IMG/VR virus record: IMGVR_UViG_3300037418_003165
Span: 1-64,000 of that record
Source: a virus
Taxonomy: Duplodnaviria; Heunggongvirae; Uroviricota; Caudoviricetes
Direction: 5' to 3' (one strand)
Length of the DNA stretch: 64,000 nucleotides
Below are positions 1 to 64,000 of the stretch, one piece after another. Below the pieces are notes generated by a model, which ran no database searches, had not been told where the DNA came from, and worked only from the letters and a program-made list of their open reading frames with translations. Each line of letters starts with the position of its first letter. The first letter of the stretch is position 1. The translations under genes were made by a program, and so were the position numbers.

Positions 1-74
1 GGCCCGAATTCGCTGACGACGTGCTCCTGGTCGACCTGCCGCGGGCCGCCTACTACGGACTGGAGCTGCAATGA
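1..74 (+). CDS. 3' end of upstream gene (partial). Frame 3 reads ...EFADDVLLVDLPRAAYYGLELQ* and ends in an ATGA overlap with the next gene.
   Basis: Open frame with GC3 bias from the window start. Its stop TGA at 72-74 overlaps the ATG at 71. Confidence 0.4.
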   Translation, partial: PEFADDVLLVDLPRAAYYGLELQ

Positions 75-901
75 CCGAAACAGCCACCGCCGCCACCGGT
101 TCCGACCACACTGCCACCGGCCAGCCCGGGCGTGCGCTTCCGCAGACCGAGCTCGCGTTGCGCGCAGCGCGGGAATATCCGCGCAACATCGAGCGCGCCG
201 CTGAGGAAATGCGGGCGGCCTGCTCGCGGATCAGCACTGCCGAACGGGCTTTCTATCTGCGAGAAGACCGCTCGACCGGGACGACGGTCCACCTGATGCG
301 CGAGCTGGCCCGGATCTGGGGCAACGTCGACTACGGCGTCGTCGAGGTCTCCCGCGACACCGCGGCCGGCCGATCCGATATCCGCGCCTACGCCTGGGAC
401 CTCGAGTCCAATGCGTTGACCAGCCGCGGCTTCCTCGCGCCGCACCTCAAGCCGGTGACCAGCGGCCTGACCGAGAAGTCCAGCGAGCCGGCCGACATCT
501 ACGCCTCCAACCAGAACATCGGCGCCCGCGCGGTCCGCGAATGCATCGGGCATGTGCTGCCGGGCTGGTGGGTCGACGAAGCGCGCGACCTGTGCTGGAC
601 CACCCTGGACAACGGTGACGGCAGCCCGCTCGCCGAACGCCGCGACCGGATGGTCGACCGGTTCGCCGCGATCGGGGTCAAACCCGAGCAGCTGGAGAAA
701 CGCCTCGGCGACCGGCAGCGACGAAAGTGGGCGCCGATCGACCTCGCGCAACTGTCGATCCTCTACACCGCCATCACGCGCGAAGGTCGCGACAAGCACG
801 AGGAATTCCCACCGATGACGTCGGTGACCGCTAGCGACATCCAGTCCCGCCGCGGCCGCGGTCGCGGCGACACCCAGCCGTCGCGGTCACCGCGGTCATG
901 A
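71..901 (+). CDS. Hypothetical early protein, possibly a RecT-like ssDNA-annealing protein.
   Basis: 276-aa ORF with a GGAG RBS 7 nt upstream. Its C-terminal motif RAVRECIGHVLP resembles the RecT C-terminal region. No search was run. Confidence 0.6.
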   Translation: MTETATAATGSDHTATGQPGRALPQTELALRAAREYPRNIERAAEEMRAACSRISTAERAFYLREDRSTGTTVHLMRELARIWGNVDYGVVEVSRDTAAGRSDIRAYAWDLESNALTSRGFLAPHLKPVTSGLTEKSSEPADIYASNQNIGARAVRECIGHVLPGWWVDEARDLCWTTLDNGDGSPLAERRDRMVDRFAAIGVKPEQLEKRLGDRQRRKWAPIDLAQLSILYTAITREGRDKHEEFPPMTSVTASDIQSRRGRGRGDTQPSRSPRS

Positions 902-1500
902 ACATCCCATTCCGCCCGGGCGGCATACGTCGCATGCTGCCGAAACAGCAACCGCGCCAATCGAAACCGAAGAAGCCCGGTCAAACGCGCACCCGCTGGA
1001 TCGTGAAGGGCCGCGCCAACGGTCGCTGCGAGCGCTGCGGCGGGATCGGCGAAAGCATCCATCACCGCCAGAACGAAGGACAAGGCGGCCCCTGGACGCC
1101 TTCGAACTGCGTGTGGCTGTGCGGCGACGGTGTCCGCGGTTGCCACGGCTGGGCCACCAATTACCCGCTCAGCGCGTGGCTCGACGGTTACCACCTCAAG
1201 CCCAACGAAGACCCGACCAAACGCCCCATCGAGCACGCCGTGTTCGGACGCGTGCTGCTGCTCGACGACGGCAGCTACACCGCCGCCGACCGGCTCGACG
1301 CCTACGGAGAACCCTGCATGACCTGGACCCAGCCGCACTGCGCCGGCTGCTTCGAACATGAGTACCCCGGTCGCCGCCCGGCACGGGTGACCGGCGCCGA
1401 CGTCGAAACGTGCTGCCGATGCGGCAAGACCAACCGCGACGGCATCTACGCGCGCGTCGATCCGAGCACTGTCCCGTTTCCGAAAGAAGGCGACGACTGA
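898..1500 (+). CDS. HNH endonuclease.
   Basis: CxxC...HH..N...C...H motifs (GRCERCGG...IHHRQNEGQGG...CVWLCGDG..CHGW). ATGA overlap with the upstream gene. Confidence 0.75.
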   Translation: MNIPFRPGGIRRMLPKQQPRQSKPKKPGQTRTRWIVKGRANGRCERCGGIGESIHHRQNEGQGGPWTPSNCVWLCGDGVRGCHGWATNYPLSAWLDGYHLKPNEDPTKRPIEHAVFGRVLLLDDGSYTAADRLDAYGEPCMTWTQPHCAGCFEHEYPGRRPARVTGADVETCCRCGKTNRDGIYARVDPSTVPFPKEGDD

Positions 1501-2255
1501 TGATCGATGTCATACACCTGCGCGGCACCAAAGAGCCGATATCTGATCAGCACGGGATATCGCGGACGTTCCTGAATGCACTCGACCCCACACGGTTTCG
1601 GTCCCTGCTTGTCGATTGCCCGGGCGACTACGGAGACCCCATCCCGTTCGGGGTCTCCAACGACATCGGCCGCGCCCACGCCCTGGAAGTGATCGCCGGT
1701 AGCGGCAACCTTCTAGTGCTGTCCGGATACTCCGCTGGCGCGTATATCGCTGGAGACCTTGCCGCTGACATCGCCGCCAAGCGTGTGCCCGGCGTCGATC
1801 CGAATCGGCTGCTCGGTTGCGCCTTGATCGCGGACCCGAAGCGCCCCGAATTCGCGGGCGCGCCCGGGCTCGCCACACCGCCCGGGTACGGGATCGCCGG
1901 GCAGCGACCAGTGCCCGATGTCCGGACATGGTGGGGCACAGCGTCCCACGACCCGATCAGCGCGCTGCCCGCGGACAACATGCTGCGCTCACTGGCCGAC
2001 CTATCGGTCTACGCGTCGCTGGATCCGATGCGCTGGGCGATGTGGGCCCAATCGGTGGTCAGCGTGATCGCCGCGCGGAAGCTGCAGCCCTGGTGGGCGG
2101 TCTGGCGCAAGCCGCTGCCCCGTGTGATTGCCGCCGAGCAGGCCGCGCTCGGGTATCTGACCGGCCGCCATACCACCGACTACCTCACCGAAGGGATCTG
2201 CGTGGGCTTGGCGGCCGCGGTGAACAACGCGTTCCCGGCACAGGAGAGCGCATGA
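1500..2255 (+). CDS. Cutinase-family serine esterase (LysB-like).
   Basis: LRGTKEP...LSGYSAGA matches the cutinase ARGTxEP and GYSQG nucleophile-elbow motifs. ATG at 1500 shares a base with the upstream stop (TGATG). In frame with listed ORF 1410..2255. Confidence 0.65.
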   Translation: MIDVIHLRGTKEPISDQHGISRTFLNALDPTRFRSLLVDCPGDYGDPIPFGVSNDIGRAHALEVIAGSGNLLVLSGYSAGAYIAGDLAADIAAKRVPGVDPNRLLGCALIADPKRPEFAGAPGLATPPGYGIAGQRPVPDVRTWWGTASHDPISALPADNMLRSLADLSVYASLDPMRWAMWAQSVVSVIAARKLQPWWAVWRKPLPRVIAAEQAALGYLTGRHTTDYLTEGICVGLAAAVNNAFPAQESA

Positions 2256-3661
2256 CCACCGTCGACGACCGACAAACCCAGACCGGCGCGGTGTGCCGCT
2301 GCTGCATCGACATCGAAGTGGGGGTCTACCTCAATGACTATCGCGTCCTGGCCGCTCTGTGCGACGGCGGGATGGCCGAAGGAGAGCCAATGGCAAGAGA
2401 ATTCACCAAACTGTGGGGCTCCCTATTCACCGATCGCCGGTTCGTCGATCTCTGCGTATTCGACAAGATCGTGTTCGTCCAGCTCATGGGCCCGAGCGAA
2501 TGCAACCGCGCCGGTGTTGTCCGGCTGTCGCTGCGGCGCTGGCTGCGGTGGCTCGCGCCGGCATCGGAAGAGCAGTTGAAAGCCGCCCTGAATCGCCTGG
2601 AGCGCGCCGGTCTGGTGTTCATCGACCCGGACACCGAGGAAGTGTTCGTGTGCCCGTACATGGAGGAAGACGAGACCTACAAACAGCCGTGGCCGATGGT
2701 CAACGCCTTCCGCGAGATGACCCGGGTCCACAGTCCCAAGATCGCCGCGATGCTGCTCGAGGAACTCGATCGATTCGAGATCGCGCGGCCCTCGGGAACG
2801 AGCGCGACTGCAGTGAAGGTGCGCGCGGCCCTCGATGCCGCGGAACGGGATGCGCTGAAGCAGCTGAACAGCCTCGTCGACGGTGCCCCACTGAATTTCG
2901 AGCTGCCGTTCCCCGATGTTTCCATCGATGTGCACTTCGGCCCGGCGGTATCCGAATCGCCCGCTGCGCCGCTCACGCCGGCACCGACGACACGCCGGGG
3001 AGAACCCTTCTCCGAACCCTTCGGTGAACCCTTCAGCGAAGGGTTCGCGCCGCGACACGCCGCCGCGGCCGATACATCCACCCTACCTGCAGAAACCCCA
3101 GGTGAACCCTTCTCGGAAGGGTTCGAAGAAGGGTTCGAGGCACCGGGGCCGCGACACGCCGATGGAGAACCCTTCGGAGAACCCTCCGGTATAGGTGCAG
3201 GTGTTCTTGTTAACTCACCTGTTCTTTCAGGCGAGATTCAAGAATTTGGGGCTCACCTCAAGCAACCAACTCACTTGCGCGTGGCGGCATTCGACACGAG
3301 CCCCCCGATGGCCAGCTGCCCCGATCACCCGGACGGCACCAACAATCCCTGCCGCCGGTGCGAAGCCAACCGCAAGGCCCACACCCGCGAACAAGCCCGC
3401 GCCCACTCAGAACGAGTCCATCGCGACGCCGACGCCAAACGCCGCGCCTGGGAGGCCTGCCCCCTCGGCTGCCTCGAACGCCGCGGCTACACACCCGAGG
3501 GCAACCTGTGCACTCACGACCCGGAAGAGCTCACCCGCCCCATGCCCGGTCGTGACCAATACCGCGAGGTCCTGGCCGCCATCAACGACCGAGTGTCGAA
3601 CAAGCGCGCCGCCGAACCCAGCCGCGGCAACCGCGCCGACCGCCGGCGACGAAGGAAGTGA
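2252..3661 (+). CDS. Putative replication initiator-like protein with an internal iteron array and AT-rich region. Carries EPF/GEPF peptide repeats.
   Basis: 470-aa frame from ATG 2252 (ATGA overlap). The DNA encoding the EPF-repeat segment contains eight or more copies of GAACCCTTC/GAAGGGTTC, followed by an AT-rich patch. Confidence 0.5.
   Translation: MTTVDDRQTQTGAVCRCCIDIEVGVYLNDYRVLAALCDGGMAEGEPMAREFTKLWGSLFTDRRFVDLCVFDKIVFVQLMGPSECNRAGVVRLSLRRWLRWLAPASEEQLKAALNRLERAGLVFIDPDTEEVFVCPYMEEDETYKQPWPMVNAFREMTRVHSPKIAAMLLEELDRFEIARPSGTSATAVKVRAALDAAERDALKQLNSLVDGAPLNFELPFPDVSIDVHFGPAVSESPAAPLTPAPTTRRGEPFSEPFGEPFSEGFAPRHAAAADTSTLPAETPGEPFSEGFEEGFEAPGPRHADGEPFGEPSGIGAGVLVNSPVLSGEIQEFGAHLKQPTHLRVAAFDTSPPMASCPDHPDGTNNPCRRCEANRKAHTREQARAHSERVHRDADAKRRAWEACPLGCLERRGYTPEGNLCTHDPEELTRPMPGRDQYREVLAAINDRVSNKRAAEPSRGNRADRRRRRK
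2995..3190 (+). repeat. Iteron-like 9-mer array (GAACCCTTC and its complement GAAGGGTTC, at least 8 copies in both orientations).
   Basis: Read directly at 3001-3050, 3100-3140 and 3160-3185. Confidence 0.7.
3185..3275 (+). promoter_or_regulatory. AT-rich low-GC patch with inverted repeat CAGGTG...CACCTG next to the iterons. Candidate DNA-unwinding element / origin.
   Basis: ggtgcaggtgttcttgttaactcacctgttctttcaggcgagattcaagaatttgg contrasts with the 65% GC surroundings. Confidence 0.45.
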
Positions 3662-3909
3662 TCGCGATGCCTCACGACCGCACCGGCGAAGAGATCGAAC
3701 TCGACGACGAGCCGACGCCCGAGCCGCCCAGGCCCCGCTGCCGGCGCTGCGGCGGCAGCGGCTGGCTCGGCGTCGACGACGAAGAGCGACCGATCCCGTG
3801 CCCGGAATGCAAAGACCACCTGCTCGGCGGCACCGCCGTCGTCCACGACTTCTCCAACCGCCTGCCCTCCCAGCGGGCCCAGCTCGCGATCGAAAGAGAC
3901 AACCTGTGA
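3658..3909 (+). CDS. Small Cys-rich (CxxC...CxxC) protein.
   Basis: GTGA overlap start. CRRCGGSGW...CPEC zinc-ribbon pattern. Confidence 0.55.
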   Translation: MIAMPHDRTGEEIELDDEPTPEPPRPRCRRCGGSGWLGVDDEERPIPCPECKDHLLGGTAVVHDFSNRLPSQRAQLAIERDNL

Positions 3910-4313
3910 CAACACGCATTTCGCTGGAAATCGAATCTCCCTGCGGCAACATGAAAACCGACCTGACGACCGGCGAAGGCCGTGAGCACGACGGCGCCGA
4001 GGTCGAAGCAACCCGCATCATCGACACCCTCGGCTTCGCCGCGGTGATGGCGATCGGCGCCTACGGAATCGACCACCAGGACCTCATCGAGGCCATCCGC
4101 AGCGCAGCGGGCCCAACGATGACCGCCCGCCCCTCGACTCCACCCCGCCGCAACCCCGACGGCAGCACCACGATCACGGTGAAGACCTGCTGCCGCGCCT
4201 GCGGCCGGACCCTCGGCGACGCCACCCGCGAGGAACTCGACGACGCCATCGCTGGCCTCCCGTTGCCGGACCTCTCGGACGAATGCGGCTGCAAGGGAGC
4301 GCGACAGCCATGA
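3906..4313 (+). CDS. Hypothetical protein.
   Basis: GTG start overlapping the upstream stop. GC3-biased frame VTTRISLEIESPCGNMKT... within listed ORF 3195..4313. Confidence 0.5.
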   Translation: MTTRISLEIESPCGNMKTDLTTGEGREHDGAEVEATRIIDTLGFAAVMAIGAYGIDHQDLIEAIRSAAGPTMTARPSTPPRRNPDGSTTITVKTCCRACGRTLGDATREELDDAIAGLPLPDLSDECGCKGARQP

Positions 4314-4921
4314 CCCAGCCCCGCAGCAAAGACCTCCACGCTGCCCTCGCGCACGCATGTCAGCTCGCCAAACGCCATGGCGTCAGGACGATTACACCGA
4401 CGGAGTTCCTCATCAGGGGTACCGAATCCGGACGAACCCACGCGCTCTTCGTCGACGGCCACCACGTGATCAGCGTGATGATCAACCCGGCCGGCCTCGC
4501 GACCTTCGCGATGGCCGAAATGCAGTGGAAAGAGCACGACGCCTGGCGGATCGCCGCCGAGCCCCTCGCTGAACCCGCCGCCGCGGATCCCGCGCTCCGC
4601 GCACCCGCCCGCGGGCAGTGCCCCGACTGCCGAGGCGACTACCAGCTGCGCGGCGACGGCCGCCTCCGCCAACACCGCGGCCTCTACGCAGGCCAACCGC
4701 GCAGCGCGGGCCCCTACAAATGCGGCGGCGTTGGGAAACTGCCGGTCGACCATGCCACGGACGACCCCCGATGCGGCGAGTGCGGCGGCTCGGATCCCGG
4801 CGACAACGGGCTGTGCTCGGGATGCATGCAGGTCGTGTGCGTCGGCGCCGAGATACCCACCGACGGCGGCGAATTCGAATACGGCGACGAGCCGGACTAC
4901 GACAGGGGCACCGATGCCTGA
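4310..4921 (+). CDS. Hypothetical Cys-rich protein.
   Basis: ATGA overlap. MTQPRSKDL... Confidence 0.55.
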   Translation: MTQPRSKDLHAALAHACQLAKRHGVRTITPTEFLIRGTESGRTHALFVDGHHVISVMINPAGLATFAMAEMQWKEHDAWRIAAEPLAEPAAADPALRAPARGQCPDCRGDYQLRGDGRLRQHRGLYAGQPRSAGPYKCGGVGKLPVDHATDDPRCGECGGSDPGDNGLCSGCMQVVCVGAEIPTDGGEFEYGDEPDYDRGTDA

Positions 4922-5267
4922 CACGAAAACCACTTGGACTCAGCAGGAACTCGTCGACGAGGCACGCCGCCGATTCGGCGACGACCACTGGACCTGGGCT
5001 TTCCGCTGCCCGCGCTGCGGCGACATCGCAACCGCCCGCGACTTCAAAGACGCCGGGGCCGCCCCTGAACGCATCGGCCAGGAATGCATCGGTCGGCACC
5101 TCGGCGCACTGAAGGGACCGCCCACGACCGACGGCGGCCAGTCGATCGCCACCCGCGGCTGCGACTGGGCCGCCTACGGCCTCATCTCGGGTCCGTGGTC
5201 GATCGTCATGCCCGACGGCCATAAGGCCCCGTCGTTTCCGCTCGCGGAGGCGGCGCCCAATGCCTGA
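4914..5267 (+). CDS. Hypothetical protein.
   Basis: ATG 4914 overlaps the upstream end. MPDTKTTWTQQELVDE... Confidence 0.5.
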   Translation: MPDTKTTWTQQELVDEARRRFGDDHWTWAFRCPRCGDIATARDFKDAGAAPERIGQECIGRHLGALKGPPTTDGGQSIATRGCDWAAYGLISGPWSIVMPDGHKAPSFPLAEAAPNA

Positions 5268-6006
5268 CCAGAACCGGCCGACCGACGAGCAAGTGCGCGA
5301 GTGGGGCGAGCGCCTGGCCGTTATGCCGCCACGCACCCCTACCGCATGGTCGCTCGCACGAACGCTGTACGCCGAGCTCGTCGATGAGCGGGAACGCGTC
5401 GCCAACCTGGCGCATGGTCGCGATATCGAGCAGACCGCACTGCGCGGCGCCATAGCCCGCATCGCCGAACTGGAAGCGGCGCAGTCCCGTTGCCAAACGA
5501 CGACCGCTATCGCCGTGTGGGATGGAGTCGCCGACGGCCGCAGCATCTGGTGCGAACTGCCGGACGGCCACGACGGAAAGCATCGCGCCACCGTCCCGCA
5601 GCCCGGCAACGTGGACGCCACCGTCGACTGGGGCAACCCGCCGACGGAGCGGATCGGCTACGCGGTCGGCTACTGCCTCGACAGCGAATTCGTGTCGCTG
5701 GGCAGCGACACCCTCTACACGGCCCCGGCCGAGGCTGCAGACGAACTGGCCGCCGCGCAGTCGGAATCGCCGGCCACCCCGTTCCGCGTGTACGAGCTCC
5801 GTGAGGTGCGTGGCGAGGGTGCGCCGAGCGCCGCCCCGGCCGGTTATGCCGTGGTGACCCGTAATCCGGAAGGCGGCCTGCATCGTTCGGCCACGGTCTG
5901 GGACGACCTGGATCGCGCAACCGCGGCAGGGGATTTCCAGGCTAGGCACGCTGAGGGCACTGGTTGCTCTGCCGCCGTGTACGCGCTGCGGGAGGTCCAG
6001 CCGTGA
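5260..6006 (+). CDS. Hypothetical protein.
   Basis: 248-aa listed ORF that overlaps the upstream stop. Confidence 0.55.
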   Translation: MPDQNRPTDEQVREWGERLAVMPPRTPTAWSLARTLYAELVDERERVANLAHGRDIEQTALRGAIARIAELEAAQSRCQTTTAIAVWDGVADGRSIWCELPDGHDGKHRATVPQPGNVDATVDWGNPPTERIGYAVGYCLDSEFVSLGSDTLYTAPAEAADELAAAQSESPATPFRVYELREVRGEGAPSAAPAGYAVVTRNPEGGLHRSATVWDDLDRATAAGDFQARHAEGTGCSAAVYALREVQP

Positions 6007-6221
6007 CCATGATCAGAGAGAAACATCGGCACCAGTGCAGCCCGCCTCCGGCATGGCAGTTCCGCAAGGGCTCGGTGTGGCTGTGCGATGACTGCGGCCG
6101 GTTCTGGATCAAACGGCTGGGCGACCGGTTGACGTTCGGATTTCAGACCGGGCATTGGCTCCGCATACGCAATCCGCTCCGTGTCTGGAAGTTGCGACGC
6201 GAGGCGGTGGCTGCGCGATGA
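6003..6221 (+). CDS. Small hypothetical protein.
   Basis: GTGA overlap start. CxxC pair. Confidence 0.45.
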   Translation: MTMIREKHRHQCSPPPAWQFRKGSVWLCDDCGRFWIKRLGDRLTFGFQTGHWLRIRNPLRVWKLRREAVAAR

Positions 6222-6427
6222 CCGAGCCTCGATGCGACTGGAGCGATCTGCCGGTCAGCATGTGCGCCCACTGCCGGCCTGCCGAAGATGACACCCCGAG
6301 CGAAGAGGTCCACTGGCTCACCGCCCGCTACGCCGGATGCTGCGCGGACTGCGGAGGGGCGATCGAACCAGGCGACCGGATCGCATTCACCGACGACGAT
6401 TATCTGTGCGGGGAGTGTGGCGAATGA
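6218..6427 (+). CDS. Small zinc-ribbon protein.
   Basis: ATGA overlap. CAHC...CADCGG...CGECGE. Confidence 0.5.
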   Translation: MTEPRCDWSDLPVSMCAHCRPAEDDTPSEEVHWLTARYAGCCADCGGAIEPGDRIAFTDDDYLCGECGE

Positions 6428-6960
6428 GCGAAACCGCCCACGGCCCTGTCGATGAGATCGGCGCGTTCGAGCGTCAGGAATGGTTCGGCGCGAAGGCCGA
6501 ATTGCGTTGGACGAAAACGCAACTCGGCAAACTGTCCCGAGAATGTCGAGTGCTCGCGACCTACACTGTGGTGCTGGCCGCCGTGTCCGGAGTGCTCGCG
6601 GCCACCGCGATCACCAACGGATCGACTCTGTGGTGGCTGCTCACCGTCGGCTCCGCAATCAGCTGCGCACTCGTCCTGACGTATTTCGGGTTCTCGGTGT
6701 TCGACCACGGCATCGCGCGCAAACGCGTCGAGCGGGCCGCGGCCGTGCTGGATCACCTGCAGCCGCCAGGGGAACGCACTCGACTGGCCGGATTCGTGAT
6801 CGCCCGCATCGAAGAACGCAACGACGACACCGAGGCCCCCCAACTCTACGGCTTCAGCGAAGACGTCCTCACCAGTTACGAAGCCGCCGACCAGCGCCTG
6901 CAGATGGCAAACGACTGGCGCACCGGCTGGCACATGTACGCACTCAGGGAGATTCGATGA
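6424..6960 (+). CDS. Membrane protein with two TM helices.
   Basis: ATGA overlap. Hydrophobic segments VLATYTVVLAAVSGVLAATAI and WWLLTVGSAISCALVLTYFGF. Confidence 0.55.
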   Translation: MSETAHGPVDEIGAFERQEWFGAKAELRWTKTQLGKLSRECRVLATYTVVLAAVSGVLAATAITNGSTLWWLLTVGSAISCALVLTYFGFSVFDHGIARKRVERAAAVLDHLQPPGERTRLAGFVIARIEERNDDTEAPQLYGFSEDVLTSYEAADQRLQMANDWRTGWHMYALREIR

Positions 6961-7415
6961 CCCAGACAGCACGACCACTGCGACCACTGCCCGCGCCGAA
7001 GGTCAGTCTCAACGACCCACGCGCACGTGGATCCCGGACGCCGGCGTGGACGTTTGTGACCACCTTCAGCGCGCAGCGCCGACACCTGCCAAACCGGCGA
7101 AACCGGATCTACACCCTCTGCCACGCAGCAGCCTGTCAAGTCGGTGACCTCGTCCGCACCGGGCACGTCACCCAGGAAGAGATCGACGCGCTGATGCCCT
7201 GCCCCACCTGCATCAAGGCCCTCGCGCAAGGCGGCAGCCCGTGCGAGCACACCGACGCTTACGCCGGCCGCGTCGAGGCCCACAACCCTGAGCGAGGAAT
7301 CCGGAGCTCAGTCGATACCTGCCTGAGGTGCGTCGAGATCAGCCGCGCGTACGTGGCCGCCGTGGCCGGCGCCCCGGCATCCGGGTTCATCGCGTTCCAA
7401 CGCTTCATCGCCTGA
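6957..7415 (+). CDS. Hypothetical Cys-rich protein.
   Basis: ATGA overlap. Confidence 0.5.
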   Translation: MTQTARPLRPLPAPKVSLNDPRARGSRTPAWTFVTTFSAQRRHLPNRRNRIYTLCHAAACQVGDLVRTGHVTQEEIDALMPCPTCIKALAQGGSPCEHTDAYAGRVEAHNPERGIRSSVDTCLRCVEISRAYVAAVAGAPASGFIAFQRFIA

Positions 7416-7459
7416 CCCAGGCGCACCCCGAGCTCCACCGGCATCCGACACAGATTGGA

Positions 7460-8095
7460 ATGGCAGTGATCGAAAACACCAGCAGCAGAGACCCTTTCAC
7501 TCATTTTCTCGGCCTCTTGAGCGACGGCCAGGACAAGTACATCACCGGCATGGAAGCCGCAGGGCAGAGCCAGTTCGTCACCAGCGCTGCCATGCCGAAA
7601 GACAGTCCGTGGGACCAACTCGAAGCGCTCGGTTTCGTCCGTGGCGACGCCGTGGCCGGCGACGACCTGTTCGTCTCCGCCACGCTGCCCGAAGGATGGT
7701 CGAAACAGGCCACCGACCACTCGATGTGGTCCAAGATCGTCGACCAGCGCGGAATCGAACGCGTCAGCATCTTCTACAAGGCAGCGTTCTACGACCGCAA
7801 GGCGTTCTCCCACCTCGTCCATATCGGCCACCAGTTCGCCCGCAATGCGATCTGGGGAGACCAACCGGCGAAGCTGCCCGAGTCCTGGGACTTGCTTACC
7901 GACGATGAGAAGACCTCCTGCGCGGCCGCCCTCGACGAGGCGCGCGCCGACGAACTGGAGAAACGCTCCTGGATGGCGGACAACCCCGCCGGATTGGACA
8001 CCATCGCCCAACGCGTCGCGCGCATCGACGCAGCGAAGGCGCTGCTCGAATCGGCGGGTGTCGCCCGGCAGACCACCGAAGCCGCAGCCCAGTAG
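7460..8095 (+). CDS. Hypothetical protein, paralog of 9189..9698.
   Basis: Shares DDLFVSATLPEGW / DPLFVHATLPEGW and other blocks with the downstream gene. Confidence 0.6.
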   Translation: MAVIENTSSRDPFTHFLGLLSDGQDKYITGMEAAGQSQFVTSAAMPKDSPWDQLEALGFVRGDAVAGDDLFVSATLPEGWSKQATDHSMWSKIVDQRGIERVSIFYKAAFYDRKAFSHLVHIGHQFARNAIWGDQPAKLPESWDLLTDDEKTSCAAALDEARADELEKRSWMADNPAGLDTIAQRVARIDAAKALLESAGVARQTTEAAAQ

Positions 8096-8170
8096 ATCCC
8101 CGTGGTGCCAGATGCCTCACCACGGACCCGCCCCAACGCATGAAATCCACTCGACAGAAAGAGGTTTCAC

Positions 8171-9106
8171 GTGCCAGGAACATTCATCACGTTCATCGTG
8201 CTCATCAGCATCGGCCTGGTGGTGACGGCCATAGGCAGGGTCGCGCGCAAGGCTGCCGGCGACGATGACGAGCTGGCCTTCGGCGGGGCAGTCGGCACGG
8301 GAATCGGCCTGGCGGCATGCTGCCTCGCGCTGCTGTTCCTCGCGCTGTCGTGCTTCGACGTCGTCTCGACCCGCAATGTCGGCGTAGTCACGAGCTTCGG
8401 CCGCCCGGTCGCGACCCGGTCCAACGGTCTCGTGGAGCACTGGCCATGGCAGCAGATGTCGGAGCTTTCGGGAACCATCGAAACCGACAGTCAGACCGGC
8501 GGATTCGACGACAAGAACAAATGCACCGGCGGCACTACGGTCCGGCTCGGCAACAACGCCGCCGCCTGCGTGGACAACACCATCCGGTGGCGCATCGTCC
8601 CCGCAGCCGGCGACGAACTGTTCCGCGATTACCGCGACGACGCGAACATCCGCGACAGCCTCGTCACGCGCGAACTGAACGCCACCCTGAACGGCTACTT
8701 CGCCAGCTACAACCCCCTCAGCCCCGACGCGAACGCTGCGGCGCCGAGCCTCGCTGACATCTCCGATCGCGTCACGAAGGCATTGCAGGAAAACCCGAAG
8801 GTCAAGGGCCGCATCGATATCCAGAACGTGATCATCCCCATCGTGCACTTCGACACGAAGACGCAGGGACAGATCGACGCGTACCAGCAGCAGATCGCGC
8901 AGACCCGTGTCGCGCAGGAGTCCGAGAAGACCGCGGCCGCGCAGGCTGAGGCCAACCGCATCCTGGCCGACAGCATCAGCAAGGACCCCGGCGTGATCGC
9001 GTGGCGGTGCCTGGATCTCATCGACCGCGGCAAGCAATTGCAGCCCGGATTCCAGTGCCCCGGCAGCGGCGTCGCCGCACCTCAGATCATCGTCCCCGCC
9101 AAGTAG
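8171..9106 (+). CDS. SPFH/band-7 (prohibitin/HflK-like) membrane protein.
   Basis: N-terminal TM helix followed by RNVGVVTSFGRPV, typical of an SPFH domain start. Coiled-coil C-terminus. RBS AAAGAGG. Confidence 0.65.
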   Translation: MPGTFITFIVLISIGLVVTAIGRVARKAAGDDDELAFGGAVGTGIGLAACCLALLFLALSCFDVVSTRNVGVVTSFGRPVATRSNGLVEHWPWQQMSELSGTIETDSQTGGFDDKNKCTGGTTVRLGNNAAACVDNTIRWRIVPAAGDELFRDYRDDANIRDSLVTRELNATLNGYFASYNPLSPDANAAAPSLADISDRVTKALQENPKVKGRIDIQNVIIPIVHFDTKTQGQIDAYQQQIAQTRVAQESEKTAAAQAEANRILADSISKDPGVIAWRCLDLIDRGKQLQPGFQCPGSGVAAPQIIVPAK

Positions 9107-9188
9107 ACCCCGATGAGGTGGCCCGAACCGGAACCGGTTCGGGCCACCGGCGGCACCGAACCGATATCACCGATTGGAACACCACACG

Positions 9189-9698
9189 ATGACCGAAAAC
9201 ACCAGCGTCCAAACCCGGCCCGACACCAGCGCGGCCGCCGACCTGCTCCCAGCCCACGGCATGTGGAAAGAGCTGGAAGCCATCGGCATTCGACGAGGCG
9301 CACAGGCTGACGACCCGCTGTTCGTGCACGCCACGCTGCCCGAAGGCTGGGCGCTCATCGGGCTCGACAAGTCCATTTCATCCGAGGTAGTCGACGACCG
9401 CGGCGTCGTCCGCGCCGAAGTCCTCTACACCGCCGGGCCCGACGGCCCCCGCGGATTCATCTACCCGGTCCGCATCGGCGCCCGCCTGGCTCGATGGGCG
9501 GTCTACGCCAAGACCCCGGTCGCGTTGCCGCGCAGCTGGTCCACCCTCAACGCCGACGAGCGAGCCGAATTCGTCGCCGAGCTCGAGTCGGTCATGGCGG
9601 CTGTCCCGCTGCGGCCCAACGAGAACGAACAGGAAGCCGATGAGCGTGCGAAAGCGCTGTTCAATCTCGCTCTTCGCCCGGAGGTCGCCGCCCGATGA
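9189..9698 (+). CDS. Hypothetical protein, paralog of 7460..8095.
   Basis: See the paralog blocks. ATG 9189. Confidence 0.55.
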   Translation: MTENTSVQTRPDTSAAADLLPAHGMWKELEAIGIRRGAQADDPLFVHATLPEGWALIGLDKSISSEVVDDRGVVRAEVLYTAGPDGPRGFIYPVRIGARLARWAVYAKTPVALPRSWSTLNADERAEFVAELESVMAAVPLRPNENEQEADERAKALFNLALRPEVAAR

Positions 9699-9880
9699 GC
9701 GACAGCACCAGCAGCGAAGGCCTCCAGCACGTGTGGGGGCCGCGGGTGCGCCGCGGCCGAAAACGCACCCCCGTCGTGCCCTGCCTCCACTGCCCGGTCG
9801 TGTGGTGGCCCGGCCGCAAAGAACCGCAAACCTGCACCCGATCCCGCCGGCCCGCGTCGAAGGAGACCCGGAATGCCTGA
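9695..9880 (+). CDS. Small hypothetical protein.
   Basis: ATGA overlap. Confidence 0.4.
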   Translation: MSDSTSSEGLQHVWGPRVRRGRKRTPVVPCLHCPVVWWPGRKEPQTCTRSRRPASKETRNA

Positions 9881-10160
9881 CCTCGACACTCCCGCCGTTA
9901 CCGGCGCTGTCGAATACGGCTGCCGCCTGATCGAGGACGACGGCGTCGTCGCGATCGTGCAGACGCAACGGCCCGGCGACCTCGACCAGGCGGTCAGCCT
10001 GGTCGGCGCGGCCCGGCAGGCACAGCGACGCGTGGGCGGCATCGCGCATGCCCACCTCGTATGCCGACACCTCGACCGCGACGGAAGACCGGTCGACGAA
10101 TGGCAGGCCGCCCCCAACCCCACCCACACCCTCGACGAGACCTCAGGAGAGTCCACGTGA
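9873..10160 (+). CDS. Hypothetical protein.
   Basis: Listed ORF that overlaps the upstream stop. Confidence 0.45.
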   Translation: MPDLDTPAVTGAVEYGCRLIEDDGVVAIVQTQRPGDLDQAVSLVGAARQAQRRVGGIAHAHLVCRHLDRDGRPVDEWQAAPNPTHTLDETSGEST

Positions 10161-10996
10161 GCAGCGGTCAGAAAACCCGCACCCTCCAGCACTTTCCGGA
10201 CATGAACTATCGCGCCGGGCGACGCATTGCGCGCCGCTGGTCCGGTCCCAACCCTCAGCTGCCGGCCTACTATCGGGCCGCCGGTGTCGAGAATTTTCGC
10301 GCATCGGAGATCCTTCGCCGCCTCGCCGAGGCACCGATCCGGAATCGGCTGGCCGCCACCCCGTGTGACGTCGGCGCCCGCACCGATAACCCGTATTGGC
10401 GGATCGTGCGACAGATGCCGGTAGGGAGATTCCCACTCTTCGATCCGTGGCCGGTCGATTCCCTGGATCTCCTCGGCAGCCAGTCCGATGACGCCCCACG
10501 GCCTGTCCGTGATGGCCTGGTCCGCCAGTACGCTTTCGCGATCCCGTCACCATCGGATCTCGCGTGGTGCCGGCAGATACTCGGCGGCCGCGCGGTCCTG
10601 GAGATCGGTGCCGGCACCGGCTATTGGGCGTGGCAGCTGCGCCAGCTCGGCATCGATGTTCTCGCGATCGACAACGGCGACTGGTCATGGCCGATGCAGT
10701 GGACCCGCGTCGACGACAGCAACACCGCCATGGCCGTGCTGAAGAATCCCGACCGGGCTCTGATGATGATCTGGCCGCCCTACAGCGACTCGATGGCCAG
10801 CGCCGTGCTCGACTTCTACACCGGCGACCTCCTTATCTACGCCGGCGAAGAACGCTACGGATGCACCGCTGATGACGAATTCCACGAGGCCCTCGAAACA
10901 CGCTGGGAGGAAATCAGCACCGCGCCACACCATCCGACGTTCGAGGGCATCCACTGCCGCCTGCGCGCCTACCGCCGCCGGCCGGTGACACCATGA
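10157..10996 (+). CDS. Class I SAM-dependent methyltransferase.
   Basis: Motif I VLEIGAGTGYWA. GTGA overlap start. Confidence 0.6.
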   Translation: MSSGQKTRTLQHFPDMNYRAGRRIARRWSGPNPQLPAYYRAAGVENFRASEILRRLAEAPIRNRLAATPCDVGARTDNPYWRIVRQMPVGRFPLFDPWPVDSLDLLGSQSDDAPRPVRDGLVRQYAFAIPSPSDLAWCRQILGGRAVLEIGAGTGYWAWQLRQLGIDVLAIDNGDWSWPMQWTRVDDSNTAMAVLKNPDRALMMIWPPYSDSMASAVLDFYTGDLLIYAGEERYGCTADDEFHEALETRWEEISTAPHHPTFEGIHCRLRAYRRRPVTP

Positions 10997-11706
10997 CGAT
11001 CCTCGCCGTCCTCGCCATCTTCTGCATCGGCCTGGCGACCTTCAACCTCATCTGTCGCCGGCTCCAGAAGGCAGCACAGCGTCACAACGCTGCGCCATCG
11101 CCGGCGCCAGCGTCGACGCCGTTCCGCACCTTGTTGCTGGTCACCCCATCCGACGAAGCGCTCACAGACACTGCGAAGAGCGTGCTGATCGACACCTGGG
11201 GCGACCTCCCGGTGTCTGAACTGACCAGTAAGAGCGTGATCGACCTCGCATTCGAATTCCAGGCGACCTTCCCCAGCCCGCAATACGACGACCAGACACG
11301 CCTGCGGATCGCCGAGTCGGTCCACGCCGTGTTGCATGGCACTCCCACACAACCGACACCGGAGCCGAAGCCAGTAGCGAAAGCCCCAACCGCAGAAAGC
11401 ATTTCGCAAACGCGAAAAGAACTCCAGGAACTGGCGGCCCCTGTCAGACGTATCACTGGCTCCAGCGAGAACGTCTCCGGCGGCATCTACATGGACCTGT
11501 ACCTGACGGCCTGCAGCGGCAACGTGCACGACGTGATCGTCCTGCACCGCTGCGTGATCACCGGCTGCAGCGGCTCCGGACGCATTTTCACCGCGCCCGG
11601 CGTACCGGTCGCGATCGAGGGCAGCAGCGGCAGCATCAAGGTCGTGCAGATGCCGTGGTCCTATCTGGCCAAACAGGCTGAAAAGCAATGGAAGTCGCCC
11701 AGATGA
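10993..11706 (+). CDS. Membrane-anchored hypothetical protein.
   Basis: N-terminal TM ILAVLAIFCIGLATF. ATGA overlap. Confidence 0.55.
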   Translation: MTILAVLAIFCIGLATFNLICRRLQKAAQRHNAAPSPAPASTPFRTLLLVTPSDEALTDTAKSVLIDTWGDLPVSELTSKSVIDLAFEFQATFPSPQYDDQTRLRIAESVHAVLHGTPTQPTPEPKPVAKAPTAESISQTRKELQELAAPVRRITGSSENVSGGIYMDLYLTACSGNVHDVIVLHRCVITGCSGSGRIFTAPGVPVAIEGSSGSIKVVQMPWSYLAKQAEKQWKSPR

Positions 11707-12200
11707 GCGCATTCGAAATTTTCTGGTGCATCTCGATCATCGTGCTGGCCGTAGCATTCGGCTGGGCAGTCGCACCGCTGTTCCGCCGCCGGGCAACCCG
11801 ACCGGCGCCAGGGTGGCAATCCGGCGGCGCGCCGTTCGATCCGATCGCTGAACTGAGGAAACGGCTGCCCTGCGCGCCCGCGGACCACTGGTGGGAATTG
11901 ACCATCGACCGCGACGAGAACTACCGCATGATTCTCCGCGTCGCGCTGCGGACCTACCACCGAGCCACGATCGAGGACATAGCTACCCGCGGGTCACGGC
12001 TTGTCGCATACCGCCAAGTCGACCTTACTGCCCACGCCAGCAACGAATTTCGAGCACTGAACCACATGCTGCCGACGCTCATGCCTTACGTGGCGTTCGA
12101 CGAGATCGTCACCAAGAACACGGCCTGGGCGCAACAACAGGTCGAAATCTACGGAATGCCCGGCACAGACGGGCCACTACACCACGAGGTGATCATATGA
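11703..12200 (+). CDS. Hypothetical membrane protein.
   Basis: ATGA overlap. TM at FWCISIIVLAVAFGWAVAPLF. Confidence 0.5.
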   Translation: MSAFEIFWCISIIVLAVAFGWAVAPLFRRRATRPAPGWQSGGAPFDPIAELRKRLPCAPADHWWELTIDRDENYRMILRVALRTYHRATIEDIATRGSRLVAYRQVDLTAHASNEFRALNHMLPTLMPYVAFDEIVTKNTAWAQQQVEIYGMPGTDGPLHHEVII

Positions 12201-12556
12201 AGAATGAAGTCCCGCAAAACGAATCGCGGGACGAGATGGCCGAGCGGGCGCTGCGTTGGTGTCGCGCAAATGACGGCGGCCGCCTCGGGGTCTGGTGGCC
12301 CTGCGGTTCCCATCCGAGGGACCCGGCTGACACGAGCCAACCGATCATGGCTGTGATGTGGGACGGCGGCGGCACTGGTGAACTCGGCGTGTTCTACGAC
12401 AAGGCCGGTGCCGATGACATGGAAACCATCTGCGACATCTTCAATTGGGCCCTCGACCAGCTTGTCCCCAGCGTGCGGGGATACTACGGCGACCGGACAT
12501 ATCTCCTCCCGAAGTCTCCGCCGGCGGCCGCCGAGGCGGAGGAGGACCGCCCGTGA
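12197..12556 (+). CDS. Hypothetical protein.
   Basis: ATGA overlap. MKNEVPQNESRDE... Confidence 0.5.
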   Translation: MKNEVPQNESRDEMAERALRWCRANDGGRLGVWWPCGSHPRDPADTSQPIMAVMWDGGGTGELGVFYDKAGADDMETICDIFNWALDQLVPSVRGYYGDRTYLLPKSPPAAAEAEEDRP

Positions 12557-13257
12557 CGAAACTCCTTCTCGAAGGTATCGCTGGCTCGACAGCCTATGGT
12601 TTGAGCCGCCCGGGCAGCGATCTCGACTACATCGGCATCTACGTCGAACCCACCCGAAACTTTCTCGGACTCCACCCGCCCTCTCGTGAACGCGCCACCC
12701 GGAAAGGCCGCGGGGGAGCAGACGGCACCTTCCACGAGATCGGCAAGTCGATGACCCTCATGCTCGCCTGCAACCCACACGCGCTCGAAATCCTCTGGCT
12801 CGACAACTACACCCACTCAACCGGTTTCGGCTGGGAACTCATCGCCCTGCGAGACTGCTTCCTGTCAGCTCAAAACGTGCGTGACCGATACTTCGAGTAC
12901 GCCCGTGGGCAACTCAAGCGACTGGTCAATTCGGGCCGCTTCGCCGGATCGCTCGAAACGCGACGAGAGAAGCACGCCCGCCACACCATGCGGATCCTCT
13001 GGCAAGGCTACGAGCTATACACCACCGGCACTCTGCCGATCCGCGTACCTGCGCCTGAGCTCCTGTTCGAGTTCGGGCAGCGGGTTGCGCACGACCCAGA
13101 TGCCCGAGCAGCCGAAACGCTGATCGCCGAATACGAAGCGAAGTTCGACGACGCACGCACAGTCCTTCCGGCTGAGCCCACCGAAGCACCACTCGAAGAC
13201 CTTCTGCAGCGCATCCGTCGCGCTCACCTCGAGATCGCGGACGGAGGCCGATCATGA
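12553..13257 (+). CDS. Pol-beta-superfamily nucleotidyltransferase.
   Basis: GSTAYGLSRPGSDLDYIG matches the GS...SDxD nucleotidyltransferase motif. GTGA overlap start. Confidence 0.6.
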   Translation: MTKLLLEGIAGSTAYGLSRPGSDLDYIGIYVEPTRNFLGLHPPSRERATRKGRGGADGTFHEIGKSMTLMLACNPHALEILWLDNYTHSTGFGWELIALRDCFLSAQNVRDRYFEYARGQLKRLVNSGRFAGSLETRREKHARHTMRILWQGYELYTTGTLPIRVPAPELLFEFGQRVAHDPDARAAETLIAEYEAKFDDARTVLPAEPTEAPLEDLLQRIRRAHLEIADGGRS

Positions 13258-13856
13258 GCGAAATCTGGTACGTGTCAGACCTGCATATCGATCATCGCTT
13301 CGTGGCCGCCGAGCGGGGATTCGATTCGACGGCGGAGCATGACCGTGTCCTGGCCGAGAACTGGGACAGCAGAGTCGCACGGGACGACATAGTGGAGGTA
13401 CTCGGCGACATCTCGGTCGGCGGCAAGCGTGCGGAACTGAATGCATTGCAGTGGGTTTCGCGGCGCCCAGGCCGCAAGCACCTGAAAGCAGGCAACCATG
13501 ACGGCTGCCACGCAATGCGCAGCGAAGCGGCCAAGTGGCAGCGGATTTACCTCGACACCGCATTCGAATCAGTCCAGCAGTACGGGATCCGCAAGATCGC
13601 TGATCAACGGGTATTGCTATGTCACTTCCCCTTCCAGGGCAGCGATTACGGCGACCACACGCCAGAGAACCGCTTCGAGGAGTGGCGGCTCCCGTGCATC
13701 GGCGAGAACGCCGACCGATGGCTGCTGCACGGGCACACCCACAGCCCGATCAAGGTCCGCGGCCGCCAACTCCACATCGGCCTCGACGCCCACGACCTGA
13801 CCCCGGTGCCGCAGACATGGGTGCAACACATGATTGCCAACGATCCACCGTTCTGA
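13254..13856 (+). CDS. Calcineurin-like metallophosphoesterase.
   Basis: DLHIDH, GNHD and GHTH metal-binding motifs. ATGA overlap. Confidence 0.7.
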   Translation: MSEIWYVSDLHIDHRFVAAERGFDSTAEHDRVLAENWDSRVARDDIVEVLGDISVGGKRAELNALQWVSRRPGRKHLKAGNHDGCHAMRSEAAKWQRIYLDTAFESVQQYGIRKIADQRVLLCHFPFQGSDYGDHTPENRFEEWRLPCIGENADRWLLHGHTHSPIKVRGRQLHIGLDAHDLTPVPQTWVQHMIANDPPF

Positions 13857-14266
13857 TGGACCTTCTCCTCTACCTGCCAGCGATCATCGGCGGCATCGCC
13901 ACCTACGTTGCCGTCGGCCGGTTTCATCCTGACCGGCGACGCGGCCCACGCCGCCCCCATCCCGCGCTCGAGCGGGCACTGATGGAGGAGATGAATAAGC
14001 AGCTCCACGCGCATGTGATCGAGCTGGACCGCTACCGCCGAGAACTCAGTACTTTCCGCAAAACATCTACCCCTCAACACATTCCGAAGTCGCAGCCTGC
14101 ACGGCTCGAAGAGTTCACCGCGTTCTGCGACTGCCCGAAATGCAAACGCCACGCCTGCCATCCGCTCCGCGTCGCCCCGAAGACCGACGGCGCCGAGCCG
14201 GCAACAGAGATAGTCCGCACCTGCATCGAACCAGAGTGTGGGCAGGAATGGAGACAACGACGATGA
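13856..14266 (+). CDS. Hypothetical membrane/Cys-rich protein.
   Basis: ATG shares a base with the upstream stop. N-terminal TM LLLYLPAIIGGIATYVAV. Confidence 0.45.
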   Translation: MDLLLYLPAIIGGIATYVAVGRFHPDRRRGPRRPHPALERALMEEMNKQLHAHVIELDRYRRELSTFRKTSTPQHIPKSQPARLEEFTAFCDCPKCKRHACHPLRVAPKTDGAEPATEIVRTCIEPECGQEWRQRR

Positions 14267-14312
14267 GCCGCATCTACTCCCACACCCCGGCTGCCAGCGG
14301 CGAGGTCCATGC

Positions 14313-14561
14313 ATGAACTGGAGCTGCACACCCAGCGGAGGGCGCAGGGAGACCGTCGAATTCACCGTCGTAGACGTGAACCCGGCGATGTTCCGTGTGC
14401 TGTTCAACATCCCGGACGGCTTCCCGCTCTGGTACAGGACGCCGCAGCTCGCGCTGCCGGTCGGGCCACTCGGCCGGATCCAGGCACGTCTGGAAGCCGA
14501 ACTCGGCTTCTCGCTGCGCGTGACGCCGCTGGGCATCGGAGCACAACCATGTGGGTTCTGA
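14313..14561 (+). CDS. Hypothetical protein.
   Basis: ATG 14313 with GGAGG upstream. In frame with listed ORF 14238..14561. Confidence 0.4.
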   Translation: MNWSCTPSGGRRETVEFTVVDVNPAMFRVLFNIPDGFPLWYRTPQLALPVGPLGRIQARLEAELGFSLRVTPLGIGAQPCGF

Positions 14562-14701
14562 TCTTCGGCGTCGCCACCGCGAACGCCGCGTATGACGCTG
14601 TCGAGCACCATGTTCCATTCGACTGGGTATGGGCAACGTTTTGGGGGATTCTCACGCTGCTCGCGCTGATCAACCATCTTCGCGAAGGGAAGAAGCCATG
14701 A
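14549..14701 (+). CDS. Small membrane protein (50 aa).
   Basis: MWVLIFGVATANAAY...WATFWGILTLLALINHL. Overlaps the upstream stop. Confidence 0.4.
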   Translation: MWVLIFGVATANAAYDAVEHHVPFDWVWATFWGILTLLALINHLREGKKP

Positions 14702-14770
14702 CCAACCCGACCTCTACTCGAAACGATGAGCGGCTATCCCGGTGTCGCCGGGTGGCACGGATAGCCGACA

Positions 14771-15310
14771 GTGGCTGAGCAAAGACGTCACATCGGCTGG
14801 TGCAGGCCGTGCCGCAAACAACTGTTCACCAGCCGTAAGGCGGCCAAACGCGCCTGCCGCCGCCGACACCCGGCAGAACAACTCACCGCCTACCGGTGCC
14901 CTGTCGATGACGGCTGGCACGGCGGGCATCTTCCGCGCAAGGTGCGAGAGGGCAGGGTGGCGCGCTCGCAGTACTACGAGCAGCGGCCACGAAGCCGACG
15001 AAAGGACGCGACCACAGTGGACGACCGGAGCTGGCAGCCGAAGGATGCGATCGACCAGATCCTCTACGAGGTGTGGTGCAGCGCAATGGATGCCGCCTAC
15101 AGCAAGGACTTTCGGAAACGAACGCACGAGTGCTCGGTGTGCCACGAACCGCACTCGATCCTCGACGAGGACAAATACCTCGAGTATCAGAGCACAGTGC
15201 TGAACTATCGACGGCAGGCACTCGATGCCCACATTGCGCAGCAAAGCCGCCCGGTAGCTGTCCAATCTGCCAAGGAATCTTCGCCAGAGCTGCGACACGA
15301 CGTGGAATAG
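14771..15310 (+). CDS. Hypothetical Cys-rich basic protein.
   Basis: Listed 179-aa ORF with a GTG start. Confidence 0.45.
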   Translation: MAEQRRHIGWCRPCRKQLFTSRKAAKRACRRRHPAEQLTAYRCPVDDGWHGGHLPRKVREGRVARSQYYEQRPRSRRKDATTVDDRSWQPKDAIDQILYEVWCSAMDAAYSKDFRKRTHECSVCHEPHSILDEDKYLEYQSTVLNYRRQALDAHIAQQSRPVAVQSAKESSPELRHDVE

Positions 15311-15468
15311 CCTTGGCGTAGGTAGGCAATATGGCTACAGTGGCGATTACTTCCGGTGCGCTAGCTGGGGCTACTTCATCAGAATGCGGATCTGACACCG
15401 AAATGCCTCGGCGACCTTTTTTCTCGGGAGTACAAACTTCAGAGTGTGGTTGATCGCCCGGTGCGATA

Positions 15469-15577
15469 GGTGAGAGTTACTTCGCCCTCAAGCGGGGAAC
15501 GCGGGTTCGAATCCCGTCGCAGCGCTGAGCGTGCTGTGTGGTCGAGCGGCCTATGACACCTACAGTCACTTTCACCA
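15469..15577 (+). ncRNA. Y-RNA-like (YrlA-type) ncRNA candidate 1, carrying a permuted tRNA-like domain.
   Basis: T-arm gcggg-ttcgaat-cccgt (15501-15517). 3' acceptor-like cgcagcg (15518-24) pairs with tgctgtg (15532-38) across a 7-nt loop. D-arm gtcg-agcggccta-tgac (15541-57). A 13-bp closing stem forms between 15469-81 and 15565-77. Lies immediately upstream of rsr. Confidence 0.55.
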
Positions 15578-15607
15578 GGGCTTGTTTTTCTCGGGCGATC
15601 GTCGACC

Positions 15608-15771
15608 CCTTCGGGGGCGGAGCCTGGTGCGCTGGCGTGGGTTACTTCCACTGTTAATGGAGAGGTTGCAGGTTCGATTCCTGTCACACCCCCCGTAAGG
15701 ATCGGGTGTGTAGCTCAATTGGCAGAGCGCTATCACCTTCGCCGAATCTTTCTCAGGCCCCGCTCCCGAAA
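15608..15771 (+). ncRNA. Y-RNA-like (YrlA-type) ncRNA candidate 2, with a permuted tRNA-Asn-like domain.
   Basis: Hairpin ttcca-ctGTTaa-tggag. T-arm gcagg-ttcgatt-cctgt (15668-84). 3' acceptor cacaccc (15685-91) pairs perfectly with gggtgtg (15704-10) across a 12-nt loop. D-arm gctc-aattggc-agagc. A 17-bp closing stem forms between 15610-26 (ttcgggggcggagcctg) and 15753-69 (caggccccgctcccgaa). Confidence 0.6.
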
Positions 15772-15812
15772 CTCTGAATGCTTGTGCCCCCGCCATCCAC
15801 AGAAGGGCAGGC

Positions 15813-17375
15813 ATGAGCAAGTTCAACGGCAGCGCCGCGCGGGCAGTCGCCGCGGGCCCGATCCAAACCGGTTTCGCCCGCGACGCGAAATCCGAACTCT
15901 TCCTCCTCGCCATCACCAACATGGTCGGGGAGAAGACCTTCTACGAGACCGCGATCGAACGCGATTCCCGATTTGCCGGGCTCGTCCGCACCATCGCCCT
16001 CAACGACCTCGACTGGCTCACTCGCTTCGGGCGCTGGCTGCGCACCGAAGTGAACATGCGCAGCGTGTCTCTCGTGCTCGCCGCAGAAGCCGCCAAAGCC
16101 ACCAACGACGCTGGACAGCACGGTGGCCGCGAACTCGTCAACGCCGTGCTCCAGCGCGCCGACGAACCGGGGGAGATGGTCGCCTACTGGCTGTCGCACT
16201 ACGGGCGCCGACTCCCGAAACCCGTCAAGCGAGGCATAGCCGACGCCGCGGCCCGGCTCTACAACGAACGCTCAACCCTCAAGTGGGACAGCGCCGGCCA
16301 CGGCATCCGCTTCGCCGACGTCATCCAGCTCACCCACCCCGACCCCCAGGCCCTCTGGCAGTCGGAGCTGTTCAAATACCTCGTCGCCCGCCGCTGGGGC
16401 AACGACGTCGAGCCCTCGCCCCGCCTCCAGATGCTGCACGCCAACGCCCACATGCGCACCCACAGCCCCGAGCACATCAAGACGCTGGCGACGAGCGGCC
16501 ACCTGGCGGAACTGCTGCGTCTGGCCGGAATGACCTGGGAAGCGATCCCCGTCCTCGTGCAGGGACCGTGGACTGCCGAACTGTGGTCGGCGGCGATCCC
16601 GACCATGGGTTACATGGCGCTCACGCGCAACCTTCGCAATTTCGACCAGGCCCACGTCAGCGACGATATCGCCGAGCAGGTCGCTGCACGCCTCAGCGAC
16701 CCCCAGCAGGTCGCACGGTCGGGGATGCTGCCAATGCAGTTCCTGTCCGCCTACCGGGCCGCGCCCTCACTGCGCTGGGCGTACCCGCTGGAAAAGGCCC
16801 TCGATCTATCGCTGGCCAACATCCCGCAGCTCCGCGGCCGCACGCTGGTGCTGGTCGACACCTCCTCCTCGATGGATGCCGGCTTCTCCAAGGACGGCAC
16901 CCTCCGGCGCTGGGACGCGGCCGCACTCTTCGGAATCGGCCTCGCCGCCCGCTGCGAGTCAGCCGACCTCGTGTCGTTCTCCAGTACTGCCCAGTACTGG
17001 GGGCAGCCCCACAACGCCCACACCCGCGAATTCACCACCACCGCAGGCGAATCCCTACTCAAAGCCCTCGACCGGTGGAAGCAGGGCGGATGGTTCCTCG
17101 GTGGCGGCACCGCCACCGCGGCCGCGGTGCGGCGCCACTTCAACGCCCACGACCGCGTAGTGATCCTCACCGACGAGCAGGCCCAGCACGACGGCCAGGA
17201 AGTCGGCCAGGCGCTCCCGAAGCAGGTGCCGCTCTACACCTGGAACCTCGCCGGCTACAAGCGCGGCCACGCCGCCGGCGGCCCGAACCGGCACACCTTC
17301 GGAGGCCTCACCGACAAGGCCTTCACGATGATCCCGCTCCTCGAGCGCGGCCGCGACTGCGATTGGCCCTTCTAA
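15813..17375 (+). CDS. rsr: Ro60/Rsr ortholog (TROVE domain plus C-terminal vWA domain).
   Basis: 520 aa. RBS GAAGGGCAGG. MIDAS motif LVLVDTSSSM. The overall TROVE-vWA architecture is typical of Ro60. Confidence 0.75.
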   Translation: MSKFNGSAARAVAAGPIQTGFARDAKSELFLLAITNMVGEKTFYETAIERDSRFAGLVRTIALNDLDWLTRFGRWLRTEVNMRSVSLVLAAEAAKATNDAGQHGGRELVNAVLQRADEPGEMVAYWLSHYGRRLPKPVKRGIADAAARLYNERSTLKWDSAGHGIRFADVIQLTHPDPQALWQSELFKYLVARRWGNDVEPSPRLQMLHANAHMRTHSPEHIKTLATSGHLAELLRLAGMTWEAIPVLVQGPWTAELWSAAIPTMGYMALTRNLRNFDQAHVSDDIAEQVAARLSDPQQVARSGMLPMQFLSAYRAAPSLRWAYPLEKALDLSLANIPQLRGRTLVLVDTSSSMDAGFSKDGTLRRWDAAALFGIGLAARCESADLVSFSSTAQYWGQPHNAHTREFTTTAGESLLKALDRWKQGGWFLGGGTATAAAVRRHFNAHDRVVILTDEQAQHDGQEVGQALPKQVPLYTWNLAGYKRGHAAGGPNRHTFGGLTDKAFTMIPLLERGRDCDWPF

Positions 17376-18553
17376 TGCCGATGACGCAGATCAGCCCCAA
17401 ATTGCTGTCGTGGGCCGTTGAGATCGACGACAACACGATCGAACAGGCGCACCAGACCGCGAGCATGCCGTTCGTGGCCCCGCACGTCGCGCTGATGCCC
17501 GACGCGCACAGTGGGCTCGGCGCCGCGGTGGGAACCGTCATCCCCACCGACGGCGCTGTGATCCCAGCCGCGGTCGGCGTGGACATCGGCTGCGGTATGG
17601 GTGCGATCGAGACTCGCTTCACCGCAGCCGATATCGACGGCCGCGACCTGGGCCAGCTGCGCGCAGCCATCGAGGCCGCGATCCCGCTGAGCCCCGGCTT
17701 CTACAACACCGCCATCACCCGCGACCACACCGCCGAACGGATCGCCGAGCTCGAAGGACTCGCCGCGCGCAACAGCGTCGACCTCACGCATTCTCCGAAG
17801 TGGCGCGAGCAGCTCGGCTCGCTTGGCGGCGGTAACCACTTCATCGAGCTGTGCTTGGACGAACGCCAGCACGTGTGGCTGTTCCTTCACTCCGGAAGCC
17901 GGGGCGTCGGCAACAAGATCGCCCAACGTCACATCAAGATCGCCCAGCAGCTGTGCAAGCGGTGGTGGATCGACCTGCCCAGCCCAGACCTCGCTTACCT
18001 CGTCGAGGGCACACACGAGTTCGCCTTCTACATCAAGGAACTCGCGTGGGCGCAGAAATTCGCCGCGCTCAACCGCGCGGACATGCTCGACCGGTTCGCC
18101 GCCGAATTCGCGCACTGGATCGGCGCCGACGACCACGGCGAAGTCGACCGGATCATCTCCCACCACAACTACACCCGCCGCGAGAAGCACATGGGCCGAG
18201 ACGTCTGGTTGACCCGGAAGGGCGCCGTCGATGCACACGCCGGCGTGCGGTCGATGATTCCAGGCAGCATGGGCACCGCCTCCTACGTCGTGGAAGGCAA
18301 GGGCTGCGTCCCGGCGCTCTGCTCGGCACCGCACGGCGCCGGCCGACGCATGTCGCGCACGGAGGCGAAAAAGCGGTTCACCGCCGACGACCTCTCCGCC
18401 CGCATGCAGGGAATCGAGTACCGGCCGGGCGAGGAATGGGTGGACGAGATCCCGGACGCGTACAAGCCGATCGACGAAGTCATGGCCGCCGCAGAGCCAC
18501 TGGTCACGGTGCTGCACCAATTGCGGCAGGTCATGAACGTCAAGGGAACGTAG
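17375..18553 (+). CDS. rtcB: RtcB RNA 3'-phosphate/5'-OH ligase.
   Basis: ATG overlaps the rsr stop. His/Cys metal-site motifs PDAHSGLG, GCGMG, GNHFIEL, HSGSRG and HHNY are typical of RtcB. Confidence 0.8.
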   Translation: MPMTQISPKLLSWAVEIDDNTIEQAHQTASMPFVAPHVALMPDAHSGLGAAVGTVIPTDGAVIPAAVGVDIGCGMGAIETRFTAADIDGRDLGQLRAAIEAAIPLSPGFYNTAITRDHTAERIAELEGLAARNSVDLTHSPKWREQLGSLGGGNHFIELCLDERQHVWLFLHSGSRGVGNKIAQRHIKIAQQLCKRWWIDLPSPDLAYLVEGTHEFAFYIKELAWAQKFAALNRADMLDRFAAEFAHWIGADDHGEVDRIISHHNYTRREKHMGRDVWLTRKGAVDAHAGVRSMIPGSMGTASYVVEGKGCVPALCSAPHGAGRRMSRTEAKKRFTADDLSARMQGIEYRPGEEWVDEIPDAYKPIDEVMAAAEPLVTVLHQLRQVMNVKGT

Positions 18554-18621
18554 GGGAGCGATGGCATACGCCGAGTCCTGCTGTGGCGCATTCCGAACCG
18601 CGGACGAGAGGTAACACCGAC

Positions 18622-18930
18622 ATGGACGTCACACCTGTCCCGTCGGGTGCCCTGGCCAGGATGAGGAAGTCTGGCGCGAAACCGTCGCCCGGTCTGCTGG
18701 CGGCGATCGACGCCGCGGCGCGGCGCCGCAACCGGCGACAGCTGCCCGCGCGCTGGCACCCGAAAGGCCTGCGCGAACACCTCTGCCAGCAAGCGACATG
18801 CGCGCCCGACAACGAAACCAAGGCCGCCATCAATGCCCTGATCGCCGTGCTCGACCGCCACCGCCCGCTCGGGCCGGACGGCAAGCACGGCACCCAGCAC
18901 ACCCCGACCTGTGGATGCGAGGACACATGA
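18622..18930 (+). CDS. Hypothetical protein.
   Basis: RBS GAGAGG. MDVTPVPSG... Confidence 0.45.
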   Translation: MDVTPVPSGALARMRKSGAKPSPGLLAAIDAAARRRNRRQLPARWHPKGLREHLCQQATCAPDNETKAAINALIAVLDRHRPLGPDGKHGTQHTPTCGCEDT

Positions 18931-19577
18931 CCAACCCCGACAAGACCCTCATCGCCGTGCTGCTCGACCGCTCCGGATCGATGCAATCGGTGAAGGACGA
19001 CACCGAGGGCGGCTTCAACCAGTTCATCGCCGACCAGCGCGAAAAGCCCGGCACCGCAACAGTTACCCTCGCCCAGTTCGACCACGAGTACGAACTCGTC
19101 TACTCCAACGTCCCGCTGGCGAAGGTCCCGCCGCTGGAACTTTCGCCGCGGGGGTCGACCGCACTGCTCGACGGAATCGGGAAGCTCACCGTCGATATCG
19201 GCGCCGACCTCCGCGCGCTGCCCGAAGACCAGCGACCGTCCACGGTGATCGTCGTCGTGCTCACCGACGGCCACGAGAACGCATCGAAGGAATGGTCACG
19301 CGATGCAGTCCAGCGACTGATCACCCAGCAACAGGACCAGTGGAACTGGAACTACATCTTCCTCGGCGCCACCCTCGACGCGGTCGAAACCGGCGTCGAC
19401 CTCGGCGTCATGCGCGGCCACTCGATGCACTTCTCACCCAAGGCGGTCGGGGCCACCTTCGACGCACTGGCCGACGCCACCACGACCATGCGAGGCGGCG
19501 CCGCGTTCACCGGCTTCGGCGACGCCCAGCGCGCGGCCGCCGCCGGCGCACCCGCGGTCGGCACGCCAGACGCATGA
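18927..19577 (+). CDS. von Willebrand factor A (vWA) domain protein.
   Basis: MIDAS motifs DRSGSM and TDGHEN. ATGA overlap. Confidence 0.65.
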   Translation: MTNPDKTLIAVLLDRSGSMQSVKDDTEGGFNQFIADQREKPGTATVTLAQFDHEYELVYSNVPLAKVPPLELSPRGSTALLDGIGKLTVDIGADLRALPEDQRPSTVIVVVLTDGHENASKEWSRDAVQRLITQQQDQWNWNYIFLGATLDAVETGVDLGVMRGHSMHFSPKAVGATFDALADATTTMRGGAAFTGFGDAQRAAAAGAPAVGTPDA

Positions 19578-20722
19578 TGCCTGCGGCCGCCCCGGACGGC
19601 GCGGCGCCGGCCCGCGACGTCGTCGACGAGATCGACCAGCTCGTCGACGAGCAGATGCGGCGGGAACGCTCCGGCTGGGACCACAGCATCAACCAGGCAC
19701 GATGTCCGCATCCCTGGTGCAAAGAACCTTGGCACGGCCTCGCCATCACCACCCGAATGCGTCAGATGCGGGCGAAATGGCGGTCCGCCGTCGAACTCGA
19801 TGAGGAGGCCGGCGGCCGCGTCACCGACGCGGTCGTCGCCGAGCTGAACACATACCGGTACGACGAAGACGACTCACCGATCTGCTGCCCCGGCTCGAAC
19901 TTCACCGGCGAGTTCACACCCCCGGCAGCCCCGCCACCGCGCAACCTGCCCGCGGCTACCGTCTTTACCCGGCCCGCCGGAAGCTCCGGCCCTTGGCAGC
20001 CGGTAGGCCACCTCGCTCCCGAAGGCATCCGCCTGCGCCCGAATCGCGAACGGAATTGGCGCCCGCTGCATATTACCGACCCGCGTCAGCTCGCCCCTGA
20101 GCCGCAGTGGTGGCGGTGCGACGACCTCACGGCGATCATGCCCGAGATCGTCATCCCCGCATCGGCGCAAGACGTCTGCGTGGGCACCCTGGACGGCCGC
20201 ACCTGGATGGACGTCCGCGACCGCCAGCCACCGTCGGCCGGCTCTTGGTACCTACGCGACGAGACCGCAATCCTGGACCTGGCCATCGTCGAACAACTCG
20301 AACAACTGACAGTTGTCGGCACCGCCACGGGCACGACAGGGGTAGGAGCGTCCGTCGAGGTCTGGGACGGACTGGTGGCTCACGCTTTCGCGCGACAAGC
20401 CGAAGCCCGGTTCGAGCGCTTGCGCCACGCGTGGATCGACCCCAGGAACCTGCAGATGCGCCAAATCGGCCAAGACCACGGGATGATCCGGATGGAAGTC
20501 CGCTGGCGGCAACCACATTCACTTCAGGCAGAATTCCGCGGCGGCCGCGCCCACAACCGGCCCGTGCGGACTCTGGACCGCCTCGTCGACGAGATCGAAA
20601 CGCCGATCCGGGTTCCGCTCTCCGTCCACGACTTGGGCTTCAACATCGAGCGCTATCGGCGAGCCGGCTTCAACACCATCACAGGCAACTGGGTGTACCG
20701 CCCCGAAACGGAGCAGTCGTGA
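19574..20722 (+). CDS. Hypothetical protein (382 aa).
   Basis: ATGA overlap. GC3-biased frame. Confidence 0.55.
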   Translation: MMPAAAPDGAAPARDVVDEIDQLVDEQMRRERSGWDHSINQARCPHPWCKEPWHGLAITTRMRQMRAKWRSAVELDEEAGGRVTDAVVAELNTYRYDEDDSPICCPGSNFTGEFTPPAAPPPRNLPAATVFTRPAGSSGPWQPVGHLAPEGIRLRPNRERNWRPLHITDPRQLAPEPQWWRCDDLTAIMPEIVIPASAQDVCVGTLDGRTWMDVRDRQPPSAGSWYLRDETAILDLAIVEQLEQLTVVGTATGTTGVGASVEVWDGLVAHAFARQAEARFERLRHAWIDPRNLQMRQIGQDHGMIRMEVRWRQPHSLQAEFRGGRAHNRPVRTLDRLVDEIETPIRVPLSVHDLGFNIERYRRAGFNTITGNWVYRPETEQS

Positions 20723-21165
20723 GTGATTCGCCCGAGACTTACCCGAAATCGCCGGACCTCGGATGTTGCATGGCCTCGCTGCTCGGCCAGGCCTGCACCT
20801 GCTGGCGCGACGTCATCGCACCGCACCCGGCCCGGGACGTCCAGGCCGGCCCGTCACCGGTCCGCGAAGGTCGTTGCGGAGACTGCGCGTACCGGCACGA
20901 CTCCCCGGAGAGAACCGCGCTCGAGGGCGACACGCTCCCGTATAACCGCGACGTCACTTTCTACTGTCACGATGGGATGCCGAAAACAATTGCGCACGTG
21001 CATCCTTCGGGCGTGGTCGAGCTGCCCATGGGAGACGACTACCAACCGGTGATTCGTGTCGGTAGGGCGTGGCAGGCTGACGGCAGACCCGCCATCGTGT
21101 GCGCGGGCTGGGCGGCCGAAGACCGCCGATACCAGGCGACCAGGGGTGGAGGCCGAAATGGCTGA
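20719..21165 (+). CDS. Hypothetical Cys-rich protein.
   Basis: GTGA overlap. Confidence 0.45.
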   Translation: MSDSPETYPKSPDLGCCMASLLGQACTCWRDVIAPHPARDVQAGPSPVREGRCGDCAYRHDSPERTALEGDTLPYNRDVTFYCHDGMPKTIAHVHPSGVVELPMGDDYQPVIRVGRAWQADGRPAIVCAGWAAEDRRYQATRGGGRNG

Positions 21166-21370
21166 AGAGATCGACGAGGATGTCCCCACCACGGTGGCGA
21201 TCAAATGCCGCCGCTGCCCCGGCTGGCTCACCTCCGAAGAATCCAAACGGAAAGGCGTCGGCCCGACCTGTGAGCGGAAAGAGGCGGCCGAGAAGCGCGC
21301 CGCGGCTGTGGCCGGGCGTGAGCTCACCCTGTTCGAGATCCGCGAGGCCGAGGCCAAACCGGCTGCATGA
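21158..21370 (+). CDS. Small Cys-rich protein.
   Basis: MAEEIDEDVPTTVAIKCRRCPGW... Confidence 0.45.
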   Translation: MAEEIDEDVPTTVAIKCRRCPGWLTSEESKRKGVGPTCERKEAAEKRAAAVAGRELTLFEIREAEAKPAA

Positions 21371-21489
21371 ACCCGGGAAGACCCAGGAGATATGCCGAAA
21401 GCGTTGTCGTCCTGGGCTCTTCGCGTATCTGAGCAACGGATTTCCGCAATCGCGCGACGCGACTCCTGCAACACGCCAGGATCGATGGC

Positions 21490-21906
21490 ATGAGCGCAGA
21501 AGACCCCGATGACGAGCAGCTACAGCAGCACTTCGCCGACATCGACGAACACAGACTCGCCCAGCAACACGCCAGCATGCAATTCGCATTCCCCCCAGCC
21601 ACCGTCGAACCGATCATCGACATCGACCTGTACCTCCACGACGACACCGGCGTCGAATCGTGGACAGCCGAATGGGGGCTCCTGGGCGAAGAATGCGCCG
21701 GCCAAACGACCAGCGATGATTTCGCCGAAATCCTGGATGAGGTAGCGGCGTACGCAGACGTATGCGTTGCCGGGCGCGACTTTATCCGGCTGGAATGGAC
21801 CTTCCACGGGGAAGACGGCGCAGCCGTCCCCGCCCCGCCGATCCTCGTCGAACATCTCGGTGTGACCCTCCCCGACCGCTATCCGGTGCGGCCTGAGCGT
21901 GGCTAG
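21490..21906 (+). CDS. Acidic hypothetical protein.
   Basis: Listed 138-aa ORF with no overlap to its neighbours. Confidence 0.5.
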   Translation: MSAEDPDDEQLQQHFADIDEHRLAQQHASMQFAFPPATVEPIIDIDLYLHDDTGVESWTAEWGLLGEECAGQTTSDDFAEILDEVAAYADVCVAGRDFIRLEWTFHGEDGAAVPAPPILVEHLGVTLPDRYPVRPERG

Positions 21907-22231
21907 CCTTGTTCGAGGTATCCGCCGCCAGTAGACCTGTCGATGGCGGCCTGACGGGGCGTCGTCCAGATCACGCGCGACTTCGAGTATCAAAAGGCGA
22001 AGGCTGTCGGTACCGTTTCGTATGATTGTTACGGGACCGCAATATTTCGGTTCCGGATACGCTGAGGCCCTGCCAGAGGCGGCTCCAGCAGGGCCCGGGT
22101 GCGTCTTGGTCGGACGCCCATAGTCTACGCAACACCTCCGACACTCGCAGGTCGGGGGTGGCGCCTAGCGCTGTTCTTCCTGCTGGCAGGCCCCTCGACG
22201 GTCCGCACAACGCAATATCGAGGAGAACAGC

Positions 22232-23296
22232 GTGAACAACGACAACGCCGGCGCGTTCGACGAGGACAATCCGCCATCCGAGGAACTCGCGACAGCACCG
22301 TCGAGCGAATTCATCGTCTACCGCACTGAAGACGGGCGCGTCGAGGTCCAACTGCGAACGGTCGACAACACCGTCTGGCTGAGCCAGCGGCAGATGGCCG
22401 ACCTGTTCGACAAGGACGTTCGCACCATCAACGACCACCTCAAGCGGATCTACGAAGAGGGGGAGTGTGTGATGGAGGCAACTATCCGTAAATTCCGGAT
22501 AGTTCAATCCGAAGGCGAACGCATGGTCGAACGCGCCGTCGACCACTACAACCTGGACGCCGTGCTGGCGGTCGGATACCGCGTGCGGTCCGCCCGCGGC
22601 ACCCAGTTCCGGCGCTGGGCCAGCACCGTGCTGCGGGAGTACCTCGTCAAGGGCTTCGCCATGAACGACGCACGGCTGAAGGATCCGGTCGGCGCGGACT
22701 ACTTCGACGAACTCCTCGAGCGGATCCGCGACATCCGCGCGTCCGAAAAGCGCTTCTACGAGAAGGTCCGCGATGTGTTCTCGGCATCGAGCGCCGACTA
22801 CGACCCTAAGTCCAAGATCGCGACGACATTCTTCGCCACGATCCAGAACAAGCTGCTGTTCGCGGTGACCGGGCACACGGCCGCCGAGCTCGTGGTGAAG
22901 CGCTGCAACCACGAGCTGCCCAACATGGGCCTCACCAGCTGGAAGGGCGGCGTCGTCCGCAAGGGCGACGTCGGAATCGCGAAGAACTATCTCGATGAGA
23001 AGGAAGTGAAGCAGCTCAACCGCCTCACCACGCGGTTCCTCGACTTCGCCGAGGACCGCGCGGAGCGGCGCCAGCAGATGCTGATGGCCGACTGGGTGGC
23101 CCAGACCGATCGCTTCCTGGAATTCGACGAGCGCGGCATCCTCAAAGGTCCCGGGCGCGTGTCGGCCGACGAAGCGACCCGCGTGTCGTCCGAACGCTAC
23201 GCCCGATTCGACGAGCGCCGGCGCGAGCTGCAGGCGCAGGCCGCGGATGTCGCCGAACTTGAAGCGATCCAGGCGGAAATCGAGGGGCGCGAGTAG
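22232..23296 (+). CDS. RhuM-family protein.
   Basis: YRTEDGRVEVQL...VWLSQRQMADLF...HYNLDAVLAVGYRVRSARGTQFRRWA...YFDELLERIRDIRASEKRFY closely matches RhuM consensus blocks I recall. A long intergenic region lies upstream. Confidence 0.7.
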   Translation: MNNDNAGAFDEDNPPSEELATAPSSEFIVYRTEDGRVEVQLRTVDNTVWLSQRQMADLFDKDVRTINDHLKRIYEEGECVMEATIRKFRIVQSEGERMVERAVDHYNLDAVLAVGYRVRSARGTQFRRWASTVLREYLVKGFAMNDARLKDPVGADYFDELLERIRDIRASEKRFYEKVRDVFSASSADYDPKSKIATTFFATIQNKLLFAVTGHTAAELVVKRCNHELPNMGLTSWKGGVVRKGDVGIAKNYLDEKEVKQLNRLTTRFLDFAEDRAERRQQMLMADWVAQTDRFLEFDERGILKGPGRVSADEATRVSSERYARFDERRRELQAQAADVAELEAIQAEIEGRE

Positions 23297-23397
23297 CACC
23301 GCGGCGACAGGCAAGGAACCGCGGCCTGCGGCCCGCGCATCGGACTCGGTGTGCGGACCGCTGGGCCGCGGCATCCGCCCAGCCGTATTATTCGAAC

Positions 23398-23697
23398 GTG
23401 AGTTCGGAAGCTGATGGTGTTGCGCCTCGGTACGAGTTGCCCGATGGCACCGCCGTCGAGGCTGGCACGCTGTGGCAAGTCCGCGGAGGCGGTTGGATGG
23501 AAGGCCGGCCGATCGAATGCCCGAACGGTCACCGCCTGGAGGCGGGGCGCGTGCTCGTCGGCACGCGAGCGTGCACTCTCATGCCTACCGGTTGTCACCG
23601 CACTCACGAGTGCCGCGAATGTGGTGCGGTGATCTTCACCCCGCCGGTTGAGGAGTCGTGTCGGCACACTGCGTTCGACGGCCGCGCGGGTCGCTGA
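23398..23697 (+). CDS. Small Cys/His-rich hypothetical protein.
   Basis: Listed 99-aa ORF in a region of dropping GC. Confidence 0.3.
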   Translation: MSSEADGVAPRYELPDGTAVEAGTLWQVRGGGWMEGRPIECPNGHRLEAGRVLVGTRACTLMPTGCHRTHECRECGAVIFTPPVEESCRHTAFDGRAGR

Positions 23698-23721
23698 CTG
23701 ATTCGCTCCAGCGACCGTCTG

Positions 23722-23760
23722 GTCCGGTTTTCTGACCGCCGATAACGTTTGGTTATCGGA
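23722..23760. terminator. Near-perfect 16-bp inverted repeat (tctgaccGccgataac-gtttg-gttatcggAggtcaga).
   Basis: Read directly from the sequence. Preceded by a T-run and not followed by a clear U-tract. Confidence 0.45.
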
Positions 23761-24266
23761 GGTCAGAAATTCATAGGATGATCCGGTGACAGGCTGACTC
23801 GAATGCGTGGAATGTCGGAAGGTCAACTGCGCCAACATAATTCGAACATATGCGCGAGAGTGTGCGTGCAGCATGGTTCTCGGTGAATACGGGAGACAAG
23901 AGCTGCCACTCAGTTCACATCGAAGCCCCGGGATTTTCGTTGACTCTGGGGCCTCTCTATCTCGGTTGGCGCAAATCTGTTGCGCTGCAATAGTTCGCGA
24001 TCGATCAGCCGTGAATCCCAGCGGTCCGTGAATGTGAAAAGCGTTGCCGGGCAGAAGATTGCCCCTGGGCCGCCTGCTCGGCCGCTGCCATCGTTCATCA
24101 CCTCGACGGCAAAAGAAGGGGGCGGGTGATGAGCCAGGCCCCTCGGGTGGTTCCGGGCAGGCTAGCCGGTCCGCGGTGCACCACTCGCCGACGCGGTTGC
24201 CCGCCCAGGGGGACACCTACAATATCGCGCCGCCACAATCCGTACTCCGGTTGCCAGAATCGACAC

Positions 24267-24647
24267 ATGCCCTCGTCCTCAATTGCCGCGCTCGATAAGC
24301 GGAACCTCGTCGACTGCTTCTTCTACGTCCGCGAACCGGCTACCGGACACCCCGGCAAATACAGATACACCCGGACCACCCTCAACGGGCAGAACATGAA
24401 CGGCGCCTACCGCACCGCGCACCCGCCGGTGCCCGGCGACCTCATCGACCTCGCCGATACCGTCCACCGTGATCTGCGGGGCGTCTATCGAGTCATCGGC
24501 CGTCACTGGTTCCGCAACGAATTCTGCTCCGCAAACTGGCCGGCCACCGAAGAGTTGCCGACTGAACCGGCCCTGCTGTACCTCGTCGTGGAACGCGCCG
24601 AGGGATTGTTCCCGGACGAAGCGCCGTCGGATGAGGACGAGGAATGA
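24267..24647 (+). CDS. Hypothetical protein.
   Basis: ATG 24267, in frame with listed ORF 24126..24647. Preceded by a low-GC region. Confidence 0.45.
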   Translation: MPSSSIAALDKRNLVDCFFYVREPATGHPGKYRYTRTTLNGQNMNGAYRTAHPPVPGDLIDLADTVHRDLRGVYRVIGRHWFRNEFCSANWPATEELPTEPALLYLVVERAEGLFPDEAPSDEDEE

Positions 24648-25138
24648 CGTCGATCGAGAAGTGGGCGCCCCTGTTCCTGTGGCGATCACGGGACCCTGAG
24701 GGCCGCCCGGTCAGCCAGTCGAGTGAGCGGCCACCGATGAGTGCCCTATGTGAAGGCGGCAGTCTCACAGTCGACTTCCCGAAGGGACATCGTATGTGCT
24801 GGCGGGTTATCAATGGGCGCCTGGTAGACGAGTCCGAACTGCTGCCGCCGATCACTCTGCAACGCAACCCGTTCCTCGAATCCGAGCAGCAAGACGCCTC
24901 CCGCTGGGCGATCGTTCACGACCGGTGGAAAGACCCACTCGACACTCTGGAACTTCTGGCGCCGGATGAGCCATTCGTCCAGGACATGCTGGCGACGCGC
25001 GAGAATATCCGCCGTACTTACGATGAGATCACAGCCTCCGTGCCCGACGGGCTGACGCCGCGCGCGCGGGACGAATACGTCGCAGCGCAGGTCATGCAGT
25101 CGATCGCGTCCGGGATCGCTGCTAAGAGGCGCCCGTGA
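24644..25138 (+). CDS. Hypothetical protein.
   Basis: ATGA overlap. Confidence 0.5.
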   Translation: MTSIEKWAPLFLWRSRDPEGRPVSQSSERPPMSALCEGGSLTVDFPKGHRMCWRVINGRLVDESELLPPITLQRNPFLESEQQDASRWAIVHDRWKDPLDTLELLAPDEPFVQDMLATRENIRRTYDEITASVPDGLTPRARDEYVAAQVMQSIASGIAAKRRP

Positions 25139-25632
25139 CCATCGTCGAGTTCATCGAGGCCCGGCTTGCCGAGGACGAGGAAACCGCGCAATCTGCGATC
25201 GACCCCGAACGTCCTGGTACGCATTGGTGTTGGGAAGACGGCGAGAGGGATCCGTTGCAACCTGGGGTTGAGGTGGAAGGGCTGGATACCCAGGCGATTT
25301 CGCTGCGAACGGTCGAGGAGTATCCGACACGTCATGTCGGCCCGCTGCCCGCGTTCATTCTCCGCCAGGTGGAGGCGCGCCAGCAGGGCGGCCTGTGGCA
25401 CATCGCCCGCCACGACCCGGCACGGGTGCTGCAGCAGTGCGAGTTCGGCCGCGACGTGCTCGACGCATATCGCACTGCGGTCAGAGCGCGCAACTCTCGC
25501 AACGAGCACGCCACCAACGCATTCACGGCCGGCCAAGACGCAGCGGCTGTGATGTGGCTCGGGTGGATGCTGCAGAAGTTGGCCGCAATATGGTCCGATC
25601 ACCCGGACTACCGGACGGAGTGGGCCGCGTGA
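25135..25632 (+). CDS. Hypothetical protein (tandem paralog A).
   Basis: GTGA overlap. DPARVLQQCEFGRDVLDAYR resembles the next gene. Confidence 0.5.
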   Translation: MTIVEFIEARLAEDEETAQSAIDPERPGTHWCWEDGERDPLQPGVEVEGLDTQAISLRTVEEYPTRHVGPLPAFILRQVEARQQGGLWHIARHDPARVLQQCEFGRDVLDAYRTAVRARNSRNEHATNAFTAGQDAAAVMWLGWMLQKLAAIWSDHPDYRTEWAA

Positions 25633-26018
25633 CCTCCGATGACATCCTGTCTCGTCTGTCTGCTGGCCTGGACCGGGACGAGCAACTCGCCCGAGCGATC
25701 GACGACAAGCAGTTCGACAGCGGGTGGAGCATCATCTCCTATCCAGGTGCCGCCGGGAAGACGATCAGCCCGCATATCGGTCACGTCCACGAGGTCGAGG
25801 CGGCAGAGCACATCGTGCGCCAAGACCCGGCCCGCACCCTGCGGCGGGTGGAGGCGATCCGGAAGGTGATCGAACGCTATGAGTTCGTCACCAGTCACGG
25901 CCCGGCGGTCGACAACACTCGGGCGATGGACATGACCACAGGCGCTACGGCCGCGCTGCGGGACGTGCTGGAGATGCTGGCCTCCATCTACTCCGATCCC
26001 GCCGGGGAGGGTGAGTGA
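25629..26018 (+). CDS. Hypothetical protein (tandem paralog B).
   Basis: GTGA overlap. DPARTLRRVEAIRKVIERYE...LASIYSD. Confidence 0.5.
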   Translation: MTSDDILSRLSAGLDRDEQLARAIDDKQFDSGWSIISYPGAAGKTISPHIGHVHEVEAAEHIVRQDPARTLRRVEAIRKVIERYEFVTSHGPAVDNTRAMDMTTGATAALRDVLEMLASIYSDPAGEGE

Positions 26019-26230
26019 GCATCGACGACATCGGCGTGACCGCCCAACAGCTCCGTGAGATGGCCGACGCGGTCGCCGCCCGCTACCCCGCCGCGGTACT
26101 GGTGAAGAACCAGGTCGGCAACCTCTCAGTGGTGAATGCGGGCGAGTATCTGGGGTTTCTGGACCTGCGGTTCGGTGGCGTGACGTTCTTCGAGGACAAC
26201 GATTCCGCCGAGACGGGAGGGGAATCGTGA
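26015..26230 (+). CDS. Small hypothetical protein.
   Basis: GTGA overlap. Confidence 0.4.
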   Translation: MSIDDIGVTAQQLREMADAVAARYPAAVLVKNQVGNLSVVNAGEYLGFLDLRFGGVTFFEDNDSAETGGES

Positions 26231-26451
26231 GCGATCGTAAGCCCTACGAGACGTCCATCTCGCTGGAGGGCGCCCTCATCGGTTGGACAGACCGCGACGG
26301 CCAACTCCATGTGGAGCGCTGCCGGGGTGAGTGGCCCTGCCGGATCAGGTTGGTATCTGAACCCGATCTACCGCGCGCCTTGCGAAAACTCTCCGCCATT
26401 GAGGACATGGTGCGGGAGATCACCGGCGGGACAGGAGAACCGACGCCGTGA
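26227..26451 (+). CDS. Small hypothetical protein.
   Basis: GTGA overlap. Confidence 0.4.
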   Translation: MSDRKPYETSISLEGALIGWTDRDGQLHVERCRGEWPCRIRLVSEPDLPRALRKLSAIEDMVREITGGTGEPTP

Positions 26452-26738
26452 GCGCCTGGGAGCACTGGTCCAAGGCCGAGGCTCACATGGCCGAGTATCA
26501 ATTCCGCGACGCCGCCGAGCTCGCGGACGAACTGCTTGAGGCGGGCTACATCCTCGCCGCCGACCGCGACACGGTCGCGACGGAGATCGGCGTCCACGAC
26601 GCCGTCTACGTATTTGAGGACGACGCCCCGCATTGCAAGTGCGGGAAGTGGCTGGAGGACAACGAGTACGAGTGGCCGGACCATGTGGGTGATGTGCTCG
26701 ACAAGTGGATCACCGAAGCGGGGAGGGGGGACCGATGA
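26448..26738 (+). CDS. Small hypothetical protein.
   Basis: GTGA overlap. Confidence 0.4.
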   Translation: MSAWEHWSKAEAHMAEYQFRDAAELADELLEAGYILAADRDTVATEIGVHDAVYVFEDDAPHCKCGKWLEDNEYEWPDHVGDVLDKWITEAGRGDR

Positions 26739-26992
26739 GCGACTGGCGCGGAGGCTTCTACGCTGCCGTTGCCGCGTGGCTCCGCGACCGTGAACCCGCC
26801 CTCGATATCGCGCGCGTCGTGGGCGTGGACGAGAGTATCGACATCAATCCCGGCTACTCGGTGGCCGACGACACGGTCGAGGTGAACCTTGAGGTCCGGT
26901 ACATGACGTCGGAGGGTGTGGAGCAGACGCATTCGCGGCTGGGCGGCCTCGGCGAAGTCATCCGGGAGATCACCGCGGGAGCGGAGTCGTGA
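26735..26992 (+). CDS. Small hypothetical protein.
   Basis: ATGA overlap. Confidence 0.4.
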   Translation: MSDWRGGFYAAVAAWLRDREPALDIARVVGVDESIDINPGYSVADDTVEVNLEVRYMTSEGVEQTHSRLGGLGEVIREITAGAES

Positions 26993-27201
26993 GCAAGCTG
27001 TTGTGTCAGAACTGCAAGGGCGAGATGCGTTGGAACCCAAACGCCCCGGCGTACCGGTGTAGCGATCCTGGCTGTCGGTGTGAGACGGCGCAGGGATGCT
27101 ATGAGCATGTCGGCGAGGATTGCACGCTGTTCCTGTGGCTGCTCCAGGTACCTGACGACGCCGAGGCGGGAGCGCCCAAGGTGGCGGCGGGAGAGTCGTG
27201 A
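26989..27201 (+). CDS. Small zinc-ribbon protein.
   Basis: GTGA overlap. CQNCKG...CSDPGCRC. Confidence 0.4.
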   Translation: MSKLLCQNCKGEMRWNPNAPAYRCSDPGCRCETAQGCYEHVGEDCTLFLWLLQVPDDAEAGAPKVAAGES

Positions 27202-27239
27202 GCGACGAAATCGCGGACAGGCGCCGATAGGATCGCGGC

Positions 27240-27419
27240 ATGGCGTTACAGGTTGGATCGCGGGTCAAGCTCATCGAGGGCGGGGTGTCGGTGTTCCGCA
27301 TCGTGGAGATGGAGGCCGACGGTGATCCCACTCATGTGGTCGTGGAACCAGTTGAGGATGCGCCGGGCGGGTACCCATTCCCGACACCGATCCAGCACCT
27401 GGTGCTCGTCGACGAGTAA
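27240..27419 (+). CDS. Small hypothetical protein (59 aa), absent from the ORF track because it is below 60 aa.
   Basis: ATG 27240 to TAA 27417-27419. MALQVGSRVKLIEGGVSVFRIVEMEADGDPTHVVVEPVEDAPGGYPFPTPIQHLVLVDE. GC3-biased. Confidence 0.4.
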   Translation: MALQVGSRVKLIEGGVSVFRIVEMEADGDPTHVVVEPVEDAPGGYPFPTPIQHLVLVDE

Positions 27420-27481
27420 CTTGGTATCGGTTCGGATGGATGTTCCGGCCTCAGATCGCCATGACGACAGAGGAGCATCCA

Positions 27482-27727
27482 ATGCAGAACATCACGATCG
27501 GCCGATACCGGGCCAACGAGGCCACCGCCGTGCGCATCCGATGCGATGCCGGCGGGAATGAACTTGGTCGCGAAGATTTCCAGGCCCACGCTGGGTGGAT
27601 CGAAGGCGTACGCGACGACGGCAGTCGCTGGATCATGTACACGGACGCCGCCGGCTCCCCGCAGATCTTTTGGCCGCACCGAGGCGACGACGGCGCCGTG
27701 CGCGGCGTCCCGGTCGAACTGGATTGA
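27482..27727 (+). CDS. Hypothetical protein.
   Basis: GAGGAG sits 9 nt upstream of ATG 27482. In frame with listed ORF 27440..27727. Confidence 0.45.
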   Translation: MQNITIGRYRANEATAVRIRCDAGGNELGREDFQAHAGWIEGVRDDGSRWIMYTDAAGSPQIFWPHRGDDGAVRGVPVELD

Positions 27728-27795
27728 GCACAGAAACGAAATGGCCGCCCCGGCAACCGGGGCGGCCATTCTGCGTACTGGGGGACCGTCTCGCC

Positions 27796-28035
27796 CTACT
27801 GGGGGGTGGTCGGCGCGGTCGTGCCGCCGGACGCGCTGCCGCTCGTCAACGCTCGGACCACGGCGTTACCCAGGTTCGCGCTACCGCTCGTGGCGGGGTC
27901 GGGGGTTGTCGTGCCGTCGACGGCGACAGCGGCTGGCGCGGGCTCGAGAGGAATGCCGGCCTGGGCGACAGTGGCGCTGGCCCCGATCACGGCAACAGCG
28001 GAGAAAGCGATAGCGGCAAAACGGGTGATGCTCAC
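27796..28035 (-). CDS. Small secreted Ala/Thr-rich protein with a signal peptide.
   Basis: GTG start with a GGAGA RBS. N-terminus SITRFAAIAFSAVAVIGASATVAQA. Confidence 0.5.
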   Translation of the reverse strand: MSITRFAAIAFSAVAVIGASATVAQAGIPLEPAPAAVAVDGTTTPDPATSGSANLGNAVVRALTSGSASGGTTAPTTPQ

Positions 28036-28152
28036 AAATTCTCCTAGCTCGATTTGTTGTGATGACGTCCTTGCATCGTTCACAGCATGAAAAACGTTAC
28101 TACCAGCGGATTTGCGGGATTCGCTCTGAAAGACTCGCTGTCGCAGGTGGTC

Positions 28153-28434
28153 TCACGCCTCTGCTGGCGGCGTGCCGCCGCGTTGGAACACATCTCGCAG
28201 ACCGGCGTCCAGATCCAGACGACCGCGGAGGTCCTCGATGAAGTCCGCGTGTTTCGCGGCCAGCCACGCATCGATCTCCGCCGTTTCCTCGGTCAGCTCG
28301 GCGCTTGCCGCGGGATCAGCTTGCACACGTTCGAACATCTGCTGGAATTCCGTCCACAGGCGTTCCGTCGTCTTCGGGGCGACAGGTCGGAGCAGCATGC
28401 GCGCGATCTCGTCCTTGTCCTCCTGAAACGTCAT
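28153..28434 (-). CDS. Hypothetical protein.
   Basis: 93 aa. Its ATG sits 6 nt after the stop of the upstream minus-strand gene. Confidence 0.5.
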   Translation of the reverse strand: MTFQEDKDEIARMLLRPVAPKTTERLWTEFQQMFERVQADPAASAELTEETAEIDAWLAAKHADFIEDLRGRLDLDAGLRDVFQRGGTPPAEA

Positions 28435-28439
28435 GCTGA

Positions 28440-28694
28440 TCAGGCCTTGTCCTCGGGAAAGAGATGGGAGTAGTGCGTACGGATGGTGCTTCCGAGGCCG
28501 CCGCCCGGCATGTCGGTGACTTCCAGAACGATGAGGGGCTCGGCGCGGTCACGGAAGTAGAAGACGTCCCTCACGATGAAGTCGCCCTCCGGCAGGACGA
28601 TCGTCTCCGCGCGGCGCGGGAGTGGCCACTCGCCGGGCCAGTCGATGTCGAACGATTGTCCGTAATGGTTTATGTCGTGGATGCGGAGCTTCAC
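28440..28694 (-). CDS. Hypothetical protein.
   Basis: GTG start with a GAAGGG RBS. VKLRIHDINHYGQSFDIDW... Confidence 0.45.
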   Translation of the reverse strand: MKLRIHDINHYGQSFDIDWPGEWPLPRRAETIVLPEGDFIVRDVFYFRDRAEPLIVLEVTDMPGGGLGSTIRTHYSHLFPEDKA

Positions 28695-28906
28695 GATTCG
28701 ATAGCCCTTCCGGGACGGTTGGCAGTCAGTGACGATTTCTCGCGGTGGAGCAGGTCTCGAATGTAGGGGGGCAGCCCGTGGGGGAGACGCCATTGTCTCC
28801 CCGCTCGGATGCTTGCGGGTTGGATCCGCGGACTGCTCGGGTGGATATCGGTGACCGGTCGTGTCCCGGCCCGGAGTCGAACCGGGCCGCGCACCATGCG
28901 GGACGA

Positions 28907-29209
28907 TCAGGCTTCGCGCGCCTCTTCGGCGTCGTCGAGCGATGCGCCGAGCGCGTTGATCGCGGCGCGGAAGTGGGGGTGCCGCGAGGAGTGCTTGTCG
29001 GGGCGTTCGAGGAAGTAGACGATCTCGCCGATGCTCTGCGAGCGGAGCCGGCCGAGGTATTCACCGTCGCGGTCGCGGGTGATGCGCTGCCACCCGTCCT
29101 CGTCGTAGCGGTCGAGCAGGATCGTTTCGGCGATGTAGGGCCCGCGGTGGCGCAGCATGGCCGCGCGGACCGGGTAGAGGTCGGTCGTACCGGCTTCGAT
29201 ATCAGACAT
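28907..29209 (-). CDS. Hypothetical protein.
   Basis: CAGGAGAA RBS 5 nt upstream of the ATG. Confidence 0.55.
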   Translation of the reverse strand: MSDIEAGTTDLYPVRAAMLRHRGPYIAETILLDRYDEDGWQRITRDRDGEYLGRLRSQSIGEIVYFLERPDKHSSRHPHFRAAINALGASLDDAEEAREA

Positions 29210-29235
29210 CGGGTTCTCCTGAGAGGGAATGGGTT

Positions 29236-29481
29236 TCAGACTGCGACGGGGGCGGTGACGGTGACGTCCTGCCAGTTGCCGTGGCGGGTCGAGGCCCGGA
29301 TGATCTCGCCGTCGGCGTTCAGGCGGAGCAACAGCACCACTTCCTGCCCGCGGTCGTTGCGCGTCCGGGCGAGCGACGCGAACTCGTACTCGGGGCCTTC
29401 GGTGATCGTGTAGCGGCGGCCGCCGTAGTGGATGACCTGGCCGACGTAGTGGTCCGCGGGCTTGAGATCCGGCTTCGTCAT
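29236..29481 (-). CDS. Hypothetical protein. First gene of the minus-strand operon.
   Basis: GAAGGAGG RBS, then ATG (MTKPDLK...). Confidence 0.55.
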   Translation of the reverse strand: MTKPDLKPADHYVGQVIHYGGRRYTITEGPEYEFASLARTRNDRGQEVVLLLRLNADGEIIRASTRHGNWQDVTVTAPVAV

Positions 29482-29498
29482 GTGCGCCTCCTTCATCG

Positions 29499-29580
29499 GG
29501 TGTACGTACACCTTAGCGTTGGGTGTACGTACACCGCAAGCTTGATAGGCTACCAATTTGTACGTACACCCCAGCGGCCG
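29499..29580. promoter_or_regulatory. Three copies of palindromic operator GGTGTACGTACACC in the divergent intergenic region.
   Basis: Copies at 29499-29512 and 29522-29535 are exact. The copy at 29567-29580 (tTTGTACGTACACC) deviates in its left flank. Confidence 0.7.
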
Positions 29581-29591
29581 AAGGAACACTC

Positions 29592-29789
29592 ATGCCGGAC
29601 CAACCCAAAACGCAGCACCGCTCGGTGCGCGTGCCGGATGACGATTGGATAGACCTCGAAACAGCTTCCGCCAGTGCGGGTTCCGACCGCGCCAAAGTGA
29701 TCAACTTGTTGATTCGCTGGTATTTGCGGCGGCCCGGCGCGAAGCTTCCGCCGCGTCCGCCAGCGGGCAATCGTGAAGGCGGCGGGTGA
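29592..29789 (+). CDS. Ribbon-helix-helix (Arc/CopG-like) DNA-binding protein, the likely operator-binding regulator.
   Basis: N-terminal RSVRVPDDDWIDLE beta-strand followed by helices. GAAGGA RBS. Confidence 0.6.
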   Translation: MPDQPKTQHRSVRVPDDDWIDLETASASAGSDRAKVINLLIRWYLRRPGAKLPPRPPAGNREGGG

Positions 29790-30277
29790 CGGCCGTGCGC
29801 GCCGCTCATGCCAAGCCGCGAGGGAGGCCATGTGCCCACCGGCGCTATCGGCTGACCTGTGAGGAATACGAGCAACTTCGACGGTGGTCTGGCGATTGCT
29901 GCCAACTGTGCGGAATCGCGCCGCAGGACACGTCTCATGGCTTCTTATCGATCGACCACGACGATCGGTGGGGCAGTTGGGCCGTCCGCGGGCTGCTGTG
30001 CTGCTCGTGCAATACCTGGACCGTTCCGTGTGATGGACAATCGCCCGAGGTGCGCCGATACCTCCGGAATGCGTGGTACTTGAAGATGCTGGCGGAAAGG
30101 GGGCTCGCGGTTGCGGTCCCGCCCGAGCCGCGCGAGGGCGCGACGGTCGTATGGGGCAGAAGGCGTTGGACCCGGAGGCGAGCCAGCTGGATCGCTCACG
30201 ACAGGTTGGCCGGCGGCCGGACAACCTGGGCCGGTCTGTACCGGCGATATGGCCCCTGCGAATTGGAGATTCTGTGA
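29786..30277 (+). CDS. Endonuclease VII-like / HNH-family nuclease.
   Basis: CQLCG...IDHDDRWGSWAVRGLLCCSCN fits the Endonuclease_7 motif pattern. Confidence 0.6.
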   Translation: MTAVRAAHAKPRGRPCAHRRYRLTCEEYEQLRRWSGDCCQLCGIAPQDTSHGFLSIDHDDRWGSWAVRGLLCCSCNTWTVPCDGQSPEVRRYLRNAWYLKMLAERGLAVAVPPEPREGATVVWGRRRWTRRRASWIAHDRLAGGRTTWAGLYRRYGPCELEIL

Positions 30278-30528
30278 TGACGGATAACGCCTATGCAGCC
30301 GAGCGTGTGCAGGTTCGGTGCGTACTGGTCTTCGGCAGTGGGCCGGATGCGCGAGCGGAGCTGGAGACGCCGTGGCATCCGGTGCGGGACCCGATGGCGG
30401 TGCGCGCCGGTGATATCGCCGACCAGGCCGGCCTTCCGGTGGGGGAGTTGCCGGGGCGGCGGTTCTGGGCGGTGGGCAACGCCGAGGGTTTGAGTGGGTT
30501 TGAACTGGTGGACGATCCGCGAAAATAG
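30277..30528 (+). CDS. Hypothetical protein.
   Basis: ATGA overlap. Confidence 0.45.
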   Translation: MTDNAYAAERVQVRCVLVFGSGPDARAELETPWHPVRDPMAVRAGDIADQAGLPVGELPGRRFWAVGNAEGLSGFELVDDPRK

Positions 30529-30529
30529 A

Positions 30530-30618
30530 TGTTGCAAAACATGTGCCGTGTGTTGTAAAGTATGAAGTGTCGGAAGGGGGTCGGACCCCGACCGGCAGCA
30601 GTTTGACAACACAACAAT
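30530..30618 (+). promoter_or_regulatory. Repeated promoter-leader element, copy A.
   Basis: -35 TTGCAA, 18-nt spacer, -10 TAAAGT, then a GC-rich structured leader. About 89 bp, identical to copy B except in the spacer. Confidence 0.5.
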
Positions 30619-30633
30619 GAAAGGAAGCTCACG

Positions 30634-31014
30634 ATGAGCGAACGTTGGGACATGTTCAGCGCCGGACTCATTACGAATCTGGCGGGAATCGTGAAAGTCC
30701 TTGGGATGCTCCCCATTCCGATCGAAGTCAAGATCGAACCAGGTGGCGGAGACGAGATCGCGGACCTGGTCCGAGCTCAGAAGCTCCTCCAGGAAATCCC
30801 GATGCACGACATCCTGCGGGCCGCCTGCAACACGGCGATCCTGGACTGGATGACCGGCGTCACCCTCGGCTCGTTCGCTGACAGGCTCAGCGAGGATGAC
30901 GAGGATTGGGACTGGATGGTCGCCAGCGGCATCATCCAGATGCACCGGTGCCGAGACGAAATCGAGCTGGCGCTCGGAATTCTCTCCGGCAAGGTGGAGA
31001 TCGAGGAGGAGTGA
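30634..31014 (+). CDS. Hypothetical protein (paralog of 31698..32066).
   Basis: AAAGGAAG RBS. Similarity blocks with 31698..32066 (LPIPIEVKIEPGG vs PPIALPVFEPG). Confidence 0.55.
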   Translation: MSERWDMFSAGLITNLAGIVKVLGMLPIPIEVKIEPGGGDEIADLVRAQKLLQEIPMHDILRAACNTAILDWMTGVTLGSFADRLSEDDEDWDWMVASGIIQMHRCRDEIELALGILSGKVEIEEE

Positions 31015-31022
31015 CAAACACC

Positions 31023-31052
31023 GAGGGCCCGGCGAACACTCGCCGGGCCCTC
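31023..31052 (+). terminator. Perfect 12-bp GC hairpin (gagggcccggcg-aacact-cgccgggccctc).
   Basis: Lies immediately after the stop at 31014. Confidence 0.55.
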
Positions 31053-31171
31053 GGCCTCTCGGGTGGGCGTAACGCCCCCATGTGAAGTCTGGGGCCGGAA
31101 GGGCGGGCCGAAGCCCAAAGTCGGAACCCCACCGGCCAGCAGTTTGACCAACTCGAAAGGAGGTCGCCGAC

Positions 31172-31582
31172 ATGGTAGCGCGATCGAAGAACGAAACGCC
31201 AGGGCGCGTCATCGCGCCGGAAATTGCTGAGCGGTACGGCCGCGAGCTTTCGACCGTTCAGCGGCAGTGGATGGCCAGCAGCGTGTGGCCTGCAGCGGTC
31301 GGCAAACGTGGTCGCTGGAACGTGTTCGACGCCGACGCGGTCGATCGCATCGTGCGCGAGCACTTCATTCGCCCCACCGCGACAGCCGGCCGTCCGGACG
31401 ACCTCCTGACAGTGGCCGAAATTGCCGAGTACACGGGGCTGAGCGCATCGACGATCCGCTCGGACATCTCGCGCGGGCGTATCCAGCGCGACCCAGACGA
31501 CGAGTCCGACGGGGTGAAGCGGTGGAGGCGCGCGACGATCGATGCGGCGATGGCCGGACGTCAGCGGTACAGGCACCGCTGA
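31172..31582 (+). CDS. Helix-turn-helix DNA-binding protein (excisionase/MerR-like).
   Basis: LLTVAEIAEYTGLSASTIRSDISRG. AAAGGAGG RBS. Confidence 0.55.
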   Translation: MVARSKNETPGRVIAPEIAERYGRELSTVQRQWMASSVWPAAVGKRGRWNVFDADAVDRIVREHFIRPTATAGRPDDLLTVAEIAEYTGLSASTIRSDISRGRIQRDPDDESDGVKRWRRATIDAAMAGRQRYRHR

Positions 31583-31600
31583 AAATTCTCCCCAAAGAAG

Positions 31601-31688
31601 TGTTGCAAAACATGTCTCCAATGTTGTAAAGTATGAAGTGTCGGAAGGGGGTCGGACCCCGACCGGCAGCAGTTTGACAACACAACAA
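31601..31688 (+). promoter_or_regulatory. Repeated promoter-leader element, copy B.
   Basis: Identical to copy A except for the 8-nt -35/-10 spacer. Confidence 0.5.
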
Positions 31689-31697
31689 AGGAGCATC

Positions 31698-32066
31698 ATG
31701 AACCATGATGAGAGGCGCCGCGAGATCGGCAAGCGCATCACCTACGGGTGGGTGCTGATGTGCAAGATCTTCGCTTTGCTCACCCCGCCGATCGCCCTTC
31801 CGGTATTCGAGCCGGGCAACCTGCCCCAGCTCGAGGAGGCCGCGGTTCGGGCCCGGGCCCTGGTCAAGGACCTTCCGCTGGACGCGGAAACCACCGGCCT
31901 GCTCGACCTGGGGCTACTCGAATGGCTCACAGCGGTCGCGCTGTGCAAGTTCGAGTCCTACGGGCCGTACGAGCATCTGCTGGACGCGGCGACGCACTCG
32001 CTGATCCGGCACTCGCTGATCATGCAGGACGTGGGCGAGAAGTTCGATTGGTTCCCCGAGAGCTGA
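31698..32066 (+). CDS. Hypothetical protein (paralog of 30634..31014).
   Basis: AAGGAG RBS. Confidence 0.5.
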   Translation: MNHDERRREIGKRITYGWVLMCKIFALLTPPIALPVFEPGNLPQLEEAAVRARALVKDLPLDAETTGLLDLGLLEWLTAVALCKFESYGPYEHLLDAATHSLIRHSLIMQDVGEKFDWFPES

Positions 32067-32260
32067 TCTAACGCCAGGGGGTCGCTGGCCAGCGCGAAGC
32101 TGGTCAGCGACCCCCGTTCTCGTTCACCGGCCGATACGGAAACCCCAGGTCGCAGCACGCACCGCTTGACGCGGTGGCCGATTGGATGGTGGATTGCTGC
32201 GTGTAACCGACAGATGATCTTGACCGAGCGCGGAAGCGCAGATGGAATGGTGATGTCGAC

Positions 32261-33040
32261 ATGCCGCAAGATTCCAGACCTCTGAGATTCACCAGCGCCG
32301 CCGACGCGCTCACCGGTGACCGCGTGATCTGCGGCGAAGCCCGCGACATCATGGCCCGGCTGCCGTCCGGATCATTCGATGCCCTGATCACCGACCCGCC
32401 CTACTGCTCCGGCGGCACCACGACCAGCGAACGCACCACCCGCAGCGCGGTCGAGAAATACGTCTCCTCCGACTCGGTGAGCGGCAAGGCCATGCCCGAC
32501 TTCCCGGACCAGCGCGACCAGCGCGCATTCACCCTCTGGTCGTCGTTCTGGCTGACCGACGCCCTACGCCTCGTCCGCCCCGGCGGCCAGGCGCTCGTTT
32601 TCACCGACTGGCGGCAGCTACCTGCATTGAGCGACGCGCTGCAGGTCGCCGGGTGGCGCTGGCGCGGAATCGTAGTGTGGCGCAAGCCCGCCGCCCGCCC
32701 GCAGCCCGGCTTCAAGAACGAATCGGAATACATCCTGTGGGCGTCCAACGGGCAGCTGGACGCCGACCACAAGCCGCCATGCCTCCCTGGCGTCTACAGC
32801 TACTCCGCGCCGAAAGGCCGCAAGCGCCAGCACATCACGGCCAAGCCGGTCGAGCTGATGCGCGACCTCGTGCGCACCGTCCAGCCCGACGGCCTGATCC
32901 TGGACCCGTTCGCCGGCTCCGGCACCACCGGCGTCGCAGCGCGCGCCGAAGGCCGGCGGTTCCTGTGCATCGAAGGCACACCGGAATACAGCCAGATATC
33001 GGCCGTGCGACTCGCCGATCCCGACTCCGCCGCCGCGTAG
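32261..33040 (+). CDS. DNA methyltransferase (N6-adenine/N4-cytosine, beta-class).
   Basis: DPPY motif (ITDPPYCSGG) precedes the FxGxG motif (DPFAGSGTT). Confidence 0.75.
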   Translation: MPQDSRPLRFTSAADALTGDRVICGEARDIMARLPSGSFDALITDPPYCSGGTTTSERTTRSAVEKYVSSDSVSGKAMPDFPDQRDQRAFTLWSSFWLTDALRLVRPGGQALVFTDWRQLPALSDALQVAGWRWRGIVVWRKPAARPQPGFKNESEYILWASNGQLDADHKPPCLPGVYSYSAPKGRKRQHITAKPVELMRDLVRTVQPDGLILDPFAGSGTTGVAARAEGRRFLCIEGTPEYSQISAVRLADPDSAAA

Positions 33041-33138
33041 CCGCGACCGGGATAAACTGAGCACGCTTTCTCAACAGGTATTGCTGCCGCAAGAACTGCT
33101 GTGAGCATCCGGCCTCCCCCCCGCTGGATGAACACAGC

Positions 33139-33178
33139 CAACGAGCCCCGGGCGCGTCACCGCTCCCGGGGCTCGTTG
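33139..33178 (+). terminator. 14-bp perfect hairpin (caacgagccccggg...cccggggctcgttg).
   Basis: Read directly in the 500-bp intergenic region after the methyltransferase gene. Confidence 0.5.
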
Positions 33179-33235
33179 CTGCGATACCCTGAGATCCTCC
33201 TTACGGGGAGAGCGCGGAACGGGTGAGTCGATCCG

Positions 33236-33288
33236 TATCCCGTGGCCGTTGCCTCGGATCCAGTCTCGATCGGCGGCCACGGGATACG
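33236..33288. repeat. 14-bp perfect inverted repeat (gtatcccgtggccg...cggccacgggatac) with a 24-nt spacer.
   Basis: Read directly. Confidence 0.45.
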
Positions 33289-33539
33289 CCGCCCGACATC
33301 CCTATCCGGCCCACTTCCGGTCGACATTTCCAGCTTCTCTGCAGCGATATCGTCGGGTGCGCCGTCCGGCGTTTACCCGTCTTGATTCGTACTCTGTGAA
33401 TCATGGGCAATTCGGTCGAAATACTCGGTGTCGCAAGGCGGCTCACGGCTCTCCGCTCTACCCGTCGGCGCTCCACCTTCGTCGGCGCGGCCGCGCGACC
33501 GATGGGAGCGGACACACCGCCGGGCCCGGCGGGGGCACG

Positions 33540-34184
33540 ATGACGGCCCGTCCCTGCGTCTACCCGAAATGCGGTGCGCCGAACGGTGATCCGGAACTCA
33601 CCAGCGACGGCGTATGCCAGTCCTGCCAGCGACGATTCACCAGGCTTCTCGGATGGCTCGTGATGGACTGGGTCAACATCCACGCCACCCTGCCGACACC
33701 GGCACGCCGGAACCAGCAGGAACGCCGCAACGTCCAGCAGAGCTTCGGGCACCCTGCCGAATGGGCATCCGACACCGCCGCCGATATCGCCGCGGTGCTG
33801 AACGAAGCCCACGACGGCCTCGCCGATCACCTACGGGAATCGCCGGCACCGAATCCCGCTGTCGCCGAGCAATACCGCGTTCGGGCCGCGTGGAACTACC
33901 TCGAGTGCCGGATCCCGGAACTGTCGCGGACCGACTTCGCCTACGACATCGCCGCCGAAATGCTCGACCTGCACGGCCGCATCCGCAGCCGGCTCGGCCT
34001 CACCCGCCCCCGGCAGATCCTGCCCACACCGTGCCCCGCATGCGAATTGCGGACGCTCTACCGCACGATCGATATCCGGCGCGACTACATCGAATGCGGT
34101 AGCTGCGGGCACGTAATCCGCGAGGAGCACTATCCCTTCTACACGCGAATGGTGCTCGATTTGATCATCGACGACGCCGCGTGA
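33540..34184 (+). CDS. Hypothetical zinc-finger protein.
   Basis: ATG 33540 in frame with listed ORF 33249..34184. Two CxxC pairs. Confidence 0.5.
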   Translation: MTARPCVYPKCGAPNGDPELTSDGVCQSCQRRFTRLLGWLVMDWVNIHATLPTPARRNQQERRNVQQSFGHPAEWASDTAADIAAVLNEAHDGLADHLRESPAPNPAVAEQYRVRAAWNYLECRIPELSRTDFAYDIAAEMLDLHGRIRSRLGLTRPRQILPTPCPACELRTLYRTIDIRRDYIECGSCGHVIREEHYPFYTRMVLDLIIDDAA

Positions 34185-34245
34185 CAGCTCTACCAGCGCG
34201 AAACATGTTACGTTGGTGCCAGTAGCACATTTGTGCCCCGATCCA

Positions 34246-34272
34246 GCCCCGGCAAATTCACCAATTGCCGGG
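34246..34272 (+). terminator. 9-bp hairpin (ccccggcaa-attcaccaa-ttgccgggg).
   Basis: Lies between the genes at 33540 and 34300. Confidence 0.35.
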
Positions 34273-34299
34273 GCTTCGCTGTGAAAGGGGTAGGTATTC

Positions 34300-34533
34300 A
34301 TGGCAGGCAAAGCCCTCAACGGCGTAGACGGGATCGAATCCCTCATCACCGCCACCCAAGCCGCCGAACTCTGCGGAGTCACCACCCAGTGCATCAGCAA
34401 CTGGGTCGCGCGCGGGATCCTCACCCAAGCCGGACTCGATGAGCGCGGCCGCAAGGTGTACAAGCTGATCGACGTCGCGAAAGCAGAACGCGCCACCCGC
34501 GATCACCCCGCCGCGCGCAGCCGCTGCGCCTGA
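34300..34533 (+). CDS. HTH DNA-binding protein (excisionase/AlpA-like).
   Basis: ITATQAAELCGVTTQCISNWVARGIL. AAAGGGG RBS. Confidence 0.55.
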   Translation: MAGKALNGVDGIESLITATQAAELCGVTTQCISNWVARGILTQAGLDERGRKVYKLIDVAKAERATRDHPAARSRCA

Positions 34534-34606
34534 CCATTCGGCGCACGTCCTCAACTAATCCGGACATCGCCCCAACTATCGCCAAATTCAGCCAAATTTT
34601 GGCGCA

Positions 34607-34897
34607 GTGGAGCGGCCCTCGCCGAGACCGGATAAGCACCCACCGAAAGGCACGGAAACGAGCGTGTCCTACTCCGATCCCTCCAGCGCCGCCGACCTCG
34701 AAAACCGGTTCGCCTACCACCCGGCGGCTACCCCCGAGCGCGGCGAAGCCCACCAGGCCGTCCGCGACGCCTGCCTCGGCCTCGCGCACTACCTCGATGA
34801 CGTCATCCCGCCCGGCCGCGAAAAGGCGCTCGCCTTGACCAACCTGGAACAGGTCATGTTCTGGGCCAACGGCGCAATCGCCCGCCAACCGGTATGA
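34607..34897 (+). CDS. Hypothetical protein.
   Basis: Listed ORF. The start may be the downstream GTG at 34664. Confidence 0.4.
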   Translation: MERPSPRPDKHPPKGTETSVSYSDPSSAADLENRFAYHPAATPERGEAHQAVRDACLGLAHYLDDVIPPGREKALALTNLEQVMFWANGAIARQPV

Positions 34898-35295
34898 CCC
34901 AAGTCGTCATCGGAGGAGGAGGCGGCGGGGGCGGCATCTCTGCCAGCCAGGCGGAATCGTTCTCCACCTGGATCCTCACCGGCAGCGCGATCGGCGCTGA
35001 GGGCATACAGCTGACGACCCCACCCGATACCCACATCCGCACGATGTGGGAAGTGCTCGACCAGAACGGTGACCTCTTCCACACCAGCTACAAGCCCACC
35101 GCGGCTGAAGCGGTCATCGAAGCGCGCGGAGCCCTCGAGGAACTGCGCGAGGGATGGGACCTGATCGAACGCCACGGCCACCGCTCCGGCCGTCACTATG
35201 TCCGTCTCACCGCGGTCCGCCGACGCACGATCACCACCACCACGGCCGTCGACGAAATGCAGCGAGTGTCCGACATTGACGGCAGCGCCCGATGA
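34894..35295 (+). CDS. Hypothetical protein with an N-terminal Gly8 run.
   Basis: ATGA overlap. GGA/GGC codon repeat at 34912-34935. Confidence 0.45.
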   Translation: MTQVVIGGGGGGGGISASQAESFSTWILTGSAIGAEGIQLTTPPDTHIRTMWEVLDQNGDLFHTSYKPTAAEAVIEARGALEELREGWDLIERHGHRSGRHYVRLTAVRRRTITTTTAVDEMQRVSDIDGSAR

Positions 35296-35537
35296 TCCTG
35301 CGCGAGCTGCTCGAGCTGCGCGACCGCGCGCACCTCTTCGCGATGCGGATCCTGATCCGCTACCTCGGCCTCTAGCGCTCACCGCGCGGCCGCCGAACCC
35401 ACCTTCACCACAATCACACCGGAGGCACCGATGGGCGCCCTGCTCGAACTGCTCCTCACCGCGGCATGGACCGGCAGCTCCGCCGGCGACTTCGCCATCC
35501 CGCGCGCGATGTTCCATCTCCTGGAGAGCCAGTCCGC

Positions 35538-35924
35538 GTGACGGGACTACTCGGAGACCTCGCCGAATCGGCGAAGGGCCCGAAAGCTCGAATCTGGGAT
35601 CCCTACTGCTCGCTGCTGTTCACCCTCGACGGCGTCGAAGTAGACGCGCCGTCGCCGTCGCGTCGTCTCGTGACCCTGCCGATCGCCCACCCGGTGGCCA
35701 AGTGGGCCCTCGAACTGGGGAACCGGCCGTCAGGCGCGGCGTTCCTGACCGTCGACGGTGAGTATCCCGACCGCTGGCTGGGGCCGCTCAAGGAATTTCG
35801 AACAGCCCGCGGGGCCGCGCACACATGCCCGACCTGCAACCAGGACAGCGCAGGCACCGTGCTCCAGCTGATCTGGGAACTACCGTCGTTCGCTCCCGGC
35901 TGGTGGCCGTGGATCCGACGCTGA
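35538..35924 (+). CDS. Hypothetical protein.
   Basis: GTG start in frame with listed ORF 35466..35924. Confidence 0.4.
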   Translation: MTGLLGDLAESAKGPKARIWDPYCSLLFTLDGVEVDAPSPSRRLVTLPIAHPVAKWALELGNRPSGAAFLTVDGEYPDRWLGPLKEFRTARGAAHTCPTCNQDSAGTVLQLIWELPSFAPGWWPWIRR

Positions 35925-36000
35925 ACCTGCTCACCATCGTCGCCAACCTCGCGGCACTCGTCGCGCTCCTTCTCGGCACCTGGTAAGGGAGACAACAACT

Positions 36001-36612
36001 TTGACCGTCATCGCGGCGATCGCGACCCCCGACCGGGTCATCATGGGCTCCGACACCGCCTGCGACTATGGCGGCACCACGATCTACCGGGCGAACGGAA
36101 AAATTCGCGAGCTGCGCACCAGCGACGAAGCCGAAGGCGAACGCGTCCTGCTCGGCTCCGCCGGCAACTCGGGAATCGGCCCATGCGCCGCGCGCACCGT
36201 CCACATCAAGTCCCTGCCCTCGGATCCGGACGACATCGTTGCCGTGGACGATTGGGCCGAAGCGATCGCCGAAGCGATCGCGGGTGCCCTGGCCGACGCC
36301 AACCCGCCGCTGACGCGCGCGGGCGACACCCACAGCAGCGCCGCGGCCGATGGTGTGATGCTCCTGGCCTGGCGCCAGCATCTGTGGACCATCACCGCGC
36401 ACTCGGCGATCCGGCCGGCGAACGGCATCGCCGCCATCGGATGCGGATGTGACCTCGCGCTCGGCGTCATGCTCAGCGGCGAGTACTTCGAGGCCGATCC
36501 CGGCGACTCCGTTGCGCTGGCGGTGAAACTGGCCAGCCGCTACATCGACGGCTGCCGCCTCGACCACCGCGGCCCGCTCATGCACGAGACCACCCCGGCC
36601 GGTGCCCGATGA
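36001..36612 (+). CDS. Ntn-hydrolase/HslV-like peptidase-fold protein.
   Basis: TTG start with an AAGGGAG RBS. N-terminal MT..VIAAIATPDRVIMGSDTA has Thr at position 2, like proteasome-type Ntn nucleophiles. Confidence 0.4.
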   Translation: MTVIAAIATPDRVIMGSDTACDYGGTTIYRANGKIRELRTSDEAEGERVLLGSAGNSGIGPCAARTVHIKSLPSDPDDIVAVDDWAEAIAEAIAGALADANPPLTRAGDTHSSAAADGVMLLAWRQHLWTITAHSAIRPANGIAAIGCGCDLALGVMLSGEYFEADPGDSVALAVKLASRYIDGCRLDHRGPLMHETTPAGAR

Positions 36613-37538
36613 TCATCGCGTTCCTCGGCAACTTCGGCGTCGACTACACCTCCGAGACCCACCACGCTGCCAGCCTCGAAGCCCTGGGCCACACCGTGAT
36701 CCGCCTGCAGGAGACGAAAGCCACCGCCGACGACATCGTCACCGCGGGCGTCGACGCCGACCTGTTCGTCTGGGTACACACGCACGGCTGGGACACCCCC
36801 GACATCGGCATCGCGCTGACCATCCTCCGCGACGCCGGCACCGTCCTGCTGTCCTATCACCTGGACCGCTGGATCGGACTGCGCCGCCAGGCCGATATGC
36901 GCGCCGACGCACCCTACTGGCAGCTCGACCACTTCTTCACCGTCGACCGCGTCCAAGCCGACTGGCTCAACACGCACACCAGCATGCGCGGCCACTACAT
37001 CCCCGCCGGCGTCTACGGCCCCGAGTGCTACATGGCCACCCCGCGCACCCGCTTCGACGTCGCATTCGTCGGCAGCAAGGGCTACCACCCGGAGTATCCC
37101 TACCGGCCGCGCCTCGTCGAGTGGCTCGCCGACACCTACGGCGACCGGTTCCGGCACTACGGTGGCGGAGGCCTGCCCACCGTGCGCGGCGCCGAGCTGA
37201 ACGGCGTCTACGCGGATGCGAAAGTCGTTGTCGGAGACAGCCTCTGCCTCGACCCGCAATACGCCGGGCACTACTGGTCCGACCGAATCTACGAGACCAC
37301 CGGCCGCGGCGGATTCATCATCCACCCGCGTCTGGCCGGCCTCGACAGCCAGTTCATCGACGGCGAGCACGCGGTCTTCTACGACCACGGCAACCTCGAC
37401 CAGCTGCGCGAGCTCATCGACCACTACCTGGCCGCTGATGACGAACGTGAAGCGATCCGCCGCGCCGGCCACGAGCACACCCGCGCCACCCACACCTACG
37501 CGCACCGGTGGGCCGAGATCCTGGAGACCATCGCGTGA
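36609..37538 (+). CDS. Glycosyltransferase (CgeB/YkvP-like GT1-fold).
   Basis: ATGA overlap. The C-terminal half resembles the CgeB-like GT domain as I recall it. Confidence 0.5.
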   Translation: MIIAFLGNFGVDYTSETHHAASLEALGHTVIRLQETKATADDIVTAGVDADLFVWVHTHGWDTPDIGIALTILRDAGTVLLSYHLDRWIGLRRQADMRADAPYWQLDHFFTVDRVQADWLNTHTSMRGHYIPAGVYGPECYMATPRTRFDVAFVGSKGYHPEYPYRPRLVEWLADTYGDRFRHYGGGGLPTVRGAELNGVYADAKVVVGDSLCLDPQYAGHYWSDRIYETTGRGGFIIHPRLAGLDSQFIDGEHAVFYDHGNLDQLRELIDHYLAADDEREAIRRAGHEHTRATHTYAHRWAEILETIA

Positions 37539-38251
37539 CCGAGATGGTCGAAACGCTGATCAACGGCCGCTGGACGCTGAAGCTCCCCGAGCACCGCGCG
37601 GCGCGGCCCGAATGGGACCTCCACAACGGCGGCTGGGAGCGGGCCCGCCTCGACCACATGCACTCCACCACCAGGCCCGGTGACCGCGTGCTGTACATCG
37701 GCGCCGAAGAGGGCGACATGTGCGCGCTGCTGCGGAGCTGGGGCGCGCGCCTGATGCTCGTCGAGCCGAACGAGGCCGTCTGGCCGAACATCAAGGCCAT
37801 CTGGAACGCCAACGGCTTCGACGAAGTGCCGTGGACATTCGTCGGCTTCGCCGGCCGGGAGCGCCGCGACGACGAATGGGGCTGGGAAACCCGCGAATGG
37901 CCTCCCTGCGCGGACGGCCCGGTCATCGGTGACCACGGATTCAAGGAACTCCGCGATCCGGGCGACCGGCCGATCATCACGATCGACGAAATCACCCGGA
38001 GCGGCTTCGTTCCCGACACGATCTCGATGGACATCGAGGGCGCCGAATGGGAAGCCCTGCAGGGCGCCGAGCAGACGCTCACCGACCACCGGCCGCGGAT
38101 CTACCTGAGCCTGCACCCGGAATTCCTGATCGACCAGTACGGCAAGTACTCCTACGAGGTACGCCGGTGGATCATCGACCACGGCTACCGGGAAACCCTG
38201 CTGGACTACCAGCACGAAGCGCACTTCGTCTACGAACGGACCGTGGCGTGA
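37535..38251 (+). CDS. FkbM-family SAM-dependent methyltransferase.
   Basis: MDIEGAEWEAL matches the characteristic FkbM motif. GTGA overlap. Confidence 0.65.
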   Translation: MTEMVETLINGRWTLKLPEHRAARPEWDLHNGGWERARLDHMHSTTRPGDRVLYIGAEEGDMCALLRSWGARLMLVEPNEAVWPNIKAIWNANGFDEVPWTFVGFAGRERRDDEWGWETREWPPCADGPVIGDHGFKELRDPGDRPIITIDEITRSGFVPDTISMDIEGAEWEALQGAEQTLTDHRPRIYLSLHPEFLIDQYGKYSYEVRRWIIDHGYRETLLDYQHEAHFVYERTVA

Positions 38252-38592
38252 GCGCGGGAATGCCAGCCAGCATCTGGCTCGTCAAGTTCGGCGAGCTGGT
38301 GCGCGACTACTTCGGTGAAGCGCCCTACCAAGTCGGATCATCGTTGTTTTCCAAGAGCTTTCGCGATGTCGACGTCCGGCTGATCCTCGACGACGAGGAC
38401 TTCGAACAGCGGTTCGGCGCCATACGAAGCGCGGAACTCAACCCGAAATTGGCGGCGATCACCTTGGCGTTCTGCGCGCTCGGTCGTGAAATGACCGGCC
38501 TGCCGATCGACTTCCAGATCCAGCCCGTGTCGTGGGCAAACGAGAAGTACCCGACCAACCGGAGTCCCTTGAGCTCGATCGAGCACGTATGA
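38248..38592 (+). CDS. Small nucleotidyltransferase-fold-like protein.
   Basis: VGSSLFSKSFRDVDVRLIL resembles a minimal nucleotidyltransferase GS...D.D motif. Alternative ATG at 38260. Confidence 0.35.
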   Translation: MSAGMPASIWLVKFGELVRDYFGEAPYQVGSSLFSKSFRDVDVRLILDDEDFEQRFGAIRSAELNPKLAAITLAFCALGREMTGLPIDFQIQPVSWANEKYPTNRSPLSSIEHV

Positions 38593-38831
38593 CCGCCGAA
38601 TGGCCGCTGATGACCATCACATTCACCCCGGACACCCGGGACGAATGGATCCTGGCCCTTCGCCACGCTCCGTACGGCACAGTACTGGCCGACTGCGACG
38701 GTGACATCTGGACAAAGCTGGGCGGCCCAGACGGGTATAACTGGCTGCGCACGCACGGCGGATGGGCGAGCGCCGAGGAAGTGGCCGACTACGCCCCGTT
38801 CCGCGAGCCTCCGATCGGGTCGTGTCCGTGA
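38589..38831 (+). CDS. Small hypothetical protein.
   Basis: ATGA overlap. Confidence 0.4.
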   Translation: MTAEWPLMTITFTPDTRDEWILALRHAPYGTVLADCDGDIWTKLGGPDGYNWLRTHGGWASAEEVADYAPFREPPIGSCP

Positions 38832-40432
38832 TCCCGGTCGTGCGCCTAGCCCCCGGTGATCAGTGGGACCAGAACATGCTCCGTCTGCTGCTCGCCGACC
38901 GCCTCTACCCGCACGGCCTGGACCTTGAGGAAGTCGAAGGGTGGCCCGACGCTGCCGGCATCGTGCTCGTCATCCCGGGCCGCTACTGGCACAACCGCAC
39001 GGCCGAGATCAGCGCCGCGATCGCGCGCTACGCATGGGTGCTGGCCATCCGGACCTCGGATGAGGAAGCGCTCCTCGACATCAGCGCGATCGCACACCCG
39101 AACATTCTGTGGTGGGTGCAGACTCCGCGCACCGACAGCGACCACACCGCGGTGCGCTACCTGCCCCTCGGCTTCCCGCCGCACTTCAACGGCCTGCCGC
39201 GCATGGGCCCGAAGCGCGTCGATGTCTTCCTGTCCGCGCAGAACACCCACGAGCGCCGCCGCGAATGCTTCGACGCGCTCACCCAGGTCGACCGCAGCAA
39301 GACCGTGCACGAGACCCCCGGCTTCACTCAAGGCCTGCCCGTGCACGACTACGCCGGCCGCATGCGCGCCACCCGCGTCGCGCCGTGCCCGTCCGGAGCG
39401 GTCAGCCCGGACAGCTTCCGCGTCTATGAAGCCCTCGAGTCGCACGCCATCCCGATCGCTGACGACATCTCGCCGGTCGACCCGAGCCAGGGCTACTGGG
39501 CCGCGATGTTCCCGGACGCGCCCTGGCCGACGATCAGCCGCTACAGCGACCTGCCCGGCTATATCGGCGACAGCCTCATGCACTACCCACGGCTGGCCAA
39601 TCGGACGGCCGCCTGGTGGATCGCGCAGAAACGGCGCATGGGGGAGCGGCTAATCCGTGATCTGGACGCGCTCGGCGCCGCACCGGCGCCGCGGCGGCCG
39701 CCGATCACCGTGCTGATATCGAGCAGCCCGATCCCGTCGCACCCGAGCACCGCGGTGCTCGAGGAGACCGTCGAATCGGTGCGCGACCGGCTACCCGACG
39801 CCGAGATCGTGCTCATGCTCGACGGCGTGCGCGCCGAACAGGAGCACGCCCGCACCGACTACGAGCGCTATATCCAGCGCGTGCTAGAGCTCGCAGACCA
39901 CCAGTGGCACAACGTGTTACCGCTGATCTTCGACGAGCACCTGCACCAGGGCGAATGCACCAAACGAGCCCTCGAATACGTCCGCACGCCGCTAATCCTG
40001 TTCGTCGAGCACGACACCCCGCTGGCCGGCGGTATCCCGTTCGACGACATGGCGGCCGCCGTCACCAGCGGCAGCGCCAACGTCATCCGCCTGCACCACG
40101 AAACCAGGATCCTCGACGAGCACCGCTATCTGATGCTCGACGACGGCCCGCGCGTCGTCGACGGCGTGCCGATGCAGCGAACGATCCAGTGGAGCCAGCG
40201 CCCACACCTGGCATCGGTCGCCTGGTACCGCGGCCTCCTCGATCGCGCCTTCCCACACGGAGAGCGCGACTTCATCGAGGACAAGGCGTACGGGCTGCTG
40301 ATCAACGACCACCGGCGCGACGGCCACATGGGCTGGCTCGGCTGGCGCACCTGGATCTACACCCCCGACGGCAACGTACTGCGCAGCTACCACACCGACG
40401 GCCGGAACGGAGCAGACAAATATGTCGGGTGA
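38828..40432 (+). CDS. Two-domain glycosyltransferase (C-terminal GT-A/GT2-like).
   Basis: ITVLISSSP...LMLDGV...FVEHDTPL is GT-A-like, with a DxD-type ED motif. GTG overlap start. Confidence 0.55.
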   Translation: MIPVVRLAPGDQWDQNMLRLLLADRLYPHGLDLEEVEGWPDAAGIVLVIPGRYWHNRTAEISAAIARYAWVLAIRTSDEEALLDISAIAHPNILWWVQTPRTDSDHTAVRYLPLGFPPHFNGLPRMGPKRVDVFLSAQNTHERRRECFDALTQVDRSKTVHETPGFTQGLPVHDYAGRMRATRVAPCPSGAVSPDSFRVYEALESHAIPIADDISPVDPSQGYWAAMFPDAPWPTISRYSDLPGYIGDSLMHYPRLANRTAAWWIAQKRRMGERLIRDLDALGAAPAPRRPPITVLISSSPIPSHPSTAVLEETVESVRDRLPDAEIVLMLDGVRAEQEHARTDYERYIQRVLELADHQWHNVLPLIFDEHLHQGECTKRALEYVRTPLILFVEHDTPLAGGIPFDDMAAAVTSGSANVIRLHHETRILDEHRYLMLDDGPRVVDGVPMQRTIQWSQRPHLASVAWYRGLLDRAFPHGERDFIEDKAYGLLINDHRRDGHMGWLGWRTWIYTPDGNVLRSYHTDGRNGADKYVG

Positions 40433-40604
40433 CATCACCGACGAGGAACAGCAGCTGGTGGCCGGCATGCCGAAGCATGTGGCCGCCGGCTATATCCGCG
40501 CCAAGCGCGCTGCTGAACAGAAGCGAGCGAAACGCGCTCCCGGCGAATGGGATTGGGACGCCGTCGCGGAGGCTATCGCCGCCATGGGAGACCTCGCCCG
40601 ATGA
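40422..40604 (+). CDS. Small hypothetical protein.
   Basis: Listed ORF overlapping the upstream stop. Confidence 0.35.
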   Translation: MSGDITDEEQQLVAGMPKHVAAGYIRAKRAAEQKRAKRAPGEWDWDAVAEAIAAMGDLAR

Positions 40605-41644
40605 CCCTCGGCCTGATCGCGCGCGCGGACGACACCGGCCTGGGGATCCAGACCTGGGAATTCGCCCGCCACATGCACCCGGACCGCGTGATGGTCATCG
40701 ACATCTCGCACCTCAAACGCAACACCCTGCACCCCGACCGGTTCCCGGGCGCGACGATCGTCCACGGCTTCCCCGACGCCACCGACATCGAATACTTCCT
40801 CGACGGCCTGGACGTCGCGTTCACCGCCGAGAGCACCTACGGGCCGCTGCTGCTGCCCACGGCCGAACGCGCGGGCGTGCGCACCGTCGTCCAGTACAAC
40901 TACGAATTCCTCGACGAGCGGCCCGAACACGGCACCGCGGCAACAGTTCTGGCCGCGCCGAGCAGCTGGCACTACGACGACGTCGAGCACCCGGGCAAGA
41001 TCATGCTGCCGGTGCCGATCGCCACCAGCCGATTCCCGAAGCGCGAGACCACAGACCGGGCCCGGCGATTCCTGCACGTAATCGGCCGGCCCGCTATCCA
41101 CGACCGCAACGGCACCGCCGACCTCGTCCAGGCCCTGCGGTTCGTCCGCGCCGATATCGAGGTCGTCTTCGCGTGCCAGGACCGCCGCTACATCAGCGAC
41201 TTCACCGCCGAGGTGAACTTCCCGCCGAACATCAAACTCACCTGCCTCAGCGAGCAGGCGAACTACTGGGACCTCTACCGCGACATCGACGCGCTGATCA
41301 TGCCCCGCAAGTTCGGCGGCCTGTGCCTGCCCGTCCAGGAAGCGCTCGGCGCCGGAATCCCGGTGATCATGCCCGACATCGCGCCGAACAACACCTGGCT
41401 GCCCAAGGACTGGCTCGTGCCCGCGACGCGCACCGGCGAATTCAAGGCGCGCCGAATGATCGACCTGCACATGGTCGACCACATCGCCCTCGCGGCCCGA
41501 ATCGACCTGCTCGCCGGTGACAGCGACTTCTACTGCGGCGCGGTCGAATCCGCGCACCAACTCGCCGATGCCCTCAGCTGGGACGCCATGCGCCCCCAGT
41601 ATGAGCAAGCCCTCGCCGGCCGACCCGCAAGGAGCGCCGCGTGA
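40601..41644 (+). CDS. GT-B glycosyltransferase (GT4-like).
   Basis: PVQEALGAGIPVI corresponds to the EX7E region of retaining GT4 enzymes. ATGA overlap. Confidence 0.6.
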   Translation: MTLGLIARADDTGLGIQTWEFARHMHPDRVMVIDISHLKRNTLHPDRFPGATIVHGFPDATDIEYFLDGLDVAFTAESTYGPLLLPTAERAGVRTVVQYNYEFLDERPEHGTAATVLAAPSSWHYDDVEHPGKIMLPVPIATSRFPKRETTDRARRFLHVIGRPAIHDRNGTADLVQALRFVRADIEVVFACQDRRYISDFTAEVNFPPNIKLTCLSEQANYWDLYRDIDALIMPRKFGGLCLPVQEALGAGIPVIMPDIAPNNTWLPKDWLVPATRTGEFKARRMIDLHMVDHIALAARIDLLAGDSDFYCGAVESAHQLADALSWDAMRPQYEQALAGRPARSAA

Positions 41645-42093
41645 CCACCGACCACGACATCGACGCCGACCGAATCTTCAACGCCGGCCACGGCACCACC
41701 TGGCAGCCCAGCCGCACCGCCGCGGTCCTGCCTTCCGGCGCACACCTCGAATACGGCGGCGCCGGCGCACGCGGCGCGGTCCTCGCCCGCTTCGCCGGTG
41801 ACCTGCTCTGCGTCGCCACCCGCACCATCACCTCGCACCTGCAGATCGCCTCGCAGGAGAAGTGGTGCGAACGCGCGAGCAGTCCATATCGCGTCGTCAC
41901 CGACCGGATCGTCCGGTTTCGGTGCGACTGTGGCCGCGGATTCGAGATCCGACCACAGGGTGGCCTCGACGCGGACTACCGGATCCTCGAAACCTATCGG
42001 GAAGCCGGGATCGGCATGGAACACGCCCTTACCTATGTGCGCGCCGGCGAGATCGAGCGCCCCTGCGAACACTGGCTCCCGATCGCCCTGTGA
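41641..42093 (+). CDS. Hypothetical protein.
   Basis: GTGA overlap. Confidence 0.45.
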   Translation: MTTDHDIDADRIFNAGHGTTWQPSRTAAVLPSGAHLEYGGAGARGAVLARFAGDLLCVATRTITSHLQIASQEKWCERASSPYRVVTDRIVRFRCDCGRGFEIRPQGGLDADYRILETYREAGIGMEHALTYVRAGEIERPCEHWLPIAL

Positions 42094-42728
42094 GCCCCAC
42101 GGTCAGCAGCGCGGTCGTCGCGCACACCGACCGCCTCGGCGCCGCCACAGAACTCGCTGCGCTCGTCGACGCACAGATCAGCGTCGATGACGGCTCGCTC
42201 GGCGCCGAAACCAACCACCTGCGCGCATGGGCCATGACCCGCAACCGCGACACGGACTGGGCGCTCGTCCTCGAAGACGACGCCCAACCCGTCGCCGGCT
42301 TCACCGAGCAGCTGCACGCCGCGCTTCGGACGGCGCCGGCGCCGATCGTGTCGCTGTACCTCGGCCGCTCGAAGCCACGCACCTGGCAGCACCGCATCGC
42401 GCAGGCACTCGACCACGCGGACATGCTCAACGCCCACTGGATCACCACCCACCACCTACTCCACGCGGTCGCGGTCGCCATGCGCACCGAGCTGCGGGAC
42501 GACTGGATCGAATGGGCCGCCAGCAACGAGCTCCCCATCGATGAGCGCCTCGGCGCCTGGGCCCGGGCCCGCGAGCACCGCATCACCTACGCCGTGCCAT
42601 CGCTCGTCGAGCACGCCGACTGGCCGACCCTCATCCGCCACCGCGACGGCCAACCGCGAGGCCAGGGCCGCATCGCATGGCGCACCGGCACCCGCGACGC
42701 ATGGACCAGCCGATCCGTATTCATCTGA
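42090..42728 (+). CDS. Hypothetical protein, possibly glycosyltransferase-related.
   Basis: GTG overlap start. In frame with listed ORF 41862..42728. Confidence 0.4.
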   Translation: MSPTVSSAVVAHTDRLGAATELAALVDAQISVDDGSLGAETNHLRAWAMTRNRDTDWALVLEDDAQPVAGFTEQLHAALRTAPAPIVSLYLGRSKPRTWQHRIAQALDHADMLNAHWITTHHLLHAVAVAMRTELRDDWIEWAASNELPIDERLGAWARAREHRITYAVPSLVEHADWPTLIRHRDGQPRGQGRIAWRTGTRDAWTSRSVFI

Positions 42729-42735
42729 GTCGGAG

Positions 42736-43281
42736 GTGGTGGACATCAGCAGCGACCGCCGCGGCATCGGTGGCCACCAGTCGGCGCGCGCCGGTTCGAA
42801 TGTGTGGCTGACGCCCTTGCGCCTCATCCAGGCACTGGGACCGTTCGACCTCGACCCGTGCTCGCTTCAGCACCGCCCATGGGACACAGCCCGCCATCAC
42901 ATCGCACCACCCGATGACGGCCTCACCGCTCCGTGGTGGGGGCGCGTATGGCTCAACCCGCCATATAGCGATGTCGCTCGCTGGATCGCGCGACTGGCCG
43001 ACCACGGCACCGGCACCGGAATCGTGTTCGCGCGCACCGAGACACGGTGGTTTCACGAGTCCATCTGGTCCCGCGCGAGCGCGCTCCTATTCCCTGCAGG
43101 GCGCATCACCTTCTGCCTGCCAGACGGGGCGGAGCCACAGAGCAACTCGGGAGCTCCGAGCGTGCTGGTCGCCTACGGCCAAGGCGACGCAGATCTACTC
43201 CAGCAGCAAACCGCGCTGCCGGGCGCATTCATCCGCCTGACGAATGGAGAACAGGATGGTCGACCGCTCAGGCGGCGTTGA
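42736..43281 (+). CDS. Dam-family DNA N6-adenine methyltransferase.
   Basis: WLTPLRL...WLNPPYS (NPPY catalytic motif). GTG start next to GGAGG. Confidence 0.65.
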   Translation: MVDISSDRRGIGGHQSARAGSNVWLTPLRLIQALGPFDLDPCSLQHRPWDTARHHIAPPDDGLTAPWWGRVWLNPPYSDVARWIARLADHGTGTGIVFARTETRWFHESIWSRASALLFPAGRITFCLPDGAEPQSNSGAPSVLVAYGQGDADLLQQQTALPGAFIRLTNGEQDGRPLRRR

Positions 43282-44044
43282 AAGCACGTGCGTGTTCTGC
43301 GAGATCATCGGCGGTGAAGCGCCGGCAACGATCATCGAGGAATGGCCGGACGCCCTCGCGATCGTTCCGCTCGGGCCGGTTGTCGACGGGCATGTGCTGG
43401 TCATCCCGCGCGAGCATGTGCGAGACGTATCGACCTCGCCGGAAGTGAGCGCAGCGACCATGGCCCGGGCCGCCGAATACGCAGCGCGCCATGACGCGGT
43501 GAACATCATCACGAGCCAGGGCGCGGCCGCGACGCAGAGCGTCCCGCACCTGCACCTTCATGTCGTGCCGCGCACCGTCGACGACGGCCTCATGACACCG
43601 TGGGGCACGGTGTATGGCGACGATCCGCGTGCGCAGCACTGGTGCCGCACCGCGCAGCAGCTGCAGGACCGGCTCGATCGGATGACAGCCATCGCCGCGG
43701 TGCCGGTCGACGCGGGGGTGCGAAGCGCCATCGGCACGCTCGGGATGGGGGCGCTGGCCTTGCGAGGTGAAGCCTTGGATGCGCTCGTCGACGAATGCTC
43801 CAAGATCCTCATGCCCCACTATCCCGACGTGCTGATGCGGATCACTGGGGATGCTGCCAGCCCAGTGCTCCCCAGCCTGGACCGCCAGCGCCTGGACATG
43901 GCGCGCGTGGCGCTCATCGGCACCGGCTACTTCACCGAGGACCAGGTGGGCGACGATATCGCGCCGCGGATCACCGAGATGGCATCCGACCTGGGCTATC
44001 GGATCGAGGAGCTCGAACAGCGTCTGGCTTCCGCCGCTCACTGA
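43256..44044 (+). CDS. HIT (histidine triad) family nucleotide hydrolase/transferase with a C-terminal extension.
   Basis: HLHLHVVPR histidine triad. GGAGAA RBS. Confidence 0.7.
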   Translation: MVDRSGGVESTCVFCEIIGGEAPATIIEEWPDALAIVPLGPVVDGHVLVIPREHVRDVSTSPEVSAATMARAAEYAARHDAVNIITSQGAAATQSVPHLHLHVVPRTVDDGLMTPWGTVYGDDPRAQHWCRTAQQLQDRLDRMTAIAAVPVDAGVRSAIGTLGMGALALRGEALDALVDECSKILMPHYPDVLMRITGDAASPVLPSLDRQRLDMARVALIGTGYFTEDQVGDDIAPRITEMASDLGYRIEELEQRLASAAH

Positions 44045-44054
44045 AGGTGGTCTG

Positions 44055-44255
44055 ATGCGCTATGTGATCGAGGCGAGCGTATTCGCTGGCCTGGTCGGAC
44101 CATTCGACTCCAGGGATGCGGCCGAGCAGTGGCTCGCCGACTGGCTGCGAGACAACCCGCCAGACGGCATCGTCGAATCCTCCGTGGTCCCGCTGCATCC
44201 ACCTTCGCCGAATGCGGGCCGCCGCTACCACACAGCGGCCCGCTGCTCGACCTGA
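44055..44255 (+). CDS. Small hypothetical protein.
   Basis: AAGGTGG RBS. MRYVIEASVFAGL... Confidence 0.45.
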   Translation: MRYVIEASVFAGLVGPFDSRDAAEQWLADWLRDNPPDGIVESSVVPLHPPSPNAGRRYHTAARCST

Positions 44256-44351
44256 GGGAGCGTCCTGAGTCAACCCGTCTGACCGCTGGGTTGCACGTCC
44301 GCGACGTCCTGGGATTGTCCGGAATCTGCGGTCCCAGTGAGACGGCCACCA

Positions 44352-44423
44352 TCCCGGTTGGTGTAGTCGGCAGCACAGCGGACTTTGGTTCCGCGAGTCC
44401 AGGTTCGAGCCCTGGGCCGGGAG
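44352..44423 (+). tRNA. tRNA-Gln (anticodon TTG).
   Basis: Manual cloverleaf. Acceptor tcccggt/gccggga. D-arm gtgt-agtcggca-gcac. Anticodon arm gcgga-ctTTGgt-tccgc. Variable loop gagt. T-arm ccagg-ttcgagc-cctgg. Discriminator g. No encoded CCA. Confidence 0.7.
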
Positions 44424-44511
44424 CTTGCCATCAAGAGCACTTGAACTCGCGGGCCCGCAATCAAGTTTGGGCGCCCGTCCTTGAGTCCGTCGCGATCCTG
44501 CGAGGAGGTCG

Positions 44512-44793
44512 ATGCCCATGGTCGCAGGGCAGGAAGCAACGCCGGGTGACGCTCGCAGTACCGAGCGGCTCATGAAGTACTGGGCCGAAGGGCCCGGCGC
44601 GGTGAAGATCCAGTGGGGCACGCCGGGCGATTGGTACCGCTGCGTCGCGCAGCTCGGCAAGTACGTGCCCGACGGGGAAGTGAAGGGACTGTGCGAGAAC
44701 CTGCACAAGCGGGCCACGGGCATGACCACCGCCGAGCACACGAAGATGATCAACGCGGCCAAGGCGAAGAAGCACGGTCACGCCGATGCATAA
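44512..44793 (+). CDS. Hypothetical protein.
   Basis: GAGGAGG RBS. Confidence 0.5.
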   Translation: MPMVAGQEATPGDARSTERLMKYWAEGPGAVKIQWGTPGDWYRCVAQLGKYVPDGEVKGLCENLHKRATGMTTAEHTKMINAAKAKKHGHADA

Positions 44794-45007
44794 CCCGATC
44801 GCCCGCTGGCGGGCCGCGCGTCGCTTCCGCCGGCACTGCCCGCATTCCCGCCTCTCCGCCATCTACGGCGACCGGATCCGCATGACCCGCGCGTGCTGGC
44901 GGCTGCGGTGCCGGGACTGCGGCCAGTTCGTCGACGGGCCCACCGCGCTCGCCGATACGCGCCGCCGCGCCGAGGGCGAGCTGATGGAGCGGCAGCTCGC
45001 CGGATGA
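44786..45007 (+). CDS. Small basic Cys-rich protein.
   Basis: Listed ORF overlapping the upstream stop. Confidence 0.4.
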   Translation: MHNPIARWRAARRFRRHCPHSRLSAIYGDRIRMTRACWRLRCRDCGQFVDGPTALADTRRRAEGELMERQLAG

Positions 45008-45165
45008 GCACCGACACCAACCGCGGCCTCGTGTACGAAGCCCTGCTCGACTGCATCGACGAGGACGTCCCGGTGACCGACGAGACGATCAAGGGCTGGA
45101 GTCGCGCGGTCACCGAGTACCTGGACCGCAAGGGTTACGTGGTCCAGCACAAGCGACGCCGCTGA
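45004..45165 (+). CDS. Small hypothetical protein.
   Basis: ATGA overlap. Confidence 0.4.
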   Translation: MSTDTNRGLVYEALLDCIDEDVPVTDETIKGWSRAVTEYLDRKGYVVQHKRRR

Positions 45166-45623
45166 TGCCGCGCGCGCCACGCAAGTGCCCGCGCGAGGGC
45201 TGCGAGACCCGCATCACCCGCGGCCCGTACTGCCCGGAGCACACCCAGGCATGGGCCGGCAGCACCCGCGGTGCCGACGACACCGAGTGGAAGAAGCTGC
45301 GGCTGACCATCCTCGACCGCGACCGCCGGCGCTGCTGGATGTGCCGCGGCCCGGGCGCCGACACGGTCGACCACCTGAAGCCGAAGGCCTACGGCGGCAC
45401 CGACAGCCCGGACAACCTCGCGGCGATCCATGACCGAACCTTCCCGCACTGCCACCGCCGCAAGACCGCCGTGGACCGCCTCGCAGCCAACCGCAACTGG
45501 TCCCCGGACAGGTACCGGGCGGTCATCGAAGAAATATGCGCTGACCTGCGGAAACGGCTGGTCGAGCGGGCTGCGGACGGGGTGTGGGGACCCCCTGCCC
45601 CCGGCATCAGCCCCCGGAGGTAG
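45165..45623 (+). CDS. HNH endonuclease (terminase-associated position).
   Basis: CWMCRG...DHLKPKAYGGTDSPDNLAAIH...HCHRRK. Confidence 0.7.
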   Translation: MPRAPRKCPREGCETRITRGPYCPEHTQAWAGSTRGADDTEWKKLRLTILDRDRRRCWMCRGPGADTVDHLKPKAYGGTDSPDNLAAIHDRTFPHCHRRKTAVDRLAANRNWSPDRYRAVIEEICADLRKRLVERAADGVWGPPAPGISPRR

Positions 45624-45790
45624 ATGCTGCAGATGGGGAGCCGTACGGTTCCCCCAGTTTCCAGGTTTGCGCAGGTCAGCGGCTCGCGGTCGGATTCTCG
45701 GCGCGGCGGCTGCCGGCGGTCCGAGGATCGCGCTCGGAATGCCCCCAGTTCAGGGCGAGATAACGTTACACATCCGCTAGGCTTGGTGGC

Positions 45791-46357
45791 ATGAGCAGCG
45801 TGGTCTTCGAGTGCCAGCAGTGTGGCGAGAAGCTGGACATCCAGCGGTCGCGCCGCCCTGCGCTGTACTGCTCGGGACGCTGCCGCACCGCCGCCTGCCG
45901 GGCGCGGAAAGTCCGCATCCCGAAGGAGCTGCGTACGCGGCCGCGCTGGGTGCGCTGGACCACCGGCAAGCGGCCGATCCAGGCCGACGGTTCCCCAGCC
46001 TCAACCGGCGTGCCCGCCACCTGGGCGCCCCACGCGCGGGTGCGCGAGCACTCGCAGATCGGGTTCGTGCTCGGCGAGGGGATCGGCTGCATCGACCTCG
46101 ACCACTGCCTGACCAGTACCGGCGAACTCACCACGGTGGCGGAGCAGTTCCTCGAGCGGATGCCGTCGACCTGGATCGAAGTGTCCCCATCCGGCCACGG
46201 CCTGCACATCTGGGGCTACTTGCCCGAGGCCGTCGGCACTCGACGCGTCGTAGACGGCCTGCATATCGAGACCTACTCGCGCGGCCGCTACATCACGATC
46301 ACCGGCAAGCGCTTCCGCAACGCGCCCTGCCGACTGGCAGCTCTCCCGACCAGCTGA
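45791..46357 (+). CDS. Zinc-finger plus primase-polymerase (AEP/PrimPol)-like domain protein.
   Basis: IGCIDLDHC and SPSGHGLHIWG resemble PrimPol catalytic motifs. N-terminal CQQCG...CSGRC. Confidence 0.4.
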   Translation: MSSVVFECQQCGEKLDIQRSRRPALYCSGRCRTAACRARKVRIPKELRTRPRWVRWTTGKRPIQADGSPASTGVPATWAPHARVREHSQIGFVLGEGIGCIDLDHCLTSTGELTTVAEQFLERMPSTWIEVSPSGHGLHIWGYLPEAVGTRRVVDGLHIETYSRGRYITITGKRFRNAPCRLAALPTS

Positions 46358-46445
46358 CCCCTCCCCGCGGGTGAGGTGAGGCACGCCGGGCGCGCGCCAA
46401 CCATCCCCCGAAACGGGAGGGTGGCTCTTCATCTCCCGAAACGGG

Positions 46446-46901
46446 GTGGCCATGCCTCAGCGCAAGAAGCACCCGGGCACGCGAGCCCGCAGAAACACTG
46501 CCTCCACCGCCGCGACCCTCAGCGGTGACGGGCCGGCCGCGGTGATCCGCCCAGAGCTCCCGGACCACGAAGGCGACGGCTGGCATCCGCAGACCATCGC
46601 CTGGTGGAACGACATGTGGGCCTCGCCCATGGCGGCGGAGTACATCGACGCCGACAAACACGCGCTCTACATGCTCGCCGTGCTGATCGACGAGTTCTGG
46701 TGTGAACCCAGCCAGAAGCTCGCCGCGGAGATCCGGCTCCAGCGCGCGGCGTTCGGCCTCACGCCGTACGACCGCCGCCGCCTCGAATGGACGATCGAGA
46801 CCACCGAGGAGGCCAAGGACCGCGGCGACCGTCGACGGCAGAACGCCGGCGTCCCGCAGCCGACCGCGGCCGTCGACCCGCGCCTGGCCCTCGTGAAGTA
46901 G
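46446..46901 (+). CDS. Terminase small subunit.
   Basis: Position immediately upstream of the large terminase. WWNDMWASPMAAEY...LAVLIDEFW resembles actinophage TerS. Confidence 0.6.
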   Translation: MAMPQRKKHPGTRARRNTASTAATLSGDGPAAVIRPELPDHEGDGWHPQTIAWWNDMWASPMAAEYIDADKHALYMLAVLIDEFWCEPSQKLAAEIRLQRAAFGLTPYDRRRLEWTIETTEEAKDRGDRRRQNAGVPQPTAAVDPRLALVK

Positions 46902-46908
46902 ACCGCCG

Positions 46909-48555
46909 GTGGCGGTACTCATCGTCCCGCCCCTCGACCTGACCTACCCGACCCTCGGACCCGACCTCGCGGACTTCATCGAGGAACGGTTCACGTTCGG
47001 GCCAGGATCGCTGGCGGGAGAGCCGGCGGTCCTCGACGACGAGAAGCGCGCCGCGCTGTACCGGCTGTACGAGGTGTACCCGCAGGGGCACCCGCTGGCC
47101 GGGCGGCGCCGCTTCAACCAGGGCGCCATCGAGTGGCGTAAGGGCCTGGCCAAGACGGAGTTCGCGGCGTGGGTGTGCGGCCTCGAGCTGCACCCGGAGG
47201 CGCCGGTTCGCTGCGACGGCTTCAACGCCGCGGGCGAACCGGTCGGCCGGCCGGTGAAATTCCCGTACATCCCGATGATGGCGGTCACCGAGGAACAGGT
47301 GAGCGAGCTCGCCTATGGCGTGCTCTGCTACGTCCTCGAGCACAGCCCCGACGCCGACCTGTTCGACATCGGCGCAGACCGGATCATCCGGCTCGGCCGC
47401 AACGGCGCGCCGGACGGCCGCGCGGTGCCGGTATCGAACGCCCCGGGCAGCCGCGACGGTGCGCTGACCACCTTCCAGCACTTCGACGAGCCGCACCGGC
47501 TGTACCTGCCGTCGCAGGTCGGCGCGCACGAAACGATGATGCAGAACCTGTCGAAGCGGGCGCTGGAAGATCCGTGGAGCTTCTACACCAGCACCGCGGG
47601 CAAGCCTGGACAGAAGAGCATCCAGGAGAGCCTTCGTCGCGGCGCCGAACGCATCGAACGTGGTGAGGTCGAGAAGCCGAAGATGTTCTTCTTCGGCCGC
47701 TGGGCTGGACCCGCACACGACGATCTCAGCACCGTCGAGAAGCGCATCGCAGCGATCGCGGAGGCCACCGGCCCGGCCGGTGAATACGGCCCTGGGCAGT
47801 TCCAGTCCATCGCCGAGGACTACGACCGCGAAGGCTGCGACCGGGCCTACTGGGAGCGCGTCTACCTCAACCGGTGGCGCGCCGGCGGAAACCAGGCCTT
47901 CAACATCACCAAGATCGTCGCCAACCTCGTTCGGCCCGCCGGGACCGTCATCCCGGCGGGCGCGTTCGTCGCCGGCGGCTTCGACGGCGCACGGATGCGG
48001 GACTCGACCGGTCTGGTGCTCACCGATATCCAGACCGGCCTGCAGCAGTGCGTGGCTCACTGGCAGCGGCCCGAGGGCGTCGAGGAGTGGGAGGTCGACG
48101 AGGCCGAGGTGACTGCGGCCTTCGAAGACGCCATGGACCGCTACGAGGTGTGGAAGATCTACGCCGATCCGCCGCACTGGACTGCGACGCTCGGTGATTT
48201 CTCGGTGCGATGGCCGGAGCGGATCGAGGAATGGTGGACCCACCGGCAGAAGCCGATGGCCTATGCGCTGCGCGAGTACATCGAGGGCCAGGACGCCGGC
48301 CTCGTTTCCTACGGCGGCACCGAGAAGCAGCTCGACGTCATGATCGACCACCTCGGCAACGCCGAACGCAAGGAACTGCGGATGTACGACGACCAGGGAT
48401 TTCCGCTGTACATCCTGCAGAAACCCGATGGCCGGCAGGACTGCAAGATCGACCTCTCCGTCTGCGGAGTCCTGTCCTGGAAAGCAACCCTCGACGCCCG
48501 CAAATCGGGCGCGAAACCCCGCCCGAAAGCCCGCGCCCCCCGGCGCCTGTATTGA
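46909..48555 (+). CDS. Terminase large subunit.
   Basis: 548 aa. The N-terminal ATPase region is followed by a nuclease half. Position before the portal gene. Confidence 0.75.
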   Translation: MAVLIVPPLDLTYPTLGPDLADFIEERFTFGPGSLAGEPAVLDDEKRAALYRLYEVYPQGHPLAGRRRFNQGAIEWRKGLAKTEFAAWVCGLELHPEAPVRCDGFNAAGEPVGRPVKFPYIPMMAVTEEQVSELAYGVLCYVLEHSPDADLFDIGADRIIRLGRNGAPDGRAVPVSNAPGSRDGALTTFQHFDEPHRLYLPSQVGAHETMMQNLSKRALEDPWSFYTSTAGKPGQKSIQESLRRGAERIERGEVEKPKMFFFGRWAGPAHDDLSTVEKRIAAIAEATGPAGEYGPGQFQSIAEDYDREGCDRAYWERVYLNRWRAGGNQAFNITKIVANLVRPAGTVIPAGAFVAGGFDGARMRDSTGLVLTDIQTGLQQCVAHWQRPEGVEEWEVDEAEVTAAFEDAMDRYEVWKIYADPPHWTATLGDFSVRWPERIEEWWTHRQKPMAYALREYIEGQDAGLVSYGGTEKQLDVMIDHLGNAERKELRMYDDQGFPLYILQKPDGRQDCKIDLSVCGVLSWKATLDARKSGAKPRPKARAPRRLY

Positions 48556-48573
48556 GCGTGAGGAGGGAGCGCG

Positions 48574-50007
48574 ATGCTGGATTCTCCGCCGCAGACACCG
48601 GCCCAATGGCTCCCGATCCTGACCCGCCGTCTGGACCTCGACATGCCGCGCATGCGGCTGCTCGAGCGTTACGTCGAAGGTGATGCGCCACTGCCGGAAG
48701 CCGCACGCAACATGCGGGCCTCCTGGCAGAAGTTTCAGCGCGAGTCGCGCACCAACTGGGCGGAACTCATCGTCGAATCGGCCGGCGATCGGATCATCCC
48801 GAACGGCATCGAGGTCAGCGGAAGTACCGACAGCCCCGAAGCCAAACAGGCCCAACGGATTTGGCTGAACAACCGGCTGGATCTCGTGTTCGGTGACGCA
48901 GTGCGCGACATGCTGATCTACGACACCGGGATCATGACCGCGTGGGTCGGCCCAGACAAGAAGGCCGTCATCACCGCCAGCAGCCCGCTGACGACCTACG
49001 CCGCAACCGACCCGATGCAGCCCTGGCGAGTTCGCGCGGCGTTCAAGTGGTGGCGTGACCTCGACCTCGGCGTCGACCGGTCGATCGTATGGTTCCAGGG
49101 CGGCTACCAGGTCTTCAAGCGCCCCTGCTACACCGACCAGCAGACGCCGCGCCGGAAGCTGTTCACCACGGCCTCCGGCGGATGGAGCGAAGATGGCGAT
49201 CCGGTGCAAACCGGCAAAGAGCCGCCAGTCGTGCTGCTGCAAAACCCGCGCGGCGCAGGCGAATTCGAAACCCACGTCGACCTGATCAACCGCATCAACC
49301 GCGGGATCCTGCACCGACTCCACATCTCGGCGATGCAGGCATACAAGCAGCGGGCCCTGAAATCCAAGGAAGGCAGCGACGGACTGCCCGACAAGGACGA
49401 CAAGGGCAACGACATCGACTACGCCCGGCTGTTCGAACCGGCCCCCGGCGCGCTGTGGGATCTGCCCCCGGGGATCGACATCTGGGAGTCGGCCGCCACC
49501 GACATTCGCCCGCTGCTGGAGGGATCGATGCAGGACATCCGGCAGCTGGCCGGTGTGACCCGCACGCCGGTGTCGGTGCTCATCCCGGACGCAGCGAACC
49601 AGAGCGCGCAGGGCGCCACCTTGACCAAGGAGGGCTTGATCACCAAGTGCGGCAAGCTCGTTTCGGTCGCCTCGGTGTCGGCATCGGCGATTTTGGTGAA
49701 GGGCCTCGATATCGAGGGCATCACCCTCTCCGACGAGCAGCCGCTGAAGGTGCTGTTCAAACCGCCCGACCAGGTCTCGCTCACCGAGCGCTACGCGGCC
49801 GCGATGCAAGCGCGCAATGCCGGCGAGTCCTGGGCGTCGATCGCGCGCAACATCCTCGGCTACAGCCCCGAACAGATCGCCCAGGACGCGCTGGACCGCG
49901 CGCAGGAACAACTCGCGCAGGCGATGTTCACGCCCGTGACGCCGCCGCAACTCCCGCCGGCGCAGCCGCGGCAACTCCCCGCTGGAAATGACGTCCCCGC
50001 AGCCTGA
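48574..50007 (+). CDS. Portal protein.
   Basis: 477 aa downstream of the terminase. GGAGGGAG RBS. Confidence 0.75.
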   Translation: MLDSPPQTPAQWLPILTRRLDLDMPRMRLLERYVEGDAPLPEAARNMRASWQKFQRESRTNWAELIVESAGDRIIPNGIEVSGSTDSPEAKQAQRIWLNNRLDLVFGDAVRDMLIYDTGIMTAWVGPDKKAVITASSPLTTYAATDPMQPWRVRAAFKWWRDLDLGVDRSIVWFQGGYQVFKRPCYTDQQTPRRKLFTTASGGWSEDGDPVQTGKEPPVVLLQNPRGAGEFETHVDLINRINRGILHRLHISAMQAYKQRALKSKEGSDGLPDKDDKGNDIDYARLFEPAPGALWDLPPGIDIWESAATDIRPLLEGSMQDIRQLAGVTRTPVSVLIPDAANQSAQGATLTKEGLITKCGKLVSVASVSASAILVKGLDIEGITLSDEQPLKVLFKPPDQVSLTERYAAAMQARNAGESWASIARNILGYSPEQIAQDALDRAQEQLAQAMFTPVTPPQLPPAQPRQLPAGNDVPAA

Positions 50008-50923
50008 TCAGTCCGCGGCCTACCAAGACGCCAGCGCCCGCACGCGCGCGCAGCTGCTCGCTTACGCGGCCGCGGCATGGGCAGCGATGCCCGACTACCG
50101 CGACACGAACATGGACCGGCTCATCGCGGCGCTCGTGCCGAGAGTGCTTGCCGGACAACTCGCGATCGCGAATCTCACCTCGGTGCACCTGGCGCAACTC
50201 GCGCACCGGTCCGGGCAGGCCGGGCAACTGACGGCAGGCCAGCCGTTGCAGCTCGCCCCGGCGGCGGCCCGGCCCGGGCAGCTCGCGCCGACAGCGGGGC
50301 AGACACCGCAACTGGCAGCTGTGGCCGAACGTCGGGCGCCGCAACTGGCGCGCGCGGCCGCGCATCCGGTGCATCCGGCGCCAGTGGATTCGACGGTGGT
50401 CCAGGGCGGCCGCGGGGTGCCGCCGGAGCAGGTCTATCGGCGGCCGGCCGTCGAGCTGTACACCGCGCTGTCAAAGGGCGTGCAGTTCGACGAGGCGGTC
50501 AAGCGAGGGCAAACCCGCCTGGAATCGCTGGTCGCGACCGATCTGCAGATGGCCAAGGTGCGCCAGGCCGACGCCAGTTTGAAGGCCTCCGGGGCGAAGT
50601 ACTTCCGGCGGGTGCTCAAGGGGGAGCACAACTGCGCGCTGTGCATCATCGCGTCCACCCAGCGCTACAAGGTCGGGAATCTGCTGCCGATCCATCCCGG
50701 GTGTGACTGCGATGTGGAGCCGCTGGAAGGGCGCCGCGTCCCTAACATTCTCGATCGCGCGCTGCTGGAACAAACCCATCAGATGGTCAAGGAATTCAAA
50801 GGCCAATCCGACCGCAGCGCCGCCGGATATCGAGACCTCATCGTCACCCATGAACACGGCGAAATCGGGCCGGTAATGGCGTGGCGGAAACAGAAATTCA
50901 CAGGCCCTTCGGACCTGCACTGA
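49988..50923 (+). CDS. MuF-like minor head / head morphogenesis protein.
   Basis: C-terminal HNCALCII...HPGCDCDVEP motif and gene-order context. Confidence 0.65.
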   Translation: MTSPQPDQSAAYQDASARTRAQLLAYAAAAWAAMPDYRDTNMDRLIAALVPRVLAGQLAIANLTSVHLAQLAHRSGQAGQLTAGQPLQLAPAAARPGQLAPTAGQTPQLAAVAERRAPQLARAAAHPVHPAPVDSTVVQGGRGVPPEQVYRRPAVELYTALSKGVQFDEAVKRGQTRLESLVATDLQMAKVRQADASLKASGAKYFRRVLKGEHNCALCIIASTQRYKVGNLLPIHPGCDCDVEPLEGRRVPNILDRALLEQTHQMVKEFKGQSDRSAAGYRDLIVTHEHGEIGPVMAWRKQKFTGPSDLH

Positions 50924-50995
50924 CTTTCTGCCCTATTCGGGGCGGAATTCGCGCGGAACGCGCACAACTCACACGAAACGTAGGAGTTATCTCGC

Positions 50996-51667
50996 ATGAC
51001 TAATCCTGCTGTCCCTTCGCAGACCGAAACCGCAAACCCGGCCGAGACGGCACCGGCACCGGAACCGGCGCCCGTGACCGAACCGGCGCCGACGGCCGAA
51101 CCCGCAGCCCCGGCCGAGCCGGCTCCCGCCGCACCGTCAGATCCGAGCGCTCCCGCAACGGGATCGGATCCGCTGGCCGAGGTCGCCAAGTGGCAGGCCG
51201 AAGCCACCAAGTGGCAGGCCCTGAGCAGGAAAAACGAGGCCCGCGCGAAGGAGAACGCGGAGAAGGCCGCGAAGTACACCGAGATCGAGGAAGCCAACAA
51301 GACCGAGTTTCAACGGCTCACCGACCGCGCGCAGAAGGCCGAAACGGAGCTGCAGCAGGCGCGGACGCTGGCGTTGCGAGCTGAGAAATCGGCTTCCACG
51401 GGTGTGCCGATGGCCCTCATTCCGGCGGGCTCGGAAGAGGAAATGGACGCCGCTGTCGCGGCGTACCAGGGCGCTCTTTCCGCGGCTCTGAATAGTCGTG
51501 CCGCTCAGACCCCGGCAGCTGCTCCGGCGCAGCTTGTGACCGCTCCGGCGGATTCCACAAAGGTTACGCAGCTGACTCGGGCCGATCTTCAATCCATGTC
51601 TCCCCAGGAAATCATTCAGGCGCAGCGCGACGGGCGTCTCAACGACCTGATGGGGAAATCCACTTAA
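50996..51667 (+). CDS. Scaffolding protein.
   Basis: Pro/Ala-rich N-terminus and coiled-coil middle. Position before the major capsid gene. Confidence 0.65.
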   Translation: MTNPAVPSQTETANPAETAPAPEPAPVTEPAPTAEPAAPAEPAPAAPSDPSAPATGSDPLAEVAKWQAEATKWQALSRKNEARAKENAEKAAKYTEIEEANKTEFQRLTDRAQKAETELQQARTLALRAEKSASTGVPMALIPAGSEEEMDAAVAAYQGALSAALNSRAAQTPAAAPAQLVTAPADSTKVTQLTRADLQSMSPQEIIQAQRDGRLNDLMGKST

Positions 51668-51677
51668 GGAGTGAGAA

Positions 51678-52499
51678 ATGTCTGTAGAGCATTTCATCCC
51701 CGAACTTTGGGCAGCCCAGATGCTCGAGCGCTGGAATGCCATGACCATTTTCGCGAATCTCGTGAATCGCGAATATGAGGGCACTGCCGCGAAGGGCAAC
51801 ACGGTGCACATCACCGGTGTTGTGCAGCCCGAGGTGAAGGACTACAAGGCGAACAACCGGACGACTTCGGCGGACGCCATCAGCGACACCGGGATCGACC
51901 TGCTCATCGACCAGGAGAAGAACTTCGACTTCTACGTCGACGACATCGACCGCGTCCAGGCGGCCGGCTCGCTGCAGCCCTACACCGACGCCGCCGGCAA
52001 CGGCTTGGTGCAGGATTCCGACCAGTTCCTCGCTCAGATGATGGTCGACCACGGCACCGCCCTGCCGGGCACCGCGCCGACCACCGGCGACGACGCGTTC
52101 AACCTGGTCCGCGACGCCCGCAAGAAGCTGAACAAGAACAACGCGCCCTCCGACGGCCGCGTCCTCGCCGTAAACGCCGAGTTCGAAGGCCTTCTGCTGG
52201 GCGCGAATTCGAAGCTGACCGCGTTCGACACCTCGGGTGACGCGCAGGGCCTGCGTCAGGGCACCATCGGCTCTCTGCTCGGTTTCCGGGTGGTGACCTC
52301 CAACAACCTGCCCGACGTCGACAGCCCGCAGTTCGTCGCGTTCCACCCGCTGGCGGCCGCCTACGTGTCGCAGATCGACACCGTGGAAGCGCTGCGGGCG
52401 GAGAACAAGTTCGCCGACCGCGTGCGTGGCCTGCACGTCTACGGCGGCAAGGTCGTGCGCCCGGAGGGCGTGGTCGTTTACAACCCGGCGGGCAGCTGA
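51678..52499 (+). CDS. Major capsid protein.
   Basis: Gene order. 273 aa. Strong AAGGAGTGAG RBS. Confidence 0.7.
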   Translation: MSVEHFIPELWAAQMLERWNAMTIFANLVNREYEGTAAKGNTVHITGVVQPEVKDYKANNRTTSADAISDTGIDLLIDQEKNFDFYVDDIDRVQAAGSLQPYTDAAGNGLVQDSDQFLAQMMVDHGTALPGTAPTTGDDAFNLVRDARKKLNKNNAPSDGRVLAVNAEFEGLLLGANSKLTAFDTSGDAQGLRQGTIGSLLGFRVVTSNNLPDVDSPQFVAFHPLAAAYVSQIDTVEALRAENKFADRVRGLHVYGGKVVRPEGVVVYNPAGS

Positions 52500-52502
52500 C
52501 CG

Positions 52503-53081
52503 ATGGATCCGCTGGCCAGCAGCGAGGATGTCGCGACGCAGCTCGGTCGGGCCCTGACCGAAACGGAACAGGCCCGCGTGTCCGGCATCCTCGCCAAGGC
52601 CTCGGATCTGTTCCGGCGCAAGGCCCGCCAGGACTTCACCCCCGGCTCGTCGACGGTGCGCCTGAAGTCCAACGGTGGCCAGATCCGGCTCGAACAGGAG
52701 CCGGTCACCGCGGTGGCCAGTGTGGTCGACGACTGCGGCGACGCGGTCGACCACCGGTGGAGTGGGCAGCTGCTGTGGGTCAGCCGAAACGGCTGCCCAC
52801 TGGCCTCCCACGAATTCGTGACGGTCACCTACAGCCACGGCGGCGAAGTGCCGGATCTCGTGCGCCAGACCATCGCCGAAGTCGTCGCCCGCGTGCTGAA
52901 CGTCGACGCGCGGGCGCTCTCAGGCGTCGTCACCGCGACCGACACCACCGGCCCGTTCAGCGAAACGCTGACCTTCGCCGGCTGGGCCGTGGGCGGCCAG
53001 ACGATGCTGTCGCCCGCCGACGAAGCTGTCGCGCTGTCGTACCGATACCCAGGCGGTCAGACCATTGTCTGTCAACCCTGA
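52503..53081 (+). CDS. Head-to-tail connector/adaptor.
   Basis: Gene order. Confidence 0.55.
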   Translation: MDPLASSEDVATQLGRALTETEQARVSGILAKASDLFRRKARQDFTPGSSTVRLKSNGGQIRLEQEPVTAVASVVDDCGDAVDHRWSGQLLWVSRNGCPLASHEFVTVTYSHGGEVPDLVRQTIAEVVARVLNVDARALSGVVTATDTTGPFSETLTFAGWAVGGQTMLSPADEAVALSYRYPGGQTIVCQP

Positions 53082-53088
53082 TGTGGGC

Positions 53089-53415
53089 ATGAACTTCCAA
53101 TTCGGTGAAACCGTAACGGTTTACAGGCCCGCAAAGGGCGACCGAACCGGAGATCCAGCCACCGCACCGGCGCCGCACGATATCCAGAACTGCGCGATCG
53201 GCTGGGGCAACACGACCGAGAACCACGAGCAGCGGGAGACCGTGCTCGCGTGGGTCCAAATGTATTGCCCGCCAGGGTCGGACATCAAAAACAGCGACCG
53301 CGTGAAGCTGCCCAACGGCCGCACCTACACCGTCGACGGCGACCCGGTCACCTGGCGCAGCCCCTACACCGGCAAGCAACCCGGCATGGTCGTGCGCCTG
53401 AAGGGGGTGTTCTGA
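53089..53415 (+). CDS. Head-tail joining protein. Start uncertain: TTG 53065, GTG 53083 or ATG 53089.
   Basis: Gene order. Confidence 0.5.
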   Translation: MNFQFGETVTVYRPAKGDRTGDPATAPAPHDIQNCAIGWGNTTENHEQRETVLAWVQMYCPPGSDIKNSDRVKLPNGRTYTVDGDPVTWRSPYTGKQPGMVVRLKGVF

Positions 53416-53416
53416 C

Positions 53417-53728
53417 GTGGAAGACGTCTACATCGAGGACAAGTTCTTCCAGCTGTACGAGAAGGGCCCGGAGTGCCGAGCCATGATCTGGCTGTCGCTG
53501 GAGCTGTACGAGGCGCTGTATCGGGAGGTCGTCGCGAAACGCACCGGCCGCCTCGCCGCCTCGACCCGCATCTTCACCGAACTCGAGCAGGGCCGGTGGA
53601 TGGGCACGCTGGCGGTCACCGCGCCCTACGCGGCAAGCCATGAATTCGGCACCGACGACGGCGATGAGCGGATCATCGCTGGCCACCACGACCTGAACAA
53701 GGTTCTCAACATCATGGCGCGCGTATGA
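53417..53728 (+). CDS. Tail completion / head-tail protein.
   Basis: Gene order. GTG start just after the upstream stop. Confidence 0.5.
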   Translation: MEDVYIEDKFFQLYEKGPECRAMIWLSLELYEALYREVVAKRTGRLAASTRIFTELEQGRWMGTLAVTAPYAASHEFGTDDGDERIIAGHHDLNKVLNIMARV

Positions 53729-54279
53729 GCAGCCTCCGGTTCCCGAACTGGTGGAAGGGCGGCTTCCCGGACCGCGAGCTCGTCGTGATGGATGCCCTGC
53801 AGCCCGTGCTCAACCTCGTCGACGTGCTCGACGACGACGGAAACCAGGTGTACGACGACGGCGATGCCCGCCGCCCGTACGCCTGCACATGGCTGCCGAG
53901 CGACTACCGCGACCGGCTGCCGGTGATCCGTGTGTACCGCGGCGGCGGCGCTACCGATGTCGGTTCGCTGCGCGACCCGGCCTCGGTCCAGGTCGCGGTG
54001 ATCGCCGCGACCAGGGCGGCGTCGTGGGAGCTGATGGAGTACTGCCGGCAGTGGCTGCTGTCGTATCAGTCCGGCGGCACCGTTTACCGCGCCGACGGGA
54101 GCAAGACGCTGATCGACACGGTCGAGGAAATGGTGGGGCCGCAGCAGCTTCCGGAACTGAACCCCGACGACCGGATGGTGCCGCTGACCTTCCGCGTCAT
54201 CTGCCGGCGCCAACGCGGGCTGCCGGACTACCAGAAGATCCGGGAGTCTCTGCAGCGCATGTGGGCGCTGGCCAGCTGA
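53725..54279 (+). CDS. Tail terminator / minor tail component.
   Basis: Gene order. ATGA overlap. Confidence 0.5.
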   Translation: MSSLRFPNWWKGGFPDRELVVMDALQPVLNLVDVLDDDGNQVYDDGDARRPYACTWLPSDYRDRLPVIRVYRGGGATDVGSLRDPASVQVAVIAATRAASWELMEYCRQWLLSYQSGGTVYRADGSKTLIDTVEEMVGPQQLPELNPDDRMVPLTFRVICRRQRGLPDYQKIRESLQRMWALAS

Positions 54280-54289
54280 CCCGGCGCGG

Positions 54290-54766
54290 TCACTGGACCA
54301 GGTTCACCGTCGCGTAGCCCTCGTCGTAGTCGGAGTTCAACGCCGACGCAGGGTGCTGCCCGACGCGGACCTGCGCACCGGAGACATGCTTCGGCGCCTT
54401 GTCGATCGTCCAGTGCAGCGTGCACCGGCTCTTGTTGTCCGGGCCAAGGGTTTCCTGCGATCCGGCGACTTTTCCGGTGGCGATCGACGCTCCGGACCCG
54501 TCCAGCAGGGTGACGACGGCGTTTTCGGTGACGTCCTGGAAGGTGCCGATTCCGGTGCACGTCCAGCCGAACGTATTTGCGTCGGAGGCGAGTTCGGCCG
54601 GGCGGATCAGCTGTCCCTTGTCGTCGCGGTAGGCCCAGCTCGACGACAGAACGAAATCGCCGTACACGGTCGCGGTCGGTCGCGGCGAGTCACCGCACGC
54701 AGCGGTGCCGGCGCATACAGCTGCGGCGAGCAGAGCTGCAGGTATCAGGCGAAACGCGGTGCCCAT
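54290..54766 (-). CDS. Reverse-oriented lipoprotein/secreted protein (moron). An alternative start extends to 54802.
   Basis: Signal peptide FRLIPAALLAAAVCAGTAACGD with a lipobox-like Cys. Lies on the opposite strand inside the tail operon. Confidence 0.55.
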   Translation of the reverse strand: MGTAFRLIPAALLAAAVCAGTAACGDSPRPTATVYGDFVLSSSWAYRDDKGQLIRPAELASDANTFGWTCTGIGTFQDVTENAVVTLLDGSGASIATGKVAGSQETLGPDNKSRCTLHWTIDKAPKHVSGAQVRVGQHPASALNSDYDEGYATVNLVQ

Positions 54767-54904
54767 AGCGGTGCCCCCAAGAGCTGAGACGGATCGGCGC
54801 ACGGCCGAAAAACCCGCTCAGTGTAGCCACCCCTTTCCCTCCCCGCACCAGATTGCTGGTGCGCGGATTCACGCCCATGTCACGGGCGGAAGGAGCGCAA
54901 GACC

Positions 54905-55567
54905 ATGAGTGATTTCGCGACCGATGTCCGGCAGGGCAATCCCGATCTCGAACTTGCCGTTCTCGACTGGGCCATCTACCTGGCCCCGAAGAACACGGCG
55001 ATCCCGGTGGCCTTCACCGACGCCGCCGGCGTGATCCTGCCGCTGCCCGAGATCTACGTTCCGGTCGGCAACTTGGACAAGAAGGCCGGCACCAAGATCG
55101 CCACGGCGATCAACAGCACCCCCGTCGAAACTTACGGCGAGCAGGGCCCGACGCGGATCATCCGCAAGTCCCGCGACACCACCGTGGACTTCACGATGCA
55201 GCAGACCTCGGCGGTGTCTCTCGGCGCGTTCTGGGGGCAGGACTTCACCAACGAGAAGTCCAATCCTTCCTCGGGTGAGGTGAACCTCGAGATCAGCGAG
55301 TCCGCGTTCAACATCGAGTACTCGCTGATCATGATCGGCTTCGACGGCGAGGAAGACCACGAGATCTACACGATCCTCGACTCCGGCCGGGCGACGCTGC
55401 AGAAGTCGGGCGACATCACCTACAACGATGACGGCATCGCGCTGTACCCGGTCACGTTGCAGCTGCTCAAGCACAAGACCCTCGGCTACGCGACCCGCAT
55501 CAGCTACGCGGGCAAGGGCTGGAAGCCGCTGGCAGTCGCCGCGGGCTTCGAAGCCGACGCCAGCTGA
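54905..55567 (+). CDS. Major tail protein.
   Basis: Gene order, immediately before the G/GT chaperone pair. GAAGGAG RBS. Confidence 0.65.
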   Translation: MSDFATDVRQGNPDLELAVLDWAIYLAPKNTAIPVAFTDAAGVILPLPEIYVPVGNLDKKAGTKIATAINSTPVETYGEQGPTRIIRKSRDTTVDFTMQQTSAVSLGAFWGQDFTNEKSNPSSGEVNLEISESAFNIEYSLIMIGFDGEEDHEIYTILDSGRATLQKSGDITYNDDGIALYPVTLQLLKHKTLGYATRISYAGKGWKPLAVAAGFEADAS

Positions 55568-55652
55568 CAGACGCCGTCTGCACCCCGCACCCCGGCCGGG
55601 GTGCAGGCGGCTCTGATCAGCCGGGGAAATCGATTGCCGAGGAGGCATTCTC

Positions 55653-55979
55653 ATGGCTACACAACGCACGCGTGCCAACGCGCCCAAGATCGGCCGCTTC
55701 TACGACCTCAAGGAGGAAGTGCCGCCGATCGAGGACTACATCCTCACCGAGAAGATCCGGATCAAGGAACCCACCCGCAAACAGATGCAGGCCTTCTGGG
55801 CCGCACCCGCAGGCGAAGAGGCCGACCGGGCGCTGCTCGGCGACGCCGCCGACGCGGTGTTCGCGCTGTACGCGGAGCTGCCGAACAAGCAGTACATCGC
55901 CATGACCCGCGATGTGTGGCGCCACTTCTTCCCGGGAACCGGCGATGACGAGGGAAAATCCGAAGAGTCTTCGAACTAG
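55653..55979 (+). CDS. Tail assembly chaperone (G-like).
   Basis: Position before the tape measure gene. GAGGAGG RBS. Confidence 0.65.
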   Translation: MATQRTRANAPKIGRFYDLKEEVPPIEDYILTEKIRIKEPTRKQMQAFWAAPAGEEADRALLGDAADAVFALYAELPNKQYIAMTRDVWRHFFPGTGDDEGKSEESSN

Positions 55980-56404
55980 TCGAAGACTATTGGGTCCCAC
56001 TCGAATTCGACTTCGCCCACGAGTGCACCTGGGACGCACTGGACTGGATCGCCGGCAAACGCAGCTGGGCGCAGTTCCTGCGCTTCGCTGACAAATTCGC
56101 CGAGCAGCCGGGCACGGCCTACAACACCGCGATCCTGCTGGATCCGCGACTGGCCGAGAAGCGGAAGAAGCTCAAGAAGGCGAAGAACCCGCCGCTGTTC
56201 GGGTGGACGGCGCAGATGAGCCTGCTCGCCGATATCGCCGATCTGCTCTACAAGCAGACCACCCACGACGGCTCCGCACGTCTGCCGCGGCCACTGACCG
56301 CAATCGAGTTCGTGAAGGTCGCGAAGCGGCAGGACCGCATGAATCGCCTTGTCGCGCAATTCAGCCCGACGCACATCGATCTCACACCGCAACTGGATCC
56401 CTGA
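55653..56404 (+). CDS. Tail assembly chaperone -1 frameshift product (GT-like).
   Basis: Slippery heptamer G_GGA_AAA at 55953-55959. The -1 frame is open from there to TGA 56402-56404 and contains listed ORF 56216..56404. Confidence 0.55.
55953..55959 (+). promoter_or_regulatory. Programmed -1 ribosomal frameshift slippery site (GGGAAAA).
   Basis: Canonical X_XXY_YYZ heptamer near the end of the G ORF. Confidence 0.55.
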
Positions 56405-56422
56405 CGCCGGAAGGAGGGGCGA

Positions 56423-59400
56423 ATGCCTACATATGACGCCGGTACCGCGGCTATTCGGGTACGGCCCTCCTTCAAGAACTTCGTCAACGAGGCGAAGGCC
56501 GAACTCGAGTCCATGGGGCTGGAGGCCAACGTCCGGTTCGACGCCGACACCAAGGCCGCCGAAGCCGAGGTCGAAGGCTTCCGCGCCGAGGCGGAGCGCG
56601 GCATCAACGTCACCGTCGACGCTGACGTCGAGGCGGCGGAAGCGGCGATCAAGGAAGTCAAGGAAGAGGCCGCGCGCGGAGTCCGGGTCGACGTCGACGC
56701 GGACACTTCCTCCGCCGAGGCCGCGGTCACCGGCTTCCGGGAGGAAGCCGAACGCGACGTCGACGTCAAGGTCGATGCCGACACCGCCGCGGCGGAATCC
56801 AAGACCGAAGGGTTCCGGCAGACCCAGGAGAAGCGGCCGGTCAAGGTGCCGGTGAAGGCGGACCTGGATACCGGCAAGCTGAAGTCCGATCTGTCGTCGA
56901 TAGCGAAAGATCTGGCATCCGCCGGCAGCGTGACGCTGAAGATCGCCGGCGTGATCGGTGCGGCCGGCGCGATCTCGGATCTGCTGGCCATTGCCGACGC
57001 CGCCGGTGTCGCCGCGCACGCGGTCGCGCTCATCCCGGCAGTCGGCTTCGCTGGTCTCGCTGGAATCGCATCAGCCGCAGTCGGTTTGAAGGGTATCCCG
57101 GCTGTCTTCAAGGAGATGAAGAAGCAGTCCGACTCCGCTTCGGAGTCGGCGAAGAAGCAGTCCGACAGCCTGTTCGACGTCTCCGAAGCCCAGTACCGGG
57201 TGGGTCAGGCGGAGCAATCGGCCGCCGACGCCAGCCGGACCACCCTGCGTAGTCAGCAGGATCTGAACGACGCCTACCGCGATGGCGCGCGGTCGCTGCG
57301 CGACATGAACGACCAGCTCGAAGACCAGAAACTGGCCACCGAGGATGCGTCGATCGGCGTCGAGGAAGCAGCCAGGCGGCTGCAGCAAGTGCAGTTCGAT
57401 CCCAGCGCCGATTCGATCACTCGGCGCCGCGCCCTGCTGAACTACAACGAATCGGTCCAGCGGCTCAAGGAGCAGCAGAACAAGACTCAGGACCTGGCGC
57501 AGGACACCGCCGAGGCCAACGCCAAGGGCGTCGAGGGCAGCAAGGAAGTCGTCGCCGGCAAGGACAAGGTCACGGCGGCCGCCAAGGCGCAAGCCGCCGC
57601 AGAGCACGAAATCGTCACCGCTACTGAGCAATTGCGCCGTGCGCAGCGCGATTCTAACGAGGCGGCGGCCGGTGGAAGCAAGCTCGCCGACGAGATGGCG
57701 AAGCTGTCGCCCAACGCGGCGCAGCTGGTGCGCGACATCCACTCGCTCGGCCCGGCGTGGAAAGACGTCGGCAAGGCCGGCCAGGACACGCTCACCGCCC
57801 ACCTCGGCCCGGACATTCAATACCTTGCTGACCAGCAACTGCCGAACGCCAAGAACGGCATCATCGGGATCAACACCGCGCTGAACACCGGGTTGCGCGG
57901 CGTCCTGGACTCGCTGTCGTCGCAGCAGAACAAGCTCGACTTCAAAACCACCCTGGATAACACCGCGTCCGGCTTCGCCAACGCCGCCATCGGTGCGCGC
58001 CCGTTCACCGACGCCATGACGAAGCTGGTAACCGTCGGGTCCGACTTCCTGCCCGAGATGGGCATTTCAGTCGCACAGCTGTCGATCAAGTTCGACGCAC
58101 TCATCCAGCGCACCGCCACCGACGGCTCGCTGAAGCGGTGGATCCAGGACGGCATCGACTCCGGCCGCGAACTGCTGAAGATCACCGAGCACATCGGGTC
58201 CGCGATCGCGTCAGTTTTCCGCGCCGCCGGAGGAGACGGGCAGACGCTGCGCTCGCTCGACGAACTCACAGGCCGGATGGCGGCGTTCCTGAAATCCACT
58301 GACGGCCAATCGGATATGCGCCGGTTCTTCGATGACGCGCGGACGGAGGCAGCCAAACTCAAGCCGATCCTCGAGGATCTGCCTCGCATCCTGCAGGGCG
58401 TCGTCAGCGGCATGCACACCTGGTCGGAAATCGCGCTGCCGTTCCTCAACGCGCTGACCAGCCTGCTGTCGGCCCACCCCGGCCTCGTGGAGGCCGCGGT
58501 CGTCGCCTACGCCGGTTTCAAAACCATCGGGCCCATCGTCGACGGCGCGAAACTCGCCATCAGCGGCCTCGCCTCGGTAGCTGGAGACGCCGGCTCCGAA
58601 ACCAAGGGCGTCGGCAAACTCAAGGCCGCCGGTTCCGGCCTGCTGAGCATCCTCGGAAACCCCTGGACCACAGCATTTGTGGTCGCTGGCTCCGTCGTCG
58701 CCGGCTTCGTCGACGAGGCGGACAAGGGCAGCGCCGCGATGGCCCGGTTCAAGCAGCAGACCGATGACGCCGTCGCCGCGGACCGCGCCCTGCAGAAGGC
58801 CCTGAGCCTGTCACACGGCGTCACCGACGCCGCTGTACTCGACCAAGAAGCCGACAGCGTCAAGCGACTTCGCGACGCATGGGCGACCAACGCCGCCGAC
58901 ATCCCGACCTGGCGCGACAAGTTCAAGCTCGCCCCGGCGGTCTATGGGCGGCTGGTGGGTGTCGGCCAGGGAACGATCGACAAAGAGAAGACCCGCGAGA
59001 CTGACGACCGCCTCGACAAGTCGTCGCGGGACGCGCTCGATCAGCTCGGCCTGGCCAACGACCAACTCGCAGCGAAGATCACCGGCGCCAAGCCGGAATT
59101 CGACGCGATGATCGACAAGCTCAGCGGCATGGGCACCGGCGGCCGCGAAGCTGCCCACCAACTGACCTTGCTGCGCGATGAATGGGCGCTGGACGCGACG
59201 GCCGCGACACCGGTCGCCAAGGCCATCGGGGATCTGGGCGACAAGAACAAGGACGCCGCGAACAGCATCGACGCCGCCACCCAAGCGCTGGAACGGCAGC
59301 GTAAGGGCGGACTCACCTTCGAGGACGCCCAGCAGAAGGTCAACGCGGCACTGCGAGCCTTCGCTACCGATGCCGACACTGCGACCGGTGCGGTGATCCG

Positions 59401-61711
59401 CGCGGACGGCAGCATCGACACCACCACCGCCAAGGGCGACGCACTCAAGAACCTGTTGGACAGCCAGCTCGCGCCAGCGTGGGAGCAAGTTACTTCCGCC
59501 GCGTACCGCGATGCGATCCAGCACGGCCAGACCGCGGATCAGGCCAAGGCCGCTGCGGAGCAGATGTCGAACGACATCCGCAATTCCGCTCTGGCACAGA
59601 TCGAATCGATGGGTTACACCCAGCAGCAGGCCGACAGCCTCCTCAAGCACTACATCCCGCTTAGCGGCGAGTTCAAGGCCGTCTTCACCGCCAACACCGA
59701 CCAGGCGAGCCTCGCGATCGCGAAGTATGAGGACTTCCTCAACGGTGTGATCGCCAAGCAGGGCCAGCTGCCGGTGTGGATGCAGCTGCAGACCCTCGGC
59801 ATCACCGGCACCGAGCACACGCCCGGCCTGTCGTATCAGGGCAACCCGAACGCTGCACCTCCGCCGTCCTGGTACCAGTACCTCAACACCCCTGGCCATG
59901 CCGCCGGCGGCAAGCTACCCACGCGCGGGCCCGGCACCGAGCGCCGCGACGGCTTCCTGGCGGTCAACGCGGCCGGCATGCCGGTGGCGCGGGTCGACGG
60001 CGGGGAGTGGGTGATCGACCGCCACAACTCGCAAAAGTACGACCGCGAGCTCACGGCGATCCACGCCGGCACCTTCCCGAAGCTGCCCGGCTACGAAGAC
60101 GGCGGCAAGATCGGCGGCCAGCAGCCCGACAAGCAGGCCGCGGCCGCCGCCCTGGATCAGTTCGCGCAATCACGGTCCGGGCAGCCCTACGGCGGCGACG
60201 AGGACTGCTCGGGCTTCATCTCCGAGCTGGCCAACATCGCGACCGGGCTGCCGCCGAAGTCCGGCCGCATGGGCACCGCCAACGAGGGCCCCTGGCTCGG
60301 TGCGCACGGATTCCAAAGCGGCGCAGGCGGTTACGGAGACTTCCGCGTCGGCTGGATCAACGATCCGTCGATGCCCGAGGGCGGCCACACCGCCGGCACA
60401 CTGCCGTCCGGTGTCAACGTGGAGAGCGGCGGGGCGACCAACACGGTCATGTACGGCGGCGCGGCGGTCGGCGCGAATCACCCCATGTTCACCGAGCACG
60501 CCTATTTGCCGATGATCTCCGGCGGTGCGCAGACCAGCGGTGTCGGTGGTCTCGCCGGCAGCTCGCCCGGGGTGACTTCGACGCCGACGCTCTACCCGCA
60601 GGCGCCGCTGCCGGGCCGGGTGTCGGACAAGCAGCTGCAGAAGGCCCAGAACCAGGCCGCCGTCGACGCCGCCAACAGCGAACGCAACCGTATCTACGCC
60701 GACCCGAACTCGACCGCGGCCGACAAGCAGGCCGCGGACTTCAAATACATCCAGGCGCAGAACACGCTGGCCAACGGCGACAAGCAGGACACCGACGCGC
60801 TGTCGCTGCAAGGGATCTTCTCCAAGGCCGGCGGCATCCTGGCGAACGGACTGCTATCGGCGTTCGGGCTGGAAAACAGCATCTTGTCGTCGAACAACGT
60901 CTACAACCGCGACCTGAACACCGTGGTGAATTTCTACTCGCAGAACGGCCAGCTCGGCGGGTACGCCTACACGCCGAAGAACCTGCCGTCGCTGGCCACC
61001 ACCTTCACCCCGCAATCCTCCGCGCCCACCACCGGCGACACCTCCGGCCAGAACGCCGCCACCGGGGCCGCTCAATCCGGTGTCGGCGCTGGTGGAGTTG
61101 TCGACACGGTGAAACAGGTTGTGCGCGACCAGGGTTGGGACGTGGGCGCCGAGTGGGCCGCACTCGATCAGCTGGTTTCGCACGAATCGTCGTGGAACCC
61201 GACCGCGCAGAACCCGGAGAGCACCGCCTACGGGCTGTTCCAGTTTCTCGACCAAACCTGGGCCACGGTGGGCGGGACGAAGACCTCCGACCCGAAGCTG
61301 CAGGCCGTCTACGGCGAGCGCTACATCCAGCAGCGCTACGGCGATCCGGCCAGCGCGTGGAGCTTCTGGCAGGCCCAGTCGCCGCACTGGTACGACGACG
61401 GCGGAATAGCCAGCGGCTTCGGATTCCTCGCGAAGAACATCCTGCGCCCGGAACGGGTGCTCAGCCCGCACCAGACCGAGACCTTCGATTCCGCGATCCC
61501 GCTGCTGGAGTCGATCAATTCCTCGGCCTGGTCTCCGGACCGCATCAACCCGGCCGCCTTCGCCAACAGCAGCGCACCGGTCGCGGCCGGTCGTGGATCG
61601 ACGTATTCGCCGACGATCAACGCCCGCGTCGCCAGCGTCAACGACCTCGCCGACCTCGTCGAACGGGAGGCCTCCAAGCATGCAATCGGACTCATGGCGG
61701 CTCTGGGATGA
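56423..61711 (+). CDS. Tape measure protein with a C-terminal lytic transglycosylase-like motif and a putative peptidase-like segment.
   Basis: 1762 aa. Tandem repeats in the N-terminus. ESSWNPTAQNPESTAYGLFQF resembles a transglycosylase motif. Confidence 0.8.
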   Translation: MPTYDAGTAAIRVRPSFKNFVNEAKAELESMGLEANVRFDADTKAAEAEVEGFRAEAERGINVTVDADVEAAEAAIKEVKEEAARGVRVDVDADTSSAEAAVTGFREEAERDVDVKVDADTAAAESKTEGFRQTQEKRPVKVPVKADLDTGKLKSDLSSIAKDLASAGSVTLKIAGVIGAAGAISDLLAIADAAGVAAHAVALIPAVGFAGLAGIASAAVGLKGIPAVFKEMKKQSDSASESAKKQSDSLFDVSEAQYRVGQAEQSAADASRTTLRSQQDLNDAYRDGARSLRDMNDQLEDQKLATEDASIGVEEAARRLQQVQFDPSADSITRRRALLNYNESVQRLKEQQNKTQDLAQDTAEANAKGVEGSKEVVAGKDKVTAAAKAQAAAEHEIVTATEQLRRAQRDSNEAAAGGSKLADEMAKLSPNAAQLVRDIHSLGPAWKDVGKAGQDTLTAHLGPDIQYLADQQLPNAKNGIIGINTALNTGLRGVLDSLSSQQNKLDFKTTLDNTASGFANAAIGARPFTDAMTKLVTVGSDFLPEMGISVAQLSIKFDALIQRTATDGSLKRWIQDGIDSGRELLKITEHIGSAIASVFRAAGGDGQTLRSLDELTGRMAAFLKSTDGQSDMRRFFDDARTEAAKLKPILEDLPRILQGVVSGMHTWSEIALPFLNALTSLLSAHPGLVEAAVVAYAGFKTIGPIVDGAKLAISGLASVAGDAGSETKGVGKLKAAGSGLLSILGNPWTTAFVVAGSVVAGFVDEADKGSAAMARFKQQTDDAVAADRALQKALSLSHGVTDAAVLDQEADSVKRLRDAWATNAADIPTWRDKFKLAPAVYGRLVGVGQGTIDKEKTRETDDRLDKSSRDALDQLGLANDQLAAKITGAKPEFDAMIDKLSGMGTGGREAAHQLTLLRDEWALDATAATPVAKAIGDLGDKNKDAANSIDAATQALERQRKGGLTFEDAQQKVNAALRAFATDADTATGAVIRADGSIDTTTAKGDALKNLLDSQLAPAWEQVTSAAYRDAIQHGQTADQAKAAAEQMSNDIRNSALAQIESMGYTQQQADSLLKHYIPLSGEFKAVFTANTDQASLAIAKYEDFLNGVIAKQGQLPVWMQLQTLGITGTEHTPGLSYQGNPNAAPPPSWYQYLNTPGHAAGGKLPTRGPGTERRDGFLAVNAAGMPVARVDGGEWVIDRHNSQKYDRELTAIHAGTFPKLPGYEDGGKIGGQQPDKQAAAAALDQFAQSRSGQPYGGDEDCSGFISELANIATGLPPKSGRMGTANEGPWLGAHGFQSGAGGYGDFRVGWINDPSMPEGGHTAGTLPSGVNVESGGATNTVMYGGAAVGANHPMFTEHAYLPMISGGAQTSGVGGLAGSSPGVTSTPTLYPQAPLPGRVSDKQLQKAQNQAAVDAANSERNRIYADPNSTAADKQAADFKYIQAQNTLANGDKQDTDALSLQGIFSKAGGILANGLLSAFGLENSILSSNNVYNRDLNTVVNFYSQNGQLGGYAYTPKNLPSLATTFTPQSSAPTTGDTSGQNAATGAAQSGVGAGGVVDTVKQVVRDQGWDVGAEWAALDQLVSHESSWNPTAQNPESTAYGLFQFLDQTWATVGGTKTSDPKLQAVYGERYIQQRYGDPASAWSFWQAQSPHWYDDGGIASGFGFLAKNILRPERVLSPHQTETFDSAIPLLESINSSAWSPDRINPAAFANSSAPVAAGRGSTYSPTINARVASVNDLADLVEREASKHAIGLMAALG

Positions 61712-62625
61712 GTGATTTCCTGGCGCTGGCCCTCATCGCACCATCGGGCCGGCGCTGGGACATCTCCGGCCCGGACCAGGGCGCCCAAGGCGTGGAACTG
61801 ATGCCCAAGCCGAAACAGTTCTACGACTCCCCGGCGGAGACGTTCTGGATCAAATCCGGTGGCTCCCTTCAGAAATACCAGGGATACAGCTTCAAACGCC
61901 GGGATCCGCTGTTCGGTCTGGTCATCTCCGGAGACGACCCCGAAGACGACATCTACATCGCCGACCAGGTCCGCATGGACCTCGGCATGTACGACCAGAC
62001 GTTCATGCTCGAGGCCACCTCGAAATACGGCACCCGCCGCCTGCAGATGCGGCTACTCGAGGACCCGAAGGCCTTCGAGTCCGGCGAGTGGGAAGGCGGC
62101 GACCCGCACAACCACGAAGCGAACACGATCATGGTGTCGGCGGCCGCGGAAATGCCGCACTGGTACTCCGCCCCAGTCACCGAATCGTGGACCGTCACCG
62201 CCGGCGGCACCGCCACCAACTCACACTTCATGCACCCGGGCAATCCCGGCGACGTCCCGATCTTCCCGCGGTGGACGCTGAACGCCCCGGCGACCAAGTG
62301 GACGATCCCTGATCCCTCGCTCGGGCAGGAACTGGACTTCCAGCGCGACCCGGGCGAGGACACCGACCTCACCTTCGACGTGGTGCAGCTGCTGGCCGGT
62401 GAGGACGTCGAGCTCGACACCAACCCGGATAAGCCGTTCATGCTCACCATCGCCGGCGGATTCGGGCCGTGGATGCGTTCCAGCGGCCGCGAGCTGATCT
62501 ACCCGGTCAAGGCACAGACGCCGCCGTTCGAGACCACAGTCTCAGTGGTCGGCGCGGCCCCCGGCGCCACCGCGACGATCGAGTGCGACCGCTGGTACTC
62601 GCGGCCTTTCGGGGTGACGCTGTGA
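61708..62625 (+). CDS. Minor tail protein (distal tail-like).
   Basis: ATGA overlap after the tape measure gene. Confidence 0.6.
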   Translation: MSDFLALALIAPSGRRWDISGPDQGAQGVELMPKPKQFYDSPAETFWIKSGGSLQKYQGYSFKRRDPLFGLVISGDDPEDDIYIADQVRMDLGMYDQTFMLEATSKYGTRRLQMRLLEDPKAFESGEWEGGDPHNHEANTIMVSAAAEMPHWYSAPVTESWTVTAGGTATNSHFMHPGNPGDVPIFPRWTLNAPATKWTIPDPSLGQELDFQRDPGEDTDLTFDVVQLLAGEDVELDTNPDKPFMLTIAGGFGPWMRSSGRELIYPVKAQTPPFETTVSVVGAAPGATATIECDRWYSRPFGVTL

Positions 62626-64000
62626 CCACCACGCTGCCCACCCACGCCGAGATCCACGCCGGCGCCCAGGCGCGCCGCGACGCCCTCGAGGCGATGCGCC
62701 GCGCCCGTCCGCTGCCGCGGATGTGGACCAACCGGCCCGACGGATCGGCCGGGCTGATCCTGATGGGTGCCGCGACAGACTCGATCGCGGGCGGATTCCA
62801 GTTCAAGCGCAACCAATTCGGCACCACCGGCACTCTGCGGCTGCGCCTGGACCACTACCTCGCGAAATGGGTCATCGGCATCCCCGACGACCCAGACGCG
62901 AAGAAGAACGTGGTCCTGACCGTCGACCACTACGGCGGCAAGGTCCGCTGGTCCGGGCTGATGAAGTACTTCAAGGCCATCAAAAAGAATGGCCTGTGGT
63001 ACCTGGAGATCACATTCATCGACGACCTCCAATATCTGCAATTCCTGCTCGGTGCACCGAACCCGCTTTTGCCCATCACGCTGTTCCAATTTCCGCGTGT
63101 ACTCCCGGTGTTCGGCCCGGCGAAATGGGCAATTTCTATCCTAATTCTGCTGAATCTTATTCGTACAGAGGGAAATCCGTTCAATCTGCCCGACGATCCA
63201 TTCGCGGTCGATTCCTTTGGCACATTGTTCGATTGGAGCAATTGGCAAGTCCTGATCAAAGCGAACCCCATCGACCTGGACGACAGCTCGGTGTGGACGC
63301 TGCTGGCGACCCGGATGAACCGCATGGATCAGGTCATCCAAAACGCGCTCGACGACGCCCAGCTGACCATGCGCTACCGGCGGATCCTCACCGTCGACGG
63401 CGAGGTGTCCGATGTACCCGGCGTGCCCGAGGTCGCCAATGGCGCACTGGTTCTGGAGGTTGTCGATACCTCCGGCTACTACTCGCCCGATGGCGTGGCC
63501 ACCGGCGGTGGCCTGGCCGGCGGCTTCTCTCGCACCGTCCAGGGTTGGGCCGATGGGTTCGTCGAAGATACCCAGACCATCGCCGGTGATGTCGAGACCT
63601 GGCCGCCCAGCTACTACGACGAAGGCTACGTCGGCCCAGGCGATCCGACGCGAACGTGGATCGTCATACGCGACAGCAAATATTCGAATGTCGAAACGTC
63701 GGAATGGACGTGGGGGCCAGCCTCGGCGGTGCGCGCGATCGTGGGCGGCGACAACCCGCTGGTCGATCAGCTCACGCAATTGACGATCGAAAGTATCGGC
63801 GCCCTCATCGGATATTTCTTGCTGGGCGGCTTCTCCGGCCTGGGTTCGATTATCGCCGACGTCGTGATGCCATTCCTGGTCGGCACGATTTTCGCCTGGC
63901 TGGAATGGCAGAACCACTCGCGCGCACACAATCTCGGCTGGGTCCACCTGCTGGAGGTCTTCGGCCAGGGCGCCGAGAACAACGCGTGGAGCCTGGGCGC
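62622..64000 (+). CDS. Minor tail protein (5' partial, continues beyond the window).
   Basis: GTGA overlap start. Open GC3-biased frame to the window end. Not in the ORF track because it has no stop. Confidence 0.55.
   Translation, partial: MTTTLPTHAEIHAGAQARRDALEAMRRARPLPRMWTNRPDGSAGLILMGAATDSIAGGFQFKRNQFGTTGTLRLRLDHYLAKWVIGIPDDPDAKKNVVLTVDHYGGKVRWSGLMKYFKAIKKNGLWYLEITFIDDLQYLQFLLGAPNPLLPITLFQFPRVLPVFGPAKWAISILILLNLIRTEGNPFNLPDDPFAVDSFGTLFDWSNWQVLIKANPIDLDDSSVWTLLATRMNRMDQVIQNALDDAQLTMRYRRILTVDGEVSDVPGVPEVANGALVLEVVDTSGYYSPDGVATGGGLAGGFSRTVQGWADGFVEDTQTIAGDVETWPPSYYDEGYVGPGDPTRTWIVIRDSKYSNVETSEWTWGPASAVRAIVGGDNPLVDQLTQLTIESIGALIGYFLLGGFSGLGSIIADVVMPFLVGTIFAWLEWQNHSRAHNLGWVHLLEVFGQGAENNAWSLG

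Follow-up and report, generated by a model that had tools for sequence, protein, structure and literature searches.

The window, i.e. the whole 64,000-nucleotide (64-kb) stretch of phage DNA analysed here, carries close to its first position an initiator-like gene with a repeat array inside its coding sequence. It is an early-operon gene that comes after a repressor/Cro-like switch, ~43 kb from the probable terminase region. Its parts, and the DNA elements embedded in it, are the following.

2390..3661, plus strand: initiator-like gene, matching phrog_3171; called from ATG 2252 by the sequence-only reading of this DNA and by JGI
2390..2899, plus strand: winged-helix N-terminal domain (AF2 model), presumed to bind the iterons
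3002..3046, unstranded: iteron block 1, with exact GAACCCTTC at 3002, 3014 and 3026 (forward) and exact GAAGGGTTC at 3038 (inverted), at 12-bp spacing
3049..3062, unstranded: direct repeat GCCGCGACACGCCG, copy 1, exact over 14 nt
3083..3097, unstranded: central box CTACCTGCAGAAACC between iteron blocks; family consensus CCTG-S-R-GAAAC
3104..3136, unstranded: iteron block 2, with exact GAACCCTTC at 3104 (forward) and exact GAAGGGTTC at 3116 and 3128 (inverted)
3148..3161, unstranded: direct repeat GCCGCGACACGCCG, copy 2, 99 bp from copy 1
3167..3187, unstranded: iteron block 3, with exact GAACCCTTC at 3167 and GAACCCTCC (1 mismatch) at 3179
3188..3211, unstranded: 6-bp periodic tract GGT ATA GGT GCA GGT GTT CTT GTT
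3189..3278, unstranded: low-GC patch (GC 0.467), candidate DNA-unwinding element
3198..3221, unstranded: inverted repeat CAGGTG-N12-CACCTG, its right arm including the family TCACCT box (3215-3220)
3300..3661, plus strand: Cys/His-rich C-terminal domain (CPDHPDG..PCRRC ... CPLGC ... C.H), presumed recruitment module

Translation probably starts at ATG 2390 and not at the earlier call, ATG 2252. A Shine-Dalgarno motif, GAAGGAG, precedes ATG 2390 at 2378-2384, almost all of the 150 listed representatives of the family have their N-terminal domain beginning at residues 1-7, and residues 1-46 (counted from ATG 2252) have pLDDT values below 45 in the AF2 model.

The protein matches PHROG 3171, 'replication initiation protein', with an E value of 1.9e-47 (protein residues 47-442 against positions 1-328 of the 331 in the profile). 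The layout of this family is present in the AF2 model and in alignments: a winged-helix N-domain, modelled with confidence, a repeat-bearing linker and a C-terminal domain, for which a role in recruitment is only presumed. Both the repeats and the low-GC patch encode the linker, which is predicted to be disordered (pLDDT <40, aa 221-354). Homologs found by tblastn in 105-154 phage records (Gordonia, Mycobacterium, Rhodococcus, Arthrobacter) are annotated as replication initiation protein or RepA-like replication initiator. The 'initiator' label of the family goes back to annotation by inference, and the literature searched contained no experimental work on any of its members. Searches of Pfam gave no match at E<=0.1 for the protein, nor at E<=1 for 19 family N-domains, and a sequence search of the PDB with the family profile gave none either; AP-2 adaptin and DUF5926, which came up for the N-domain in the Pfam and PDB profile searches, were discarded as chance-level matches. 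A word-indexed protein search returned five matches for the full protein and none, itself included, for the N-domain alone; family representatives were gathered by an exhaustive phmmer search. The family comprises a minimum of 1,099 clusters at 50% identity (>=1,099). A search of plasmids produced just two weak matches; with so few plasmid members, the family offers no mini-replicon precedent.

The iteron array occupies 186 bp (3002-3187) and is built from GAACCCTTC and its reverse complement GAAGGGTTC, with eight exact units and one that deviates at a single position, arranged in three blocks that each keep a strict 12-bp start-to-start spacing. The sequence-only reading had counted at least eight copies in about 190 bp and an EPF-type peptide repeat in the 2252-3661 protein, and both observations hold: in the frame of that ORF every unit translates as EPF or EGF (...GEPFSEPFGEPFSEGF...GEPFSEGFEEGF...GEPFGEPS). 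The unit, GAA-CCC-TTC, combines symmetric flanks (GAA/TTC) with an asymmetric core (CCC/GGG). Both copies of the direct repeat GCCGCGACACGCCG come after an inverted iteron, a placement that suggests a local duplication by which an iteron block was added; the linker of the window protein is ~110 aa longer than those of its relatives.

Simple repeats are generally abundant in disordered linkers, and this is all that speaks for the array being a functionless low-complexity stretch, a product of chance or composition in a GC-rich genome. The eight exact 9-mers within 186 bp compare with one in the remainder of the 64 kb (at 56807), and none of 100 shuffles equalled the observed count of matches with at most one mismatch. 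Over 13.6 kb that include the array region, the sequence is the same in an independent public assembly (Logan SRR35144446, locus L048), so the array is not an assembly artefact. Together with the conservation over hundreds of relatives, the codon use and the DNA-only scan described below, these observations refute the compositional explanation, which we credit with practically no probability.

The same repeats might instead serve the protein, as an (E-P/G-F-x)n linker or an array of short motifs selected as peptide, the regularity of the DNA being a by-product of duplication or concerted evolution. The EPF/EGF peptide is indeed widespread in the family, the 14-nt repeat 99 bp apart is a sign of recent local duplication in the window, and the Mycobacterium abscessus group retains two degenerate QPF/EPF units with CCG or CCA cores, which hints at memory on the peptide level. 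Codon choice speaks against this explanation. In the window, the units use GAA in 9/9, CCC in 6/6 and GGG in 3/3 cases, against backgrounds of 0.41, 0.26 and 0.17, and block 1 employs GAA, CCC and GGG without exception. Across seven lineages with at least 60% protein divergence, and with the same genes outside the units as background, Glu, Pro and Gly are each tied to practically a single codon: GAA accounts for 55/55 in units versus 66/175 outside (38%, p = 2e-19), CCC for 29/31 versus 58/165 (35%, p = 5e-10) and GGG for 31/34 versus 40/133 (30%, p = 5e-11).

The peptides themselves vary as reverse complementation of a DNA word predicts. EPF and EGF are in-frame reverse complements of one another, and at position x of the linker motif E-x-[FLIM] the 148 family representatives have P 141 times and G 115 times, the next residue being found 36 times; outside the linker, neither P nor G is among the eight commonest residues at this position. 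The word is also read in other frames, as N-P-S for AACCCTTC in L040 and in two frames inside one array in L035, and the family shows the paired peptide forms EPF/EGF, NPS/KGS and GPS/GGS. Other lineages carry different flanks around a common ACCC core (GGACCCWCC, TTTACCCCA, GAACCCATG, GATACCCC). Three independent groups of lineages show suppressed synonymous variation within the repeat zone (OR 4.8, p = 0.0012; OR 2.5, p = 0.029; OR 2.5, p = 0.036), whereas amino-acid variability is not reduced. In addition, slippage is unable to create inverted units, and arrays are also found in apparently non-coding DNA. Selection for the peptide is thus hardly probable; judged from these sequence patterns, the repeats are kept as DNA signals, independently of the peptide that they encode. 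A comparison with relatives, proposed earlier as a check on whether the DNA is kept beyond the protein, was accordingly positive on codon use, P/G alternation, synonymous sites and the DNA-only scan. A search of the phage collection found no close DNA relatives of the window. At deep divergence, the aligned nucleotide identity of the post-iteron core (0.44-0.71) was not above that of the DNA coding for the N-domain (0.53-0.68), and the idea that the origin core aligns better than the N-domain at depth was dropped as unsupported. The constraint appears in architecture, codon choice and within-lineage synonymous sites only; it is the grammar that is kept, and not the sequence position by position.

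Directly 3' of the last iteron, the composition of the DNA changes. An AT-rich segment of about 90 bp had been described after the repeats, and it is found at 3189-3278 in a window of 66% GC. The 80-bp stretch from 3190 has a GC content of 0.45, compared with a window mean of 0.663 (sd 0.057), and ranks as the sixth-lowest in the 64 kb. The inverted repeat reported in this segment could likewise be located, with a 12-nt spacer, and 0.02 occurrences of a CAGGTG-N12-CACCTG-type pattern are expected per window. Its folding is modestly stable (z = -2.1); we rejected a hairpin and take the repeat as a possible dyad site. A search of the array region for an internal promoter or terminator found none.

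At the level of sequence, the same ordered architecture recurs across the large initiator-annotated family. The shared order is an iteron block, a CCTGSRGAAAC box, a second iteron block, the 6-bp tract, TCACCT, a lower-GC stretch, GTTGGGG and a GC-rich clamp. The central box between the two iteron blocks reads CGACCTGGGGAAACA in L002, CCACCTGGGGAAATG in L003, CGACCTGCGGAAACG in L001 and TCACCTGGGGAAACA in L012. Right after the last iteron, the tract takes the form (GGTNNN)n or (GTTGRG)n in L001-L004, L012 and L036, and (CTACNN)n or (ACTCCT)n in L035, L040, L043, L045 and L047; in 50 of the 148 family representatives, period-2 peptide repeats are the strongest periodicity. The TCACCT box follows the tract in L001, L002, L003, L012 (in a different frame) and L014. 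Of the regions compared, the 6-bp tract and post-iteron region of the window are the most divergent. In most lineages the gene reaches its lowest GC immediately 3' of the iterons: the lowest-GC 40-bp stretch lies at +24 from the last iteron in the window and at +2 to +8 in the M. abscessus prophage group, and has a similar position in L035, L042, L043, L036 and L047. L046 and a few other members have no obvious internal array, and the repeat of L033 is unrelated.

The coupling between repeat and protein was also visible from the DNA side. When 2.9 million viral contigs (IMG/VR) were scanned for GAACCCTTCNNNGAACCCTTC at the DNA level alone, 71 loci emerged, in 39 of which the pattern lies in the same ORF as a match to the N-domain HMM, at -4 to +351 nt from its end; at two more, it comes just after a truncated N-domain ORF. 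The repeat word is thus physically coupled to the N-domain across viral contigs.

The C-terminal domains that follow this N-domain and linker differ among relatives, and the Zn-type C-domain is also found behind other N-termini (tblastn matches H117-H121). Conversely, a 'MARY.KVD..' N-domain (L098, L060, L063) that differs from the family N-domain is followed by the same repeat grammar. Such exchanges are what one would expect if the repeat zone were mainly a junction for recombination and module shuffling, at which short conserved words promote domain swapping among phages. A junction of this kind leaves unexplained the strict 12-bp spacing, the use of both orientations, the ordered downstream elements and the low-GC patch, and as the main explanation we regard it as very unlikely. 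It is compatible with an origin, since RepA_N initiators are reported to be modular at their origin-containing linker: in the chimeric RepA_N initiator of pPR9, the N-terminal domain was swapped together with the origin (PMC5703833).

Free-standing arrays bear on a further alternative. One phage contig combines the L046 homolog, which lacks the linker, with an array elsewhere (L117) in an apparently non-coding gap, and L102 shows the same arrangement. Both arrays lie ~2 kb upstream of terminase genes, a position that would also allow the arrays of those phages a role other than that of an origin. The array of the window could accordingly be a true cluster of binding sites, for this or another protein, that acts in autoregulation, in copy control by handcuffing, in a partition or centromere-like function or in packaging. 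In the window, however, the gene and the probable terminase region are far apart, and the array is placed within coding sequence, distant from the promoter of the gene and without promoter-like sites. Moreover, the array always has a low-GC, 6-bp periodic stretch behind it, in an order that does not vary; this is typical of origins and would be superfluous for an operator. The nearest precedents in structure and architecture, pSK41 Rep and lambda O, are origins. We therefore consider a non-origin cluster unlikely.

We consider it likely, on the strength of these sequence features, that the array serves a temperate actinobacteriophage as its replication origin and is embedded in the gene for the phage's own initiator. 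The winged-helix N-domain of the 2390-3661 product would bind the nine 9-bp GAA-CCC-TTC units, which sit in the DNA encoding the disordered linker between the two domains. Oligomeric binding would distort the DNA and help to open the region at 3188-3278, comprising the 6-bp tract, the TCACCT box and the 47% GC patch. The Cys-rich C-terminal domain might then bring in the host helicase or primase, upon which theta-type replication would begin. We infer each of these steps, i.e. binding of the units by the gene's own product, melting in the low-GC patch, recruitment of host proteins and the start of replication at this site, from the arrangement described above.

Among known systems, staphylococcal RepA_N plasmids, with pSK41 Rep (structure 4pta) as prototype, appear to offer the closest structural parallel. 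In pSK41, the Rep boxes occupy the centre of rep, where the gene codes for a linker that is dispensable, and the winged-helix N-terminal domain of Rep binds these boxes while its C-terminal domain binds DnaG (PMC5703833). The window gene resembles this design in having its putative origin repeats in the central, linker-encoding DNA, where pLDDT stays below 40 between the domains. It differs in several respects: the protein has no sequence match to Pfam RepA_N (PF06970); RepA_N proteins are initiators of Firmicutes theta plasmids, whereas the window family belongs to phages of high-GC Actinobacteria; RepA_N has four Rep boxes, and the window family nine or more 9-bp units at 12-bp spacing in both orientations; the window family adds a conserved 6-bp periodic tract and TCACCT box; and the Cys-rich C-terminal domain of the window protein is unrelated to that of RepA_N.

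The sequence-only reading had proposed a lambda O/ori-like arrangement. In lambda, four to six iterons and an AT-rich tract make up the origin, which lies midway through gene O, and extra iterons lengthen the protein (PMC7466680). The window shares with it iterons (3002-3187) followed by an AT-rich tract (3189-3278) in the middle of an initiator gene, as well as the early-operon position of that gene after a repressor/Cro-like switch. The lambda iterons are about 19 bp long, in contrast to 9-bp units with 12-bp spacing in both orientations here, the window protein has no match to Phage_rep_O (PF04492), and no P-like helicase loader was recognised downstream of the gene. The proposal is thus supported as an architectural analogy, in that an initiator-family gene, linker iterons and a low-GC patch come together; membership in the lambda O/Phage_rep_O family was rejected, given the missing Pfam match and the different iteron format.

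Other initiators are more distant. Phage replisome organizers and DnaD/DnaB-like winged-helix initiators of the SPP1 G38P type show a resemblance at the level of the fold only, with no Pfam sequence match, another host range and another repeat grammar. Rep_3 (PF01051; pPS10 RepA, F and R6K type), which has two winged-helix domains and ~20-bp direct iterons outside the gene, did not fit and was set aside. The mycobacteriophage RepA of Miko, Rachaly and Jeeves is also an actinobacteriophage initiator; repA plus 171 bp upstream suffices for plasmid replication, and its authors suspected the origin to lie within or beside repA and found no repeated motifs (PMC7157519). It differs in acting, with parABS, in the maintenance of extrachromosomal prophages. 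As the three phages were absent among the matches listed in two tblastn searches (65 and 94 records being outside those listed), we treat the Miko-type RepA as a separate family.

Around the window gene, a PHROG scan of the neighbourhood and of the larger ORFs tested recognised no helicase, primase, polymerase or P-like loader. The downstream ORFs at 3658-3909, 4283-4921 and 5260-6006 had no informative match in PHROG or Pfam, and the small ORF downstream of the gene showed no homology to the ORF after CaptainKirk2 gp71. A skew analysis, suggested earlier as a test of the origin, showed no inflection of the GC skew at 3 kb; as evidence against an origin this is weak, and we judged it uninformative, since the skew appears to track gene orientation.

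An origin inside an initiator gene is a known principle and not new here; the literature searched contained no earlier description of an intragenic origin-like arrangement in this family of phages of high-GC bacteria. To our knowledge, actinobacteriophage replication origins are essentially unmapped. If our reading is correct, a simple sequence rule would locate origins in hundreds of Gordonia, Rhodococcus, Arthrobacter and Mycobacterium phages and prophages, those of M. abscessus included, and compact rep-plus-ori cassettes would become available for new shuttle vectors in these genera. The odd Pro/Gly-alternating repeat peptides would be explained as by-products of a DNA site, a clean natural case of DNA-site selection dictating protein sequence. 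Besides lambdoid phages and Firmicute plasmids, a third lineage would then use this design; it has no detectable sequence similarity to either system, which would imply convergence or very old common ancestry.

More tentatively, with a probability that we place somewhat below even, this large actinobacteriophage initiator family may share a hitherto undescribed origin grammar in its own coding sequence, this grammar also occurring in a free-standing non-coding form and with a second N-domain type that the family profile does not detectably match in sequence. With the same reserve, its elements could be defined as ACCC-core units in either orientation at 12-bp spacing, a 6-bp periodic tract, and a low-GC stretch with a TCACCT box, and it could perhaps be read from the protein alone through the paired peptides EPF/EGF, NPS/KGS and GPS/GGS. 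As for the 6-bp tract, it might, speculatively, be recognised in single-stranded form and on one particular strand, a role like that of DnaA-trios or of the TnnT repeats of DnaD.

The window has a GC content of 66% and is phage-like, with structural genes, an ORF of tape-measure size, an RtcB-like ligase and two tRNAs; among 50,697 phage records, none was a close relative at the DNA level. Within its initiator-like ORF (called 2252-3661, + strand), the 9-bp unit GAACCCTTC or its reverse complement GAAGGGTTC is present at 3002-3187 in eight exact copies and one copy with a single mismatch, with a start-to-start spacing of exactly 12 bp inside each block:

3002/3014/3026/3038, orientations +++-: iteron block 1
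3104/3116/3128, orientations +--: iteron block 2
3167/3179, orientations ++: iteron block 3

In the 64 kb, only one exact copy lies outside the array, at 56807. Chance is excluded as an explanation of the array. The units read EPF or EGF in the ORF frame. The last unit is followed directly by GGT ATA GGT GCA GGT GTT CTT GTT and then by AACTCACCTG, both inside a 90-bp low-GC patch (3189-3278, GC 46.7%). The 80-bp stretch at 3190 (GC 0.45) is the sixth lowest in the window (mean 0.663, sd 0.057), and an inverted repeat, CAGGTG-N12-CACCTG, is located at 3198-3221. The sequence-only reading had described at least eight repeat copies within about 190 bp, an encoded EPF-type peptide, and an adjoining AT-rich segment of about 90 bp with a CAGGTG/CACCTG inverted repeat. 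All of these are borne out, and a second independent public assembly, base-for-base identical to the window over 13.6 kb, confirms the repeats and the patch in full.

A 14-nt exact direct repeat, GCCGCGACACGCCG, is found at 3049-3062 and 3148-3161, 99 bp apart and each time after an inverted iteron. This suggests that the extra iteron block of the window arose by local duplication, in agreement with a linker (the stretch between the N- and C-terminal domains) about 110 aa longer than that of relatives; the duplication looks to have added one iteron block and about 30 aa of linker. GCCGCGACACGCCG could itself be a candidate binding site.

The ORF matches the PHROG 3171 family 'replication initiation protein' (E 1.9e-47). 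Homologs with 26-35% identity occur in 105 phage records (Gordonia, Mycobacterium, Thermobifida), labelled by their depositors as 'replication initiation protein', 'RepA-like replication initiator' or 'HTH DNA-binding protein'. With the predicted N-terminal winged-helix domain (N-domain) as query, an exhaustive phmmer search gave hits with E<=1e-3 to 1,099 cluster representatives. Of the 150 representatives listed among these, nearly all have the N-domain beginning at residues 1-7, with MAREY... as its start at residue 1 in nearly all listed family members. The called start, ATG 2252, overlaps the upstream stop as ATGA, and residues 1-46 counted from it are modeled with very low confidence. 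The position of the N-domain in the listed relatives, together with a GAAGGAG box at 2378-2384, 5 nt upstream of ATG 2390, indicates that the true start is likely ATG 2390 and not the annotated ATG 2252. AlphaFold predicts a winged helix followed by a long helix for residues 50-215 (pLDDT 75-94), disorder for residues 221-354 (pLDDT <40), which correspond exactly to the repeats and the low-GC patch, and a helical Cys/His-rich module at the C-terminus.

In the second assembly, the genes upstream comprise a divergent repressor/Cro-like HTH pair, a RecE-like exonuclease, an HNH endonuclease and a hydrolase-like gene, and the context is that of an early operon of a temperate phage. The hydrolase-like gene (1410-2255; called as 1500-2255 in the second assembly) lies immediately upstream of the initiator-like gene and matches PHROG 102 'endolysin' (E 7e-23), with a weak PE-PPE hit; its position in the early operon, far from the structural and lysis region, is odd for a lysis-type enzyme. 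Directly 3' of the initiator-like gene, a small ORF (3658-3909, 83 aa) whose start overlaps the initiator stop carries a CxxCxGxG zinc-finger motif and has a weak match of Anti-TRAP/DnaJ type that falls short of the Pfam cutoff (E 0.0027). It is not homologous to the gene that occupies this position in Gordonia phage CaptainKirk2.

Five independent lines of sequence evidence (codons, orientation, frame, synonymous sites and coupling/separability) agree in pointing to selection on the repeat DNA rather than on the peptide, and all five contradict the proposal that the repeats serve purely the peptide. The nine units of the window use GAA for Glu (9/9), CCC for Pro (6/6) and GGG for Gly (3/3), against genome backgrounds of 0.41, 0.26 and 0.17. 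When one representative from each of seven lineages was taken and the units were compared with the rest of the same genes, the counts were 55/55 versus 66/175 for GAA (p = 2e-19), 29/31 versus 58/165 for CCC (p = 5e-10) and 31/34 versus 40/133 for GGG (p = 5e-11). GAA-CCC-TTC and GAA-GGG-TTC are in-frame reverse complements of each other, and the Pro/Gly alternation, a non-conservative exchange for a protein, is predicted by inversion of a DNA site. Across 148 family representatives, the middle residue of E-x-[FLIM] in the linker is P 141 times and G 115 times, the next residue reaching 36, whereas elsewhere in the same proteins both fall outside the eight commonest residues. The reading frame also varies: in the relative L040, AACCCTTC shifted by one base encodes N-P-S and its inverted form K-G-S; in L035, the unit TTTACCCCA is read in two different frames within one array; and a TCACCT box is translated as I-S-P by one lineage but as L-T-L by another. 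Synonymous variability was compared within three groups of closely related genes at those codon columns whose amino acid does not vary; it was lower in the repeat zone than outside it in Gordonia phages (OR 4.8, p = 0.0012), M. abscessus prophages (OR 2.5, p = 0.029) and the group of locus L003 (OR 2.5, p = 0.036), with no reduction of amino-acid variability in the repeat zone of these groups. The repeats are very probably functional DNA sites of some kind.

In the M. abscessus prophage group (L012 and relatives), degenerate units CAGCCGTTC and GAACCATTC (peptide QPF, EPF) were observed at 3510-3535, upstream of the GGACCCWCC array. They have lost the CCC core and retained the peptide; they may be left over from an older type of iteron, or may point to some constraint on the peptide.

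Relatives with only 22-42% N-domain identity carry, at the corresponding position of the gene, a 12-bp-spaced array with units of both orientations. Nearly all iteron words share an ACCC/GGGT core:

Iteron words by lineage
GAACCCTTC/GAAGGGTTC: window, L002-L010, L028, L034
GAAGGGATC: Gordonia phages
GGACCC(A/T)CC: M. abscessus prophages
GAACCCATG: L036
GATACCCC: L029, L032
TTTACCCCA: L035, L045
GACCC: L043, L047

The order of elements is conserved as well: iteron block 1, a CCTG-S-R-GAAAC box (3083-3097 in the window), a second block, a 6-bp periodic tract, the TCACCT box, a lower-GC spacer, GTTGGGG and a GC-rich CGCGTGCGCGC clamp. The tract comprises three to five units; one clade has (GGTNNN)n or (GTTGRG)n, another (CTACNN)n or (ACTCCT)n. 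The 40 bp of lowest GC in the gene lie 3' of the last iteron, no more than a few tens of bases away, in the window, in the M. abscessus group and in five further loci (L035, L036, L042, L043, L047). Across the 148 representatives, the strongest linker periodicity is a period-4 or period-8 peptide repeat in 87 and period-2 in a further 50. The suggestion that the DNA might be kept beyond the protein holds for codon choice, orientation, frame and synonymous sites, but not for aligned nucleotide identity at deep divergence, which is no higher in the post-iteron core (0.44-0.71) than in N-domain coding DNA (0.53-0.68); the post-iteron version of the window, which has an insertion, is the most divergent of those compared. 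It is a grammar that is conserved, not an aligned sequence.

The coupling of array and N-domain is family-wide. A DNA-only scan of 2.9 million viral contigs with the pattern GAACCCTTCNNNGAACCCTTC gave 71 loci; in 39 of these the pattern shares an ORF with an N-domain HMM hit and is placed -4 to +351 nt after that hit. Two further loci have it just past a truncated N-domain ORF, about 15 are unrelated matches in low-GC contigs (several being giant-virus assemblies), and several others end at the edge of the available sequence. The array can also stand apart: one contig combines a homolog without linker array (L046) with a separate array in an apparently non-coding gap (L117, 6443-6640), and the locus L102 likewise has a free-standing array (minus strand, about 6380-6590). 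Both contain the whole origin-like module, with GAACCCTTC iterons in either orientation, a (GTGGTA)n tract, TTCTCTTACGTC and the GC clamp, and lie some 2 kb upstream of the terminase small subunit, after a 156-186 aa gene that belongs to no known family. Such arrays near terminase genes leave some room for the main rival explanation, a non-origin cluster of binding sites for autoregulation, handcuffing, partition or packaging. We consider this unlikely given the invariable low-GC and periodic module downstream of the array, the distance of the array from the promoter of the gene, and the precedents of lambda O and pSK41 Rep.

A second type of initiator-like protein, starting with MARY.KVD.., was observed in three loci (L098:9236-10999; L060:5374-6255, minus strand; L063:5675-6598). 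The N-domain HMM did not match these proteins, which show the same grammar in mid-gene, with EGF/KGS units 12 bp apart and, after them, a 6-bp periodic (QE)n tract. This suggests a distant relative, or an origin design that was arrived at convergently.

An origin inside the initiator gene, in a linker-coding segment, is a classical design. The lambda O/ori-lambda system offers an analogy (PMC7466680), and in pSK41 the Rep boxes lie centrally in rep, in DNA encoding a dispensable linker, and are bound by the winged-helix N-terminal domain, the C-terminal domain binding DnaG (PMC5703833). By sequence, the window protein does not belong to lambda O (PF04492), RepA_N (PF06970) or Rep_3, and it resembles RepA_N/DnaD-type initiators at the fold level only. 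The lambda O/ori arrangement proposed earlier therefore stands as an architectural analogy but not as PF04492 membership, pSK41-type RepA_N being the closer parallel. The repeat grammar of the window family departs from the lambda and pSK41 origins as generally known: its units are short 9-mers, quasi-palindromic except for the asymmetric CCC/GGG core, which occur in both orientations at 12-bp spacing and are accompanied by a 6-bp tract and boxes that are conserved.

The array is probably the phage replication origin, bound by the product of the gene in which it lies. The sequence comparisons establish that the elements exist, that they are constrained as nucleotides and that they are coupled throughout the family; by analogy with lambda O/ori-lambda and especially pSK41 Rep, we infer binding, unwinding, recruitment and initiation. 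The N-domain winged helix would bind the units in oligomeric form, and their mixed orientations and 12-bp spacing would set successive proteins around the helix, so that the DNA would be bent or wrapped and the adjoining 6-bp tract and low-GC patch destabilized. The C-terminal domain, which is exchangeable among relatives, would bring in a host helicase or primase. A recombination junction is compatible with such an origin and is not an alternative to it. In lambda, transcription through the origin helps initiation, and it may do so here because the origin would lie inside the early transcript.

Full-text searches of open-access papers turned up neither repeats nor an origin described for this initiator family; the one experimental paper on actinophage RepA reports no repeats, the protein apparently belonging to another family (PMC7157519). 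The finding represents no new principle, but the family-wide origin signature is clean, apparently undescribed and of practical value, and the array is a clear case of DNA-site selection shaping protein sequence.

Other features of the window were also observed:

15625-15694: tRNA-Asn
15813-17375: 520-aa protein, PHROG 850 'RNA-binding protein' family match
about 17420-18546: RtcB-like RNA ligase, 72-74% nt identity to mycobacteriophage RtcB genes
44352-44424: tRNA-Gln

The first three are clustered at 15625-18546 and may form a tRNA repair or anti-defense module. The only other CAGGTG...CACCTG inverted repeat of the window (17223-17242, CAGGTGCCGCTCTACACCTG) is located at the end of the PHROG 850-family gene, a short way upstream of the RtcB-like gene. 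GC skew is positive only at about 25000-31500; this region has small ORFs on both strands and several of the lowest-GC 80-bp stretches of the window (28034, 30489, 30599, 31568), and looks like a regulatory or divergently transcribed module.

Follow-up and report, generated by a model that had tools for sequence, protein, structure and literature searches.

The 64,000-nucleotide (nt) stretch of DNA analyzed here, hereafter the window, probably carries a phage-encoded cassette in which a Ro60-Y RNA ribonucleoprotein is joined to RNA-repair enzymes. Its Ro60-like, RtcB, and vWA genes and its two tRNA-like RNAs are all on the + strand, where an earlier note on this DNA had placed them, and the predicted products of the cassette suggest a role in RNA repair or counter-defence. 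Published examples exist of phage Ro60 proteins accompanied by Y RNAs and of RtcB and RlaP in phages; the unusual part is the direct coupling of Ro to RtcB, which is rare in viruses.

The window is viral. Terminase, portal, major capsid, and tape-measure genes occupy 46.9-61.7 kb, and the carrier is a siphovirus-type actinophage, its contig at least 90 kb long, from a phage of Nocardia-like actinobacteria; it may exist as a prophage. A near-DNA search against catalogued phages matched only RtcB (~73% identity), indicating a phage without a close catalogued relative. It is very unlikely that the window has captured an operon of a bacterial chromosome in place of a phage-borne cassette: close Ro homologues accompanied by Y RNAs do sit in Nocardia, Streptomyces, and Micromonospora chromosomes, one of them among housekeeping neighbours, but the terminase, portal, capsid, and tape-measure genes lie on the cassette's strand, the genes flanking the cassette match phage families, and identical Ro and vWA proteins occur on contigs of 38 and 90.5 kb. 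A tRNA-Gln at 44352 is the sole Rfam match in the window at gathering threshold, and a promoter and terminator scan of positions 12000-21500 returned zero + strand sites, with totals not above those of shuffles.

Three Y RNAs and their family

The 502-nt gap 5′ of the Ro gene holds three Y RNAs, set back 48-470 nt from the Ro start and on its strand, inside the 4 kb around Ro that is taken as typical of YrlA-type RNAs. The two tRNA-like candidates proposed in the earlier note are real, but its count falls one short, as a third, short RNA precedes them. Y RNA 1 (15448-15603, + strand) is YrlA-like, scores 90.3 bits with covariance model R1, and has a minimum-energy fold that fits the family architecture, with a putative Ro-binding motif at 15457-15470, V hairpin at 15480-15497, T arm at 15501-15517, acceptor-like hairpin at 15518-15538, D arm at 15539-15558, and 3′ strand at 15581-15597. 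The likewise YrlA-like Y RNA 2 (15614-15765, + strand; 115.9 bits; fold z-score of -3.3) has its putative Ro-binding motif at 15622-15635 and an anticodon-arm-like V hairpin at 15646-15662 with the loop CUGUUAA, followed after a 5-nt linker by the T arm (15668-15684), an acceptor-like hairpin (15685-15710), the D arm (15711-15729), and the 3′ strand (15745-15759).

The short RNA (15343-15436, + strand) is YrlB-like and lacks a tRNA-like domain: 25 nt replace the 80-nt tRNA-like insert of model R1, which it matches at 33.4 bits (E = 4.8e-8, run with filters off). Its minimum-energy fold consists of a basal stem, an internal loop with GGUGCG opposite UUUUUUCUC, and an upper stem, and similar matches of ~80 nt are found 5′ of the long copies in many relatives. 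A fourth R1 match, at 60512-60564, falls inside the tape-measure gene (E = 0.06) and was taken as chance.

The likeness to the Rfam YrlA family that the earlier note had anticipated is present only in part. Y RNA 2 gives a partial match spanning the T, AS, and D elements (36.1 bits, E = 3.6e-6) and Y RNA 1 a weak one (16 bits), and the RF02553 gathering score of 69 bits is reached by neither long RNA of the window and in 0 of 12 related loci. The long Y RNAs have the published YrlA architecture (PMC4201824), including closure by a 5′/3′ stem, as judged from their folds, the Rfam alignment of T, AS, and D elements, and covariation.

Relatives were collected by an RNA-only motif scan of IMG/VR in which proteins were ignored, yielding 119 stretches; together with 11 reached through the Ro protein, these make 130 viral loci. 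A Ro ortholog is present in 115 of the 130, typically directly downstream of the RNA and on the same strand. With the family covariance model, 236 copies are recovered from 97 sources, where they form arrays of 2 to 8. Across 146 distinct sequences, the Y-RNA fold has 95.8% of its cells paired, against 70% in shuffles and at most 48% in slid controls, and its covariation score is 0.63, against 0.165 and at most 0.12, respectively. Changes on both sides occur in 29 of its 34 pairs.

Some of these elements have been labeled as tRNAs. ARAGORN reports tRNA-Asn(gtt) at 15625-15694 and labels 44 of the 146 family members tRNAs, and GenBank labels equivalent elements in phages VanLee and LuckySocke tRNA-Arg and tRNA-Ser. 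Even so, it is barely credible that the elements 5′ of Ro are ordinary phage tRNA genes and not Y RNAs. Segment 15625-15694 reaches 25.5 bits with Rfam tRNA (RF00005; gathering score of 29) and has acceptor-stem mismatches, the annotated "tRNAs" of VanLee and LuckySocke also fall below the Rfam tRNA threshold, and tRNA-type acceptor pairing across the family is 37.6% in every register, which is the level of shuffles, whereas the Y-RNA fold is almost fully paired and covaries strongly. The ARAGORN tRNA-Asn was rejected as a false positive on the Rfam score and the acceptor pairing. In practical terms, such Y RNAs slip under Rfam thresholds, and some carry tRNA labels in GenBank phage records.

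In Y RNA 2 and about half of the family, the V arm appears to be a faithful mimic of an anticodon arm: its 5-bp stem carries a C-U-NNN-A-A loop and is separated from the T arm by a 5-nt variable loop. The exact geometry (a 5-bp stem with a 7-nt loop, 4-5 nt away from the T stem) occurs in 74 of the 146 distinct members, against 2.7 in shuffles, and the loop signature is C32 (86%), U33 (96%), A37 (79%), and A38 (96%). These features, and the CUGUUAA loop in the window, raise the possibility that the long Y RNAs serve as decoys for, or competitively inhibit, host anticodon nucleases or other tRNA-targeting defences, with RtcB repairing the rest, as YrlA has been proposed to inhibit anticodon nuclease competitively in Salmonella (PMC7790460). 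This explanation is improbable: about half of the family, Y RNA 1 of the window included, lacks the geometry, the signature may be a mere relic of descent from tRNA genes, and no nuclease target is known. Just as doubtful is its more specific form, in which the RNA approximates a complete circularly permuted tRNA on a Ro-binding stem and acts as phage bait for these nucleases; Ro60 would then stabilize or recycle the bait, and the co-translated RtcB, with RlaP and the phosphoesterase, would repair what is cut. If true, this would also give direct evidence, at the sequence level, that YrlA arose from dimeric tRNA transcripts, as has been proposed.

Protein genes of the cassette and their neighbourhood

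Downstream of the Y RNAs, positions 15813-17375 (+ strand) encode a 520-amino-acid (aa) Ro60/Rsr-type protein with TROVE and vWA parts, as the earlier note had proposed; the TROVE part is a HEAT-repeat ring, and the vWA domain is C-terminal and has a MIDAS. The TROVE profile (Pfam PF05731) matches at 45.2 bits (E = 1e-11; cut-off of 23), VWA_2 remains below its cut-off of 27 (20.9 bits, E = 5.7e-4), and PHROG 850, "RNA-binding protein," matches residues 34-513 (E = 2.6e-46). The MIDAS is complete (D349-x-S351-x-S353, T433, and D454, within the motifs VDTSSSM at 348, GGGTAT at 430, and ILTDEQ at 451), with all five residues invariant across 36 homologues, and PF05731 is present in all 120 homologues among the matches listed. 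The AlphaFold model (pLDDT of 83.4) has as its 13 best PDB matches only Ro60 structures, including 9KOP (E = 7.5e-19), 2NVO (TM of 0.73/0.76), and human 9NEN (TM of 0.71/0.73), after which come vWA domains only, with E values of at least 8e-4. By sequence, the best solved relative is Ro60 of Thermus phage phiLo (9KOP/9L5Y, E = 5.7e-27). The NCBIfam Rsr equivalog (NF041674) gives 33.2 bits against a cut-off of 900; with the Rfam YrlA scores also below their cut-off, the Ro and RNAs of the window are divergent members of their families, and the protein is best described as Ro-like, from a divergent actinobacterial/phage clade that by its profile score would lack Rsr equivalog status.

RtcB directly follows Ro, again in agreement with the earlier note. 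This predicted 3′-phosphate/5′-OH RNA ligase (17375-18553, + strand, 392 aa) matches the full Pfam profile PF01139 (positions 1-426; 372 bits, E = 5.8e-111) and PHROG 1075 (E = 1.5e-151), and its metal ligands and guanylylated His align with D95, C98, H203, H234, H329, and H404 of the Pyrococcus enzyme PhRtcB, indicating an intact ligase. Its start codon shares one base with the stop codon of Ro (TAATG), pointing to translational coupling of the two genes and arguing for their co-expression.

This adjacency is not conserved. RtcB adjoins Ro in 0 of the 115 viral Ro loci (in 62 of which the sequence continues for at least 1.5 kb beyond a full-length Ro), Ro lies within 6 kb of RtcB in 1 of 80 viral RtcB loci, and of 11 actinobacterial genome loci only 1 has RtcB near Ro, while in catalogued Mycobacterium and Rhodococcus phages RtcB stands alone. 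A conserved place for RtcB beside Ro was rejected on these counts, and the juxtaposition could be a recent mosaic accident and not a functional unit.

Two further genes lie 2 kb upstream of the Ro block on the same strand and were missed in the limits that the earlier note had drawn for the module. The first (12553-13257, + strand, 234 aa, its gene call taken from an identical Logan contig) encodes an RlaP-family Pol-beta nucleotidyltransferase, predicted to add nucleotides to RNA 3′ ends (Pfam PF10127, 72.8 bits against a cut-off of 23, E = 4.5e-20; PHROG 388, nucleotidyltransferase); RtcB is 4.1 kb downstream of it on the same strand. The second (13254-13856, + strand), whose start overlaps the RlaP stop (ATGA), encodes a calcineurin-like metallophosphoesterase (Pfam Metallophos, 29.2 bits against a cut-off of 21.5, E = 1.5e-6; PHROG 547, phosphoesterase, E = 6e-44). 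In each of the four closest viral loci (three distinct contigs), Y RNAs, Ro, RlaP, and phosphoesterase stand in a row, and on this ground the pair is counted as functionally part of the Ro neighbourhood. In these loci the Ro proteins are 65-68% identical to that of the window, and the RlaP homologues are 66-70% identical. One of the four adds Thg1 and one a faint RNA-ligase match; Thg1 and RLIG1-like genes, known from relatives' loci, are absent from the window.

The same neighbourhoods bear on a rival of lesser though real probability, in which the Ro-Y RNA particle works in decay, recruiting host PNPase in a RYPER-like assembly that degrades structured host or defence RNAs, and RtcB is an independent, tRNA-repairing neighbour. 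In vitro, Ro60 of phiLo, the closest solved relative, binds its two Y-like RNAs, encoded upstream of it, together with host PNPase in ternary complexes (PMC12135203), and both the near absence of Ro-RtcB pairs in related viral loci and the solitary RtcB genes of catalogued phages agree with this explanation. It sits less well with the overlapping Ro stop and RtcB start and with the repeated placement of RlaP and phosphoesterase after Ro in the closest viral relatives. A repair function is in turn harder to square with PNPase, the known partner of Ro-Y RNA particles, as this enzyme breaks RNA down and does not repair it.

RtcB is followed by an open frame of 104 aa (18616-18930, + strand) with no assigned function and no Pfam match, whose stop overlaps the start of a stand-alone YegL/TerY-like vWA protein (ACATGA; 18927-19577, + strand, 216 aa). 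The latter has a DxSxS...T...D MIDAS motif (D15-x-S17-x-S19), and the Pfam profiles remain below threshold (E = 0.003-0.0075; VWA_2, 18.5 against 27 bits; VWA, 16.9 against 23.8 bits). Among the best 120 of its 2123 homologues, most of those named by NCBI are "vWA domain-containing protein" or YegL, and two homologues among the matches listed carry PF00092; its single-sequence AlphaFold model is too poor to be informative (pLDDT of 36), and a PDB sequence search gave no match. The earlier note had included "extra vWA proteins" in the module. Only one stand-alone vWA protein is there, and although the gene is real, a tie to Ro or RtcB was rejected: of 130 viral loci, only 1 has a homologue in the vicinity of Ro, and those in catalogued phages have unrelated contexts, one being annotated "DNA ligase."

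Proposed action during infection

Under the favoured interpretation, a Ro60-Y RNA cassette joined to repair enzymes, the block would be transcribed as one early unit, and the Y RNAs would be cut from the precursor, possibly by host tRNA-processing enzymes, as has been shown for YrlA of M. smegmatis (PMC4201824). Ro60 would bind each Y RNA through a bulged helix with GGUGCG(A/C)NGG as its 5′ strand and UUUCUCGGG as its 3′ strand, which would correspond to the GGUCCGA site of metazoans. The tRNA-like domains of the long Y RNAs would offer a tRNA elbow, and in Y RNA 2 an anticodon-like arm as well, to a host or phage tRNA-binding factor. RtcB would reseal host or phage tRNAs, or rRNA, cut to 2′,3′-cyclic-phosphate and 5′-OH ends by host toxins or abortive-infection nucleases, while 3′ ends that had been nibbled would be trimmed back or rebuilt by RlaP and the phosphoesterase. 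The Ro-Y RNA particle would pass damaged RNAs to repair or decay, or shield tRNA-like targets. Overall, the translation machinery would thereby stay functional in the infected cell.

Manipulation of host RNA surveillance or the countering of tRNA-cleaving defences, as the earlier note had suggested, is a published and reasonable idea (PMC7790460, PMC7824862), and RtcB, RlaP, and TROVE proteins have been counted among the RNA-repair equipment of phages (PMC7824862). RlaP extends the 3′ ends of damaged RNA by 1-2 nucleotides (PMC12776372), but it leaves a 3′-OH where RtcB needs a 3′-phosphate; this incompatibility, noted in the same paper, counts against a repair role. The conserved RlaP-phosphoesterase pair is a candidate for end-processing between the RlaP (3′-OH) and RtcB (3′-phosphate) steps.

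Relation to known systems

Bacterial Ro60 proteins and tRNA-like Y RNAs are frequently linked in genomes to RtcB, and the published Salmonella operon is silent unless induced through RtcR. The phage version, with Ro apparently coupled to RtcB and no RtcR- or RtcA-like gene in the cassette block, may lend itself better to study, and each infection presumably involves its expression. The parallel to Salmonella drawn in the earlier note holds: like rsr-yrlBA-rtcBA of Salmonella Typhimurium (Chen 2013/2014; Hughes 2020, PMC7790460), which is induced by cleaved tRNAs, the window combines a Ro60 ortholog, short and tRNA-like Y RNAs, and RtcB on one strand. Unlike that operon, the window has three RNAs, placed before Ro and not between rsr and rtcB; it lacks RtcA and RtcR/sigma-54 control and has RlaP and a phosphoesterase instead; its Ro is far below the NCBIfam Rsr equivalog cut-off; and its carrier is a phage.

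YrlA-like RNAs are reported in 254 bacteria and 22 phages (Chen 2014, PMC4201824), and, as far as Ro60 with Y RNA is concerned, the earlier note was right that mycobacteria and phages are known to have modules of this kind (PMC4201824, PMC12135203). Likened by description, the YrlAs of M. smegmatis, Gordonia, Streptosporangium, and phage ET08 (PMC4201824) share with the window a 5′ CGAA-type Ro-binding motif, YUAY, V hairpin, T arm, acceptor-like hairpin, and D arm, as well as a location immediately 5′ of Ro in the same orientation. The Ro-binding motif of the window reads GGUGCGAUAGG or GGUGCGCUGG, its Y RNA 3′ strand is UUUCUC(G/A)GG compared with GAUCUCGGG for the family, and its RNAs reach only 36 of the 69 bits required by the Rfam YrlA model.

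Thermus phage phiLo likewise has a phage Ro60 with Y-like RNAs, Yrl1 and Yrl2, directly upstream (PMC12135203; 9KOP, 9L5Y). By sequence and by fold, its Ro60 matches the window protein best, yet identity is only ~25%; RtcB is unmentioned in the text of that paper, and its available part describes the Yrl RNAs as stem-bulge-stem and does not mention a tRNA-like domain. For the remaining enzymes, RlaP is likewise associated with RNA ligase in the rtcB-rlaP-rtcA operons of Pseudomonas (PMC12776372), and TROVE, RtcB, and RlaP co-occur in some phages (PMC7824862). Those reports concern bacteria and jumbo phages, whereas the window belongs to a siphovirus-type actinophage in which RlaP has a metallophosphoesterase as its partner and its link is to Ro, not to RtcA.

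Ro60 and RtcB genes

The 520-amino-acid protein encoded at 15813-17375 (+ strand), which an earlier note had proposed as a TROVE+vWA Ro60 ortholog, is best called a Ro60-family member of a divergent actinobacterial/phage clade. Its Pfam TROVE score of 45 bits exceeds the cut-off of 23, whereas its VWA_2 match falls below threshold. PHROG 850 ("RNA-binding protein") spans it almost end to end, and among solved relatives, Thermus phage phiLo Ro60 (9KOP/9L5Y; E = 5.7e-27) ranks first, matched in two stretches (residues 21-514). All MIDAS residues are present and are invariant across 36 homologues. For an AlphaFold model built on the alignment of these homologues (pLDDT 83), 13 of the 13 top PDB matches are Ro60 structures (phiLo, D. 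radiodurans Rsr, Xenopus, and human; TM ~0.65-0.77); the next matches are isolated vWA domains, with E-values seven orders of magnitude worse. The protein falls far short of the NCBIfam Rsr equivalog (33 bits versus a cut-off of 900), and its clade is a big one: homologues at E <= 1e-10 number more than 6000.

The start codon of the next gene (17375-18553, + strand; 392 aa) overlaps the Ro stop codon (TAATG). Its product matches the whole Pfam RtcB profile (E = 5.8e-111) and, in alignment with Pyrococcus RtcB, retains the metal ligands and the guanylylated histidine, confirming the ligase read from the sequence alone. This adjacency is rare: RtcB adjoins Ro in none of 115 viral Ro loci, 62 of which have a full-length Ro followed by 1.5 kb or more of sequence; Ro lies within 6 kb of RtcB in 1 of 80 viral RtcB loci; and RtcB is near Ro, on the opposite strand, in 1 of 11 actinobacterial genome loci. 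Catalogued phages having the most similar RtcB carry it as a lone gene.

The 216-aa product of 18927-19577 (+ strand) is very probably a vWA protein, as judged from a sub-threshold Pfam VWA match, a clear DxSxS...T...D motif, and the names of its homologues, which among the best 120 of 2123 are mostly vWA-domain or YegL. Its proposed membership in the Ro/RtcB module is not supported. Among catalogued phages, 217 carry homologues, in settings that have nothing to do with Ro or RtcB, and just 1 of the 130 viral loci has one close to Ro; the protein is not counted in the module.

A Y RNA array upstream of Ro

The preceding ORF ends at 15310, and the 502 nt from there to Ro contain no plausible coding sequence. 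Regions 5' of 11 Ro relatives share a layout consisting of a 5' part CCCGGUGCG(A/C)AGG, then GGUUACUUC and a small hairpin, followed by a T arm (GGUUCGAAUCC), a variable hairpin, a D arm (GUAGCUCA..GGCAGAGC), and finally CUUGAUCUCGGG. Judged by sequence, this is the architecture of YrlA (Chen et al. 2014, PMC4201824), which has a 5' CGAA-type Ro-binding motif like metazoan GGUCCGA, a YUAY motif, V, T, AS, and D elements, and a 5'/3' stem that closes the RNA. An RNA-only pattern scan of IMG/VR returned 119 stretches; with 11 loci found through the Ro protein, a Ro ortholog is present in 115 of 130 viral loci, typically directly downstream on the same strand, and contig ends truncate most of the remainder.

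The Rfam YrlA search suggested by the earlier note yields partial matches, at 15661-15731 (36 bits, E = 3.6e-6), spanning the T arm, hairpin, and D arm exactly, and more weakly at 15493-15562, but both are below threshold. A covariance model made from 32 diverse copies recovers both of the tRNA-like RNAs noticed initially, as long Y RNAs at 15448-15603 (RNA 1; 90 bits) and 15614-15765 (RNA 2; 116 bits), and detects no other credible copy in the window. With filters off, it adds a short Y RNA at 15343-15436 (33 bits, E = 4.8e-8); all three are on the + strand. The short copy has 25 nt where the long ones have an 80-nt tRNA-like insert, and it folds as they do into a basal stem, internal loop, and upper stem. 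Short copies lie 5' of long ones in many relatives and resemble YrlB of Salmonella and M. smegmatis, which is also short.

The model finds 236 copies in 97 sources, in arrays of 2 to 8. Arrays of 6 to 8 tandem Y RNA-like elements, long and short, lie 5' of Ro in some viral loci (L113 2485-3391, L016 3296-3963, and L042 5978-8432), far more than the pair reported in Salmonella, M. smegmatis, or phiLo. Pairing and covariation were measured on 146 distinct best copies against shuffled and slid controls. In an alignment fitted to the model, and hence biased towards structure, 95.8% of cells are paired (70% when shuffled, at most 48% when slid), the covariation score is 0.63 (0.165 and at most 0.12, respectively), and both sides change in 29 of 34 pairs. 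Since covariation exceeds the controls and an unfitted MAFFT alignment has compensatory changes in 25 of the 34 pairs, the Y RNA fold is well supported.

The 3' strands of all three window copies (15417-15430, 15581-15597, and 15745-15759) read UUUCUC(G/A)GG versus a family consensus of GAUCUCGGG, which suggests a concerted change with the Ro protein of this phage. In the stretch from the last Y RNA to Ro, many relatives (e.g., L100, L105, and L057) conserve a hairpin, CCUCCCCUCC-ACGUG-AGGGG with U's after it; it looks like a terminator or attenuator and is absent from the window.

ARAGORN calls a tRNA-Asn(gtt) at 15625-15694, which was rejected, its Rfam tRNA score being below threshold; the program labels 44 of the 146 family members tRNAs. 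Pairing of a tRNA-type acceptor, between the 5' basal strand and the strand that follows the T arm, reaches only shuffle level (37.6%) in all registers. Gordonia phage VanLee and Streptomyces phage LuckySocke each have a GenBank tRNA, tRNA-Arg(tct) and tRNA-Ser(gct), respectively, just 5' of a gene annotated "Ro-like RNA binding protein." Both tRNAs lie inside Y RNA matches (L009 4697-4845 and L010 4763-4919), score below the Rfam tRNA threshold, and are probably misannotated Y RNAs.

The V hairpin has the exact geometry of an anticodon arm (5-bp stem, 7-nt loop, and 4 to 5 nt before the T stem) in 74 of 146 members, compared with 2.7 (maximum, 10) in shuffles. Its loop carries C32 (86%), U33 (96%), A37 (79%), and A38 (96%), with GCU (17) and GUU (13) the most frequent "anticodons." In RNA 2 (15646-15667 with linker), UUCCA-CUGUUAA-UGGAG is followed by AGGUU and the T arm; RNA 1 differs, its V hairpin having 6 bp in the stem and 6 nt in the loop and its D arm belonging to the long-D-loop type. 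Several tRNA-like D-arm types (GUAGCUCA..., GUGGUCGAGCGGCC..., and GUCGUCUAGCGGCC...) occur in the family alignment. The mimicry fits the proposed origin of YrlA from dimeric tRNA transcripts (bioRxiv 10.1101/312249) and may be a relic or may function as bait; the part of the literature covered contains no mention of it.

Gene neighborhood and probable host

RlaP (12553-13257, + strand; Pfam, 72.8 bits) is encoded 2 kb upstream, and its stop codon overlaps the start of a calcineurin-like metallophosphoesterase gene (13254-13856, + strand). The four most closely related viral loci, on three distinct contigs, have Ro proteins 65 to 68% identical to that of the window and share the order Y RNAs, Ro, zero or one gene, RlaP, phosphoesterase, and a homologue of window ORF 19574-20722, with RlaP and the phosphoesterase a conserved overlapping pair adjoining Ro (L228 7643-9617, L230 7602-8958, and L232 7653-8944). 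Compared with these loci, the interval from Ro to ORF 19574 in the window phage is occupied by RtcB, a 104-aa ORF, and the vWA gene, and the RlaP-phosphoesterase pair is moved upstream. One of these contigs encodes Thg1 (L230 2979-3680), and another has a faint RNA-ligase (RLIG1) match (L228 2637-3212). A Nocardia chromosomal locus keeps the Y RNAs and Ro among housekeeping genes.

The window is ~66% G+C, with almost all likely genes on the + strand, and strong PHROG matches identify a large terminase (46909-48555), portal (48574-50007), major capsid protein (51678-52499), and tape-measure protein (56423-61711). These genes and the high G+C content indicate a tailed phage or prophage with a high-G+C actinobacterial host. 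Among catalogued phages, there are no DNA-level relatives except over the RtcB stretch, which is ~73% identical to some Mycobacterium, Rhodococcus, and Gordonia phages. An identical Ro protein is encoded on a 38-kb Logan contig, and both an identical Ro and an identical vWA protein are encoded on a 90.5-kb JGI contig. Because the nearest named homologues among the matches listed are from Nocardia (63 to 65% identity for Ro and 71% for vWA), the host is probably Nocardia or a close relative.

Other products include a Band_7/SPFH protein (8171-9106), a DUF6011 protein (21056-21370), a RhuM-family protein (22232-23296; E = 1.6e-109), and an N6/N4 DNA methylase (32261-33040); between ~22 and 32 kb, GC skew is opposite and strands are mixed. 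A gene for a HIT-domain protein (43244-44044; Pfam HIT, E = 5.9e-17, and also DcpS_C) adjoins the sole genuine tRNA of the phage, tRNA-Gln(ttg) (44352-44423). HIT/aprataxin-type enzymes strip nucleotidyl caps off nucleic acid ends, and this one may be relevant to ligase side products.

Possible roles and relation to known systems

Ro60 grips a bulged helix of Y RNAs and admits RNA 3' ends to its cavity, and RtcB ligates 3'-phosphate or 2',3'-cyclic-phosphate ends to 5'-OH ends. The parts, their order and coupling, and the RNA fold are demonstrated; the module is best read as a phage-borne RNA surveillance and repair cassette, which during infection would protect the translation apparatus. RlaP extends damaged 3' ends of RNA by one or two nucleotides (PMC12776372), host ribotoxins are the presumed target countered by phage RNA-repair sets (PMC7824862), and in Salmonella, anticodon-loop cleavage triggers the rsr-yrlBA-rtcBA operon response, with YrlA suggested to be a nuclease inhibitor (PMC7790460). 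The main rival is that the Ro-Y RNA particle acts in decay with host PNPase while RtcB works independently, and the in vitro data on phiLo point to decay with PNPase (PMC12135203). For a surveillance and repair cassette, the ends are mismatched, RlaP leaving a 3'-OH and RtcB using a 3'-phosphate; the always-paired phosphoesterase might bridge the two.

Every component and the general idea are already published. Chen et al. (2014) reported that 254 bacteria and 22 phages have YrlA-like RNAs close to Ro, SEA-PHAGES records bear the names "Ro-like RNA binding protein" and "RtcB-like RNA ligase," and the structure of the phiLo Ro60-Yrl complex has been solved. Modestly new relative to these systems are the fusion of Ro and RtcB in one operon, rare in a virus; the Ro/RlaP/phosphoesterase linkage conserved in this phage clade; the array of three Y RNAs; the anticodon-arm mimic within Y RNAs; and a Y RNA subfamily that Rfam thresholds miss and tRNA finders mislabel.

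What the first reader, a model, noticed from the sequence alone, without database searches (positions are those of the whole stretch)
15469..15577. Second, more compact permuted tRNA-like ncRNA (Y RNA candidate 1), flanked by direct repeats ttttctcggg
The architecture is the same as candidate 2. A T-arm (15501-15517) is followed by 3' acceptor cgcagcg, which pairs (with two G:U) with tgctgtg across a 7-nt loop. A Ser/Leu-type D-arm (gtcgagcggcctatgac) follows. A 13-bp closing stem forms between 15469-81 and 15565-77. The motif ttttctcggg occurs at 15418-15429 and again at 15586-15597, bracketing the unit, so the two ncRNAs are spaced like a tandem duplication.
Basis: seen in the sequence. Interest (0 to 1): 0.7.

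Follow-up and report, generated by a model that had tools for sequence, protein, structure and literature searches.

The report
Phage Y RNA with tRNA-like domain
The flagged stretch is a real small-RNA gene of a known kind, a tRNA-mimicking "Y RNA" (YrlA type) that sits with two sister RNAs just upstream of a phage gene for the Ro60 RNA-binding protein, so it is a new member of a described family and not a new kind of element.

Summary
The real unit is larger, 15452-15600. It is the middle of three tandem Y-RNA units (U0 15348-15432, U1, U2 15613-15767) directly upstream of a Ro60/Rsr gene (15813-17375) and RtcB, in a 66% GC siphovirus-like actinophage.

The "flanking direct repeats" ttttctcggg are the 3' strands of the basal, presumed Ro-binding stems of U0 and U1. 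They are not duplication scars.

A covariance model built on U1 finds 331 such units upstream of rsr in 167 related loci and only these three in the window. Across the 60 best, 93.8% of cells pair (74.3% when shuffled) and 25 of 33 pairs show compensatory changes.

This matches the YrlA class of Chen et al. 2014, already reported in phages, although Rfam's YrlA model scores U1 only 16 bits against a threshold of 69.

U1's D arm is tRNA-Glu-like, not Ser/Leu-like. U1 and U2 are old paralogues, not a recent duplication.

Side finding: most relatives carry a canonical anticodon-loop-like hairpin, and public phage records annotate some as tRNAs.

The parts
15336..15341 (+). Putative -10 promoter box TACAGT for the whole Y-RNA array
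   Evidence: A TANNNT box lies 14-26 nt upstream of GGTGCG in 104 of 153 first units of arrays, against 18 of 212 later units. The generic sigma-70 scan found nothing. Inferred, not shown.
15348..15432 (+). U0: short hairpin-type Y RNA with no tRNA-like domain (YrlB-like). Its 3' strand contains the first TTTTCTCGGG.
   Evidence: Model R1 hit of 32.9 bits, E = 5e-4. It has the same 5' CCGGTGCG...CTACTTC and 3' ...TCTCGGG ends as U1. Short units head most arrays.
15432..15443 (+). Spacer motif ACAAACTTCAGA between U0 and U1, a possible processing site
   Evidence: ACAAYTKSA follows 54 of 365 units in related loci. Its role is inferred only.
15452..15600 (+). U1: the complete YrlA-type Y RNA gene, which is the finding with corrected ends
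   Evidence: Model R1 hit 15453-15599, 126 bits, E = 3.8e-23. Pair map of the window row. Rfam YrlA partial hit 15493-15562, 16 bits.
15452..15461 (+). Basal stem, 5' strand. It pairs with 15591-15600, and GGTGCGA at 15460-15466 is the presumed Ro-binding motif.
   Evidence: 10 consecutive pairs read from the sequence. Helix 1 is 96.7% paired with 6 of 9 pairs covarying, and the G:U at 15461/15591 is kept in 59 of 60 sequences. GGUGCGA differs by one base from the GGUCCGA contacted by Xenopus Ro60 (PMC4201824).
15469..15481 (+). Closing (upper) stem, 5' strand, ending in the conserved YUAC (UUAC 15477-15480). It pairs with 15564-15576.
   Evidence: Helices 2 and 3 are 80.6% and 90.6% paired, with 9 of 11 pairs showing double changes. 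The window row is mapped. A conserved YUAY before the V loop is a YrlA feature (PMC4201824).
15482..15495 (+). Hairpin UCGC-CCUCAA-GCGG (the 'V' arm of Chen et al.), a degenerate anticodon-arm-like element followed by the 5-nt linker GGAAC
   Evidence: Part of the minimum-free-energy hairpin 15480-15497. Relatives have a 5-bp stem and 7-nt loops such as CUCUCAA or CUUUCAA at the same place. U1 itself has a 6-nt loop.
15501..15517 (+). T arm GCGGG-UUCGAAU-CCCGU
   Evidence: 100% paired in 60 sequences, with 3 of 5 pairs covarying. It matches the YrlA and tRNA T-arm consensus.
15518..15538 (+). Closed acceptor-stem-like hairpin with 7 bp and a 7-nt loop
   Evidence: All five modelled pairs show compensatory changes and 96.3% of cells pair. 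Stems of 7-8 bp dominate in the clade, 71 of 127.
15541..15557 (+). D arm GUC(G)-AGCGGCCUA-(U)GAC, preceded by UG (tRNA positions 8-9); tRNA-Glu-like type
   Evidence: 94.9% paired with 2 of 3 pairs covarying. This D-arm type is found in 34 units. A de-permuted relative matches tRNA-Glu genes.
15564..15576 (+). Closing stem, 3' strand
15581..15600 (+). 3' Ro-stem motif CTTGTTTTTCTCGGGCGATC. It is the local form of the family's CTTGATCTCGGG and contains the second TTTTCTCGGG.
15613..15767 (+). U2: a second YrlA-type Y RNA with a canonical class-I D arm and an anticodon-arm mimic, UUCCA-CUGUUAA-UGGAG, at 15645-15661
   Evidence: R1 61.6 bits. Rfam YrlA 36.1 bits. ARAGORN calls 15625-15694 tRNA-Asn. 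The de-permuted sequence matches phage tRNA-Asn/Lys genes end to end. Fold z-score -3.3.
15813..17375 (+). rsr: Ro60 homologue with TROVE and vWA domains
   Evidence: Pfam TROVE E = 1e-11. PDB 9L5Y/9KOP, Thermus phage Ro60, E = 6e-27. Annotated 'Ro-like RNA binding protein' in related phages.
17372..18553 (+). RtcB RNA ligase gene, overlapping the rsr stop codon
   Evidence: Pfam RtcB 372 bits. Matches RtcB genes of mycobacteriophages.
12445..13856 (+). Upstream RNA-repair-associated genes: an RlaP nucleotidyltransferase (12445-13257) and a metallophosphoesterase (13254-13856)
   Evidence: Pfam RlaP E = 4.5e-20 and Metallophos E = 1.5e-6.

Best explanation
15452-15600 encodes a YrlA-type Y RNA, the middle one of three Y RNAs in an array at the head of a phage RNA-repair gene cluster.

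Likely sequence of events:
1. The array is transcribed from a TANNNT-type promoter just upstream of U0 (inferred).
2. The transcript is cut into individual RNAs of about 85-155 nt (inferred).
3. The basal stem with GGUGCGA and the bulged 3' strand binds the phage Ro60/Rsr ring (inferred by homology).
4. The distal domain folds like a circularly permuted tRNA. It has a T arm, a closed 7-bp acceptor stem and a D arm whose loop can dock on the T loop. The Y stem emerges where the anticodon stem or position 26/27 would be.
5. That domain tethers Rsr to a tRNA-binding or RNA-degrading partner such as host PNPase (inferred).
6. The RNP would then act with the co-encoded RtcB ligase, RlaP and phosphoesterase in RNA surveillance or repair during infection (inferred).

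What is shown here is the gene's architecture, its conservation with compensatory base changes, and its fixed position next to rsr. Expression, processing, Rsr binding and the partner are inferred.
For: - Location: the unit lies in the 500-nt gap between an ORF ending at 15310 and rsr at 15813, on the same strand.
- rsr is a Ro60 homologue and is followed by RtcB.
- Model R1, built on this unit and 6 homologues, finds 176 + 155 units in 167 rsr loci from IMG/VR and actinobacterial genomes. Nearly all lie upstream of rsr on its strand. In the window it finds only the three adjacent units.
- Structure, model-fitted alignment of 60 sequences: 93.8% of cells paired against 74.3% in shuffles and 32-52% when partners are slid. 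25 of 33 pairs have double changes, and no shuffle in 500 reaches the observed values.
- Structure, structure-blind MAFFT alignment of 7 sequences: 91.6% against 79.5%, with 13 pairs showing double changes.
- The order of elements (5' motif, YUAC, V hairpin, T arm, closed acceptor, D arm) is the one published for YrlA, including in actinobacteria and mycobacteriophages (PMC4201824).
- The Salmonella YrlA domain has a solved tRNA-like fold (bioRxiv 10.1101/312249).
- A phage Ro60 has been shown to bind two Y-like RNAs encoded upstream of its gene and to form complexes with host PNPase (PMC12135203).
- Promoter: a TANNNT box precedes first units far more often than later ones.
Against: - Rfam's YrlA model gives only 16.0 bits for U1 (E = 2) against a gathering score of 69.
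- The strict published 5' motif GNCGAAN0-1G is not matched. U1 has GUGCGAUAGG.
- U1's D stem is not the nearly invariant GCUC/GAGC of YrlA RNAs.
- Single-sequence folding is not better than shuffles (z = -1.0), and the minimum-free-energy fold uses a competing pairing.
- No promoter or terminator was found by the generic scans.
- There are no expression or binding data for this or any closely related phage.
- The 60-sequence alignment was fitted to the model, which inflates pairing.
- The related loci were collected through rsr, so adjacency to rsr is partly by construction.
Confidence: 0.87

Rival explanations
1. It is a circularly permuted pre-tRNA that is matured into a tRNA-like adaptor. 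RNase P would open the acceptor loop, CCA would be added, and the Y stem would be excised and the ends joined by the neighbouring RtcB ligase.
For: - The 7-bp acceptor-like stem is the length that makes M. smegmatis YrlA an RNase P substrate with CCA addition in vivo (PMC4201824).
- Wang et al. raised this possibility.
- RtcB is encoded two genes downstream.
- Relatives carry canonical anticodon-loop-like hairpins and 4-5-nt variable loops.
- De-permuted U2 aligns end to end with real tRNA genes.
Against: - U1's own hairpin has a 6-nt loop (CCUCAA), and de-permuted U1 matches no tRNA.
- Acceptor-like stems in the clade vary from 0 to 10 uninterrupted pairs.
- The conserved Ro-binding stem would be discarded in such a pathway.
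- No bacterial endonuclease for the required excision is known.
Confidence: 0.04
2. It is a cis-acting structured leader that regulates rsr-rtcB expression, for example by sensing tRNA damage or uncharged tRNA, and is not a stable trans-acting RNA.
For: - The array lies in the 5' region of the rsr-rtcB genes on the same strand, with no terminator detected between U2 and rsr.
- The Salmonella rtcBA-rsr operon is regulated by tRNA fragments (PMC7790460, listed).
Against: - The units are modular and vary from 1 to 6 per locus with the same self-contained stem-closed architecture.
- The same architecture forms stable Rsr-bound RNAs in Salmonella, M. smegmatis and phage phiLo.
- Nothing in the unit pairs with the rsr ribosome-binding region.
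Confidence: 0.05
3. It is a decayed tRNA gene, a tRNA-derived attachment-site remnant, or a chance tRNA-like fold with no function.
For: - It carries a T arm and a D arm typical of tRNAs.
- Phage genomes often carry tRNA fragments.
- The single-sequence fold is not significant.
Against: - The T arm precedes the D arm, and neither ARAGORN nor Rfam tRNA calls it.
- Compensatory changes occur in all helices across dozens of loci.
- Its position and order relative to rsr are conserved.
Confidence: 0.02

Closest known systems
YrlA RNAs of Salmonella Typhimurium and Mycobacterium smegmatis (Chen et al. 2014, RNA 20:1715; Rfam RF02553; crystal structure PDB 6CU1)
   Same: - Encoded next to rsr.
- A basal stem carries a Ro-binding-type motif.
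- YUAY precedes a 'V' hairpin, followed by a T arm, a closed acceptor-like hairpin and a D arm, that is, a circularly permuted tRNA-like domain.
- The 7-bp acceptor-like stem matches that of M. smegmatis.
- The family is already reported in mycobacteriophages.
   Different: - Scores only 16 bits on the Rfam model.
- The 5' motif is GGUGCGAUAGG, not GNCGAAN0-1G.
- The D arm is tRNA-Glu-like, not the nearly invariant GCUC/GAGC.
- Both strands of the Ro-binding helix are conserved here, whereas only the 5' strand was recognisable in Salmonella and M. smegmatis.
- It is part of a three-unit array in a phage.
Yrl1 and Yrl2 of Thermus phage phiLo (NAR 2025, PMC12135203)
   Same: - Y-like RNAs are encoded in tandem directly upstream of a phage Ro60 gene.
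- That Ro60 is the closest solved homologue of this window's Rsr (E = 6e-27).
- Binding to the phage Ro60 and complexes with host PNPase have been shown experimentally there.
   Different: The phiLo RNAs are described as stem-bulge-stem Y RNAs with a CGAA motif, and no tRNA-like domain is reported. The host phylum is different.
Metazoan Y RNAs (hY1, hY3 and others)
   Same: - The 5' GGUGCGA(U/A)AGG resembles GGUCCGAAGG.
- The 3' UUGAUCUC-type strand forms a bulged basal helix.
- The role is that of a Ro60 partner.
   Different: Metazoan Y RNAs have no tRNA-like domain. They are made by Pol III. No Rfam Y_RNA hit was found even at E up to 10.
Circularly permuted tRNA genes of Cyanidioschyzon merolae and some archaea
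   Same: The 3' half (T arm, acceptor 3' strand) precedes the 5' half (acceptor 5' strand, D arm), the acceptor stem is closed by a loop, and the RNA ends pair with each other.
   Different: Those precursors are matured into functional tRNAs through a bulge-helix-bulge splice site. Here the terminal helix is a conserved Ro-binding stem, U1 has no proper anticodon loop, and no maturation is known.
YrlB of M. smegmatis and Salmonella, and Yrn2 of D. radiodurans
   Same: These are relevant to the neighbouring unit U0: a second, shorter hairpin-type Y RNA encoded beside the tRNA-like one.
   Different: U1 itself is not of this type.

Membership tests
YrlA-type bacterial/phage Y RNA | Encoded adjacent to a Ro60/Rsr (TROVE + vWA) gene | tested here: met
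   U1 ends 212 nt upstream of rsr on the same strand. rsr is identified by Pfam TROVE and VWA and by PDB 9L5Y/9KOP.
YrlA-type bacterial/phage Y RNA | 5' Ro-binding motif GNCGAAN0-1G (resembling vertebrate GGUCCGA) near the 5' end | tested here: inconclusive
   U1 has GGUGCGAUAGG at 15460-15470. This is one base from GGUCCGA but is not a literal match to GNCGAAN0-1G. The clade consensus is GGUGCG(A/C)AGG. Binding cannot be tested here.
YrlA-type bacterial/phage Y RNA | Conserved YUAY preceding the V loop or hairpin | tested here: met
   UUAC at 15477-15480 is followed by the hairpin 15482-15495. (G/A)UACUUC is nearly universal in the clade.
YrlA-type bacterial/phage Y RNA | T arm, closed acceptor-like hairpin and D arm in that 5'-to-3' order | tested here: met
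   15501-15517, 15518-15538 and 15541-15557. These helices are 100%, 96.3% and 94.9% paired with compensatory changes.
YrlA-type bacterial/phage Y RNA | Nearly invariant T-stem and D-stem sequences (GCGGG/CCCGC and GCUC/GAGC) | tested here: not met
   The T stem GCGGG/CCCGU conforms. The D stem is GUC(G)/(U)GAC with the loop AGCGGCCUA, a minority type found in 34 of about 340 units. The neighbour U2 does have GCUC/GAGC.
YrlA-type bacterial/phage Y RNA | Rfam RF02553 gathering score (69 bits) | tested here: not met
   16.0 bits, E = 2, covering model positions 23-86 only. No unit in 28 related loci reaches 69 bits, and the best is 43. The model misses the whole clade.
YrlA-type bacterial/phage Y RNA | Stable RNA bound by Rsr in vivo, with tRNA-type modifications or RNase P/CCA processing | not testable with these tools
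   Needs RNA sequencing, immunoprecipitation and modification mapping.
Canonical tRNA gene | Cloverleaf in the order acceptor 5' strand, D arm, anticodon arm, variable loop, T arm, acceptor 3' strand, detectable by tRNA finders | tested here: not met
   ARAGORN finds nothing at U1. Rfam gives only a tRNA-Sec hit of 16.3 bits, E = 2.2. The T arm precedes the D arm.
Circularly permuted tRNA gene (maturing to a tRNA) | All tRNA elements present once re-ordered, including a 7-nt anticodon loop | tested here: not met
   U1's hairpin loop has 6 nt, and de-permuted U1 matches no tRNA in 50,697 phage records. U2 and many relatives do meet this feature.
Metazoan Y RNA (Rfam Y_RNA) | Match to the Y_RNA covariance model | tested here: not met
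   No Y_RNA match at E up to 10 in 15250-15850.

The most novel reading that the evidence does not exclude
In this actinobacterial and actinophage clade the Y-RNA effector domain may be a complete circularly permuted tRNA, and not merely a tRNA elbow lacking the anticodon loop as in Salmonella YrlA.

The supporting pattern in relatives is:
- a 5-bp stem with a 7-nt loop C32-U33-NNN-R37-A38;
- a 4-5-nt variable loop, a T arm, a 7-8-bp closed acceptor stem and a D arm;
- about 40 different anticodon-like triplets that partly match the D-arm type (Asn/Lys-like, Glu/Gly-like).

Arrays of such RNAs next to Rsr and RtcB could serve in one of two ways. They could be anticodon-loop decoys or sensors for host tRNA-cleaving defence nucleases. 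Or they could be matured, through RNase P, CCA addition and RtcB, into tRNA-like molecules. U1 would be a degenerate tRNA-Glu-like member of this set.
Probability: 0.15. Interest if true: 0.75.

Novelty: new member of a known kind. Interest (0 to 1): 0.35.

Why it matters
For this window, the result replaces spurious ORFs and a false tRNA-Asn call with three Y-RNA genes. It also identifies a phage RNA-repair cluster made of RlaP, a phosphoesterase, three Y RNAs, Rsr and RtcB.

More broadly, Rfam's YrlA model misses a large actinobacterial and actinophage clade: 331 units in 167 loci, with none at threshold in the 28 loci that were scanned. In addition, curated phage records annotate at least two such modules as tRNA genes.

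The function of the tRNA-like domain of YrlA RNAs is an open question. The clade found here has multi-copy arrays and anticodon-arm-like hairpins with variable triplets. That gives concrete candidates for testing whether the domain engages tRNA-specific enzymes or nucleases during phage infection.

Tried and rejected
- BLASTN of 15300-15812 against 50,697 phage records found no match. Megablast of the first 25 kb hit only RtcB genes. The phage has no close sequenced relative, so comparison had to go through the Rsr protein.
- Rfam at gathering thresholds returned only the tRNA-Gln at 44352.
- Single-sequence folding of U1 gave z = -1.0, and the minimum-free-energy fold uses UAGGUG/CACCUA and GUU/AAC in place of the closing stem. 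I rejected that fold in favour of the comparative one.
- My first fixed-spacing DNA pattern found nothing because the units differ by insertions and deletions.
- The scan of viral contigs with CCGGTGCG-N(8-22)-TACTTC returned mostly single chance matches and one protein-coding repeat, L062. Only loci with several matches were useful.
- RNAfold on the isolated hairpin segment over-extends stems, so loop lengths came out scattered. I replaced it with a fixed-geometry test.
- De-permuted U1 matches no tRNA, so a simple origin from one recognisable tRNA cannot be shown for U1 itself.
- Generic promoter and terminator scans found nothing.
- The supplementary tables of Chen et al. 2014 and the 2020 Annual Review are not held. 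I could not check whether this clade or these arrays were listed there.
- The regex hits on the minus strand of the window (about 3588-3687 and 34996-35088) were not confirmed by the covariance model and were dropped.

Full report
**What is in the sequence**

The window is a 66% GC tailed phage. It encodes a terminase, portal, major head protein and tape measure.

Between an unassigned ORF ending at 15310 and a 520-aa ORF at 15813-17375 lies about 500 nt without a credible gene. The 520-aa protein is a Ro60/Rsr homologue:
- Pfam TROVE and VWA;
- closest solved relative the Ro60 of Thermus phage phiLo, E = 6e-27;
- 'Ro-like RNA binding protein' in Gordonia and Streptomyces phages at about 45% identity.

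Its stop codon overlaps an RtcB RNA ligase gene (372 bits). An RlaP nucleotidyltransferase and a metallophosphoesterase lie about 2 kb upstream.

**Checking the observation**

- T arm at 15501-15517.
- A 7-bp closed acceptor-like hairpin at 15518-15538, with two G:U pairs and a 7-nt loop.
- D arm at 15541-15557.
- A closing stem, whose 3' strand is 15564-15576 and not 15565-15577. It has 12 pairs in 13 positions.
- TTTTCTCGGG occurs exactly twice in the window, at 15419-15428 and 15586-15595.

On its own the fold is unremarkable. The z-score is -1.0, and the minimum-free-energy structure prefers a competing pairing. ARAGORN and Rfam at curated thresholds see nothing here. With relaxed thresholds the only relevant match is a partial hit to Rfam YrlA: 16 bits for this unit and 36 bits for the neighbouring one, against a threshold of 69.

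**Real extent and neighbours**

I compared the upstream regions of eight Rsr-encoding viral contigs. This showed a repeated unit that always begins CCGGUGCG(A/C)AGG...(G/A)UACUUC and ends ...UUGAUCUCGGG.

By that definition the window holds three units:
- U0, 15348-15432, a short hairpin type.
- U1, 15452-15600, the finding.
- U2, 15613-15767.

In U1 a 10-bp stem (15452-15461 with 15591-15600) closes the whole RNA. It carries GGUGCGA, one base away from the GGUCCGA contacted by Xenopus Ro60 (cited in PMC4201824).

**Comparative test**

I built a covariance model (R1) from U1 and six homologues with the same D-arm type (alignment A2). I used a hand-written structure of basal stem, closing stem, T arm, acceptor hairpin and D arm.

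I collected 160 further rsr loci, 80 from IMG/VR and 80 from actinobacterial genomes such as Amycolatopsis, Nocardia, Micromonospora, Streptomyces and Dactylosporangium. Search results:
- 331 units at E <= 1e-3, almost all upstream of rsr on its strand.
- In the 64-kb window, only the three adjacent units: 126, 61.6 and 32.9 bits.

Pairing on the alignment of the 60 best hits:
- 93.8% of cells form standard pairs, against 74.3% after shuffling and 32-52% with partners slid by 1-3 columns.
- 25 of 33 pairs show changes on both sides.
- No shuffle in 500 reaches any observed measure.

That alignment is fitted to the model, so I repeated the count on the structure-blind MAFFT alignment of seven sequences. 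It gave 91.6% against 79.5%, 13 pairs with double changes, and slid controls of 40-49%. The structure is real and conserved.

**What it is**

The order of elements is: Ro-type motif, YUAY, a variable 'V' hairpin, T arm, closed acceptor-like stem, D arm. This is the published definition of YrlA-type Y RNAs. They were found next to rsr in more than 250 bacteria and phages, including actinobacteria and mycobacteriophages (PMC4201824).

The Salmonella YrlA domain has a solved tRNA-like L-shape, and the authors describe these RNAs as resembling circularly permuted tRNAs with closed acceptor stems (bioRxiv 10.1101/312249). A phage Ro60 has been shown to bind two Y-like RNAs encoded just upstream of its gene and to assemble with host PNPase (PMC12135203).

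**Corrections to the interpretation**

- U1 and U2 are not a recent tandem duplication. U1 is 72-78% identical to the middle unit of the closest related contigs (L129, L130, L137) but 63% identical to U2. U2 is 70-73% identical to their last unit.
- The order short unit, U1-type, canonical unit recurs in several distinct loci. Arrays range from 1 to 6 units.
- The D arm is better described as tRNA-Glu-like than Ser/Leu-like. Close relatives have GUCGUCUAGCGGCCUAGGAC, a 4-nt variable loop and CUCUCAA/CUUUCAA loops. One such relative, re-ordered into tRNA order, best matches annotated tRNA-Glu genes.
- U1 itself is degenerate. Its hairpin loop has 6 nt, and the re-ordered sequence matches no tRNA.

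**How it most likely works**

Shown here: architecture, conservation, covariation and genomic context.

Inferred:
1. The array is transcribed from a TANNNT -10 box, TACAGT at 15336-15341. Such a box precedes 104 of 153 first units but only 18 of 212 later units.
2. The units are released by processing. A recurrent ACAACUUCA-like spacer may be the cleavage site. From my own recollection it fits the reported mycobacterial RNase E preference for cutting 5' of C, but I did not check this.
3. The basal stem binds the phage Rsr.
4. The tRNA-like domain recruits a partner. PNPase is the partner in Deinococcus, Salmonella and phiLo; the specific partner of the YrlA elbow is unknown.
5. With RtcB, RlaP and a phosphoesterase in the same cluster, the likely role is RNA surveillance or repair during infection, possibly against host RNA-cleaving defences.

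**Membership**

Met:
- adjacency to rsr;
- YUAY;
- T arm, closed acceptor and D arm in the right order, with covariation.

Not met:
- the Rfam gathering score;
- the nearly invariant D-stem sequence;
- a literal match to GNCGAAN0-1G.

The Rfam failure is a property of the model and not of this RNA. None of 28 related loci reaches threshold, and the best score is 43 bits. I therefore file U1 as a new member of a known kind, with a minority D-arm type.

**Side findings**

1. In 224 distinct T-arm-bearing units, a perfect 5-bp stem with a 7-nt loop ends exactly 4 or 5 nt before the T stem in 79 cases, against 0-12 at other offsets. In the 128 units with at least 4 of 5 pairs, the loop reads C (83%), U (89%), NNN, A (74%) or G, A (85%), with about 40 different central triplets. 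That is the signature of an anticodon arm plus a class-I variable loop, not of a class-II variable arm. The triplets partly track the D-arm type.
2. Acceptor-like stems are mostly 7-8 bp.
3. Re-ordered U2 aligns end to end with phage tRNA-Asn/Lys genes at 77-80%. This explains ARAGORN's false tRNA-Asn call at 15625-15694.
4. Public records make the same mistake. 'tRNA-Arg(tct)' of Gordonia phage VanLee and 'tRNA-Ser(gct)' of Streptomyces phage LuckySocke lie inside Y-RNA units upstream of their Ro-like genes, and neither reaches the Rfam tRNA threshold.

These observations fit the proposed origin of YrlA from tRNA transcripts. They also leave open a more interesting role for the anticodon-like loops.

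**Verdict**

This is a real, conserved Y-RNA gene of the YrlA class in a phage Ro60/RtcB locus. Interest is modest for the finding itself. The clade-wide anticodon-arm mimicry and the tRNA mis-annotations are the parts worth following up.

Noticed in passing
window 15645-15661 (U2); related loci L001-L008 and L129-L288 upstream of rsr: Most tRNA-like Y-RNA units carry, right after UACUUC, a 5-bp hairpin with a 7-nt loop C-U-NNN-A/G-A placed exactly 4-5 nt before the T stem. This is an anticodon arm plus variable loop. There are about 40 different 'anticodon' triplets, with GUU, GCU, UCC and CUU the commonest, and they partly track the D-arm type. The published YrlA model calls this a variable arm and describes Salmonella YrlA as lacking an anticodon loop.
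   Followed up: partly
window 15625-15694; L289 1204-1275 (Gordonia phage VanLee NC_073474 65454-65525); L290 1274-1347 (Streptomyces phage LuckySocke OR725497 10738-10811): tRNA finders and public annotations call parts of Y-RNA units tRNA genes. ARAGORN reports a tRNA-Asn in the window, and the two phage records annotate tRNA-Arg(tct) and tRNA-Ser(gct). All three lie inside covariance-model hits upstream of Ro-like genes and fail the Rfam tRNA threshold.
   Followed up: partly
window 15348-15432: A third, short Y-RNA-like unit (U0) with no T or D arm heads the array. It has the same 5' and 3' end motifs, and its first base lies 7 nt after a TACAGT box.
   Followed up: partly
window 15336-15341 and the equivalent position in 104 of 153 related arrays: A TANNNT -10-like box lies 14-26 nt upstream of GGTGCG of the first unit of an array and is rare before later units. 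This suggests one promoter per array and polycistronic transcription.
   Followed up: partly
window 15432-15443; spacers after units in many related loci: A recurrent spacer motif ACAA(A)CTTCAGA follows units. It may be a processing site.
   Followed up: no
window 15606-15617: A CCCC-UUCG-GGGG tetraloop hairpin lies between U1 and U2. It competes with the 15-bp extended basal stem of U2 (15613-15627 with 15753-15767).
   Followed up: no
L249, L255, L257, L259, L262, L267, L268, L271, L272, L275, L276, L278, L280 (Micromonospora and relatives): A subgroup of units of about 151 nt has an extra conserved hairpin (UGGCCCGCAAGGGCCA-like) inserted between the D arm and the 3' strand of the closing stem.
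   Followed up: no
Xanthomonas phages Bolivar, Usaquen, Olaya and others (hits H85-H92): An unannotated segment resembling anticodon arm, variable loop and T arm was matched in Xanthomonas and Xylella phages. In Bolivar and Usaquen, where the Ro-like gene position is also known, it lies about 500 bp from that gene, suggesting similar Y RNAs outside actinophages.
   Followed up: no
window 12445-13856 and 17372-18553: The Y RNA/Rsr genes sit in a cluster with RlaP, a metallophosphoesterase and RtcB, which looks like a phage-borne RNA-repair module. The ORF at 14771-15310 between them has no Pfam or PHROG match.
   Followed up: partly
Rfam RF02553 versus L001-L008, L129, L130, L137, L183, L209-L277 (sample): The curated YrlA model detects none of the actinobacterial or actinophage units at its gathering score; the best is 43 bits against 69. 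Standard annotation therefore misses this whole clade.
   Followed up: yes
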